In this document: in pieces, positions 1 through 64,000 of the stretch
Layout: every line of letters starts with the position of its first letter
Position numbering within the stretch: the first letter of the stretch is position 1
Source: Eledone cirrhosa
Taxonomy: Eukaryota
Direction: 5' to 3'
Assembly: GCA_964016885.1 (NCBI GenBank)
Contig: OZ024740.1
Span: 18,910,001-18,974,000, forward strand
DNA length: 64,000 bases
Notes under the pieces: model-generated
What the model was told of the DNA's origin: nothing
What the model saw: the letters and a program-made list of their open reading frames with translations, nothing else
Database searches by the model: none
Position numbers and translations under genes: made by a program

Positions 1-26
1 GATTAGCTTTAAACTCTGTTATTGTA

Positions 27-68
<42 letters not shown>

Positions 69-310
69 GGTAAATATTGATGCAATTCAATTCAAGCACT
101 CAGCGTTCTTTTTCCACATAGGAGTGACGGAGTAATATCGAATAAGGAAAAGCGAAGTAGTTTCAGATGTTCAAGTCCTTTAATAATAATGCTGTGATAT
201 ATATTTCAGTGACGACACTGGCCACACTGTTCTGTGTGCGAGTGTCGTGTCATCATCAGACAGCTTGTTACATAATAAGGTTATGTTTCCGAAGCAATCC
301 AAATTGGATC

Positions 311-342
<32 letters not shown>

Positions 343-455
343 CGTAGGTCCCGGGTTGAGTCGGGGATAACCACAGTAAGTAAGGTACTCAATACATGGC
401 AGAGTAAAATTTTTTAATGAAACAGTACTAGTCCTGTAGAAGCTCCTTCTATAAA
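343..455 (-). repeat. Family-A short interspersed element fragment with an inverted 3' half of a hammerhead, between (TA)n tracts
   Basis: CGTAGGTCCCGGGTTGAGTCGGGGATAACCACAGTAAG..GGTACTCAATAC recurs at 30844, 34830, 11970, 49238 and inverted at 51911; GAAACAGTACTAGTCCTGTAGAAGCT at 419-444. Confidence 0.75.
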
Positions 456-563
456 ATATATATATATATATAAGTGTGTGTGTAGAGGTTATATTTAATT
501 TGTTGGGATACAACAAGCAAAATATTTTTATAACTGATATAAAGTACTCAACAAATTATATTA

Positions 564-629
564 TATTTTATCTGATGAAAGCGCACCATAGTTTACTTTG
601 GTGGCCCTTGAAATATGTATAATGAAATA
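564..629 (+). ncRNA. Type I hammerhead ribozyme motif with minimal stem III
   Basis: Stem I TATTTTAT/ATGAAATA; CTGATGA 572-578; stem II AAG..CACCA/TGGTG..CTT; GAAA 610-613; T-ATGT-A stem III; AUA triplet. Confidence 0.7.
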
Positions 630-664
630 AATATTGGTTTTATAAATATAGTTTCCATTTGTTA

Positions 665-722
<58 letters not shown>

Positions 723-725
<3 letters not shown>

Positions 726-913
726 AAGGAATTATGGTAAGGAACCAGATGCACCATAACGCACCAGAGTACTCAATACTTAGGGTAGTAGAGTGGGAAA
801 TAGGAAAAAGTATGACCCCGACGGCAGGGCTCAAGCCGTTTCGACGGCTATTTCTGTCCAGAAATAGCCGTCGAAACGGCTTGAGCTCTGCCGCCGGGGT
901 AATACTTTTTCCT
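723..913. repeat. Family-B element, fold-back copy carrying hammerhead 3' halves on both strands
   Basis: Homologous to 47415-47553 and to 53229-53392 (reverse); inversion centred on hairpin GACGGCTATTTCTG/CAGAAATAGCCGTC (843-872); GAAA-CGGC..GCCG-TC-GGGGT on the minus strand. Confidence 0.7.
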
Positions 914-1398
914 CGGGTATGATTTTACATTCATTTAAATTATTGACGTATTGTTTTATTGATATTTTTTATCTGTTTGGCCCGAATCTTCCTTTATCGA
1001 TTTTAAATCGTATGGTTGATTGTAGACTTGTTCTATATGTGACGGTATTTTAACGATAGTTATAGCTCTGATTCATCTGAATTATTGAGCCCTCTGCCGC
1101 TCATATCGAATTTCGTTTTTCGTGAACTCGTGCGCCGATTTTTCGATACTCGATCTTTCTAATATATTTAGCTCTGGACATAGCTATCCACCAGTTAATT
1201 TTATTGCTCATTTTTTGTCGATTCTATTGAGTGATGAATAGCTTTTGTTTTATTTTAACATGTCTATTGAGCACTCTAATTCGATATGTGTATTTCCACA
1301 TTCACTCGAATTGTTTTCGCGGATATAGGGGTCATCTCCCTTGTCTAATGCCATGTGCGTTTTTCACCGCTAGTTGACTCCTCTGCCGCCAGGAAAAA

Positions 1399-1533
1399 AC
1401 TCGTTGACAACGTAAACTCCGTTCCACTTATTCTAGTAGGCTTTTATATTTATATGTGAGCTGATAGAGTACAGTCTAAGGATTTACAGAAACCCATGAA
1501 GCTAGATTTAACACCTTTCTAGTGGGTCCGGGT
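1399..1533 (+). ncRNA. Hammerhead ribozyme, U3-A8 core variant, long stem II
   Basis: Stem I ACTCG/CGGGT; core TTGACAA 1404-1410; stem II C-GTAAA...TTTAC-A (78 nt); GAAA 1489-1492; stem III CCCA/TGGG with inner CTAGA/TCTAG; GTC 1526-1528. Confidence 0.75.
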
Positions 1534-2013
1534 ATGATTTTACATTCATTTAAATTATTGACGTATTGTTTTATTGATATTTTTTATCTGTTTGGCCCGA
1601 ATCTTCCTTTATCGATTTTAAATCGTATGGTTGATTGTAGACTTGTTCTATATGTGACGGTATTTTAACGATAGTTATAGCTCTGATTCATCTGAATTAT
1701 TGAGCCCTCTGCCGCTCATATCGAATTTCGTTTTTCGTGAACTCGTGCGCCGATTTTTCGATACTCGATCTTTCTAATATATTTAGCTCTGGACATAGCT
1801 ATCCACCAGTTAATTTTATTGCTCATTTTTTGTCGATTCTATTGAGTGATGAATAGCTTTTGTTTTATTTTAACATGTCTATTGAGCACTCTAATTCGAT
1901 ATGTGTATTTCCACATTCACTCGAATTGTTTTCGCGGATATAGGGGTCATCTCCCTTGTCTAATGCCATGTGCGTTTTTCACCGCTAGTTGACTCCTCTG
2001 CCGCCAGGAAAAA

Positions 2014-2148
2014 ACTCGTTGACAACGTAAACTCCGTTCCACTTATTCTAGTAGGCTTTTATATTTATATGTGAGCTGATAGAGTACAGTCTAAGGATTT
2101 ACAGAAACCCATGAAGCTAGATTTAACACCTTTCTAGTGGGTCCGGGT
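2014..2148 (+). ncRNA. Hammerhead ribozyme (second copy in the 615-bp array)
   Basis: Same sequence as 1399-1533, shifted by 615. Confidence 0.75.
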
Positions 2149-2385
2149 ATGATTTTACATTCATTTAAATTATTGACGTATTGTTTTATTGATATTTTTT
2201 ATCTGTTTGGCCCGAATCTTCCTTTATCGATTTTAAATCGTATGGTTGATTGTAGACTTGTTCTATATGTGACGGTATTTTAACGATAGTTATAGCTCTG
2301 ATTCATCTGAATTATTGAGCCCTCTGCCGCTCATATCGAATTTCGTTTTTCGTGAACTCGTGCGCCGATTTTTCGATACTCGATC

Positions 2386-2439
<54 letters not shown>

Positions 2440-2779
2440 AGAGAGAGAGAGAAAGATTATATATTTCATTATTTGTAGACCACGAAAAGATCATTTTTCC
2501 GAGAGAATTTCCATCCAACTGAATAACTCAATACACGTAAAGTGTAAAATATTTGAAAAGTTATATAATTCACAAAATTAAACTATTTATTTCTAATTTC
2601 ATCAAACCTTTGAAATTGCTACAATTCCTTGATTTTTATTCGTTTCTTTTTCAAAATAATTTCTGCCAGCAACTACTACAAATGGGTGCAGCAGTGTTGT
2701 GCGGTTAACAAGTTCACTCCACAAACATGTGATTCCGGCTTCAGTCTCTATGTGGCACCTTGTGAAATGTCTTTACAAT

Positions 2780-2932
2780 CCCAGTGTATTACTGGTACTT
2801 TATTTTATCGACCCCGTAAGGATGAAAGGGATAGTTAACCTCGTCGGGATTTGAACTCAGACCGTAAAAGGGACGTAACTATGCTAGAAAGCATGTCGTC
2901 CAACCCTCTACCGATGCTGCCAATTCACCGTC
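2780..2932 (-). mobile_element. SINE (abundant family with GCCTTTCATCCTTACGGGGTCGATAAAATAAAGTACCAG core)
   Basis: Same core at about 4146-4300, 11313-11450, 12681-12868, 13915-14075, 16699-16876, 28365-28544, 30344-30452, 36908-37017; head only at 46095-46184; B-box-like GAGTTCAAATCC. Confidence 0.75.
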
Positions 2933-3084
2933 TTAGACTATATACAATATTATATATAGACTATATAAAATATTGTCATAGTGTATATAATGTCTATTCT
3001 TGGTCAGTTAGAATGAATCATATTTAACTGGGTAATGTCTAAAAACATCTGACTGATAAAATGACAAGTTAATCAATCATATTG

Positions 3085-3243
3085 GTGGCCTCCCCACAGC
3101 CCCGGCGTACAGAACGGAGAAGGCGTTTACTCGGAGGACGGCAAGGGAGACGCGCTGGAAAAGCCATTTCAGCTCGCGAGGCTCACACCTGCGGCTGGCC
3201 AGCTCAGCGCCTATGGAGGTAAGTAAGGAGGTAGCCCTAGGTC
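3085..3243 (-). pseudogene. C-terminal remnant of an RLE non-LTR retrotransposon (CRE-like)
   Basis: RATSLLTSIGAELASRRCEPRELKWLFQRVSLAVLR; second copy at 4849-5125. Confidence 0.55.
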
Positions 3244-3373
3244 TATAGCCTCGGCTTAAAACGATACCTTCAGAGTGGAAGTTGTCTCTGTTCATATTCC
3301 GTAATTTAGCGGCTCGACATAAAAAGATATAAATAATATACGTATGAGATTTAAAAACAAAAATAAAAGCTAT

Positions 3374-3445
3374 TCCTCGGTAGTGTAGTGGTAAGTATCC
3401 TCGCTTGTCACGCAGGAGACCGGGGTTCGATTCCCCGCCAGGGAG
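3374..3445 (+). tRNA. tRNA-Asp(GTC), possibly a pseudogene
   Basis: TCCTCGGTAGTGTAGTGGTAAGTATCCTCGCTTGTCACGCAGGAGACCGGGGTTCGATTCCCCGCCAGGGAG; A and B boxes, GTC anticodon, TTTT downstream; one C-A mismatch each in the acceptor and anticodon stems. Confidence 0.85.
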
Positions 3446-3808
3446 GCTCAAATTTTAATGGTGGTGTCCCAGCATGTCCTCAGCCTCTCTGCTGGAACAT
3501 GTAATAGAGTAATAGAGTAAAGTAGTGGGCTTTATGTGATTGACTAAATCAAGGCAGTGCTCCAGGTTGGCCGAAATCTGTTAGCTGAAACCAGTAGAAA
3601 AAAAAAAGATTAAACACATTTGTAATATCTCTAGAGTAGCTTGACATTATCAATCACTTATTAAAATATTCCTAAACAGAGAGTGTGTAGTTAATATGAA
3701 GCATTATGAGAGATGTAGTAAAAGCCGATAGATTCCCTTTTAAAAGACAGTACAATGTGAGAGAAAAATACGAAGGACAAATGATGATAAATGAAACAAA
3801 AGAAAATA

Positions 3809-4018
3809 ATGTTTAACCCAGTGTACTGTACCATGATATTTCAGGGCTTATACCCTCTTTTCAAATGTAAGGTTGAAACAGTCCAAGACAAAACAAGAGA
3901 GCGATCAGAGTTCTCAGTATTTTTGCTCGTTTGTTTTGTCTTGGAATGTTTCATCTTCGCACCTGAAGAGAGGGCAGTAGCCATGAAATATCATGTTAAA
4001 ATACACTGGGTAAAACAT
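3809..4018. repeat. Diverged inverted repeat with a degenerate HHR-like core in each arm
   Basis: Plus arm CTGAAGA-GAGGGCAGTAGCCAT-GAAA-TATCATG; minus arm TTGAAAA-GAGGGTATAAGCCCT-GAAA-TATCATG; stems I and III not convincing. Confidence 0.5.
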
Positions 4019-4667
4019 CACCTTCTTTTGTTATCTTTCATTTGTCATAATTTGCTCCTCGTATTTTCTGCCACATTGTACCGGCTTGAAAAAAAAGATT
4101 TATCTGTCTTTTACATTTCTAAACATGTTTATACACCCTAATAATAGTTTCTGATTCAGGCACCAGGCCAACCATTTTTAGAAGGGGAAAGTCGATTAAA
4201 TCGATCCCAGTGCGTGTCTAGTACTTTATTTTGCTGACCCCGTAAGGATGAAAGGCGAAGCTAACCTCGGTGGGTTTTGAACTCAGAACGTAAAGTACTG
4301 TAACTCTATTGTGTATGGAGCCGTAACTCGTGAAGGAGTCGTTGAAAAAAGAGTCGAAAAGAATAAAGATTGTGTCCAAATCCTCATTTAAAAGACTTGA
4401 AAGGTGGTAACATTAAGTTAGACATGGCCAGGGCCAATACTTGCAAAACACTATTGAACTTATCAAAGTTATATATATCTATAATATTATAAAGCTGAGC
4501 GTCGTATGTATGTATCCTATACACCTCCCTATAGTTTCTTAGCTTTACTCTCTCCGTCGCTCTTCCCTCTCTCTATAATAGATCATTCCCCCTCTCTATA
4601 ATTTAACTGTTTTACTCTCTCTGTCGCTTTTCACTCACTCTCAAATATTATAAAGCTGAGCGCCGTC

Positions 4668-4736
<69 letters not shown>

Positions 4737-4848
4737 TCCCTCTTTCACCCTCTCTATAATTTAACTGCTTTACTCTCTGTCCCTCTACACTCTCTATATC
4801 ACAACATTCTTTTACTTTCCGTATCTACCTTCAATATATCAATATACA

Positions 4849-5125
4849 CCCAGGTTCTGCTGCACGTCGGGCTGAGGGGGCCAAACTCCTCAAATACCGG
4901 TCGCTCTCCGACAGGTTTGCGGTCGTTCCCCTGGCAGTGGAGACTTCTGGTGTCCTCGGCTCCAGGGCTACCTCCTTACTCTCCACCATAGGCGCTGAGC
5001 TGGCCAGCCGCAGGTGTGAGCCTCGCGAGTTGGAGTGGCTTTTCCAGTATCTCCCTTGTCGTCCTCCGGGGAAACGCCTTCTCCATTCTGTCCGCCGGGG
5101 CTGTGGGTGGGCCCCATCGCGTACC
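4849..5125 (+). pseudogene. C-terminal remnant of an RLE non-LTR retrotransposon (CRE-like)
   Basis: FAVVPLAVETSGVLGSRATSLLSTIGAELASRRCEPRELEWLFQ then a frameshift; RGNA-like end. Confidence 0.6.
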
Positions 5126-5461
5126 GTTGTAGTTGTTGTATACAGATATTAACTCATCAATCCCATTATTTTAGAGATGAGCGTCGTATGTATGTTTATT
5201 TCAAAAGGATAACCTCCTTCAAATTCGGTCAACACACAAGCAGGTAATACATACATCAAAAGGCATATCTTAGAGAGACAGAGAGTGAAAGAGACAGATT
5301 AGGAAAACTACACACACACATCTAAAGAGAGAGAGAGGAGAGAGGAGAGAGAGAGAGAGACAGGGAAAGAGAAACAGAGGGACAGGCAAGCAGGTAATAC
5401 ATACATCTAAGATCATTTGGATACAAATATCATAATATAATGGTTGCAGAACGAAAATACA

Positions 5462-5661
5462 NNNNNNNNNNNNNNNNNNNNNNNNNNNNNNNNNNNNNNN
5501 NNNNNNNNNNNNNNNNNNNNNNNNNNNNNNNNNNNNNNNNNNNNNNNNNNNNNNNNNNNNNNNNNNNNNNNNNNNNNNNNNNNNNNNNNNNNNNNNNNNN
5601 NNNNNNNNNNNNNNNNNNNNNNNNNNNNNNNNNNNNNNNNNNNNNNNNNNNNNNNNNNNNN
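5462..5661. other. Assembly gap (200 N)
   Basis: Run of N. Confidence 1.
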
Positions 5662-5785
5662 CATTAAGCATCGAAACCAGGTTTATGTAACCCATACAAG
5701 TGGCATTGTTTCTTCTGTTGATTCGGTCTTAAAATTTTGTTCTCGTTCCGCAATTTTATATATATGTATATATATGTATATATAT

Positions 5786-6232
5786 ATATTGTTATATTTG
5801 GGGAGGGTCATATTTGTGTAATATTGCCAGAATTAATAACAGAACACACTCACTGTTTGGTTGGTTTAATATGGTTTAATATGGTTTAATATGGTTTAAT
5901 ATGGTTTAATAAATATATAGATAGACTGAATAAAAAATGGCGTAGACATACAACACAACAGGAGGAAAAAATATAACACCACTGACGATGTTGCAGATGT
6001 GCAACGAAAGATTTATGTAAATTATGTAAACTATATATATGTGTTTGTGTCTATATTGTATCTGTATTATTTTTGACCGTCGGTCAGTCAATGGCAACAT
6101 TGAGGACCGATTAAGTTAGATCGCAGATATAAAAGACAGCGAGAAGCGAAAACCAACCAAACAGTGAGTGTGTTCTGTTATTAATTCTGGCAATATTACA
6201 CAAATATGACCCTCCCCAAGTATAACAATATT
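5786..6232. repeat. Element with about 80-bp inverted termini, an internal (TATGGTTTAA)n and an HHR-like motif at 6096-6179 (+)
   Basis: 5786-5868 is the reverse complement of 6149-6232; AACA-TTGAGGA...GAAA-AC..GT-TC-TGTT; related fragment near 49909-49960. Confidence 0.6.
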
Positions 6233-6269
6233 TGTTTCGACACACGATTTCATATAAAAAACCTCGCTA

Positions 6270-6315
<46 letters not shown>

Positions 6316-6954
6316 GCACATACATAGAAACACGCCTACGCATACATACATATATATATATATGTATGTATATCTGTGTGTGTGTATGTATATATGTGTG
6401 TATCTGTGTGTGTGCATGTGTATGTGTGTGTGTATGTGTGTGTATGTGTGTGTGTATGTATATCTGTATGTGTGTATGTGTGTGTATGTGTGTATGTGTG
6501 TGTGTGTCTGTGTGTATGTGTGTGTGTCTGTGTGTGTGTGTGTATTAGCGCTTATATATTGTTTCCTTAGTCTCATCTAAGCAATCGGTTCCTTTCCTTT
6601 ATGGCATAGAAATTCTTCTTTTCTTCTCGTTTTGGAACCAGCCGTCTTCGAGTGTCCATGTTCCACACCGGCCAGACAATCAAACACAATATAGACCAGT
6701 AATCGTATGATGACCGTTGTATCACTTCTTTTGCTTTGCAGACGATTTGAAGTTATATAAAATAAAATAAATTAAATTTGATTTTATATACAAAGCGTTG
6801 CCTTCTGCCTGAAAAAATATCAATAAGATAGAAATATACTGCTCTGTTCACTTATTCATATCTTCATATAATTCTCTCCCTTATACGAGGATAAATTATA
6901 AATAATTAATTAGTGGACTTTGACCCCCACGACCCTCTCGGGAATAAGTGGGAT

Positions 6955-6955
6955 G

Positions 6956-6986
<31 letters not shown>

Positions 6987-7061
6987 GAAGAAGAAGAAGA
7001 AAAAGAAGAAGAAGAAGAAGAAGAAGAAGAAGAAGAAGAAGAAGAAGAAGAAGAAGAAGAA
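6955..7061. repeat. (AAG)n microsatellite
   Basis: Direct inspection. Confidence 0.95.
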
Positions 7062-7110
7062 GGCATTTCTGATGATTTCATACGAATGAAACAGTTCTAA
7101 AAAGATGCCT
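7061..7110 (+). ncRNA. Degenerate family-A hammerhead motif
   Basis: AGGCATTT-CTGATGA-TTTCATACGAAT-GAAA-CAGTTCT..AGATGCCT; stem III 3' arm damaged. Confidence 0.5.
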
Positions 7111-7120
7111 ATACTCTGCC

Positions 7121-7236
<116 letters not shown>

Positions 7237-7341
7237 ATATATATATGAATAAATGTATGTATATATATACTCACACATAACACATCAAAGGAAACCATAC
7301 AGATACACCCCTACCCCCAAATATATATACATATATGTATC

Positions 7342-7375
<34 letters not shown>

Positions 7376-7537
7376 GTTGGGGGTAGGTGTATATCTGTAT
7401 ATATATGTGGAGAAGGGGTGTATCTGCGTATATATATAAGCCGGTGTCCTGGCATGCTCGCACTCAGATAACTTAAAAATGAAAGAATCTATACATACAT
7501 ACATACATACATACATACGTACATACATACATACATA

Positions 7538-10090
7538 GATCCTAAATCAGTTTATCGCAGCTTCGGTGGCAAAAGCTCAATCTCTGTAAATGACACCCCT
7601 TCAAAAGAACAGGTTGAGAGCTACTGGAGATCTGTATGGGAAACGGATGACGGATTCAACAGACAAGCTAATTGGCTAAAAGAACTGGAACAGGACTACT
7701 GCCAACATGTCCAGACAAAACAATATGACATAGATGGGTCAATACTGGAAACAGCTCTACAGAAAATGTCGAATAGGAAATCGCCAGGCCCAGACCTCAT
7801 TACAGGATACTGGTTGAAGAATTTCACTTTCTATCGGCAAGATCTCATACGGCTGTTTACAGAAACCATTAAGGGCACACAAGAACTGCCCAGATGGTTA
7901 TCAACTGCCTCTACTCTCCTCATTCCCCAAAATAGCCAAACCACCCTTGCTAAAAATTACCGCCCAATTGCCTGCCAAAACATCATGTATAAATTATATA
8001 CTGGGTGCCTTAACCTGTTCTTACAGGATCACTGTGCTACCAACAACATCATAACACCTGAGCAAGCTGGTGGAAAGAGGGAGGTGTGGGGTTGCATAGA
8101 TCACCTACTAACTAACAAAATGATTCAGGAAAAAACAACAAAGAATCGCAGAAACATGACTGTCGTGTGGCTGGACTATCAAAAAGCATTTGATAGTGTA
8201 CCTCATGGGTGGATTGTTAAGGCTTTACAGTTAGCTAAAGTCCCACAACCATTGGTAGCTGCTGTTGAACGCCTGACCAAGAACTGGTACACCAGTTTGA
8301 TCCTTAGAGGTGAGAAGGAGCAGGTTAAGACTGATAAGATACATTACCAGAAGGGCATCTTTCAGGGTGATAGCTTGTCAGTGCTACTCTTCGTTCTCTC
8401 ACTGAATCCACTATCTTACCTCCTCAAGAAACAAGGTCGACAAAGAAGTGGGACCAGAAGTATCTCCCATCTTTTCTTTGTTGATGACCTGAAGTTGTAT
8501 GGGCCAAATATCAATGACATCAAGAAACAATTGGACCTCATTACACAATTTTCAACCGACATCAAAATGAAATTTGGTGAGTCCAAGTGTGCATATTTGG
8601 CAGTAAAACGTGGAAGAGCTGTGCCCTCCTCTAGAAATCTAGAGATGAACGGCCTGACAATACAACCTCTGCAGTCAGGTGACAACTACAGATATCTTGG
8701 ACAGGATGAGAATGTCAGATATGATGGACCCATAAATAAGGAGAGAACCAGAACTGAATACCTCAGAAGAGTAAAGAAAATATGGTCATCAGAACTGTCA
8801 GCATACAACAAATACATTGCCCACAATACTTATGCTGTGCCAATTCTAACGCCAACATTTGGCCTACTGAACTGGTCATTGCAAGAACTAAGTGAGATGG
8901 ATGTTAGAACTCGAAAACTTCTCAGTGTTACTGGGAACTTTAACATCAATGGTGATGTGGATAGGCTATACTTCTCACGCAAGGAAGGTGGCCGGGGTCT
9001 AAAATCAATATTAACAACATATGAGACCCGGATAGTGACACTGAAGCAACACCTTCAACAGAGGAAAAAGGTTGGCAACCATCTTGCCCAGGTTTATGAC
9101 CATGAAAAAAGAAATATCATTAGAATAGCGACTGATCTGGAGGAGAGATATGGAATAAAGCCCGATATAAATCTCTCACCCAGAGAAATCGGAAGATCCT
9201 ATTCAATGTTCAAACAAGAAAAAAAAATCGACCAATTTACAGAAAAAGTTGTGCATGGATACTTGAGGCGTAAAACACAGACCATAGAGGGGATAAACCA
9301 CTCAAAAAGCCTGGCATGGGGTTCCGACAAGTTTATGACATCACACCTTGAGGGATATCTCTATGCAATACAGGAACAAGAACTCCCTACCAAATATCTG
9401 CTGCACAAAAGAGGAGGGCCAGCAGCTGACAATAAATGTAGGCTATGTAAAACAAAGATCGAGGATGTAAGCCACATTGTTGCCAGCTGCGAAAGAATGT
9501 CATCTCGCTACTACCTCCCCATGAGACACGATGGGATAGCTAGAACCATCTGGAACGCACTTCGGAAAACAAAATCAACAACAAACGAGGAAGAATATAT
9601 TGAGACAGATGGCACTAAGGAATACTGGTGGAACCTGAAAATAAAAACTGCCACCAAATTAAAGCACAACCGGCCTGATATTGTAGTTTGGGACCACACA
9701 TTGAAAACGTGTTCTGTTGTGGAGATCAGCTGCCCACTTGATGTAAACGTTGTCAGAAAAATACAGGAGAAGGAGGACATCTACGGACCATTGATGAGGA
9801 GTTTACAAATCCAGTATCCAAGATACACCTTTAGCTTCATACCCATCATTATTGGTGCTACGGGTTATATACCAACCCGCTTGGACCAAAGTATGACTGA
9901 ACTTGAATTTGCGGACAAAAAGCGCAGCTCCCTAATTCATAGTCTACAAATGGCTGCGATAGCTGGCACCTTCAAAATTTGCAAAACATTCTTGCGATTC
10001 AAGGGATGACAATTTCTTTTCTTTTACAACCTTGCCACCAGGAAGGTGGCCGGTCAAAAAATATACTCAAAATTAAGAGAAAGAGAAAAT
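7538..10090 (+). mobile_element. 5'-truncated R4/Dong-like non-LTR retrotransposon (RT + CCHC + RLE) inserted in (CATA)n
   Basis: Reading frame open from 7538 to the stop at 10009; (CATA)n on both sides. Confidence 0.85.
7766..10009 (+). CDS. Reverse transcriptase / restriction-like endonuclease ORF of the R4/Dong-like element (747 aa, N-terminally truncated)
   Basis: Motifs KSPGPD, YRPIAC, LDYQKAFDSVPH, GIFQGDSLS, FFVDDLKLY, EGGRGL, CRLC..HIVASC, RHD, RPDIVV..VEISCP. Confidence 0.9.
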   Translation: MSNRKSPGPDLITGYWLKNFTFYRQDLIRLFTETIKGTQELPRWLSTASTLLIPQNSQTTLAKNYRPIACQNIMYKLYTGCLNLFLQDHCATNNIITPEQAGGKREVWGCIDHLLTNKMIQEKTTKNRRNMTVVWLDYQKAFDSVPHGWIVKALQLAKVPQPLVAAVERLTKNWYTSLILRGEKEQVKTDKIHYQKGIFQGDSLSVLLFVLSLNPLSYLLKKQGRQRSGTRSISHLFFVDDLKLYGPNINDIKKQLDLITQFSTDIKMKFGESKCAYLAVKRGRAVPSSRNLEMNGLTIQPLQSGDNYRYLGQDENVRYDGPINKERTRTEYLRRVKKIWSSELSAYNKYIAHNTYAVPILTPTFGLLNWSLQELSEMDVRTRKLLSVTGNFNINGDVDRLYFSRKEGGRGLKSILTTYETRIVTLKQHLQQRKKVGNHLAQVYDHEKRNIIRIATDLEERYGIKPDINLSPREIGRSYSMFKQEKKIDQFTEKVVHGYLRRKTQTIEGINHSKSLAWGSDKFMTSHLEGYLYAIQEQELPTKYLLHKRGGPAADNKCRLCKTKIEDVSHIVASCERMSSRYYLPMRHDGIARTIWNALRKTKSTTNEEEYIETDGTKEYWWNLKIKTATKLKHNRPDIVVWDHTLKTCSVVEISCPLDVNVVRKIQEKEDIYGPLMRSLQIQYPRYTFSFIPIIIGATGYIPTRLDQSMTELEFADKKRSSLIHSLQMAAIAGTFKICKTFLRFKG

Positions 10091-10691
10091 ATACATACAC
10101 ACATACATACATACATACATACATACATACATACATACATACATACATACATACATACATACATACATACGTACATACATACATACATACACACATACGT
10201 ACATACATACATACATACGCACATACGTACATACACACATACATACACACATACATACATACATACATACATACATACATACATACATACATACATACAT
10301 ACATACGTACATACATACATACATACACACATACGTACATACATACATACATACATACATACATACATACATACATACATACATACATACACACATACGT
10401 ACATACATACATACATACATACATACATACACACATACGTACATACATACATACATACATACATACATACATACATACATACATACATACATACACACAT
10501 ACGTACATACATACATACATACATACATACATACATACATACATACATACATACATACATACATACGTACATACATACATACATACATACATACATACAT
10601 ACATACATACATACATACGTACATACATACATACATACATACATACGTACATACATACATACATACATACATACATACATACATACATACA

Positions 10692-10721
<30 letters not shown>
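10091..10721. repeat. (CATA)n tetranucleotide array with CGTA and CACA variants
   Basis: Direct inspection. Confidence 0.95.
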
Positions 10722-10723
<2 letters not shown>

Positions 10724-11901
10724 AAGGCGTCTCTATATAAGACAGTGACATGAACCTGGAGCAATATATGTTAATAATGCAAGACATATGTATAAGGTCT
10801 GTCCCTTAGAGAAAGGTCAACATACATAGGATATATAATTCCCAGGGACAGAACATTTTTGATTAGTCAGAACCCAATAATCCCACCCCTTAAAATAACA
10901 CTCCTGGGGAGCAAGAACGAAATAAAACACTCCTATGAAAAGGGGCGAAAAACAAAACAAAACAAAACGAAAAACACAGTAAAAGAAATCAGGACTCCAA
11001 AAAATATAAAAAGGGAACGCTAAAATGTAGTAAAATTCACAAAAGAATCAGCTCCAGTACATAATAAAATAAGGCCACCGTTCCGAGGAAATAGCTCTCT
11101 GCCTGTTGATCCTAAAAGGATGTGTGAAATATAAGTATCTATGGACCCGTAGCTCCCGAACGAGTAGTATGGGCGCCATATTGAGATAAGTCGTTTCAAG
11201 CTCTTTTTTTTAACCTGGCAGAAACCATCTCTCCACGTCTGAATACAACAGATTTCTTCCAGAGAAGGATAAAGTGTGGGAGTGAGGAAGTAAGAAAGAG
11301 ATATAGAGAAAGAATCGACCCCAGTATTTGACTGGTATTTCTTTTACCGACCTTAAATTGATGAAATGCAAAGTTGACCTCGATGAGATTTGAACTCAGA
11401 GAACAGAGAGTCGAAATGAAATAGCCCAAATCCTTCTATCTGCCGCCTTGTACAGAAAGATATGGTCATGTCAAACACGACCATGGTTTAGTTTCCGGTT
11501 GACTTTAGCAGGATTTGAACTGAAAGTGCAGAGAGTTGAAACGAATACTGCAAAATATTCTATCCGACGTTCTGATGACTACCAACTTGCCGCCATGATG
11601 TGTGAGATACTGCTGGGTTAATCTCAAAATTGTTTCCACTTCTCCGATGGAAATATATTAGCCTGATGATTTCTTTGATACTTCAACTCTACACAGAGAA
11701 ATGGTAACCAACAATTACGTTAATATAAAGTAGGAACATGTAATATCAACCACAGAGTAAACGAACTTTACAACGGTCACTTGAGTTTAAATGTTTCAGC
11801 ATCTCGCATACACCCACTGGGTATATACTATTTCAAAGAATATACATATTTCTACTAGAAATATAATTATATCCAGAGTACACACACACGCACGCACACA
11901 C

Positions 11902-11965
<64 letters not shown>

Positions 11966-11966
<1 letters not shown>

Positions 11967-12141
11967 TTATTCCGGGTTGAATCGGAGATAACCACAGTAA
12001 GGTACTCAATACATAGCAGAGTATAAAAGTTTTAATATAGAAGAGCTTCTACAGGACTAGAACTGTTTCATTCGTGAGAAATCATCAGTGACCTTCCTGA
12101 TGATTTCTCACGAATGAACAATTCTAGTCCTGTAGAAGCTC

Positions 12142-12148
<7 letters not shown>
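11966..12148. repeat. Family-A element with an inverted HHR pair (12044-12088 minus; 12093-12140 plus)
   Basis: CTGATGA-TTTCTCACGAAT-GAA(A)-CAR-TTCTAGTC-CTG-TA-GAAGCT on both strands; each copy partly damaged. Confidence 0.7.
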
Positions 12149-12224
<76 letters not shown>

Positions 12225-12302
12225 TATATGTATATATATTGTGCACAACAAAGCATCTATGAGAAAATCTAAGACATATTCGTATGTGTGTGTGCGCGCT
12301 CG

Positions 12303-12396
<94 letters not shown>

Positions 12397-12529
12397 GACA
12401 CGATTTATTAGAAAATACAGAGAAAACGTTACATACGTATAAGTATAGTTTTAAAATATTTACCTTCCACTAAAAGAGAAACAAATGTAAAACCATTTCG
12501 TTAACCTCGTACAGAAAAAAATTCTATGG

Positions 12530-12578
12530 CTTGTCTTTACATGTTTCACAGCTTATTGGCTGTTCATCAGAAGACAAG
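12530..12578 (-). ncRNA. Canonical minimal type I hammerhead ribozyme
   Basis: Minus strand CTTGTCTT-CTGATGA-ACAGC(CAATAA)GCTGT-GAAA-CATG-TA-AAGACAAG; 8-bp stem I, palindromic ACATGT stem III; decayed copy at 13071-13118. Confidence 0.85.
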
Positions 12579-13329
12579 TACCATTATCATTTCGTTTACG
12601 AAGAGAATTTATATAAGATTACTATTTATGTCAAACACTAACTAGGACTTAACTAAGATGACAATTCTAATATTAATAACTGTTTCTACTTTTGGCACAA
12701 GGCCAGCAATTATCTCAGTGTATTACTGGTACTTTATTTTATCGACCCCGTAAGGATGAAAGGCAAAGTTAACCTCGGCGGGATTTGAACTCAGATCATG
12801 AAGGGCCGTAACTCTTTGCTGCAAAGCATGGCGTCAGACCCTCTACTGATACTGCCAATCCACCGCCCCTTTTCTAATATGAATAACGTGCATTCATTGG
12901 CAATGTGATTAATTTAATAAATTATATTTATGCTTAACACAACTTATACTGGAAAATTCAAGATAATCTTGAGGTATATCTAGTGTCTTTATGTTCTAAT
13001 CCTCACTGTGGAAATGACATATATGTAAAAGCATATTATTATTCTCTTCGTCCACTGAAATACGTAGGGATTGCCTTTACATGTTTCACTTCTTATTGGC
13101 TATTTATCTGAAGAGAACTTAACTAAGTAGCATGAAGTCACTCGCAGACACTTTCCAGGCCCTGACCCAGAGACGTGCTGTCTCCTCTCTTTACCTTTTC
13201 TATCCTTACTACAGTAGTATCAGCTTCTCAGAACTAGGTAGTCTCATCCCACCTCCACATTCACATACATCTCCTCTCAAAACCCATGAGGTATTTAACA
13301 CCCCAGGTCGAATAACATACATGATAATG

Positions 13330-13775
13330 GTGTATTAGTTTTGTAATTTCTGCTAAGGAGCTCGAGATTTTAAGGCACACTTTCAGAAGAATTGTGCATG
13401 AGAACATTCGGTACAAGTCATATATGATGCGGAGAGACCAATTTATGTTTGAAAAAATGATAGCCATCTGGTCTGCACAAAGCGCTTGTTGAACAAGTTG
13501 ACATCAAGAGTCAAGGGTTGCTTTGCTTTTGCTCTGATGAGAAAAACTTTGATCAGGACCAAAAGGTCAACCGAAAGAATAACATATGGTTATTCAGAAA
13601 CCTTAATGACGTTCCAACCGTCATGCATACAAAGCTTCCGAGAACTGTGATGGTTTTGGGAGCCGTGAGCAATGAGGGAGATGTCATGCCTCCTCATTTC
13701 TTTCCATGGGGTTTAAGGGTCAATGCTGTTGACTATAAGGAGGTGTTGGAGAGGGTTGTGAGGCCTTAGATAGAA
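13330..13775 (+). pseudogene. Tc1/mariner-superfamily (maT/DD37D-like) transposase remnant
   Basis: FCSDEKNFDQDQKVNRKNN..WL..HTKLPRTVMVLGAVSNEGDVMPPHFF..LRVNA..Y.EVLE.VV.P. Confidence 0.75.
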
Positions 13776-14274
13776 AGCGTGGACAAAGGAAGACTACTCT
13801 AACAGCAAGAAATTGCGATCTCATAAAGTCAATACAGCCCAAGAATAGCAGATTTCTTCCAGAGACCGAAAGAGAAAATGATAGAAAGGAACTGAGAGCG
13901 AGATATATAGGAAGAATCGACCCAGTACTGAACTGATACTTCTTTTTTAATGACCCCGAAAGGATGAAAAGCAAATTTGACTTTGGTGTGATTTGAACCC
14001 AGAGAACACAAAAAGCCGGAGCGAATACCGCAAAGAATTCTACTTGACACTTTAACAACTTCTTTAATTCGTCACCGGAACATTAAAAAGAGAAGTCAGT
14101 ATGAGATTGAGATGGGTTTATGCCTCAGTGGAAAGAAAACTGGAAAAATAACAAGACAGATACGCTCTTCTGAGGAGCACTTAATACTATCGACATATAC
14201 AGGGCGACGAGTAACCAAGATGTCACGCAATAATGTGTCACCTGAAATAAACATGAAATGTTTCATCACGTTTT

Positions 14275-14481
14275 TTGGTGGAGTATATGGAGGTGTGTTA
14301 ACTTGAGCTCAACATTCCACCAACACTTGGTGGAGTATAGGGAGGTGTGTTAACTTGAGCTCAACATTCCACCAACACTTGGTGGAGTATAGGGAGGTGT
14401 GTTAACTTGAGCTCAACATTCCACCAACACTTGGTGGAGTATAGGGAGGTGTGTTAACTTGAGCTCATCATCCCACCAACA
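14275..14481. repeat. 52-bp minisatellite, about 4 copies
   Basis: TGGTGGAGTATAGGGAGGTGTGTTAACTTGAGCTCAACATTCCACCAACACT starts at 14276, 14328, 14380 and 14432. Confidence 0.9.
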
Positions 14482-15875
14482 GTTGTGAAGCTCACAATAA
14501 ATGTACGGAGGCTGACCGCCTTTCAAAACATGTCAAAGACCCCTGACCACATATATTTGAAAAGTGGTGGTTCAATAAAAGGTGTGATAAGAAACACCGA
14601 AGTGGTAAAACGAAACATCAGACACAGGAAAAGAAAGGGGAAGGCATCAAGCCACTTCTCCTTAAGGCGGCATGTGACATCTGGTTGAGGCCATGCCAGA
14701 AGTCTATAGTCTTTTATTTTTGTAATTCCTACGTGGCATGAGTTCTTTCAAAGACAATAAGAACCACAAATGTATTATGGAATCTTTGAAGAACGCCTAA
14801 AATCAGATTGCTCGGTTGTTCCGAATACTGGTAAATGACATCTTCCATTTGTCCTCCGACCAACATGTCGGTACTGTAAATACAAGTGGCCTGGGGTTGG
14901 TTTGGGAAAAGCTAGTTGGTTAACGACCTCGAGTCATTAGATTTAAACATGGTAACCAACTAGAACAGGATTTCCGGGACACGCGTATTCGCGATTCTTC
15001 TTGAGGTGTATGTATGTATCGTTGGCTCGGACCGAGCGGAGTGGCAGAATTGTTTCGAGATACGGACGCTGTGTTGGCAGCGAATAGGCCCCCAAGAATT
15101 TTGTTAAGAATTCTGAAAGCAGTTACACAGAGCCTGAAAAAAGACAAACAGAAAAAAAGGAAATAAATACATTTGAACAATGAGATACTACTACACACAT
15201 TCACACATTCACACTTCAATAAACGTAAAACAAATATGATTTCTCATGACATTAAAAGCAATAGCAGCATTGCTATTAATGGAGGAGGTGATCAATATAA
15301 ATTACTCCTGGAAAAAGAAGAAAAGTGGTATAGTTATATTATAAAGGAACTGTCCCTTCTTTCTCATAGAATTCACCAATCAATGCGAAATTGGGAGAGT
15401 CTCATATTTTTTTTTTTTTCATAACAAAGAGGAGTTCTATATGGCTGCAAAAGAATAACTGGAAGAAACTGTCGACAAATGTGTTGTTCAATGTGTAATC
15501 CATCGACTGGAGTGGGTAGTCGACTGGCTGGAGTGGGTAGTACATCGACTGGGGTATATGGTAAGATATATGGGGGTTTTAGGACCAAAGACGAGGTAAC
15601 TGGTGCGATTAAGGCTTCACCAACCTGCCTACCATTAGTGCCGCAATACATAAGGTCCCAACAGCCAGCGAGCAATGTATGGATACTGGGACCACAGTTC
15701 AGGATGGGCTTACTCAATGAACTAAATATTGTATGTTTTTTATATCTTTTTATAGATATAGTGTTTTAAAAGAAACAACAGACAATAACATTAGCACGTA
15801 ACTAATTACCTTCGTCTTACCGTCCATTGTTTTAGCCTTCTTACATCACTTATATCACTTGCCACATTATATATT

Positions 15876-16380
15876 ACTAGCCGAATTACCCACGCCTTGC
15901 TGCGTTTCACACATTTTTTTTTCTTTGTAAGAAAATGATGATTGATTTTAAACAGTGATTTAATTTATGGAGAAAAACTTTGCATTTTAATATTACTCAA
16001 TGTAAAATGTACTGCATGAAAAATTGGAAAACATTATTTTTTGTAATATATCAAATCAAAATTACATTATTAAATCTTATTCTTATTTTGTTTCTTGTAA
16101 ATAATTTTTTTCAAAATATCAATTCAAAACTTTTGTGAATAGGCATCATATCTTGTAATTTACCTATGGTTTAAATTTCATATAAATCGAAGGGAAAAAC
16201 TTTTCAGCGAGGATTAGTGCCCCCGAGGAACCCTTTGATTAAAATAAAATATACTTATCCAAGTACCCTGGGCAATGTAGTTTCAGAATATATATGGTTA
16301 TGGGGGGGGGGGGTCTATCTCTAAAACCATTGGAGGAGTTCGTGAACAAACAAACAGACAGGAACTAGAACTTTATATAT
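15876..16380 (-). mobile_element. Non-autonomous Helitron-like element
   Basis: Minus-strand 3' end CTAGT preceded by a GC-rich segment; other end has CTGTCTGTTTGTTTGTT next to (TA)n. Confidence 0.5.
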
Positions 16381-16964
16381 ATATATATACAATGCTTCAA
16401 ACTACAACATTTTATTAAATGTTTTAATGTTTTTTTGTATAACATTCTTTGCCCCACCCCATACGACTTTTTAATCACCACACAACCACTTTTGACGCTT
16501 AAGGTTTTCTATGCATGAATGAACGCGTATGCAATTGTCCTCGGAGAGAGCTGAAGAACCATAACCTTGGACAGGGTCTTGTACCAGGTTCCGTCAGCTG
16601 ATGCCAGATGAGCCCAGGACTCGTGTCAGGTTTGGTTCACATACCTTAAAATAATGGCTGAAACCACTACTAACTAGCTATCCTTTATTATTTTTTTAGC
16701 AGTATCGGTAGACGGTTGGACGCTATGCTTTGCAGCATAGAATTACGGCCCTTGCCATTCTGAGTTCAAATCCCGCCGAGGTTAACTTTGCCTTTTATCC
16801 TTACGGGGTCGATAAAATAAAGTACCAGTAATGCACTGGGATAATTGCTGGCCTTGTGCCAAACGTAGAAACAATTACTATTATTGCGCTGTCATGCTGT
16901 GTAGATAGATAATGCACCGGGGTATTTAGTCATGTGTCAAGTCGCAACAAGGACATCTTGGGGA

Positions 16965-17360
16965 CACTGAGGGCGTCGATGAAAATCAACTAGCCAATCT
17001 CTTCCGGAGAACTTTCCGGTCGGGGCTCATGAACACCTTCCAAAAATCCCTGGCCTGGCAGTGCTACTGAGGGGCTTTGCCAGGCATGGAAGTGCCGTCA
17101 GCCGGACCAATCCAAGATGCGCGTAGGGCGACAAAACCGTCCTGCACACACTCGTCCAGTGTCAGAACATTGCAGACTTGTGGGCTTATATCGAACACCT
17201 GCTGTCGCGTGTAGGTCGGATCCGACTACCAACTGAGTCCGTCGTGAGGATTTCCCCACCGCCATCCTTTAGCCAGGAAGGGCAGGTAGATTTTATCTGC
17301 CTGTTGGCCATAGCGAAAGCGATCGTGTGCTGGACAAGTTTGAAATGGCTGAAGACGTCG
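16965..17360 (+). pseudogene. Tx1/L1-like ORF2 3' fragment
   Basis: Homologous to 44815-45230 (GVDENQLANLF..FQKSLAWQCY..EHLLSRVGRI). Confidence 0.8.
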
Positions 17361-17539
17361 TTTGCAGACTAGATGTTTAAGGTGCTTCTGCCTCAAATAT
17401 TCATGTCTACATCAGTCCAGAAAATGTCAAACCACTGCTGGGTAGAAAGGCAATAATTCATCTTCATTTAACTCCACGGCTCGATAACACAATTTGCTCA
17501 ATAGACTGTTCGACAATTTCAAAACAATTTCCACTGCTG

Positions 17540-18720
17540 TTCAGTCCAGGTATTGGCCGTATACCAAAAGCTCAACACCTTATTCAGCTTAAACCTGATG
17601 CGAAGCTAGTTGCAATATCTCAACCACGTCCAATTGCATTGGCTAAGGTGGATGCTGTTAAACAGGCATTGTCCGAAATAGTAGAGGCTGATCTAATTGA
17701 AGAAATAGATCGCAGCGAATGGGTGCATCCAATGGTAGCAGTGATGAAAAAAGACGGTCGAATGCGCATATGTTGTGATCTGCGGCAACTAAACAAGCAA
17801 ATAATCGTCGATAAATTTGATGAACTGTTAGTTAAGCTGGCAGGGGCAAAGTGTTTCTCAGTCCTCGATATAACTAAAGCATATTTCCACCTCGAGCTGA
17901 CCGATGAATCCAAGCGTATTACGGCATTTCTTACACCAGTGGGCCTCTTCCAATACAAAGAACTTCCCATGGGTTTGAGCTCAGCACCGGCAGCGTGGCA
18001 GTAATTCATTTCTCATGCGCTTCAAAATATCAACGGCGTCATAGTTTACATGGATGACATTTGTGTTTTTGGAAGCAATGAATTAACTCACAACTCGACA
18101 CTTGATAAGGTTCTCACTCGACTTGAATCATTAAATCTTCGAATAAATTTAGATAAATGTGTACTAAACTCATCCGAAATACCGTTCCTAGGCCACATCA
18201 TCTCAGCCAATGGAATTAAACCAAGCAAAGAGAACACAATGGCTATTCGGAATGCACCGATTCCACAAAAGGCACAAGTTCGTCAATTTTTGGGTCTTTG
18301 TTCTTACTACCTTCGATTTTTGCCCAATTTTGCTTCCATCACAGAACCAATGCGTCGCCTAACAAAGAAAGATACGACCTTTGAATGGACAAGTGAGCAA
18401 GACGAAAGTTTTCAAGCAGTTAAGAATCTGTTAGTCTCAGCACCAATTCTTTCCGTATTTGATATAAATTGTGACACCATTGTCTACACAGATGCTTCCG
18501 GCGTTGGCTTAGGGGCATGTTCAAGGGTGGCAAGGGTCATCGTCCAATGAGAATTGCGCGTTGGTATGCTCGGCTGCTCAACTACAATTTCATTATAGAG
18601 TACATCCGAGGGTCAAGCAATCAAGTAGCTGACGCACTTTTTCGGTTCCCAGAGCTTGGTTCGACAGATGGTTCAAATGACGAAGATGAAATCATAGCTG
18701 CCATCGAAAACTCTCAACTG
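17540..18720 (+). pseudogene. Ty3/Gypsy LTR-retrotransposon pol remnant (RT, RNase H)
   Basis: SEWVHPMVAVMKKDGRMRICCDLRQLN, FSVLDITKAYFH, LPMGLSSAPA, YMDDICVFG, FLGLCSYY, YTDASGVGLGA, RIARW..L.NYNF.IEYIRG..NQVADAL; stops and deletions present. Confidence 0.9.
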
Positions 18721-21700
18721 TACCGAGAACAACGGTGGCACTAAAGACAACAATGATAACAGCGACAGTGATAACAACAACACCAACAAGAACAACGACA
18801 ACAACAACAACACCAAGAAGAACACTTTCGCTGCGGCAGCAGCAAAAATGAGGCCATGCTTCAACATGGACCTCTCAAACAAAGATGAAAAGTTGGCCCA
18901 GGCATGGAAGCTCATCAAGCAAGAGCAAACCTGGGCCAACTTAACTGTCCCGGTAGAAGCTATTGAGGCAGTGGAGCGCAGAACGGTGCATTATAGATGC
19001 ATCTCAGCACAAACCAAAAGGGCAGCTTTAATCCCACAAGCAGATGTCGAAGTCTCGCTGAGGTGCATCGGCGAAGACACCGAATACATAAAGAGGGGAA
19101 GACAGTACGGCACCATTTCGGTGTTGTTCAAGTCAGAAGCCCTCGCTATGAAACAGGCTATGACTCCTTGCAGAACCAGCAAAGTCATAATGTACCCCTC
19201 CCACATGGGAAAAAGAACGGCGCGTCTCCGCATTCCCAGAATCCCACCAGGACTTGACATGTGGTGGCTTCTGGGATGTGTGATTGTGGAGGGGACGGAT
19301 ACCGTCCCTATAGAAGTGACCAGAACCACCAGAGAGGACTGGCCCGGGGTTGACCTGGAGATCCTTCTCCAGATCAGGCTCGAGAATGTGAAGACAATCG
19401 CGGACCACATCCGCCTTCAGAATGGGACGGTCATTCACATTATGACCGAAGGCAAAAGGCCGCAGTGTTTTGTTTGTGGGGAAAAAACCCATTTGCGAGT
19501 CTTCTGCCTTCAACTGCTGAAAGAGGCAAGGGGTCGAAAGGCTCCACTGCTGCCGACGCCGGGGCGAGGATCACAACCAACACCAGCACCGGCGACACCA
19601 CCACCAACAACACCAATAGAAAGACCACCACCAACATTGACCACCCAGGGGGGAAACGAGGAAAGCTGTCAAATTCCTCCTCCCCCCAAAATACACACAC
19701 CAATAAAACCATAAACATACATACAGACACACTTACAGACACAGACCCCTCATCTACCAGTAGTGAAGATGAGGGAAAACCAAAATCCCCCAAAATACAA
19801 AAAAGAAACACAAAAATAAAAATAAAACTCAACAAAGCACAAAATAACCCACAATAAAAAACGCAGACACCACCCACGCAAACATCTCTCCAATAACACC
19901 AACATCAACACCACCATCACCATCACCATAATCCCCCAAACGCAAACAACCTAAACAGACGCAAGAACAAATATATACACAAACATCTGAAACCACAGAC
20001 ACCGCACTCACAACAGACACAGACACAACCGAAACATAACCACCAAAACCATCACCACCACAGCCACGCAAACAAATAAAATCACACCAACAAAACATAC
20101 AAAACTTCGTGCTCGTCAGGAGGGCCAACAAGGAACTGATGGCCCTCGTAGCACGAAGTGAAAGTATACAAAAAGAGGGACAAAGTTTTAAATCGAGCAC
20201 ATTTCGCGTGCCGGAAGATTTGGTTCTGGTGCGAATGTCGCTCGATATATTCAAAGAAATACGAGACAGCTTTCCTCGGGACGTGGGAACCCCGAACGTA
20301 AAACCCACTTCAAGACTTTTAAGGGGTTCCCAAAAGAAACCCCACCAACTGTGGAGGTCGAACAACCCGACCTTCACAAGAGCCCGGAAGGTAAGTAAAC
20401 CTTCCTCTCTCTCTTTTTAATCTGCCAACATGGCCGTATTAAGAGTAGGATGTTTAAATGTTCGAGGCCTGGGATCGTCCTGGAAGCAGGGTCACCTGCT
20501 CAACGACCTCAGGTCTCTAGAAATGGATGTAATTGCCGTCAGCGAGACCAGGATTTCCGACACGCGCGCACTAGCCCCCATTTTCGTCGACTATCAGATC
20601 TTTGCATCTGTTAGCCGGCCGGGAATGGGAGGCGGGGTGGAAGTACTGTTTAGGAAAGGCCTGGATCTCGAGGTAAGACCGATCTTCCGGGACCCGGACG
20701 GGAAGTTGGTGGTCCTGGACGTGAACAATAACGAAGGTGGTGCCTTTAGACTGGTGGCCGTCTATGCCTCTACTGGGGCAGGACGGCCGGACTTCTTTAG
20801 ACGCCTGGAAGCCTTTCTGGGTACGTCTCGCCCTTCACTGTTACCTGGGGACTGGAACGGCATCTTAGGCGCACGCTGGGACTGTGTGGGAGTATCCGAT
20901 AGGAGCAGGGGGGGGGGGGGCAAAAGCCTCAAGAACCTGATCAGCCAGTTCCAACTGTCTGACAGGTACCGACTAGATTTCCCTAATGCGCCAGTGTGGA
21001 CCTGGGCTAACCGCATAGGGTAATCTAGATCGTATATAGACAGGATATTCATCAGGAAAATACACAGAAATAGTGTAAGCTGGACACGTTTTGAAACGGT
21101 CACCTATTCAGATCACAAGTTTGTGATCTGTATGGTCGACCTAGATAAGACGCGTAGATTAGGACCTGGTTACTGGAAGCTAAACATGTCATTTCCGACA
21201 CGTAAGGCTTACAGGGACCAGGTCAACAATTTAGTTAAGAAAAAGTTGACAGAGGGAGTCGTCAACAATAGATGGTGGGGGGGAGGCTCTCAAAAGAGAG
21301 ATTAGAGTAATGTCGATAGAGTTTAGCAAAGAAGTAGCGTTAGAGAAAAATAGAAAGGAGGGAGAGTTGGTAGATAAGTTAGACGAGGCTATTGGTAGTG
21401 GCATTGCAACTGATGTGCTAGCGGCGAGAATGGCATTAGACCATTTCTTCAATGCGAAACACGAAGGTTGCATTGTCAGAGCTAAGGCGCATGCTCTGAG
21501 AAACGAGGGCACCAAAGCTGTTCGATGGGCCCACGTGGCAGAGGTGCATCGTGGTAATAAAACCACGATCGGTCCTTGATGGACCGAGACGGGCACGAGC
21601 TGAGCGATTCCAAGAGGATGTGTGAGGCCTTTCGCCAACATTTTGCTCGGTTGTTCGGGGGAGCTGGCGGGTCAGAGATGGTGGCGGACTTCAGTCCCTA

Positions 21701-23951
21701 CCTCGATGGCTTGCTGCAACTCTCGACGGCTGACGCTGGGCGCTGCGAAAGGCCAATTACTTCAGCGAGTTTCAGGATGCCCTTGTCGGCTGCATGAGGC
21801 GCAAGTTACCTGGTTTGGTGGTCTGCCCTACGAGCTTTACGTAAATATGCCAGACTTGTTCTCCAATCTCCTCGAAGCCCTCTACTGCAACTGGCAGCAA
21901 AACGGGAGTATTCCCAGTTCTGTGAGCCGGGGCGTAGTTACGCTGATAAGGAAAGACGAGAACAAGAGGGACACATTAGACAATTTCAAGCCCATAACTC
22001 TGCTCAACACAGAGTTTAAGATTTTGGCCAGTGTGTTAGCAAAGAGGTTGGCGCTTGTCGTCGGGGATTTGGTTGGGGAGGCGCAAACTTGCGCAATCCC
22101 AACCAGGTCCATACATGACAACCTCCACCTAATGCGATACATCACAGAGAGGGTAAGGTGTAAACCTGGCTTCGGTGGGGCTCTGATCAATTTAGATCAA
22201 TCGAAAGCATTCGATAGGGTCGACCATCGGTATCTGGAGGCTGTCCTCAAAGCGGCTGGCTTCGGCCCCGTCTTCAGAAGCTGGAACGCTGCAATGCACA
22301 GCGGCACCTGCTCGATGGTCAAAATTAATGGCCACCTCTTGGAACCGTTTCAGATCTCCCGATCGGTCCGTCAAGAGTGCCTTCTCTCCTCCCTTCTGTA
22401 CGTATTGACTCTCGAGCCTTTACTGCGGAAGCTGGAGCTGTTGCAGGGCATCCCGCTAGAACCGGGACGAGGAAAGGCTGTGTCGGCTTATGCCGTCCAA
22501 CAGCGTCGTCGGTCGCTGGACGGACGGACCGGTTAAATTGCTAGGGGTCTGGTTCGGTCCAGACCTCCAGACGGACAAAAACTGGGACGAGGTGACGAGC
22601 AGGGTGGCTTCTCTCACCCAGAAATGGGCCGAGAGGAAGCTATCCCTGAAAGGTCGAGCGGAGGTGGCGAATGCGTACATCGCATCCGTCATCTACTACC
22701 GCCTGACCGTCGTACCTTGTCCTAAGCCCCGCCTGACTGCGCTGGAGCGTTTGCTCTTTCGCTTCTTGTGGAAGGGACGCGCTCCGATGGTCAGGCGGTC
22801 CATCTGCTGTCAACACCCGCTACGTGGAGGGATGGGCATGCCGTGGCTGATGATGCGCAGACACGCGCTCAGGCTACGACATCTCCACCTCTTCCTCGAC
22901 GGTGATCAGGTGTGGTCGCCGTTTGCTAGACACGTTTTTCCCCAGCTCGTCTCCTTGACGGAGCTGCAGTCCTGGGTCAAGCGAAGACCGAGAGGGAGCG
23001 CTTGGAGACTGGAATGTCTTCAGGCGCTCACAGCCCTCGACCAATCGGGCAATGTGATCGGTGGAAACTCCACCTTGGCGTTCTACAGGGTATTAGTGGA
23101 GGGGAAGAGCGACGACGTACTTGGAGAAACTCTAGGCGTCGACGAAAATCAACTAGCCAATCTCTTCGGAAGGACTTTCGGTCCGGGGCCTATGGACAAC
23201 TTCCAGAAATCCCTGGCCTGGCAGTGCTACCGGGGTGCTTTGCCAGTTCGGGATAAACTTTACAGGCATGGAGGTGCCGTCAGCCGGGCATGTCCGAGAT
23301 GCGCACAGGGCGACGAAACCGTCCTGCACGCACTCACCCAGTGTCCGAGCATTACTGACTTGTGGGTTTATGTCGAACACCTGCTGTCACGTGTAGGACG
23401 GATCCAGCTATCAGCTGAGTCCATCGTGAGGATTGCCCCGCCCTCTTCCTTTAGCCGGGAAGGGCAGGCAGTTTTTATCTGTCTGGTGGCCATGGCGAAA
23501 GAGATAGTATGGTGGACACGTTTGAAAGGGCTGAAGACGAGCACTTACCTCTTCGGTGATGCCCTGATTAACTTTTTCAAATTTCATCTGAAAAGGAAAA
23601 TCAGGGTAGAGAGGGAAGTGCTCTCTTCCCAGCATTTTGTTGAAAGATGGGTGAGAGAAGCAAGTATGGCCCGAATGAATGGGCCTCCTCTGAGTATGTG
23701 TCTGTAAATTAAAGGTGGAAAACTGGGAGAGGGCACTTGCCCTGGTGGTCAGGGCCACTGTGGTCTTTTAATGGGCTTTCTCCACAAATGTCCCTCGGAA
23801 GTCTTCCCCCTATTGGGGAATTTTTTCTTTGTTATTTTATTTCAACCTCTGTTTTTTTTACACGCAGAAATGCCCATTTGTACCGTCCTGTATTGTCCTG
23901 TACTGTCCTTAATGTCTACTTTATGTAAACCCTTGTGGTTAATAAAGAAAA

Positions 23952-23983
<32 letters not shown>
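18720..23983 (+). mobile_element. Tx1/L1-like LINE, degenerate and chimeric, with (TTA)n tail
   Basis: ORF1 from about 18848 with CFVCGEKTHLRVFC knuckle; ORF2 from 20430 (APE motifs GCLNVRGL, SETR, GDWN; RT) to 23707 with frameshifts; AATAAA and (ATT)n at 23941-23983. Confidence 0.9.
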
Positions 23984-23985
<2 letters not shown>

Positions 23986-24179
23986 GTTTTCTCGTCTGCC
24001 AATTTCCTTTCTTACACCACACACAAAAAAACTTAGACAATCAATCAAATATGGAGGCTTAAGAAATATCCTAACGTTTACAAACATTTTAGTATCTTTA
24101 TTTTTCTGGAACGTGCCTATATCTATCATTATAGGTAACATCGTTGTGTTTTCACAGAGGTTCTTGTGTATCATTTCAC

Positions 24180-24560
24180 TTGAACTAACTACAAATCAAA
24201 CGACAGTCACATTTATTAACTCTTATATTGTCTTTACTTCTGAAACTAAGTCTATTTAATTCTTTAGCTTTTTCAGTTAGTTTCTCTACATTATAGTCAT
24301 TCAGTATAGCCATGTCAATTATTAATACGTTATTGTTATTTATGTCATGGAAAATGGTGTGAGACTTATTAAATGAAGGTATGTCTGTATATAACCATTC
24401 CATAGGATCTCCACATTGTTATTTTCTAAGACAGGTGGATTTGCTCTGCTATGAATAAAGACCGCAGAGATTTTTCTTTCAGAAGTTCAAAGTTGGTGGC
24501 TAAGTGTGTGTATAGAGGAATGTTACTAAGTTGTGTCTCCAAGTACATTTACTGATAGTT
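24180..24560 (-). pseudogene. Old R4-like RLE remnant
   Basis: VLIIDMAILNDYNVEKLTEKAKEL resembles the RLE region after the PD motif. Confidence 0.4.
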
Positions 24561-24654
24561 AATACTAAAGTCATCCTCATACAATATAACGTATTGTTTC
24601 AGAAAATAGATCACCGAGATGGCATTTGTTAAATGTATTATAGAATTTGTTGTA

Positions 24655-25200
24655 GAGGCTCGTAGCCTCGTGGTAAGTGTGTTGGACTTATGATCATAAT
24701 GTCGTATATTCGATTCCTGGACTGCGTTGCGTTTTATGTTCTTAAGCAAAACACTTCATTTCACGTTGATCCAGTATACTCAACTGAAAATGAGTACCAG
24801 CAATAACTGGGGTCTAACCCTGTGATGGAATGGCGTCATGTCCAAGGGAGAGTGTTGTACTCTCAGTCGCTTCATGCCACAGAAACTGAGATAAGCACTG
24901 GACTAACGAGCATTCTGACTTAGGATAGACGTTTAGATTATAGGAATTAGAGAAGGCGCGCGGCCTGGTGGTTAGGGGGATGGACTCATGGTCATGAGTT
25001 CGATTCTCGGTCCGGGTGGTGAATTGTGATCTTGAATAAGTGACTTCATTTCAGGTTGCTCCAGTCTACTCAACTGAAAATGTGTAACAGGCGCAGCAGC
25101 AACTGCTGCAACAATGGACTAGCCTCTCAGCCATAAGAGAGAGTCTTATATTCTCAGTCGCTTAACGCCTCATGAAACTAGGATAAATTCCGGTTTTCGA
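24655..25200 (+). mobile_element. Two tandem tRNA-derived SINEs of a second family
   Basis: A and B box-like heads (GGCCTGGTGGTTAGG..GAGTTCGATTC) and a shared ACTTCATTTCA.GTTG.TCCAGT.TACTCAACTGAAAATG body at about 24753 and 25043. Confidence 0.6.
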
Positions 25201-26020
25201 GCAACCCATACCAACCAGTGCCGGATTTACCATTATGCTTAGGTCCCCGTTTTCAAAGCGGTGCCCATCTTACTGCAAAAAAAAAATTACCACCTTTATG
25301 GCCCAAGTAAGGGTCCTCATAACTAGTACAGGGCTTCATTTGTCCTAAACCTTGCACTGATACCAACATAGAAAAACAAAAACGGACATAAAACCGACGC
25401 AGACAAATAAAGAAAACTTATAGGAATTGCGAATAATATTTCTTTCAATTAATTCATTATAATAGATTTTTGTATGGCAAATGAGGTCACGTCTGATGTT
25501 TGGCTATTATTCAATCAACACTAGGTTAATTTGATATATTGTTCGATATCTGAAGCTGTCTGCTGGTGGAGATATATAAAATGTAAGGTCATACACCTGT
25601 GCCATTTCAATTTCAATATTTTTAACAAAGTATTTAATGCAGATTTCCTTTGTTCAATAATAATCGAATACAAGCCAATTTTTGCTGCATTTCATTGATA
25701 ATCGATCGTTTCACTATCATAGATGTTACCTGTAACTCAGGCTTAACACCACTGTCTGGGGTACATTTTGGGTACCTTCAGTATCGACCACCAGTTTCAA
25801 AGGCTATAACATGGGTTATCGGTGTTACCCTTCCTTCCCTGGTAAAGTCACATAACAAAAACAAAAGAAACAAAAGTCCATAGGAAATATTTTGTGAAGT
25901 TTAAAGAAACAGAGCAGTTTATAACAATCTTCATAAACTATTCTCTGGCTTTCAATAATCGTTAGTGGCACTACGGGCTGGCCCCAAAATCACTAGAGTA
26001 TAATGCATATATATATATAT

Positions 26021-27262
26021 ACTAGCAGCAGGACCCGCCGTTGCACGGGGTAGGAAATGTGAAATAGCAACACGCATATGCAAAGATTGAGGAATATAGC
26101 TGTGTACTGTTTGAATTCCCTTATTCTCAGGGAATTATTATTCATCTACTGGAAACGTAGAACACCAGCAGGCCCGAATCGTGAAACATCTGCATGCATG
26201 TGCAAAATCTGAATGAGTGGAGGATTGATCTCGAGCAGGAATACCAGTAGTAGCAGTGTCAGTGGGCTGATTGCGGAAATACTGTATGAGAAAGGAGTAA
26301 GTAAGTGTTGTGGGGCGATGTATGTCGTAAGTCTGTTCACGTATTACGTCACAGATGGGGAACACACGTCAGTCTGAAGGAGCCACATAGTCAATTGTGT
26401 GAAAACCAAGTAGGGATGAACGTTTAAGTAGGCATACTGAGATGACGAAATCAGCGTGGCAACGCAGCTGCAGCAGAAGGGGTCATAGTGCAATAAGCAG
26501 AAACGCTGGGCGCCACTGGTTGCACTGTGTTTACACAGCAACAAAGGTGCGACAAAGGGGGTCACCGCGGAATTAGCACAATCGCTGTTCGGCGTATTTG
26601 CGCAGGGCGTCCATACTGAGGTGTAGGTGCAACAAAAGGGGTCTTAGTAGAAGTAGCACAGACGTGAGTTTTACGGTGCCAATAACACGCCAACGTACAC
26701 AGGACCCGGATTTGCGCGTGATGAAAGCACGAAGCGTCAACAGGGCACCGACAAACATTTTAAGGTCCTCCTCATTTCCTCAATTCCCCGAAAATGGTCC
26801 TGCTTAAAAGTAAGTAAGTGTTCTGTCCTCTGTTGAATAAACTAAATTTTTTACCGAAATATTATACGCTACTTACGATGTTTAAGTAGCGTTTATATTG
26901 AAAATGAAAATGGCATGTAATGCCCAATGCTAATTCGTAAATTTCCTAGAAACTATTAATGGAATCGGAATTTCTTTTCGTCCACAGCAATGCGAGGGGA
27001 CTAACTAATGTGTGCTGCAAATTTCGAGGAAATCGGCTGGATTATCTTTAAGTTAACCACAAAAATGACTGAAAATGCCTTTAAAATGCGGTTTATCGCC
27101 TAATGCGAAAAGTTAAAATTCTTTTTAGAAAAAAGTTAAAATTCTTTTTAGCCCATTGCACTTCCAGAAATATAAGTAACGCATGTGTAAAGTTTGAAAA
27201 TAATCGGTCGAATACTTCTCGAGTTTTAGGGATTTACACAGACATCTTCTGTTTTATATATA
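26021..27262 (-). mobile_element. Non-autonomous Helitron-like element
   Basis: Minus-strand 3' end CCCGTGCAACGGCGGG hairpin followed by CTAGT; both ends abut (TA)n. Confidence 0.55.
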
Positions 27263-28006
27263 TTGTCAAGCTATTTAAACGTATGTTATTACTCTAAGGA
27301 CCTACCTTGTCGAGTGCTTTGCTAACTCATTCATATAGTAGGTCGAATTTGCTTGCACACCGCCAAAGATTCGATTTTACTAAGCCTCCAATTATATTAT
27401 ATTATTTTCTCCTAGATTTAATAATTAACTAATTAATTTAATTAGACAATTCTGTTGATTGGTTAATTATTTGTGTTTGTTTAATAACATCTGGTCGAGA
27501 GCTTATTCTGAATGTTAGCGGAAATTATAATATTTCCTTTGTCTAACACTTTGAATGACCCGCCAAAAACCGGGGGTTATTTCCTTTGTTGGAAATAACA
27601 CGTGACAACTAAATGTTCGATTCGCTGCTGCTAGTTGCAACATTTAGTATTTCGCCCCGTTCTTTGGTAGAACGAAATCCTGTTGATGAAATGAATCCTC
27701 TGTTCGATCATGAATACCAGGAGCTTGCCAGTTACGTAAGTCTGATATTTGATTTCGGATTCATAGAAACACTTTAAACGTATAACGTTTGACTTGTCCA
27801 AGTGTATTTTTTCTCAACCCGTTAGTTCTTTCGTTGCTTTGGTATTGTGTGTTAGATTTTGCCTACCACAATGTTCAATTTGTCAAGCTATTTAAACGTA
27901 TGTTATTACTCTCAGGACCTACCTTGTCGAGTGCTTTGCTAACTCATTCATATAGTAGGTCGAATTTGCTTGCACACCGCCAAAGATTCGATTTTACTAA
28001 GCCTCC

Positions 28007-28010
<4 letters not shown>
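27263..28010 (+). mobile_element. 617-bp non-coding partial tandem repeat (1.2 copies) with an HHR motif
   Basis: TTGTCAAGCTATTTAAACG at 27263 and 27880; flanked by TA runs. Confidence 0.8.
27679..27806 (+). ncRNA. Hammerhead-like motif with long stem II and U3 core
   Basis: TTGATGA 27683-27689; stem II ATGAATCC/GGATTCAT (about 76 nt); GAAA 27766-27769; CA..TG-TC (GTC 27796-27798); stem I CCTG/CAAG is imperfect. Confidence 0.55.
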
Positions 28011-28043
<33 letters not shown>

Positions 28044-28230
28044 GATAAATCTACCAAAATATACGGTAGTGACCAATCCGTATGAAGAACTCAATGTAAT
28101 CCAAATATCATGAAAAGAGAAGATGTATTCAAACATTTTTTCGATGAAAATCACAGGAAAACAGAGTCAAGATAAATTAATAAAAACAATGAATAAAAAC
28201 AAAGAAACAGTTCCTTATATTAAAAAAGTA

Positions 28231-28364
28231 ATCATTTTACGATCGTTTCTAGGATACATATGTGTGTGTTGGTATGTATATCATATAGATCTATGTAAAC
28301 ATTTTACAAACTATCAGAGGAAATATACATACCTACACATAAATATGCTGTCTTCAGAAATAAT
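28231..28364 (-). ncRNA. Hammerhead ribozyme in the Penelope-like terminal repeat
   Basis: Minus strand ATTATTT-CTGAAGA-(about 100 nt stem II)-GAAA-CGATCG-TA-AAATGAT. Confidence 0.75.
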
Positions 28365-28544
28365 TGTTTCTACTTTTAGCACGAGGCTAGCAATTAAACC
28401 AGTGCATTACTGGTACTTTATTTTATCGACCCCGTAAGGATGAAAGGCAAAGTTAACCTCGACGGGATTTGAACTCAGACCGTAAAGGGACCTAACTATG
28501 CTGCAAGGCATGGCGTCCGACCCTCTACCGATACTGCCAATTCA
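28365..28544 (-). mobile_element. SINE insertion with 10-bp target-site duplication CAGAAATAAT
   Basis: TSD at 28355-28364 and 28545-28554; empty site in the other inverted arm at 29886-29895. Confidence 0.85.
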
Positions 28545-29267
28545 CAGAAATAATGATATTTGTTTATTGAAAAAAACCAACAAAGATTTAATATAATAGG
28601 TCTGTTTGGGAAAATGTTTTGAATTGACCAATAGAAAAGTAGTAAGTGGTCAAGTTGATAGAATAGTAATAGTAGAAATTTAATTTAGGGGTAGAGGAAT
28701 GCAGACTTAAGTTTTGAATGGAAAGAATACTTTGAATGAAAAGATTACTTTGGGGATGAATAGAGGTCAAGCCGGTGAAAGGTACACGAAAATTTGATGT
28801 TATTAAAGAATAATGCTAGTGTTAAAATCGAAGGAGAATAACATTTTAGGGTAAATGTGTTAGTGAGAAATACCAATCTTATTTAAAATACAAGGAATTT
28901 AGATCTATAACAAGAAATTAAATTAATTTAATTGATAGGTATACTTATAGGGATACATTTATATTAATTCATATAGATGTGATAAATAAGAGTTATTAAA
29001 GAATGTTGTTAAAAACGAATGAAACAAATTTGGGGTTAAATGTATTAGTGAGAAATAACAAACTTATATAGACTACAAGGAATTTAGATTCATAACAGGA
29101 AATTAAAATAGTTTATATGTATACTTATAGGTATTAATTTTAGGAAAAGAGAGCTGTAAAAGGGAAATAAAATTATGAAGTTCTCAGTAGTAAAATACTA
29201 ATTATAGGTTAACTAAATTAAAAAAACTAATTATAATAATTTGTAAAATATAAGTGTAAGGTGTATA

Positions 29268-29628
29268 CTAATTAGGTTTATAATATTTGAAAGTTCTTCT
29301 AATTCTATGATTGCACGATATAATTAATTCTTGTCGCTTATTTAATAGGATATCCTTAGATTCATTATTTCAAAAAGTTCCTGGGAACATAATCTACACT
29401 CATATCTGTTATTTTGATAAGGGCCCTGTTGAGCACACTCCAGGTCAGGTTATAATCGATATTCTTTTTTCTATAATTATTAATTATTTCAGCCAAGGAT
29501 GTTGTATTAGTTAATGCGGCATTTTTAAAACTATGTTTGTGGGTATTAAATCTTACTTTAAATTGGTTAGAAGTTGCTCCTATATATGAATAAGTTGAGT
29601 CCTTAGTGCTAATTTTACATTTATATAC
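29268..29628 (-). pseudogene. GIY-YIG endonuclease remnant of a Penelope-like element
   Basis: Manual translation VYKCKISTKDSTYSYIGATSNQFKVRFNTHKHSFKN..TTSLAE..LTWSVL..CRLCSQE..LLNKRQELIISCNH, with frameshifts. Confidence 0.85.
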
Positions 29629-29883
29629 TTAATAACATAGTATATATTTTCGTGTCCCTTTCACCGGCTTGACCTCTTTTCGTCCCCAAAGTAATCTTTT
29701 TATTCAAAGTATTCTTTCCATTCAAAACTTAAGTCTGCATTCCTCTACCCCTAAATTAAATTTCTACTACTACTATTCTATCAACTTGACCACTTACTAC
29801 TTTTCTATTGGTCAATTCAAAACATGTTCCCAAACAGACCTATTATATTAAATCTTTGTTGTTTTTTTTTCAATAAACAAATA

Positions 29884-30021
29884 TCATTATTTCTGAAGAC
29901 ACCATATATATGTGAAGGTATGTATATTTCCTCTGATAGTTTGCAAAATTTTTACATAGATCTATATGATATACATACCAACACACACATATATATCCTA
30001 GAAACGATCGTAAAATGATGA
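29884..30021 (+). ncRNA. Hammerhead ribozyme with about 100-nt stem II and palindromic stem III
   Basis: Stem I TCATTATTT/AAATGATGA; CTGAAGA 29893-29899; inner helices GGTATGTATAT/ATATACATACC and ATATATATGTG/CACATATATAT; GAAA 30001-30004; CGATCG; GTA triplet. Confidence 0.8.
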
Positions 30022-30614
30022 ATTTTTTAATATAAGGAACTGTTTCTTTGTTTTTATTCATTGTTTTTATTAATTTATATATATATATATATATATATAT
30101 TACTAAAACAGAGAATGTTTGTTTGACTGTCTGTCCAATCACTAAAACTCGAGAACCACCCAACCGAGTTTTTCCAAACTTTACACATGTAATACTTATA
30201 CTCCCATGAGTGTTTTGAGCAAAACATATTTCAAATTTTCAGTGCCCTAGGGACCACATAAGGTGATTTAGCGATCTCTCTCTATAATTCTTAGTCTTTC
30301 TCTTTTTAGATAGATACATAGATATAATGTTGCACCCTTATAATTGTTTCTTCTTTTGGCACAAGGCCAGCAATAACCCCGTGTATTACTGGTAGTTTAT
30401 TTTATCGGACCCGTAAGGATGAAACGCAAAGTTAACCTCCGCGGGATTTGAATATAATATCTGTCAGTATGGCTGGCTGTCTGCATTAGGTCATTATGGC
30501 GCGGTGTGTGTGTGTGTGTATGTGTGTGTGTGTGCGTGTATATAGTGTGTGTATATATATAGTGTGTAACCGTTTTCGAAATATTTACTTCTGCGTTCGC
30601 AGATTAATTATTTT

Positions 30615-30665
30615 AGTTTCAGAAGATCCCGTTAAGGGTGAAAAAAGCGATTCTTTGCTTAAACT
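30615..30665 (+). ncRNA. HHR-like motif with CAGAAGA core (family C), degenerate
   Basis: AGTTT-CAGAAGA-TCCCGTTAAGGGT-GAAA...TGC-TT-AAACT; related copies at 54187-54291. Confidence 0.45.
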
Positions 30666-30675
30666 TGAATCTGTT

Positions 30676-30821
30676 AGAAGAGGAAGACCAAGGTTAACGT
30701 ATGTTGATACCCTAAGGACAGACACTGGTCTGTTGGAGACGCAGGACATGGCAGCGATAATGAGGGACAGAGACCGCTGGAGAGAACTCGTCCATGGATC
30801 TCGGGAATTTTACCCGCCTTA
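30676..30821 (+). pseudogene. RTE-like LINE 3' end fragment (inverted partial copy at 32374-32472)
   Basis: [35 protein letters not shown]. Confidence 0.65.
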
Positions 30822-30842
30822 GATATATATATATATATATAT

Positions 30843-31290
30843 ACGTAGGTCCCGGGTTGAGTCGGGGATAACCACAGTAAGGTACTCAATACATGGCAGA
30901 GTAAAATTTTTTTATTTTATAGAAGGAGCTTCTACAGGACTAGTACTGTTTCATTCAGATGAAATCTTCAGGAAGCTGGGTGTCATATTAAGTTCTGGTA
31001 TTTATACATTTAGGTAGTGGTAAGGGAGGGGTGGTGGAAGGGGGGGGGGGTATTTAGGTACAGAGGACCACTTCATGGCACAGGCCGTTTTTTCTTTGGG
31101 GAGTGGTCAATTAGCCAGAGTGCTTTTTTGAAATAAATAAATAAGTAAATAAATAAATAAATGAATACATAGATAAAAGAATAAATAAATAAAATAAAAA
31201 AAAAAAAATAAAAAAAAATAAAAAAAATAAAAATAAATAAATAAAAACCCCAAGAATAGTAATTCAACAGATATATAGTAGGGAAATTTA
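30843..31290 (-). repeat. Family-A element, longest copy; inverted copy at 33985-34342
   Basis: 30939-31290 is the reverse complement of 33985-34342. Confidence 0.8.
30927..30977 (-). ncRNA. Type I hammerhead ribozyme (family A, complete)
   Basis: Minus strand AGCTTC-CTGAAGA-T.TTC(ATCT)GAA.T-GAAA-CAG(TACTAGTC)CTG-TA-GAAGCT. Confidence 0.8.
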
Positions 31291-31608
31291 GGTGGGTTGG
31301 TAATAGAAATTAAACATTTAACAAGACCGAATCATGGCACAGACAGGGGTGAGTGGTCAAGTTAACATACAAGCCACAGGTGGCCAGAGTGTTTTTGTTG
31401 GATGGAAAGAATAAAATATATTTACATACTCATAACCACATACAAAAACACTTACACACACATATATATACACACACATATTTTTACACACACATATTTA
31501 AACACTTACACACACATATATACCTATATATATATATATTATGAAGAGAGAAGAAACATTTAGATATAATTAGTAATAAAATGTATCATACCTAAACTGC
31601 TCCTAGAT

Positions 31609-31698
31609 TCCTCGACTACGTAGTTTCGTGGCATAAACAAAAACAATACATCATAAAGATATAGAGTCCTTGCGAGGTCTGCCGACTTATCAAGAGGA
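31609..31698 (-). ncRNA. Hammerhead ribozyme with U3-A8 core and long stem II
   Basis: Minus strand TCCTC-TTGATAA-GTCGGCA...TGCCAC-GAAA-CTACGTAG-TC-GAGGA; palindromic ACTACGTAGT stem III, GUC triplet. Confidence 0.8.
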
Positions 31699-32201
31699 TA
31701 CCTCATTTTACTAGTCTCAAGAACGCGTCTACACGACGTGAGAAAGAATCCCAAAAGGCGGAGGGGGAGATAGTCACGCGATATAACGGTCAAGAAACAG
31801 AGCTAAGCCTCTTATAACCCCGAAGAAAATACCACGGAGGCGGAGGGGGTATTTATATCGAAGCCGTAGAAGAGGTGGTGAAGGAGGCGAGAAGTATGAG
31901 TAATGGAAGCTTTCCAGCAGTCCCCACACTTCAAAGATTGCTCGACCAGAGGGAGTTATTAACAATATATTTAGAAACACACAGATACATGCGGACACAC
32001 ACATATACATGAATGCATCCGCACCCAACCGTGAGTTAAGGGTGCCAACTTCACCGATGTTGCTCAATGAATGACTGGGACAGACCAATCCGGTTGAACT
32101 AGACTGAACCAGTATCAGAGTTAAAAATACATTATGAAGAGAGAAGAAACATTTAGATATAATTAGTAATAAAATGTATCACACCTAAACTGCTCCTAGA
32201 T

Positions 32202-32291
32202 TCCTCGACTACGTAGTTTCGTCGCATAAACAAAAACAATACATCATAAAGATATAGAGTCCTTGCGAGGTCTGCCGACTTATCAAGAGGA
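32202..32291 (-). ncRNA. Hammerhead ribozyme (second copy in the 593-bp array)
   Basis: As 31609-31698, with stem II closing GTCG../..CGAC. Confidence 0.8.
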
Positions 32292-32849
32292 TACCTCATT
32301 TTACTAGTCTCAAGAACGCATCTACACGACGTGAGAAAGAATCCCAAAAGGCGGAGGGGGATATATATATATCTATCTAAGGCGGGTAAAATTCCCGAGA
32401 TCCATGGACGAGTTCTCTCCAACGGTCTCTGTCCCTCATTATCGCTGCCATATCCTGCATCTCCAACAGACCATGTGTGCACACCTACACATTCACACAC
32501 ATATACATATATATACATATATATACATATATATATATATACATATATATATACATATATATACATATATATATATATATACACACACACACATATGTGT
32601 GCGTATACACATACACACACACACACATACATATACACACACACATATATACATACATACACATATATACATATATACACAAGGAAAATCCAAACACACA
32701 AATATACACACACACACGCATACACATACACACACATATATATCTACACATACACACGTGCGCATACACACACACATATATATCTACACATACACACGTG
32801 CGCATACACATACACACATATATATATATATATATATACATATATATGT

Positions 32850-32905
<56 letters not shown>

Positions 32906-33062
32906 CTACATGTACGTATGTCTCTCTCGTGTAAACTATACTATACATACACATACATACATATGCACACACATACATACACATACATACACACACACAA
33001 ACACATACATTCACACATATATATATACATATATACACATACACACACACATACATATAAAA

Positions 33063-33143
<81 letters not shown>

Positions 33144-34340
33144 CATATATATATATATATACATACACATATACATATACATACATATATACATACACAC
33201 ACATACACATTTACAGGCAAACACGCATACATACACATACATACAAATAAGTACACATAAACGCATATGCACAAACACGCACTCGTTCGCACTCATACAT
33301 GTGTCTATAGTATAAGGGTAGTGGGACAAATTTTAAATTTTAAACTGGGCCTGATAGAGGATTAAATAATTAATGTCACTATTAAGTTATTAATATTATC
33401 ATCAAGTAATTAATTACTATTTACTATTTATTACTTACTATTTACCATTCACTATTCGTTACCTATCTTTTATCCCTTATCTATTCATTACCTAATCATT
33501 CACTCATAAATTAATAAATAAATGAATGAGTTAACTAACAAACAAACAAACAAACAAACAAACAAACAAATAAACTAATAAACCAGTAAATAAGTAAATA
33601 AATAAACAAATAAATAAATAAATGGATACATAAATAAATAAATAAGTAAATAAAGTAACTAAATAAATAAATAAATAAATAAATAAATATACAGTTAAAT
33701 AAATAAATAAATAAATAAATATACAGTTAAATAGATAAATAAATCATGAACGTGTGCGTGCAGCAGTTCATAACTGCACGTATGCAAACATGAGCAGGTA
33801 TATACGTGAATTTGTGTGTGCGGCCACGGAACTTTACTCAGAGGCATACAACACAATATATAAGACCTGGAGGGGAGGAAAGAAGGTAATAATGAGAGAT
33901 AGAGGGGAGGAAAGAGGGTAATAATGAGAGATGGAGGGACGGAAATGGGAAGGGGGGTTCAAATTTCCCTACTATATATCTGTTGAATTTCCCTACTATA
34001 TATCTGTTGAATTACTATTCTTGGGGTTTTTATTTATTTATTTTTATTTATTTTTTTATTTATTTATTATTTTTTTATTTATTTTATTTATTTATTCTTT
34101 TATCTATGTATTCATTTATTTATTTATTTACTTATTTATTTATTTCAAAAAAGCACTCTGGCTAATTGACCACTCCCCAAAGAAAAAACGGCCTGTGCCA
34201 TGAAGTGGTCCTCTGTACCTAAATACCCCCCCCCCCCCCCCTTCCACCACCCCTCCCTTACCACTACCTAAATGTATAAATACCAGAACTTAATATGACA
34301 CCCAGCTTCCTGAAGATTTCATCTGAATGAAACAGTACTA

Positions 34341-34375
<35 letters not shown>

Positions 34376-34381
34376 TAAATT

Positions 34382-34671
34382 AGCGAGAATCGTTTTCAGC
34401 TCAGGAATTAACGAAAATCAACGTCCGATATGTGTGGCAAGCGCTCGATGAATCATATGAATCAGAGCTACAACATACGTTAAGGGCCAAACACACTGAG
34501 ATGGTGGTTAAACATATCATCCGCACACCAAAACAAAACGACCAAGTAATTCGGGTCAAACAATAAAAATATGTGTTGATACTTTCCCGGACCCTGGACT
34601 GATGGTAAAATCCAGTATTGGTTTCTGCGACTCCAAATCAGGTACTGTCCGCCTACATAAAGAATGTTGGG

Positions 34672-34674
<3 letters not shown>
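34382..34674 (-). repeat. Diverged, truncated relative of the 615-bp unit with an HHR 3' half
   Basis: Shares TAGCTCTGATTCAT, TGTTTGRCCCGAAT and CA-GAAA-CC..CTGGA..TCCAG-GG-TC-CGGG. Confidence 0.65.
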
Positions 34675-34727
<53 letters not shown>

Positions 34728-34770
34728 GGAATACTGTTGGCTTCATGCTACAATACTTTCTATACCTCTC

Positions 34771-34829
<59 letters not shown>

Positions 34830-34830
<1 letters not shown>

Positions 34831-35035
34831 GTAGGTCCCGGGTTGAGTCGGGGATAACCACAGTAAGTAAGGTACTCAATACATGGCAGAGTAAAATTTT
34901 TTTATTTTATAGAAGGAGCTTCTACAGGACTAGTACTGTTTCATTCAGATGAAATCTTCAGGAAGCTCCTGAAGATTTCATCTGAATGAAACAGTACTAG
35001 TCCTGTAGAAGCTCCTTCTATAAAATAAAAAAAAA
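34830..35035. repeat. Family-A fold-back element with divergent HHRs (34917-34967 minus, 34964-35013 plus)
   Basis: Near-perfect inverted repeat about 34899-35035 centred near 34965. Confidence 0.8.
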
Positions 35036-35461
35036 ATATATATATATATATATATATTCGTGTACAGATATTTTTGCATACACATATGAACAAAAGTATT
35101 TATTTCGCGATAAAGTATTGATTTTCTTCGAACGGAAAAAACCCCAGGTAATGTACGACGAATTTTTTTTATAAGTACAAAATGTAGACACCAACCCGAG
35201 GCCGAGGTATTCTGTACTTCTCTGTACTGTTATTTATATATTCGTGTACAGATATTTTTGCATACACAATAACAAAATATAAACAAACGTATTTACTTCA
35301 CGAGGCTCGAGAAGGATAAATATATATCAAATATATAAGAACGCTAGAGCAAATCCCGAGCAACGCCGGACCATTCTGCTAGTATATATATATATATACA
35401 TGATTTAGCTTCAAGCATAGCTGTATACAGATATGTATAGAAATTTCGTATTTCTAAAGAA

Positions 35462-35544
<83 letters not shown>

Positions 35545-35589
35545 ACCATCCTCCGGGGAAACTTGAGTCCTTATGGTCCCAAAATAAAT

Positions 35590-35592
<3 letters not shown>

Positions 35593-35661
<69 letters not shown>

Positions 35662-35706
35662 CACCATTATCATCACCATCATCATCATCACCATCATCAT
35701 CACCAT
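35593..35706. repeat. Compound (CTA)n(CTG)n(CAT/CAC)n microsatellite
   Basis: Direct inspection; related copy at 35820-35900 sharing CTTATGGTCCCAAAATAAATTACC. Confidence 0.9.
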
Positions 35707-36099
35707 CTTTGCTATCAATGTGTCTTTATCGTTATTAAGAAACCATCCTTTTATTCAATGTAACCAGTCCTCATTTTGTTTTTCCCGTGTATTTTACTCT
35801 AATACCAACTTGAGACCTTATGGTCCCAAAATAAATTACCACTACTACTACTACTACTAGTAGTAGTACTACTACTACTACTGCTGCTGCTGATGCTGTT
35901 GCTGCGGCGGCGGTGTCTGCAGCCGCGGCGCGACGGCTAATTATTATTCCAGTTAATACAGCACACTGATTATAATAAAAAAAAAAAAACACAGTATACA
36001 TATATACACATGTGCATATGCATATGTAAATACAAGGAGTGATATCAATCTTACAGAGATAGTGCTCTTCTCAATACGTGTGCAGTACCAGTCAATATA

Positions 36100-36815
36100 A
36101 TTTTTTGCACCTCGTGCAGAGAGGGTAAACCAGGAATCATTCGAAAATATTGTTCTGTTCCTTTCTTTATCATACCCAGTCCTCCCACAATCATGGTATT
36201 GTAACGGCCTTGAGGTGCCACATTTTCTCAATTTCAATAAGCAGATCTTTATATTTTCGTAGCTTGTCAAACTCTTTTGCCGCGATATTGTGATCACATG
36301 GGATGCTCATATCTATAAAAAAAACAGACCTTGTTATGTTGATCTTTTATAATGATGTCAGGTCTATTTGCTTTTATGGTCCTGTCAGTATGTACAGGAA
36401 AGTCCCAGAGAATTGTTACTTTCTCTCCTTCAGTCACAGCCTCAAAGTGATGGTTGTACCACTTGTCTTCAGCTTTGATTTTGTAATGCCGACATATTAC
36501 CCAGTGTAGATATTGGCCAACTCTGTCATGTCTATATTTGTATTCTACTGGTGCTAAAACTTTACATCAAGAGACTAAGTGATCCACTGTTTCAACCCCA
36601 GCATTGCAGAATCGGCACTTTGGGTTTATTCCGTTTCTCATCACATTGACCTGGTAATTACGAGTCAATAAGCTTTGATCTTGGGCAGCTAAGATGAAGC
36701 CTTCACTCTCCGCCTTTAGCCTTGAACTACGTAGCCACTGATGTGTGTGCTTTTGATCAACATCAACTTGTTTGCTACGGGCCACATATTTGCCATGCAG
36801 AGGTTTCTGCTCCCA
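36100..36815 (-). pseudogene. R4/Dong-like RT-RLE C-terminal remnant
   Basis: HQWLRSSRLKAESEGFILAAQDQSLLTRNY..KCRFCNAGVETVDHLVS; adjacent (TAA)n. Confidence 0.8.
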
Positions 36816-37330
36816 ATTATTATTATTATTATTATTTCAAACACATTTTCTACCCAGTTAGTACAGAAAACTATTACACGTGTTTCAACATTAATATCAA
36901 ATTGACTTCAAATCCCGCCGAGGTTAACTTTGCCTTTCATCCTTGCGGGGTCGATAAAATAAAGTACCAGTAATGCACTGGGGAATGGCTGGCCTTGTGC
37001 CAAAAGTAGAAACAATTATATTGTATATTTGTATACATGGAAATCTATGTAATGTGTATGGTGGAACTAATGAATTAAATAGTGCGTAGATATATAAGGA
37101 AAGTGATGTTGGTGTTATGTGTATGTTGATGTTGTGTTCATTGTGTACCTGTTCGGGTGCGTTTCTCCTGACATTCTTTTTTGAGTGTGTGTGTTAGGTT
37201 CTGTGTGAGCCCTGTTTGTGTTTGTGTGATTGTGAGGTTCTGTGTGTGCACTCTCTGTGCGTGTGTATTTAGAAGTAAATGTATATTTACGGAGCTAACC
37301 AGTCGGCGTCCTGAATACTTTCACTCTATA

Positions 37331-37361
<31 letters not shown>

Positions 37362-37444
37362 GCCAGGGACAGACGGAGTTTGGTCCATTTGTGTTCGGAC
37401 CTGGTATAGATATGTATATATCAGAGATAAGGAATCTAATTACG

Positions 37445-39663
37445 GTCCTCGAGGTAGCCGGTTTCGGGCCCGTTTTCAGGAGTTGGATCGCTGCGATGTA
37501 CAGCGACATCTGCTCAGTTATGAAGGTGAACGGTCACCTGTTGCAGCCGTTCAACATCATGCGCTCGGTCCGCCAGGGTTGTCCCCTCTCGTCCCTCTTG
37601 TACGTATTGGCTCTCGAGCCGTTACTGCACAAACTGGGGGCGATGAAGGGCGTCCCACGCGAACTAGGATGCGGGAAATCCGAGTCGGCTTGCGCCGATG
37701 ACGTCACCGTGGTGGTGTCGAGCACCAGACACGTCCAGATGTTCGGCACCGCTCTCAAGGAATACGAAGCGGTGACAGAAGCAAAGATACACCAGGAAAA
37801 GTCGATGGGCTTGCAGCTTGGCACCTGGAGAGGCAAGTCCATGCCGTCCGACAGCGTCGTGGGGCGTTGGACGGACAGACTGGTTAAATTGCTCGGGGTC
37901 TGGTTCGGACCGGACCTCGAGATGGAGAAAAACTGGAGCAAGGTGACGAGCAGGGTAGCCTCCCTCACCCAGAAATGGGTCGAGAGGAAGCTGTCCCTGA
38001 AAGGCCGAGCGGAGGTGGCGAATGCGTACATCACATCCGTCATCTGCTACCGCCTCACCGTCGTCCCTTGCCTCGGCCCAACGCTCACCAAAATTGAGTG
38101 CCTCCTCTTCCGCTTTTTGCGGAAGGGATGCGCTCCCATGGTCAGACGATCCATCTGCTGTCAACACCCGTTGCGTGGAGGACTGGGAATGCCATTGCTG
38201 ATGATGCGCAAACAGTCGCTGAGGCTGCGACATCTTTGGTGCTTCCTTGACGGTGAACAGGTGTGGTTGCCGTTCGCCAGGCACGAAGGGAAGAAAGGAA
38301 GGGAAGAAAGACGACGTTCTCGGAGAGATCCTGGGCGTCGAAGAAGATCAGCTGTTTGCTTTCTTCCGGAGAACTTTCAGCCCAGGGCCTATGGATAACT
38401 TCCAAAAATCCCTGGCCTGGCAGTGCTACCGGGGAGCGTTGCCGGTTCGAGATAAGCTCTACAGGCACGGAAGTGCCGTCAGCCGAGCCTGTCCGAGATG
38501 CGCGCAGAGCGACGAAACCGTCGTGCACGCACACGTTCAGTGCCCGAGCATTGCTGACTTGTGAAGCTATGTCGAACAGTTGTTGTCGCGTGTAGGACTG
38601 ATCCGGTTATCGACTGAGTCCATTGTGCAGATGGTCTCGCCGTCTTCCTTCGAGGAGGAAGGGCAGGCGGTTTTCATCTGCCTGGTGGCCATGGCGAAAG
38701 AGATTGTCTGGTGGACAAGGTTGAAAGGGTTAAAGACAGACACTTTCCTCTTCGGCGAATCCCTAATTAACTTTTTCAAGTTTCACTTGAAGAGGAAAAT
38801 CAGGGTGGAGAGGCAAGTGCTGCTTTCTAGTAAGTTTGTTGAAAGGTGGGTGAATGTAGCGAAGATTGTCCGAGTGAACGGGACAGCTCTGAATATACGT
38901 CTGTAGTTTGAGAAATGGAAAAATTGAGAGAGGGCGCTTGCCCTGGTGGTCAGGGTGGCTGTGGTCTTTTGGTGGTTTTCGCCACGAGTAACCATCGGAG
39001 GTTTCCCCCCAATTGGGGAATTTTTTCATTGTTTCAATTTTCATTTTTATTGTTTATATATATATATGTTTCTATGTCCTTTTTTTCTTTTTTATATAAA
39101 TAATAAACATATTTACACGCACAAAACCCACATCGTACCGTTCTGTACCGTCCTGTGGCGTCTGTAATGTTTTTCTTGATGTCAGCCCTTGTGGCCAATA
39201 AAGAAATCATTATTATTAGTATTAACTTTTTCAAGTTTCACTTGAAGAGGAAAATCAGGGTGGAGAGGCAAGTGCTGCTTTCTAGCAAGTTTGTTGAAAG
39301 GTGGGTGAATGTAGCGAGAATGGTCCGAGTGAACGGGACCACTCTGAATATACGTCTGTAGTTTGAGAAATGGAAAAATTGAGAGAAGGCGCTTGCCCTG
39401 GTGGTCAGGGTGGCCGTGGTCTTTTGTGTGGTTTTCGCCACGAGTAACCATCGGAGGTTTCACCCCTATTGGGGAATTTTTCATTGTTTCAATTTTCATT
39501 TTTATTGTTTATATATATATATGTTTCTATGTCCTTTTTTTTCTTTTCTTATATAAATAATAAACATATTTACACGCACAAAACCCACATCGTACCGTCC
39601 TGTACCATCCTGTGCCGTCTGTAATGTTTTTCTTGATGTCAGCCCTTGTGGCCAATAAATAAA

Positions 39664-39727
<64 letters not shown>
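37445..39727 (+). mobile_element. 5'-truncated Tx1/L1-like LINE plus a tandem second 3' end
   Basis: RSVRQGCPLS, ACADDVT, CPRCAQ; 38766-39217 repeated at 39221-39727; each ends in AATAAA plus (ATT)n. Confidence 0.9.
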
Positions 39728-39934
39728 GGCGACCTACGTAGTAAATCGTATCATCGTGAGCTCCGCAAAGGTTTGTTATTTCCGTTTGTTAAAAATTGCC
39801 ATTTATGGAAAATTTTATTGTTAACTGTTTATAAGCACACATACATTGTTTTCGGAAAAGGACACCCAAAAAGATTGGGGCCTTGTGCCCAAAATTTTAA
39901 CTTTTATTATTATCCAAAAATTTCTTTGAAAAAA

Positions 39935-41940
39935 ATGGCTAATTTGCCTCTGCACGAAGCAGCTGAAAGCCTTCCTCACAAAATAACACCTCACACCGAC
40001 ACCACCATTGTAAATGTTACTACGTTTGCCAACACAAAAAAAAATATAAGCAGTAGCAATATTTTAAATTTGTCTCAGGCAGACATTCATTTCCCGCCAT
40101 TACCAATGACTGCAGGTGTTAAAGCCTCCACCACCACCACCACCACCGCGACAACCACCACCCCCACCACCACCGCGACAACAGAAACAAAAGAAGAAAA
40201 AATAAATTAACTCGTGATGTCGAAATGAAATCAAGCAAAATGGACTCTTCCGCACCAAAGACGACTGACGTCACCACCACCACAACTGAAACTAAAATTA
40301 ATATTAACACAAATAACGATAGCAACAACAACAACAATAACATTATAAAAACCCCCATCAGTTTCGCCAGAGTAGCAAAACAATTCGAAGCTTTCACGGT
40401 AACTCAGGAAGATTTAGAAAATGCCAAACAAATGGTAAAGAAAGATGGGTACAGGGTCAGCCTCACCCCCCCCCCCACCACCACCTAATAAAATGGAGCA
40501 TCGGCGCCTATGCACCGTGTCGTATAGAACAATAAATGTAAAATCGCGCCGAGTGGAACGGGCATCCGAGTCCCAAATCCAAAAAGCTTTGGGACATGTG
40601 TGGGCAAGAAAAACCCACATCAGACGTGGGCAAAAGTATGGAACCGTGGATGTGTTCTTTGAAACACCAGAGGAGGCTAGAGAACACTCCATGGCCCCAT
40701 TAAAAAGTGACGACTTCACACTCGTCCCAAGCTATTGTGGCCAGAAACTCGTAAAGATCAGGGTGACCCACGTTCCACCGGCCATCCAAATTCCCTGGCT
40801 AATAGCGGCTGTCCTCGCCGGCATCGAAGCCAACACGAAAATAATAGCAATAGCAAAAGAAAAGCAGGAAAACTGGTCCGGATCTGGGATGGAGCTCCTG
40901 ATCCAAGCGGACCAAAAAAGCATTGAGGAGATCCCAGAGGTAATAGACCTCACTGACGGCAGCCACCTCACGGTAATTGTCGAGGGCAGAAGGCCTAGGT
41001 GTGTCGTTTGTGGTGAAGGAACCCACCTAAGGGCTTTCTGCCCTCAGGCTAAAAGGTTGAGGCCACCTCTCCTACCCACCCCAGTGACACAACCATCAAC
41101 ACCACCAGTAGCAGAGATGGCAGCAACAACTGTAGCAGCAACAACAAAAGCAACTATAACAGCAACAACCCCAGCAACAGTAGCAAAACCAACACCACTA
41201 CCACGACCAGCAAAACCAACACCACCACCACCCAACGCTTCAGAACTAGCACCAGCGCCTACACCATCCACCACACCACAACCAAAACTAACGGCTGTGG
41301 AGGATTTTCCACTCCCCGGCCTATCACAACTGGAGACAGATTGTGACGACGAGGAGTGGGAAACGATATCCGGAAAAAAAAAAGAAACCAAAAAAGAAAA
41401 AATTCTCTTCCTTCCCCCTCCAAAAACAAAATACAGAGGGAAACAAATAAATTAAGAAACAAAAAAGTTAGGACAGATATGCCACCATCCACACCAGCAT
41501 CACCAACCCCATCAACCCAAACACCAACACCATCACCATCATTAACCCCAGCACCACCATCACCTACACCACAAAAGTCACCAAAATGCGAAACAGAAAC
41601 AAACCCACAACAAACGCAAACAAAACAAAACAACCAAAACGATACACACTACACAGCATTAAATTTGAACAACAAGCAATTATTACACTACATCCAACAC
41701 AACACCAGCATCACAGAAAAAGACTACACAACAACCCCAAAATTCACACCACCTCCACACATACAAATCACTCGCATCACACAGAAAACGTACATGACAC
41801 TAAAACAAAAATTCCCAAAAGACATCGGAGACTTCCGACAAGCACTCTCCAGGAGGATTTATAAGGACATCCTTCCTGAGGAGGCCACAAGCAGTGAAAA
41901 GGATGGAAAAACCGTCCTTCCCCTACGAGAAGTAAGGTAA
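39935..41940 (+). pseudogene. LINE ORF1 (zinc knuckle, Pro/Thr-rich), frameshifted
   Basis: CVVCGEGTHLRAFC knuckle; similar to ORF1 at 18848; frame breaks at or near A and C homopolymers. Confidence 0.75.
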
Positions 41941-41974
41941 GTGGTCTTTCCCATCTTTTCCACTCCTTTTCAAC

Positions 41975-44900
41975 ATGACCTCACTCAGAATAGGCAGCAT
42001 AAATGCGCGTGGCTTGGGGTCGTCATGGAAGCAGGGCCACCTGCTCAACGACCTCAGGTCACTAAACATAGATGTAGTGGCCATCAGCGAGACCAGAATC
42101 TCCGAAGCACAGGCTTTCGCACCGATCTTCGGCGGCTACGATGTGTACGCATCTCCCAGCCGTCCGGGTTCGGGGGGAGGAGTTGCTGTGCTTTTTCGGA
42201 GAGGTTTGGATCTTGCCATACGGGCCATCTTCCTGGACCCAGAAGGTAAGTTGGTGGTGCTGGACGTGACCAGCGGAGACGGGCAAGCTTTCAGGTTAGT
42301 GGCCGTCTATGCCCCGACAGGAGCAGGGCGGCCTGATTTCTTCCGGCGTCTGGAGACCTTTCTTGGAACGTCCCGCTCTTTAGTGTTAGTGGGCGACTGG
42401 AACGGGATCTTAGATGCACGCTGGGATTGTGTGGGATTAGTGGATAGGGAAGGAGGGTGCAAGAGTCTCACCAACCTGCTCAGACGTTTTGAACTGTCTG
42501 ACAGGTACCGAATGGATTTCCCGAATGTACCAATGTGGACTTGGACAAATCGCATAGGGTCATCCAGATCATATCTAGATAGAGTATTTTGTAGGGAAAT
42601 AGATAGGTCTAGCATAGGCTGTCCACAATTCAAGATAGTCAGCTACACGGACCACAAATTCGTGATATGTGTGCTTGACTTAGATAGGCTTCATAGACGA
42701 GGACCCGGCTACTGGAAGCTAAACGCGTCCTTACCAGCGCGCAAGGCCTACAGAGACCGGATTAGCGAACTAGTTAAGCGGGCGCTGACGGGGGCCATCG
42801 TCAACAACAAGTGGTGGTTTGCTCTGAAAAGAGCAATTAGAATAGAGTCCATTAGGTTTAGTAAGACTTTAGCAATAGAGAAAAATAGAGCAGAGGGAGA
42901 ACTAGTTAGAAAATTAGATGAGGCGCTTAGCAAAAGCATCGCGACCGACGTGCTTGCGGCCAAATTGGCCCTTGACCAATTCTTCAATGCAAAGCACGAA
43001 GGCTGCGTTGTCAGAGCTAGGGTGCGTGCTCTCAGACACGAGGGGACGAAAGCCGTTCAATGGGCCCGAGTGGCGGAGGCGCGTCGTGGCAACAAAGCCA
43101 CGATCCGGTCTTTGGTGGACCACGACGGGCGCATGCTACTCGATCCCGGGCAAATGTGTGAAGCTTTTCAGCGACACTTCGCTCAACTGTTCGGGGGCAG
43201 CGGCGGGCCGGATCGAGGGATGGACTTTAGTGTCTACCTCGACGGACTGCCGCGGCTTTCGGCCACTGAGGCGGAGTGTTGCGAAAAGCCGATAACAACC
43301 TCTGAAGTACGGGATGCAATGACTAGTTGCACAAGGGGTAAATCGCCTGGTTTGGATGGTCTGCCCTATGAACTTTACGTACAAATGCCAAACTTGTTCG
43401 GAGGCCTCTTGGCGGACGTCTACTGCAACTGGCAACAGAACGGGAGAATTCCCAGCTCTGTGAGCCGAGGAGCGGTGGCGCTGCTGAGAAAGGATCCGAA
43501 CAAGGGGGATAACATAGATAATTTTAGGCCCATAACTCTGCTAAACACAGAGTTCAAGATTTTGGCCAAGGTGCTAGCAAAGAGGTTGGCGCTTGTCGTT
43601 GGTGGTCTGGTGGGAGAGGCATAGACATGCGCCATTCCCGACAGATCCATCCACGACAACCTCCACCTCATGCGATACATCGTAGAGAGGGTAGCTAGGG
43701 AACCTGGCAAGGGTGGGTCTTTGATCAATTTAGATCAATCGAAAGCCTTCGATAGGGTCGACCATCGTTACCTAGCGGCAGTCCTGAGGGCGGCTGGCTT
43801 TGGGCCCGTCTTCAGAGGCTGGATCGCTGCCATGCACAGCGACATCTGCTCTGTAGTGAGAGTGAACGGTCACCTTTCGGAACCGTTCAACATCATGCGC
43901 TCGGTCCGCCAAGGATGTCCCCTCTCGTCCCTATTGTACGTATTGACTCTCGAGCCATTACTGCACAAACTGGAGACGTTGAGGGGGGGTCCCGCGCGAA
44001 CTAGGATGCGGAAGATCCGTGTCAGCATATGCCGACGATGTCACCGTAGTGGTGTCGAACGCCAAACACATCGAGGCGATCGGCACTACACTAAGAGAAT
44101 ACGAAGCGGTGACAGGAGCAATGATCAACCAGGAAAAGTCAGTGGGCCTGCAGCTCGGCACCTGGAGAGGCAGGTCCATGCCGTCCAACAGCGTCGTCGG
44201 GCGCTGGACGGACGGACCGGTTAAATTGCTAGGGGTCTGGTTCGGTCCAGACCTCCAGACGAACAAAAACTGGGACGAGGTGACGAGCAGGGTGGCTTCT
44301 CTCACCCAGAAATGGGCCGAGAGGAAGCTATCCCTGAAAGGTCGAGCGGAGGTGGCGAATGCGTACATCGCATCCGTCATCTACTACCGCCTGACCGTCG
44401 TACCTTGTCCTAAGCCCCGCCTGACTGCGCTGGAGCGTTTGCTCTTTCGCTTCTTGTGGAAGGGACGCGCTCCGATGGTCAGGCGGTCCATCTGCTGTCA
44501 ACACCCGCTACGTGGAGGGCTGGGCATGCCGTGGCTGATGATGCGCAGACACGCGCTCAGGCTACGACATCTCCACCTCTTCCTCGACGGTGATCAGGTG
44601 TGGTCGCCGTTTGCAAGACACGTTTTTCCCCAGCTCGTCTCCTTGACGGAGCTGCAGTCCTGGGTCAAGCGAAGACCGAGAGGGAGCGCTTGGAGACTGG
44701 AATGTCTTCAGGCGCTCACAGCCCTCGACCAATCGGGCAATGTGATCGGTGGAAACTCCACCTTGGCGTTCTATAGGGGATTAGTGGAGGGGAAGAGCGA
44801 CGACGTACTTGGAGAAACTCTAGGCGTCGACGAAAATCAACTGGCCAATCTCTTCGGAAGGACTTTCGGGCCGGGGCCTATGGACAACTTCCAGAAATCC

Positions 44901-45395
44901 CTGGCCTGGCAGTGCTACCGAGGAGCTTTGCCAGTTCGGGATAAACTCTACAGGCATGGAGGTGCCGTCAGCCGGGCATGTCCGAGATGCGCGCAGGGCG
45001 ACGAAACCGTTCTGCACGCACTCGTCCAGTGTCCGAGCATTGCTGACTTGTGGGTTTATGTCGAACACCTGCTGTCACGTGTAGGATCTATCCGGCTATC
45101 AGCTGAGTCCATCGTGAGGATTGCCCCGCCCCCTTCCTTTAGCCTGGAAGGGCAGGCAATTTTTATCTGTCTGGTGGCCATGGCGAAAGAGATAGTATGG
45201 TGGACACGTTTGAAAGGGCTGAAGACGAGCACTTACCTCTTCGGTGATGCCCTGATTAACTTTTTCAAATTTCATTTGAAAAGGAAAATCAGGGTAGAGA
45301 GTGAAGTGCTCTCTTCCCAGCATTTTGTTGAAAGATGGGTGAGAGAAGCAAGTATGGCCCGAATGAATGGGCCTTCTCTGAGTATGTGTCTGTAA
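41975..45395 (+). pseudogene. LINE ORF2 (APE + RT + CCHC) with one stop and one frameshift
   Basis: GSINARGL, GDWN, YLDR, TDH, KSPGLDGL, FRPITLLN, LDQSKAFDRVDH, VRQGCPLS, YADD, CPRC..H...C; TAG at 43622, G-run frameshift near 43985. Confidence 0.9.
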
Positions 45396-45637
45396 ATTAA
45401 AGGTGGAAAACTGGGAGAGGGCACTTGCCCTGGTGGTCAGGGCCACTGTGGTCTTTTAATGGGCTTTCTCCACAAATGTCCCTCGGAAGTCTCCCCCCTA
45501 TTGGGGAATTTTTCTTTGTTATTTTATTTCAACCTCTGTTTTTTTACACGCAGAAATGCCCATTTGTACCGTCCTGTATTGTCCTGTACTGTCCTTAATG
45601 TCTACTTTATGTGAACCCTTGTGGTTAATAAAGAAAA

Positions 45638-45686
<49 letters not shown>

Positions 45687-45699
45687 GTTGTTGTTATTT

Positions 45700-45945
45700 C
45701 TCTTTGAGTCTCAGTCATTGATGTTAGTTAACTGGAAAGTTTGTTGAGATGAATATCAAGCCACTACCTGCAGCCTCAGATATTCAGGACGTATCGGAGG
45801 GTTCTTGCTGTTCCCAGCAATCATGCCTTTTGAAGCGTTCCAAAAGGCGTGAAGGGGCCAATTTTCTTTAACCATCCCTGGAAACTTTTTGAGATAGTCC
45901 CTAGTGCGCCTATGACAATCGGGATCACTTTGACTTCATGGAGAT
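45700..45945 (-). pseudogene. R4-like element 3' end, tail-to-tail with the Tx1 tail
   Basis: Minus translation VIPIVIGALGTISK..LLGTARTLRYVL. Confidence 0.55.
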
Positions 45946-46577
45946 CTCGGTTTGACAATCGCCACCGACGAATGCGAGAAAGTTCTCCAGGAAAGTTAAC
46001 CAGGAATATTAAAAAATTTTCCCACCGAAGTTAACAAAGAACTTACTAGATCTACCAACTTATAATATTATAATATTATAAAATTAAATCAAATCGGCGG
46101 GATTTGAACTCAGATCATAAAGAGCCGTAACTCCATGCTGCAAAGCATGGTGTCCGACGCTCTACCGCTACTACCAATCCACCGATGAAATAATAAAAGG
46201 AATTGGGACAGTGATCAGTATAATCAATACACACTCCTTCACACCAAACATTCTGTCTTAGTAAAGTATCGATATTGAAATAGATTTCTGGAACTTACCA
46301 AAATCAGCAGATTGGTTCGGATGAAATTGTTCCTCTTTTGCAGGTGTAAAAATTCAGAGACACAAATGACAGATATATGTATATACACCTTTATCTATAT
46401 ACCTATATATATATATATAAACCTATATATATATACGTCTATATATATATATATATTATATTTATATATATGCAGGTGTTGAATTGAATAAAATGATGCT
46501 AAAACTTCAATCTGTAGAAGGTTGTTTGACAATGAGAATAAAATCTTGTCAGAATTATTTTAAATATATAGCGAAAT

Positions 46578-47238
46578 ATGGTGTGGTGTAGTGTGGTGTT
46601 ATGTGGTGTGGTGTGGTGTAGTGTAGTGTGGTGTGGTGTGGCGTGGCGTGGTGTGGTGTGATGTGGTGTAATGTGGTGTGGTGTGGTGTGGTGTCGTGTG
46701 GCGTGGTGTGATGTGGTGTGGTGTAATGTGGTGTGGTGTGGTGTGGCGCGGTGTGGTGTGGTGTAGTGTGATGTAGTGTGGTGTGGTGTGGCGTGGTGTG
46801 GTGTGGTGTGGTGTGGTGTGGTGTGGTGTGGGGTGGGGTGGTGTGGTGTGGGGTGGTGTAGTGTGGTGTGGCGTGGTGTGGTGTGGTGTGGTGTGATGTG
46901 GTGTAATGTGGTGTGGTGTAGTGTAGTGTGGTGTGGTGTGGCGTGGCGTGGTGTGTTGTGATGTGGTGTAATGTGGTGTGGTGTGGTGTGGTGTGGTGTC
47001 GTGTGGCGTGGTGTGGTGTGGTGTGGTGTAATGTGGTGTGGTGTGGCGCGGTGTGGTGTGGTGTAGTGTGATGTAGTGTGGTGTGGTGTGGCGTGGTGTG
47101 GTGTGGTGTGGTGTGGTGTGGTGTGGTGTGGTGTGGTGTGGTGTGGTGTGGTGTGGGTGGTGTAGTGTGGTGTGGCGTGGTGTGGTGTGGCGTGGTGTGG
47201 TGTAGTGTGGTGTGGTGTGATGTAGTGTGGTGTGGGTG
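46578..47238. repeat. (GGTGT)n pentanucleotide satellite
   Basis: Direct inspection; internal duplication with period about 300 bp. Confidence 0.95.
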
Positions 47239-47655
47239 TGTTCAGAGGTGGTATGAAGAAAAAAAGCAATTAACTCCACGCACACACACACGCACACACA
47301 TATATATATATATACTATAAAGAATGTCCATAGAATCATTTGATAAGATATATACACCATTTCCTCTCCCAATTAGCATAATCAACCACACAATATATAT
47401 ATATATATATATATAACAAAGGAAATGTGGTAAGGAACCAGATGGACCATAACGCACCAGAGTACTCAATACTTAGGGTATTAGAGTGGGTAATAGGAAA
47501 AAGTATGACCCCGACGGCAGAGCTCAAGCCGTTTCGACGGCTATTTCTGGACTGTATATATGTATGTGTATATATATACACACACAGACATACACACACA
47601 TAACATTGACCATACGGAATAACCAGTTCTATCCTGTGGTGAACCAACAAACCTA

Positions 47656-47695
<40 letters not shown>

Positions 47696-47755
47696 CACAC
47701 ACATACACTCACAGATATATATATATACACACACATACATATATACATATACATT

Positions 47756-47792
<37 letters not shown>

Positions 47793-47795
<3 letters not shown>

Positions 47796-48020
47796 CATAC
47801 ATAGATACATGTGTATATATGTGTGTTCGTGCGAATCTCTCGGTGTACCATAACTGTCATGGTGGTAGGGGTGTGGGGATTCTTTAATGTCATATAGCTG
47901 GGAGAAGGGGGGAGGGAAATAAAAGATAGAAGGAGAAGGGTGAGGAAGAGGTTGCGATAAAAAGATTAGATAATTGTCGTAGAATATTTTAATATGTATA
48001 TGTAATTACGTTTTGCCTGG

Positions 48021-48051
<31 letters not shown>

Positions 48052-48946
48052 CTTAGAGTTTAGACTCAAAGAGGTCATTTACAATCATTTCAGCTCTAGG
48101 AATCGCTTCTGAGCAGTATAAATTAATATTTGATGAACATTTACATGTTATAGTTGCAATTGACTAATAAGATCGCTAGAGTGAAAAATCTTAATTCAAC
48201 AACATAAGGTCTGCCTGTACGATCTAGAAAATAATAAATCAATACTCACAGACTCATATGGGCAAAAAGCCTTGGTACTTAGACACGTTTAAAATTCAAA
48301 ATACAAACTTTTTCCGCAGATCGGTCAGAACTTCAAACTTCAAACATGTTTCACAAAGGATGGTATAATAGTAAAATAATTAACTAATTAGCAGTGAGTT
48401 AATCAACTTTTTCTGTGTTTATCAATAGGTACCCAGATAAAAATAAAATAACTCAACCTCAGAAAAATATCTCAGGTCTGGTTAGCGTAGCGAAAATACA
48501 CGAGGTTTTGCACACGGCTTATTCCAGTCCTCTAACGTCCCACACATAGTGCTAGAAATAACAGCCGTTTATATGGGATTACAAAATTCAGCTCACCTGG
48601 GGGAGCAGTGATAAATAGCTTAGAGTTTAGACTCAAAGAGGTCATTTACAATCATTTCAGCTCTAGGAATCGCTTCTGAGCAGTATAAATTAATATTTGA
48701 TGAACATTTACGTGTCTAGGTACCAAGGCTTTTTGCCCATATGAGTCTGTGAGTATTGATTTATTATTTTCTAGATCGTACAGGCAGACCTTATGTTGTT
48801 GAATTAAGATTTTTCACTCTAGCGATCTTATTAGTCAATTGCAACTATAACATGTAAATGTTCATCAAATATTAATTTATACTGCTCAGAAGCGATTCCT
48901 AGAGCTGAAATGATTGTAAATGACCTCTTTGAGTCTAAACTCTAAG

Positions 48947-48995
<49 letters not shown>

Positions 48996-49226
48996 AGGCA
49001 AAACGTAATTACATATACATATTAAAATATTCTACGACAATTATCTAATCTTTTTATCGCAACCTCTTCCTCACCATTCTCCTTCTATCTTTTATCTCCC
49101 TCCCCCCTTCTCCCAGCTATATGACATTAAAGAATCCCCACACCCCTACCACCATGACAGTTATGGTACACCGAGAGATTCGCACGAACACACATATATA
49201 CACATGTATCTATGTATGTATGTGTA
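47793..49226. repeat. Large inverted repeat (arms about 500 bp) enclosing a 567-bp partial tandem unit
   Basis: 47793-48288 is the reverse complement of 48712-49226; ATAAATAGCTTAGAG at 48044 and 48611. Confidence 0.85.
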
Positions 49227-49308
49227 TATATATATATCGGGTTGAATCAGAGGTAACCACAGTAAGGTACTCAATACATAGCAGACTATAAATGTTTTAG
49301 TATAGAAG

Positions 49309-49356
49309 AGCTTCTACAGGACTAGAATTGTTTCATTCGTGAGAAATCATCAGGAA
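49309..49356 (-). ncRNA. Family-A hammerhead with stem I truncated by (TA)n
   Basis: Minus strand TTC-CTGATGA-TTTCTCACGAAT-GAAA-CAATTCTAGTCCTG-TA-GAAGCT. Confidence 0.65.
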
Positions 49357-49412
49357 TATATATATATATTTATATATATGTATATATACCAGACAATATA
49401 TGAAGATATATG

Positions 49413-49490
<78 letters not shown>

Positions 49491-49528
49491 CATATATTGG
49501 ACTTGTGTAAATCCTTGAAAGGTTTATT

Positions 49529-49586
49529 ATACTATGATCATTTCAATGACCGGGTTCCGTATGAATCCGGTGATATCATCAGGTAT
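49529..49586 (-). ncRNA. Type I hammerhead ribozyme with extended stem I
   Basis: Minus strand ATAC-CTGATGA-..ACCGGATTC(ATACG)GAACCCGGT..-GAAA-TGATCA-TA-GTAT; outer helix GGACTTGTGTA.ATCCTTG/CAAGGAT.TACACAAGTCC. Confidence 0.75.
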
Positions 49587-49781
49587 TCGAAATATATCAC
49601 AAGGATATACACAAGTCCAGCCTCCTGTTATTTTATTATAATAATTAACTCCGTATTCGCACCACCAACTACACAAACGAAGACGGGTGAGCTGCACTAC
49701 GTTGAGTACTCTCCATAATATTACATCGAGATTGACCATACGGAATGACCAATTCTATCCAGTGGTGAACCAACAAACCTA

Positions 49782-49861
<80 letters not shown>

Positions 49862-50031
49862 GTATATATATATATGTATATATATGTTTTGCAAGGTTTT
49901 TGATATGATCTGTTATTATTTCTGGCAATATTATAAACATATGACTCTTCCCAAATATATATATTGTTTAATATCTATTAATATATTGAATACCTTACTA
50001 AGTATGATTACTCTCGATTAAACACGGGACT

Positions 50032-50065
<34 letters not shown>

Positions 50066-50078
50066 CACATATATATAC

Positions 50079-50157
<79 letters not shown>

Positions 50158-50250
50158 ACAGACGTAAAATAAGAAAATCTTTAACAAATTTTTTTTTAAA
50201 ATATGAGTCCCCGGTGTCCGCGCATTGCCTGGAGACTTAGCTGAGAATAG

Positions 50251-50332
50251 ACTCCCTGATGACGCAATGAATTCTCGACAGTTAGATTACGTAACTGTCT
50301 TTATCCCATTGCAGAAACTAATTAGTTGGAGT
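50251..50332 (+). ncRNA. Hammerhead ribozyme with canonical core and branched stem II
   Basis: ACTCC-CTGATGA-C.GCAATG..(GACAGTTA/TAACTGTC)..CATTGC.A-GAAA-CTAATTAG-TT-GGAGT. Confidence 0.85.
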
Positions 50333-50804
50333 GAAAATTTAAGTAAGTAAGTTAAAATTTAAAAAAAAAATTTTTTTTTTAAGATCTTATTTTACGTCTG
50401 TTATATTATTGTTCGGCATCCTCCTGCATTGAACCCCCTAGGTACTATGACATAACCTGTGTATTTGCTGGCATTAGCGTACATCTGTGCGCTTATGTTA
50501 GTAGATATATTAAATTATCTATATTTATCTCCAAATCACTGATTTGTCGAGCAAACCTGCCAAAACCACTTCTAAATTTTTTTGGGGGGTGTTAGTAGGC
50601 GTCTGTCATCTTACCATCCCATTCCTACTGACTAGCCTCTGTGTCACGTGATTGATTCTTTAGAATCGGCCATCTGACCAGAGGCAGCGAGGATTTCAGT
50701 GCATGGAATTCAGTCCCCGCTAGCTGTTCCATCTACTGAATTATTATTATTTTTATATGAGTCCCCGGTGTCCGCGCATTGCCTGGAGACTTAGCTGAGA
50801 ATAG

Positions 50805-50886
50805 ACTCCCTGATGACGCAATGAATTCTCGACAGTTAGATTACGTAACTGTCTTTATCCCATTGCAGAAACTAATTAGTTGGAGT
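50805..50886 (+). ncRNA. Hammerhead ribozyme (second copy in the 554-bp array)
   Basis: Same sequence as 50251-50332. Confidence 0.85.
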
Positions 50887-51071
50887 GAAAATTTAAGTAA
50901 GTTAAAATTAAAAAAAAAATTTTTTTTTAAAGATTTTCTTATTTTACGTCTGTTATATTATTGTTCTGCATCCTCCTGCATTGAACCACCTAGGTACTAT
51001 GACATAACCTGTGTATTTGCTGGCATTAGTGTACATCTGTGCGCTTATGTTAGTAGATATATATATATATA

Positions 51072-51908
<837 letters not shown>

Positions 51909-51979
51909 AATGTATTGAGTACCTTACTTGCTGTGTTTACTCCCGATTGAACCCGGGATAAACTTATATATATACATAC

Positions 51980-52012
<33 letters not shown>

Positions 52013-53041
52013 ATAGAATGAAACAAAATTTCATTTCTCACTCTTAGTACGGCAGTTACTTAAATGTAAGTATGTATGTATGTATACGTACATACATATA
52101 TGTATACAGACGTACAGTAGTATGTATATATATACATACATGCACACATATATATGCACGTATCAGTTTACCGAACATTTATTATAATGTTCGATTTGTT
52201 TGTTTGTAAACAAACAAACAGCCCGAATTACGCCGTACAGTGTTTAGGCAACCACGTCACCTTTTTGTTCAACACTGACATTAATATTATTATTGATGAT
52301 GTAATTGAATTTGTAAATTTGCCGGTTACATATATATTTTTTTAACAGTTTCCGAAGATATAATAGAGTTAACATCGTATTTAAAATTGAATGGCACTGC
52401 TTTTAGTGTTCAGAAATTTTTGGACAACTCTATCAGTGAAACAATTGTTAGACTGCAAATAAATCCCCTTTTTGTACTGTTGACTATCTTATTCTCCACT
52501 TTTTCAATTATATATATATATATATATATAGGAGGAAGTTATAGTTCACTTGAAGCATTGTGTAATGAGGTATAAACGTTTGAATTTGTAAAGCCAAACA
52601 ATGCAGGTATGGACATAGAATAAAAATGCAAATGCAAAAGATATTGTTGACAATTAGTCTTTTACCTTAGATTTATTTAAATGTACTTAATTTTCGAGAT
52701 AATATCTCTTCTTCGGATGGAAGTAAAGCGGTTAAACCAGTGTTCTAAATAGCTTGCCAAGTCAAGCTGACAGGAAATAGTATAGAGTATCTGTTCTATC
52801 TCTAATGTCAAAGAGGTAAGGTTAGGTGGATAAAGAGTAGTCTCTCTTTGAAAGGGTTTTTTGTACATGTTCAATTAACACTTAGAATTTAATATTCTAT
52901 CATACTATTTCATTATAATACCATTATATATTTTAAAGGATTGTAAATAAAACGAGTAAATCAAACAAAGTTGGAATTCCTCTTATTAATATAATCTTCT
53001 ATACACAATCATACACACCCGTGTATATTTACCTATCTATA

Positions 53042-53221
<180 letters not shown>

Positions 53222-53228
53222 ATATATC

Positions 53229-53392
53229 AACGAGTAGGACCCGACGGCTAATTCTGGACTGAATTAGCCGTCGAAACGGCTTGAGCTCAGGCGTCGGGGT
53301 CTTACTCGTCCCTATTACCCACTCTACTACCCTAAGTATTGAGTACTTTGGTGCGTTATGGACCACCTGGTTCCTTACCACATTTCCTTCGT
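53229..53392 (+). repeat. Family-B element with an HHR scaffold lacking CUGANGA
   Basis: ACGAGTAGGACCC-GACGGCTAATTC..GAATTAGCCGTC-GAAA-CGGC..GGCG-TC-GGGGTCTTACTCGT. Confidence 0.65.
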
Positions 53393-53406
53393 TATATATA
53401 ATTATA

Positions 53407-54148
53407 TATAAATTAATATGTATGTGATGAAACACAGATACCAACACATCTGTATATATATTGCAAAAGAAAAATTTAGCCAGATTGAAGTATACTAATT
53501 AATTAGTATACTTCAATCTGGCTAAATTTTTCTTTTGCAATATATATACAGATGTGTTGGTATCTGTGTTTCATCACATACATATTAATTTATACACTGC
53601 TCAGGGGATATTTTTCCTCATTCGAGCTGATTCCATTGTAAAAGAATTCATTACCTTATTAATTTTAACTGCTCCTAGTTTGAGCTGCAAGCCGCCTCAT
53701 ATATACGACTGTTATTTCTAGCAGTACGGTTATGAGACTAGTTAGATACTGTAAAGCCATGTGCGTCACGCAGTCTTTTAAATTATTTAGAAGTGAAGCA
53801 TATCAATTTGTCTCTGGATGTTTACTGAGGAGCGCAGGACATGATATTCCTACACTTATTTAACTCGAAACATATTTGGATCTTAATGTCTAAACTTATC
53901 TACGGAACAGGTTTGATTTTGACAATACAGCTCGTCTACGTTGATTTATTATTTTAAATCGATATGGACAAACTGTAGTATAATAATTAGTATACTTCAA
54001 TCTGGCTAAATTTTTCTTTTGCAATATATATACAGATGTGTTGGTATCTGTGTTTCATCACATACATATTAATTTATACACTGCTCAGGGGATATTTTTC
54101 CTCATTCGAGCTGATTCCATTGTAAAAGAATTCATTACCTTATTAATT
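53407..54148 (+). mobile_element. 484-bp partial tandem repeat (1.3 copies) with a 5' fold-back palindrome and an HHR
   Basis: AATTAGTATACTTC at 53501 and 53985; perfect palindrome 53407-53594; homologous to the minus strand of the 567-bp unit. Confidence 0.85.
53820..53895 (+). ncRNA. Hammerhead ribozyme motif
   Basis: GTTTA-CTGAGGA-G..(AGGA/TCCT)..C-GAAA-CAT..ATG-TC-TAAAC; base of stem II is weak. Confidence 0.7.
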
Positions 54149-54173
54149 ATATATATATATATATATATATTTA

Positions 54174-54305
54174 AATAACAGATTAAAGATTAAGCAAAGA
54201 ACGGCTGCTTTCACCCTTAACGGGATCTTCTGAAACTCAGAGTTTCAGAAGATCCCGTTAAGGGTCAAAGTAGCGATTCTTTGCTTAAACTTTAATCTGT
54301 TATTT
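54174..54305. repeat. Fold-back pair of family-C HHR-like motifs
   Basis: Imperfect inverted repeat centred near 54239; CAGAAGA-TCCCGTTAAGGGT on both strands. Confidence 0.65.
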
Positions 54306-54397
54306 TAATAAATATTGCTCTACGGTTCTTATATATTTGATGTATATTTATCCTTATCGAGCCCTTTTTGGATTTTAGTCTTCAAATTTATTATTAT

Positions 54398-54506
<109 letters not shown>

Positions 54507-54617
54507 TATAGGATTTTTAAACATATAAACCGATCTTTAGAATTATCCTAAGTAATTAGATATATATAAACCTGTAGGTTGAGGAAAACCAATGAGAAAA
54601 CGAAGTACTTCCAAAAT

Positions 54618-57600
54618 ATGCTCTGTTGAGGTCTGCTCTGTTGAGGGTTGCTTTGTTGAGCGTTTCTCTGTTGAGGTCTGCTCTGTTGAGGTCTGCTCTG
54701 TTGAGGTTTGCTCTGTTGAGATCTGCTCTGTTGAGGGTTGCTCTGATGAGATCTGCTCTGTTGAGGGTTGCTCTGTTGAGGTCTGCTCTGTTGAGGTCTG
54801 CTCTGTTGAGGGTTGCTCTGTTGAGATCTGCTCTGTTGAGGTCTGCTCTGTTGAGGTCTGCTCTGATGAGATCTGCTCTGTTGAGGGTTGCTCTGTTGAG
54901 GTCTGCTCTGTTGAGGTCTGCTCTGTTGAGGTCTGCTCTGTTGAGGTCTGCTCTGTTGAGGTCTGCTCTGTTGATCTTTGATCTGTTGAGGTCTGCTCTG
55001 TTGAGGTCTGCTCTGTTGAGGTCTGCTCTGTTGAGGGCTGCTCTGTTGAGGTCTGCTCTGTTTAGGTCTGCTCTGTTGAGGGTTGCTCTGATGAGATCTG
55101 CTCTGTTGAGGGTTGCTCTGTTGAGGACTGCTTTGTTGAGGTCTGCTCTGTTGAGTTCTGCTCTGTTGAGGTCTGCTCTGTTGATCTTTGATCTGTTGAG
55201 GTCTGCTCTGTTGAGGTCTGCTCTGTTGAGGGCTGCTCTGTTGAGGTCTGCTCTGTTTAGGTCTGCTCTGTTGAGGGTTGCTCTGATGAGATCTGCTCTG
55301 TTGAGGGTTGCTCTGTTGAGGACTGCTTTGTTGAGGTCTGCTCTGTTGAGGTCTGCTCTGTTGAGGTCTGCTCTGTTGAGGGCTGCTCTGTTGAGGTCTG
55401 CTCTGTTTAGGTCTGCTCTGTTGAGGTCTGCTCTTTTGAGGTCTACTCTGTTGAGGGTTGCTCTGTTGAGATCTGCTCTGTTGAGGTCTGCTCTGTTGAG
55501 GTATGCTCTGTTGAGGGCTGCTCTGTTGAGGTCTGCTCTGTTTAGGTCTGCTCTGTTGAGGTCTGCTCTTTTGAGGTCTACTCTGTTGAGGGTTGCTCTG
55601 TTGAGATCTGCTCTGTTGAGGTCTGCTCTGTTGAGGGCTGCTCTGTTGAGGTCTGCTCTGTTGAGGTCTGCTCTGTTGAGGTCTGCTCTGTTTAGGTCTG
55701 CTCTGTTGAGGTCTGCTCTTTTGAGGTCTACTCTGTTGAGGGTTGCTCTGTTGAGATCTGCTCTGTTGAGGTCTGCTCTGTTGAGGTCTGCTCTGTTGAG
55801 GGCTGCTCTGTTGAGGTCTGCTCTGTTGAGGTCTGCTCTGTTGAGATCTGCTCTGTTGAGGTCTGCTCTGTTGAGGGCTGCTCTGTTGAGGGCTGCTCTG
55901 TTGAGGGCTGCTCTGTTGAGGGCTGCTCTGTTGAGGTCTGCTCTGTTGAGGTCTGCTCTGTTGAGGTCTGCTCTGTTGAGGGCTGCTCTGTTGAGGGCTG
56001 CTCTGTTGAGGTCTGCTCTGTTGAGGTCTGCTCTGTTGAGGTCTGCTCTTTTGAGGTCTACTCTGTTGAGGGTTGCTCTGTTGAGATCTGCTCTGTTGAG
56101 GTCTGCTCTGTTGAGGTATGCTCTGTTGAGATCTGCTCTATTGCGGTCTGCTCTGATGAGGTCTGCTCTGTTGAGGTCTGCTCTGTTGAGGTCTGCTCTG
56201 TTGAGCGTTTTTCTGTTGAGATCTTCTTTGTACACGTTTGCACTGTTGAGGTCTGCTCAGTTGAGGTCTGCCCTGTTGAGGTCTTCCCTGTTGAGGGTTG
56301 TTCTGTTGACGTCTGCTCTGTTGAGGTCTGCTCTGTTGAGCGTTTCTCTGTTGAGCGTTTTTCTGTTGAGGTCTGCTCTGTTGAGGTCTGCTCTGTTGAG
56401 GGTTGCTCTGTTGAGGTCTGCTCTGTTGAGGGTTGCTCTGTTGAGGATTGCTCTGTTGAGCGTTTGTCTGTTGAGGTCTGCTTTGTAGAGGTCTGCACTG
56501 TTGAGGGTTGCTCTGTTGAGGGTTGCTCTGTTGGGGTCTGCTCTGTTGAGGTCTGCTCTGTTGATGTTTGCTCTGTTGAGGTCTGCTCTGTTGAGGGTTG
56601 CTCTGTTGAGGTCTGCTCTGTTGAGGTCTGCTCTGTTCAGGTCTGCTCTGTTGAGGTCTGCTCGGTTGAGGTCTGCTCTGTTGAGGTCTGCTCTGTTGAG
56701 GGTTGTTCTGTTGAGGTCTGCTTTGTAGAGGTCTGCACTGTTGAGGTCTGCTCTGTTGAGGTCTGCTCTGTAGAGGTTTGCTCTGTTGAGGGTTGCTCTG
56801 TTGATGCCTGCTCTGTTGTTGGCTGCTCTGTTGAACGTTGCTCTGTTGAGGTCTGCTCTGTTGAGGTCTGCTCTGTTGAGGTCTGCTCTGCTGAGGTTTG
56901 CTCTGTTGAGGATTGCTCTGTTGAGGTCTACTCTGTTGAGGTCTGGTCTGTTGAGGGTTGCTCTGGTGAGGTCTGCTCTGTTGAGGTCTGCTCTGTTGAG
57001 GTCTGCTCTGTTGAGGTCTGCTCTGTTGAGGTCTGCTCTGTTGAGGGTTGCTCTGTTTATGTCCGCTCTGTTGAGAGCTGCTCTGTTGAGGTCTGCTCTG
57101 TTGAGGGTTGCTCTGTTGAGAATTGCTCTGTTGAGGTCTGCTCTGTTGAGGTCTGCTCTGTTGATGTTTGCTCTGTTGAGGTCTGCTCTGCTGAGGGTTG
57201 CTCTGTTTAGGTCTGCTCTGTTGAGCTCTGCTCTGTTGAGGTCTGCTCTGTTGAGCTCTGCTCTGTTGAGGTCTGCTCTTTTGAGGTCTGCTCTGTTGAG
57301 GTCTGCTCTGTTGAGGGTTGTTCTGTTGAGGTCTGCTTTGTAGAGGCCTGCACTGTTGAGGGCTGCTTTGTTGATTCCTGCTCTGTTGTGGGCTGCTCTG
57401 TTGAAGGTTGCTTTATTGAGGTCTGCTCTGTTGAGGTCTGCTCTGTTGATTCCTGCTCTGTTGTGGGCTGCTCTGTTGAAGGTTGCTTTATTGAGGTATG
57501 CTCTGTTGAGGTCTGCTCTGCTGAGGGTTGCTCTTTTTGAGGTCTGCTCTGTTGAGGGTTGTTCTATTGAGGACTGCTCTGTTGAGGTCTGTCTGTTGAG

Positions 57601-60600
57601 GTCTGCTCTGTTGAGGGTTGCTCTGTTGAGGTATGCTCTGTTGAGGGTTGCTCTATTGAGGTCTGTTGTTGAGGTCTGCACTTTTGAGGTCTGCTCTGTG
57701 GAGGGTTGCTCTGTTGAGGTCTGCTCTTTTGAGGTCTGCTCTGTTGAGGTCTGCTCTGTTGAGGTCTGCTCTGTTGAGTTCTGCTCTGTTGAGGGTTGTT
57801 CTGTTGAGGTCTGCTTTGTAGAGGTTTTCACTGTTGAGGTCTGCTCTGTTGAGGTCTGCACTGTTGAGGTCTGCTCTGTTGAGGTCTGCTCTGTTGAGGT
57901 CTGCTCTGTTGAGGTCTGCTCTGTTGAGGTCTGCTCTGTTGAGGTCTTCTCTGTTGAGGGTTGTTCTGTTGAGGTCTGCTCTGTAGAGTTCTGCACTGTT
58001 GAGGGTTGCTTTGTTGAGGTCTGCTCTGTTGACGTCTGCTCTGTTGAAGGTTGCTCTGCTGAGGGTTGCACTGCTGACATCTGCTCTGTTGAGGTCTGCT
58101 CTGTTGAGGTTTTGCTCTGTTGAGGTCTACTCTGCTGAGGGTTGCTCTGCTGAGATCTGCTCTGTTGAGGTCTGCTCTCTTGAGGGCTGCTCTGTTGAAG
58201 GCTGCTCTGTTGAGAGTTGTTCTGTTGAGGTCTGCTCTGTTGAGGTCTTCTCTGTTGAGGTCTGCTCTATTGAGGTTTGCTCTGTTGAGGTCTGCTCTGT
58301 TGAGGTCTGCTCTGTTGAGGTCTGCTCTTTTGAGGTCTTCTCTGTTGAGGTCTGCTCTGTTGAGGGTTGCTCTGTTGAGGTCTGCTCTGTTGAGGTCTGC
58401 TTTGTTGATGCCTGCTCTGTTGTGGGCTGCTCTGTTGTGGGCTGCTCTGTTGAAGGTTGCTCTGTTGAGGTCTGCACTGTTGAGGTATGCGCTGTTGAGG
58501 TCTGCTAAGCTGAGGGTTGCTCTTTTTGAGGTCTGCTCTGTTGAGGGTTGCTCTGTTGAGGTATGCTCTGGTGAGGGTTGCTCTATTGAGGTCTGCTCTA
58601 TTGAGGTCTGCTCTTTTGAGGTCTGCTCTGTTGAGGGTTGCTCTGTTGAGGTCTGCTCTGTTGAGGTCTGCTCTTTTGAGGACTGCTCTGTTGATTTCTG
58701 CTCTGTTGAGGGATGTTCTGTTGAGGTCTGCTTTGTAGAGGTCTGCACTGTTGAGGGCTGCTTTGTTCAGGTCTGCTCTGTTGAGGTCTGCTCTGTTGAG
58801 GTCTGCTCTGTTGAGGGGTGCTCTGCAGAGGGTTGCTCTGTTGAGGCCTGCTCTGTTGTGGGCTGCTCTGTTGAAGGTTGCTCTGTTGAGGTCTGCTCTG
58901 TTGAGGTATGCTCTGTTGAGGTCTACTCTGCTGAGGGTTGCTCTGCTGAGGTTTGCTCTGTTGAGGTCTGGTCTGTTGAGGGTTGCTCTGTTGAGGTCTG
59001 TTCTGTTGAGGTCTGCTCTGTTGAGGGCTGCTCTGTTGAAGGTTGCTCTGTTGAGGGTTGTTCTGTTGAGGTCTGCTCTGTTGAGGTAAGCTCTGTTGAG
59101 GGTTACTCTATTGAAGTCTGCTCTGTTGAGGTCTGCTCTGTTGAGGGTTTCTCTATTGAGGTCTGCTCTGTTGAGGTCTGCTCTGTTGATGGTTGTTCTG
59201 TTGAGGTCTGCTTTGTAGAGGTCTGCACTGTTGAGGGCTGCTTTGTTCAGGTCTGCTCTGTTGAGGTCTGCTCTGTTGAGGTCTGCTCTGTTGAGGGGTG
59301 CTCTGCAGAGGGTTGCTCTGTTAATACCTGCTCTGTTGTGGGCTGCTCTGTTGAAGGTTGCTCTGTTGAGGTCTGCTCTTTTGAGGTTTGCTCTGTTGAG
59401 GTCTGCTCTGCTGAGGGTTGGTCTGCTGAAGTTTGCTCTGTTGAGGGCTGCTCTGTTGAGGGTTGCTCTGTTGAGATCTGTTCTGTTGAGGTCTGCTCTG
59501 TTGAGGGCTGCTCTGTTGAAGGTTGCTCTGTTGAGGGTTGTTCTGTTGAGGTCTGCTCTGTTGAGGTAAGCTCTGTTGAGGGTTGCTCTATTGAAGTCTG
59601 CTCTGTTGAGGTCTGCTCTGTTGAGGGTTTCTCTATTGAGGTCTGCTCTGTTGAGGTCTGCTCTGTTGATGGTTGTTCTGTTGAGGTCTGCTTTGTAGAG
59701 GTCTGCACTGTTGAGGGCTGCTTTGTTGAGGTCTGCTCTGTTGAGGACTGCTCTGTTGAGGTCTGCTCTGTAGAGGTTTGCTCTGTTGAGGGTTGCTCTG
59801 TTGATGCCTGCTCTGTTGTTGGCGGCTCTGTTGAACGTTGCTCTGTTGAGGTCTGCTCTGTTGATGTTTGCTCTGTTGAGGTCTGCTCTGTTGAGGTCTG
59901 CTCTGTTGAGGTCTGGTCTGTTGAGGGTTGCTCTGTTGAGGTCTGCTCTGTTGAGGTCTGCTCTGTTGAGGTCTGTTCTGTTGAGGTCTGCTCGGTTGAG
60001 GTCTGCTCTGTTGAGGTCTGCTCTGTTTAGGTCTGCTCTGTTGAGGTCTGCTCGGTTGAGGTCTGCTCTGTTGAGGTCTGCTCTGTTGAGGGTTGTTCTG
60101 TTGAGGTCTGCTTTGTAGAGGTCTGCACTGTTGAGGGCTGCTTTGTTGAGGTCTGCTCTGTTGAGGTCTGCTCTTTTGAGGTCTGCTCTGTTGAGGGTTG
60201 TTCTGTTGAGGTCTGCTTTGTAGAGGTCTGCACTGTTGAGGGCTGCTCTGTTGTGGACTGCTCTGTTGAGGTCTGCTCTGTAGAGGTTTGCTCTGTTGAG
60301 GGTTGCTCTGTTGATGCCAGCTCTGTTGTTGGCTGCTCTGTTGAACGTTGCTCTGTTGAGGTCTGCTCTGTTGATGTTTGCTCTGTTGAGGTCTGCTCTG
60401 TTGAGGTCTGCTCTGCTGAGGTTTGCTCTGTTGAGGATTGCTCTGTTGAGGTCTGCTCTGTTGAGGTCTGGTCTGTTGAGGGTTGCTCTGTTGAGGTCTG
60501 CTCTGTTGAGGTCTGCTCTGTTGAGGTCTGCTCTGTTGAGGTCTGCTCTGTTGAGGTCTGCTCTGTTGAGGGTTGCTCTGTTTATGTCCGCTCTGTTGAG

Positions 60601-63600
60601 AGCTGCTCTGTTGAGGTCTGCTCTGTTGAGGGTTGCTCTGTTGAGAATTGCTCTGTTGAGGTCTGCTCTGTTGAGGTCTGCTCTGTTGAGGTTTGCTCTG
60701 TTGAGGTCTGCTCTGCTGAGGGTTGCTCTGTTGAGGTCTGCTCTGTTGAGGTCTGCTCTGTTGAGGTCTGCTCTGTTTAGGTCTGCTCTGTTGAGCTCTG
60801 CTCTGTTGAGGTCTGCTCTGTTGAGGTCTGCTCTGTTGAGGTCTGCTCTTTTGAGGTCTGCTCTGTTGAGGTCTGCTCTATGAGGGTTGTTCTGTTGAGG
60901 TCTGCTTTGTAGAGGCCTGCACTGTTGAGGGCTGCTTTGTTGAGGTCTGCTCTGTTGAGGTCTGATCTGTTGATTCCTGCTCTGTTGTGGGCTGCTCTGT
61001 TGAAGGTTGCTTTATTGAGGTCTGCTCTGTTGAGGTATGCTCTGTTGAGGTCTGCTCTGCTGAGTGTTGCTCTTTTTGAGGTCTGCTCTGTTGAGGGTTG
61101 TTCTATTGAGGACTGCTCTGTTGAGGTTTGTCTGTTGAGGTCTGCTCTGTTGAGGGTTGCTCTGTTGAGGTATGCTCTGTTGATGGTTGCTCTATTGAGG
61201 TCTGCTGTTGAGGTCTGCTCTTTTGAGGTCTGCTCTGTTGAGGGTTGCTCTGTTGAGGTCTGCTCTGTTGAGGTCTGCTCTGTTGAGGTCTGCTCTGTTG
61301 AGTTCTGCTCTGTTGAGGGTTGTTCTGTTGAGGTCTTCTTTGTAGAGGTTTTCACTGTTGAGGTCTGTTCTGTTGAGGTCTGCTCTGCTGAGGTTTGCTC
61401 TGTTGAGGATTGCTCTGTTGAGGTCTGCTCTGTTGATTCGTGCTCTGTTGTGGGCTGCTCTGTTGAAGGTTGCTTTGTTGAGGTCTGCTCTGTTGAGGTA
61501 TGCTCTGTTGAGGTCTGCTCTGCTGAGGGTTTCTCTTTTTGAGGTCTGCTCTGTTGAGGGTTGTTCTATTGGGGACTGCTCTGTTGAGGTCTGTCTGTTG
61601 AGGTCTGCTCTGTTGAGGGTTGCTCTGTTGAGGTATGCTCTGTTGAGGCTTGCTCTTTTGAGGTCTGCTGTTGAGGTCTGCTCATTTGAGGTCTGCTCTG
61701 TTGAGGTCTGCTCTGTTGAGTTCTGCTCTGTTGAGGGTTGTTCTGTTGATGTCTGCTTTGTAGAGGTCTGCACTGTTGAGGTCTGCTCTGTTGAGGTCTG
61801 CTCTGTTGAGGTCTGCTCTGTTGAGGTCTGCTCTGTTGAGGTCAGCTCTGTTGAGGTCTGCTCTGTTGAGGTCTGCTCTGTTGAGTGTTGCCCTGTTGAG
61901 GTCTGCTCTGTTGAGGTCTGCTCTGTTGAGGGCTGCTCTGTTGAATGTTGCTCTGTTGAGAGTTGTTCTGTTGAGGTCTGCTCTGTTGAGGTCTGCTCTG
62001 TTGAGGGTTGCTCTATTGAGGTCTGCTCTCTTGAGGTCTGCTCTGTTGAGGTCTGCTCTGTTGAGGTCTGCTCTGTTGAGGTCTGCTCTATTGAGGTCAG
62101 CTCTGTTGAGGGTTGTTCTTTTGAGGTCAGCTTTGTAGAGGTCTGGACTGTTGAGGGCTGCTTTGTTGAGGTCTGCTCCGTTGAGGTCTGCTCTCTTGAT
62201 GCCTGCTCTGTTGTGGGCTGCTCTGTTGAAGGTTGCTCTGTTGAGGTCTGCACTGTTGAGGTATGCTCTGTTGAGGTCTGCTCAGCTGAGGGTTGCTCTT
62301 TTTGAGGTCTGCTCTGTTGAGGGTTGCTCTGTTGAGATATGCTCTGGTGAGGGTTGCTCTATTGAGGTCTGCTCTATTGAGGTCTGCTCTTTTGAGGTTT
62401 GCTCTGTTGAGGGTTGCTCTGTTGAGGGATGTTCTGTTGAGGTCTGCTTTGTAGAGGTCTGCACTGTTGAGGGCTACATTGTTCAGGTCTGCTCTGTTGA
62501 GGTCTGCTCTGTTGAGGTCTGCTCTGTTGAGGGGTGCTCTGCAGAGGGTTGCTCTGTTAATGCCTGCTCTGTTGTGGGCTGCTCTGTTGAAGGTTGCACT
62601 GTTGAGGTTTGCTCTGTTGAGGTCTGCTCTGCTGATGGTTGGTCTGCTGAGGTTTGCTCTGTTGAGGTCTGCTCTGTTGAGGGTTGCTCTGTTGATGTCT
62701 GTTCTGTTGAGGTCTGCTCTGTTGAGGGCTGCTCTGTTGAAGGTTGCTCTGTTGAGGGTTGTTCTGTTGAGGTCTGCTCTGTTGAGGTCTGCTCTGTTGA
62801 GGGTTGCTCTATTGAAGTCTGCTCTGTTGAGGTCTGCTCTGTTGAGGTCTGCTCTGTTGAGGTCAGCTCTGTTGAGGGTTGTTCTGTTGAGGTCAGCTTT
62901 GTAGAGGTCTGCACTGTTGAGGGTAGCTTTGTTGAGGTCTGCTCTGTTGAGGTCTGCTCTGTTGAGGTCTGCTCTGTTGAGGATTGCTCTGTTGAGGTCT
63001 GCTCTGTTGAGGGTTGCTCTGTTGAGGACTGCTTTGTTGAGGTCTGCTCTGTTGAGATCTGCTCTGTTGAGGTCTGCTCTGTTGAGTGTTGATTTGTTTA
63101 GGCCTGCACTGTTGAGGTCTGCTGTGTTGAGGTTTGCTCTGTTGAGGGCTGCTCTGCTGAGGTCTTCTCTGTTGACTCTGCTCTGTTGTGGTCTGCTCTG
63201 TTGAGGGTTGCTCTGTTGAGGTCTGCTCTGTTGAAGTCTGCTCTGTTGAGGTCTGCTCTGTTGAGGGTTGTTCTGTTGAGGTCTGCTTTGTAGAGGTCTG
63301 CACTGTTGAGGGCTCCTTTGTTGAGGTCTGCTCTGTTGAGGTCTGCTCTGTTGATGCCTGCACTGTTGTGGGCTGCTCTGTTGAAGGTTGCCCTGTTGAG
63401 GTCTACTCTGTTGAGGTCTGCACTGTTGAGGTCTGCTCTGCTGAGGGTTGCTCTTTTTGAGGTCTGCTCTGTTGAGGGTTGTTCTATTGGGGACTGCTCT
63501 GTTGAGGTCTGTCTTTTGAGGTCTGCTCTGTTGAGGGTTGCTCTTTTAAGGTATGCTCTGTTGAGGGTTGCTCTATTGAGGTCTGCTCTGTTGAGGTCTG

Positions 63601-64000
63601 CTCTTTTGAGGTCTGCTCTGTTGAGGGTTGCTCTGTTGAGGTCTGCTCTGTTGAGGGTTGCTCTGTTGAGGTCTGTCCTGTTGAGGTCTGCTCTGTTGAG
63701 GTCTGCTCTGTTGAGTCTTGTTCTGTTGATGTCTGCTTTGTAGAGGTCTGCACTGTTGAGGGCTGCTTTGTTGAGGTCTGCTCTGTTGAGGGTTGCTCTG
63801 TTGAGGTCTGCTCTGTTGAGGTCTGCTCTGTTGAGGGTTGCTCTGTTGAGGTCTGCTCTGTTGAGGTCTGCTCTGTTGAGGTCTGCTCTGTTGAGGTCTG
63901 CTCTGTTGAGGGTTGCTGTGTTTATGTCCGCTCTGTTGAGAGCTGCTCTGTTGATGTCTGCTCTGTTGAGGTCTGCTCTGTTGAGGTTTGCTCTGTTGAG
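54618..64000. repeat. 15-bp satellite (GCTCTGTTGAGGTCT)n with higher-order structure, running off the window end
   Basis: Over 600 monomers by length; variant blocks repeated with periods of 210 and 480 bp. Confidence 0.95.

Follow-up and report, generated by a model that had tools for sequence, protein, structure and literature searches.

Positions 914–2397 (plus strand) of the analyzed stretch of Eledone cirrhosa DNA (64,000 nucleotides; hereafter the window) are occupied by a tandem array of 2.4 copies of a 615-bp unit, comprising two whole units (914–1528 and 1529–2143) and a partial third, with 100% identity at period 615 (zero mismatches between 914–1782 and 1529–2397). We refer to this repeat as family A, and number its unit with C914 as +1. 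The unit has no coding capacity, as there are stop codons in all six frames; a candidate decayed ORF on the minus strand (with SGQT, PDP, and GF kept) was rejected on account of stops in all frames. Contigs of four sequencing runs establish the presence of the 615-bp unit as DNA, and no RNA data set was listed as containing it. A sequence-only reading had placed the start of homology at C914 and the internal junctions between TGGGTC and CGGGTATG; both placements are borne out, with the mismatch of T913 to C1528 ending the homology and the same junction present at 1528/1529 and 2143/2144. C914 is the base directly after the GUC cut predicted for a hammerhead-like motif.

On its right, the array ends at 2376–2397 (plus strand; unit ~+249 to +254), where ...CTTTCTAATATAT runs into a (TA)n microsatellite (2392–2437), the probable target; this end, with a junction at 722 loci, would mark an internal priming site of reverse transcription. 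On its left, the array abuts a different (TA)n-flanked repeat (721–913) that ends in a hairpin (arms 802–856 and 859–913; 52/55 pairs), and a second (TA)n microsatellite (665–720) forms the left end of the composite insertion. Upstream of this left (TA)n, a further CTGATGA..GAAA motif lies at 572–613 (+), and a similar stretch precedes a +1 start at another locus (L055).

The window also contains a copy of a sister family (family B; 34342–34620, minus strand) with the same fixed right end; a 617-bp partial tandem (27263–28024, plus strand), a relative of ~50% identity that carries GAAACA..TGTC and whose right end lies in (TA)n; and a 554-bp partial tandem (50201–51074, plus strand) whose minimal hammerhead is canonical (CTGATGA at 50256 and 50810), and which ends in (TA)n ~190 bases past its predicted cut and has an inverted relative at 51105–51684. 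As previously claimed, none of these starts at its cut site: relative to the predicted cuts, the first base lies at unit +82 in the 617-bp array and at −127 in the 554-bp array, and the family B copy begins at base 511 of the 595-bp unit. Minimal hammerhead cores also occur in short elements flanked by (TA)n at 11936–12148, 30820–30977, 34801–35033, and 49194–49356, some of which form inverted pairs. Other features of the window are a tRNA-Asp(GTC) gene (3373–3447, plus strand), LINE-like ORFs (7472–10006, 20421–23704, and 41936–45392; RVT_1, zf-RVT, and Exo_endo_phos on those scanned), and a 15-bp satellite with ~626 copies and a strong strand skew (54619–64000).

Families A and B across the genome

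In the 3.0-Gb genome assembly, the +1..+20 word of the 615-bp unit has 2151 exact copies, both dispersed and in arrays. At 722 loci, the last family A base lies at unit ~+250 and is fused directly to (TA)n, and the same right end was found in 17/18 insertions picked independently by the +1 word, the remaining one lying at an assembly gap. Left ends scatter across the whole unit, such that truncation is one-sided, and (TA)n flanks 63/92 of them; at least two units are present in 38/99 sampled loci. The sequence-only reading missed the defining fixed boundary, which is the right end at ~250; most insertions end far from the cut. Such polarity, with the right end fixed and the left ends scattered, would be expected if reverse transcription were target-primed at an internal site.

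Across 30 arrays (207 units), the difference between units is 0.4 bases inside an array versus 15.8 bases between arrays, and these 30 arrays carry 25 distinct fixed haplotypes; GGGTCCGGG is kept at 277/280 of their internal junctions at +1, the rest being single-base changes. Template jumping between cut monomers was rejected, as there are no scars at internal junctions. The within-array homogeneity fits copying round a circle, but also fits homogeneous source arrays or concerted evolution. The last of these could equally operate in ordinary satellite DNA that grows by unequal crossover and involves no RNA step; however, such an account is very improbable given that family A is dispersed over hundreds of loci that share one fixed end, fused to (TA)n, and are truncated only at the other. 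As an origin of new loci it is already contradicted, and local growth after insertion is possible.

Family B, first found by similarity within the window, has a 595-bp unit that is 57% identical to that of family A, and gave at least 341 word matches genome-wide. In 54 of the 55 loci examined, which were among the first 100 of the 341 matches listed, its right end lies at unit 221–231. Autonomous Penelope-like element (PLE) ORFs among the genome loci examined end alike, with a minimal hammerhead followed by ~200–260 bases and then (TA)n. Several clades of PLE-like ORFs with GIY-YIG and RT motifs are located beside arrays at common (TA)n sites (L122, L283, L034, L041, L040, and L044), and Pfam recognized one of the six PLE-like ORFs scanned (L044). 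In the loci examined, no profile hit was tied to a PLE ORF, and no autonomous partner homologous to the 615-bp unit was found.

Family A combines a fixed end downstream of a hammerhead-like motif with truncation at the opposite end, partial tandems, and a microsatellite target, as expected of a non-autonomous PLE, and its dispersed tandem units without coding capacity (722 loci) are as described for non-LTR retrozymes. A PLE-type origin of this young, non-coding tandem repeat family is highly probable; the element is most likely Penelope-type (non-LTR retrozyme-like) and non-autonomous, with internal priming and with part of the copying from circles.

Left ends relative to the predicted cut

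The C that precedes the +1 word is absent from only 5 of its 2151 copies: the 914 locus, three true +1 starts, and one internal substitution. Exact +1 starts therefore number four loci including the 914 copy, a count that misses any start whose flank ends in C or whose word has changed, and are above chance only modestly (three without the 914 copy versus 0.6–1.1 expected; P 0.02–0.11). An unbiased sample was provided by the first 100 of the 722 right-end loci listed; the 914 locus itself was left out, and of the 99 loci sampled 4 were censored and 95 resolved. Tabulation of these 5′ ends, which had been proposed as a check, revealed that they are not uniform, with a pile-up of 18/95 in +1..+30 versus 4.8 expected (P 1e-6), all within +5..+28; the excess has P 2.5e-4 after scanning all windows, and 4.9 ends are expected after TA-microhomology weighting. 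The neighboring windows of this sample hold 0 (+31..+60) and 7 (−29..0) left ends. A genome-wide tally of TA-flanked left ends, made by hand with the same pattern design on both sides, gave 76 distinct loci in +1..+29 (81 rows minus 5 repeats) versus 28 in −30..−5 (31 rows minus 3) (P 1e-6); the commonest position in this tally is +5 (14 ends), which is the first TA microhomology, with one end at +4, one at +1, and none at −3..0.

In family B, 9 of 54 resolved left ends lie in +1..+30, a window set beforehand from family A, versus 3.5 expected (P 0.008); 7/54 lie in +1..+10, a window picked afterwards, and 2/54 exactly at +1. The claim that the 5′ end of the insertion equals the 5′ end of the predicted cleavage product is thus upheld in part: in two families, left ends are in excess just 3′ of the predicted cut and drop on its 5′ side, but an exact match to the cut is exceptional in family A (0/95 in the unbiased sample; 1/76 TA-flanked). 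Since left ends pile up just 3′ of the motif in both families, as would follow from reverse transcriptase running off an RNA 5′ end, such an end near +1 is probable.

Near-cut copies comprise 16 haplotypes among 26 and have no common upstream flank, on which grounds inheritance of one master junction was rejected. An alternative cut at GUA (+6/+7), prompted by the mode at +5..+7, was also rejected because relatives lack that U, and TATG microhomology accounts for the mode. At two loci (L184 and L185), the first bases of the element are duplicated over a short stretch at the left junction, as slippage in the joining step would produce.

The excess differs between the families in the lap on which it falls. 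In family A it lies on the first lap (14/91 at risk), and later laps contribute 4/73 stops (P 0.38); the family B excess comes mainly from the second lap (6/10 versus 3/39). A first-lap-only excess would fit the proposal that there is no RNA end, and that the reverse transcriptase stalls on reaching the base of the folded motif, with the cDNA joined at the nearest TA microhomology, because the circle is in hybrid afterwards; the pile-up also sits at the 3′ foot of the helices. However, the fold is weak (see below), and a stall should act equally per motif copy, in contrast to the family B stops at the first and second copies. Two further observations count against stalling: both families contain exact +1 ends that lack microhomology, and none of the TA-flanked ends in family A falls at −3..0. 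Overall, we regard it as quite unlikely.

The junction of the 914 copy itself requires separate consideration. The hairpin right arm of the 721–913 repeat stops exactly at T913, where other copies of this palindromic repeat read TTCC-TATATA. The repeat is also present at 47393–47552 and 53242–53423, and both of its ends are fixed and lie in (TA)n, as would be consistent with each target strand serving for priming; 11/12 long-arm ends follow TATATATA. Interpretation of 802–913 as a fresh inverted duplication of flank was rejected, as the arms differ at 3/55 positions while the array is 100% identical, and the same palindrome is present in other copies. T913 being the usual end of the adjacent repeat, the single 914 junction is weak evidence alone. 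The +1 end of the 914 copy was either joined to the usual end of the neighboring repeat in one event, or received its neighbor later. At this locus, the match to the cut could be due to chance, through random truncation or through trimming when the palindromic repeat inserted, with the position of T913, the lack of excess among third-lap stops in family A, and the 0.6–1.1 exact +1 starts expected genome-wide all being in accord. This possibility, which we consider real but minor, is compatible with the family-level result; against it, +1 starts also occur at three other family A loci and at 2/54 family B loci. One of the former (L053:1365–1501) adjoins an inverted copy, 35 bp long, of the sequence flanking it around (TA)n, as would be expected from a jump off a finished template.

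The hammerhead-like motif

The three-helix motif is non-canonical, and its function as a ribozyme is putative. The first copy lies at 1450–1537 (plus strand; predicted cut after C1528) and comprises a core-like CTGATAGA (1461–1468), a possible stem II (1469–1487), an extra A (1488), GAAA (1489–1492), and stem III (1492–1527); the second copy, at 2065–2152 (plus strand; predicted cut after C2143), is identical. GAAA, stem III, and GUC are placed as in a type I hammerhead: G12-A13-A14 is present, and stem III is closed by A15.1-U16.1 and followed by U-H. Stem III has 5 pairs in the window and 3–6 pairs in 13 tabulated relatives, most of them chosen by GAAA/stem III/GUC words; its pairing is kept via compensatory changes in relatives that are 50–84% identical, including family B and profile hits found without motif words.

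Only this 3′ half is canonical, and the motif does not pass as a canonical hammerhead, nor as the canonical or minimal type I hammerhead present in each unit of non-LTR retrozymes. In place of the C3-U4-G5-A6-N7-G8-A9 core (CUGANGA), the window reads CUGAU-A-GA, with one extra base (CUGAUAGA); the core of the tabulated relatives is CNGAYRG in 12/13 and TGGACGG in one. Stem I does not form 4–6 contiguous pairs, having a G-C pair followed by A.G and G.G; a bulged register (2-base bulge, G.U-rich) gives 7/8 further pairs in the window and 4–8/8 in relatives. For stem II, 7 pairs are possible at a pair probability of 0.04–0.06, leaving an additional A ahead of GAAA, and the register varies among relatives. 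The free fold is more stable than the hammerhead fold by 8.7 kcal/mol, pair probabilities in the latter do not exceed 0.2, and RNAalifold recovered only 7 pairs from 8 aligned copies because the helices shift register. Rfam ribozyme models gave no match at gathering score in the window, and none to E 10 across 5 loci, which is a weak test because the canonical minimal hammerheads of the window were missed too. A type II or III topology via CGGG/CCCG (+67..+70) was rejected, as no CUGANGA follows, and a minus-strand hammerhead was rejected for having no core. The motif is hammerhead-like by sequence and fold, and cleavage is predicted; self-cleavage by this motif is about as likely as not to be the cause of the RNA end.

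A different source of an RNA 5′ end near +1 would be transcription start from an internal promoter, in which case the conserved words would be promoter or protein-binding elements and the hammerhead a relic. A promoter in the pLTR has been proposed for PLEs (PMC11167929), and an internal promoter would account both for the missing catalytic core and for a pile-up on any lap, including the second-lap excess of family B. Nevertheless, stem III covaries as an RNA helix in the hammerhead position, and a promoter alone leaves the array-specific fixed variants unexplained. Cap copying can leave an extra G, and this is found at 0/6 exact +1 junctions (families A and B). We consider a promoter origin unlikely.

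Proposed mechanism and comparison with known systems

Taken together, we lean towards a joint reading in which a PLE copies the array from a priming site at +250, on (TA)n, and the motif, by cutting at GUC, creates an RNA 5′ end at ~+1. The PLE protein would bind the RNA, prime on nicked (TA)n DNA at the internal site, and copy leftwards. Rolling round a circular monomer would yield long homogeneous arrays that stop anywhere, and linear RNAs beginning at +1 would yield the left-end pile-up at +1..+28, whose 5′ end would have been made by the hammerhead-like motif. The cDNA end would usually be trimmed to the first TA microhomology (+5, +9, +13, +16, +20, or +23), and would rarely be joined whole at +1, as in the 914 copy; there, a template jump or a later insertion would have brought the cDNA end, or the finished junction, together with the usual end of a second repeat that targets (TA)n. 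The second-lap excess of family B is not predicted by a single circle model, and the third-lap stop of the 914 copy sits outside the first-lap excess of family A.

Retrozymes, their link to PLEs, and internal initiation are already published. The role of PLE and retrozyme hammerheads in transposition is unsettled: in one reconstituted PLE, from anole, cleavage was dispensable for insertion, and no RNA reads ended at the cut (PMC11167929). The junctions of families A and B would preserve genomic traces of two sites: an RNA 5′ end located at the predicted cut, and a fixed priming site 220–250 bases downstream. A motif that cuts would be a hammerhead variant overlooked by current descriptors, with a predicted product starting CGGGUAUG; with a motif that does not cut, the pile-up would instead map a promoter or a pause, leaving the family as an ordinary, non-autonomous derivative of PLEs. 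Tentatively, these repeats may belong to a superfamily of tandem RNAs parasitic on PLEs, in which a hammerhead variant has lost CUGANGA yet cuts GUC in the germ line, and hundreds of genome junctions record the cut and priming sites; were this the case, it would constitute in vivo evidence for cleaved RNA as a real PLE template.

Like the non-LTR retrozymes (PMC7229834; 10.64898/2026.07.22.740005), family A consists of dispersed, non-coding head-to-tail repeats poor in GC, each unit has a single type I hammerhead-like motif, and PLE-driven copying of circles is proposed; its 615 bp fall within the 51–972 bp reported. It differs in the non-canonical core of its putative ribozyme. Among frog retrozyme dimers, 8/9 are reported without cleavage in vitro (10.64898/2026.07.22.740005). 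In the retrozyme literature found in a limited search (PMC7229834; 10.64898/2026.07.22.740005), neither a fixed internal priming end nor a pile-up of left ends at the cut has been mapped.

Partial tandems with one-sided truncation, a fixed end downstream of the hammerhead, and AT-rich or (TA)n targets are shared with PLE pseudo-LTRs, as reported for Poseidon of Anolis (PMC11167929), minimal hammerheads (PMC4209133), and Naiads (PMC8557442), the last of which include partial hammerhead cores (PMC8557442); unlike these, family A has no ORF. Internal initiation downstream of the hammerhead has been reported in vitro for one PLE (PMC11167929); the priming site of family A resembles its target (TAATATAT), whereas the anole PLE is described as initiating at a non-homologous site (PMC11167929).

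For R2, microhomology joining after ribozyme-made 5′ ends has been proposed (PMC3774820). Compared with R2, as described there, family A has a different class of putative ribozyme, and R2 is autonomous and single-unit; junction variation in R2 is mostly target deletion with added bases (PMC3774820), whereas family A loses element bases. As in R2 and LINEs with 5′ HDV-like ribozymes, a ribozyme-made RNA end, predicted here, would set the 5′ junction, with chance microhomology joining it to the target (PMC3774820).
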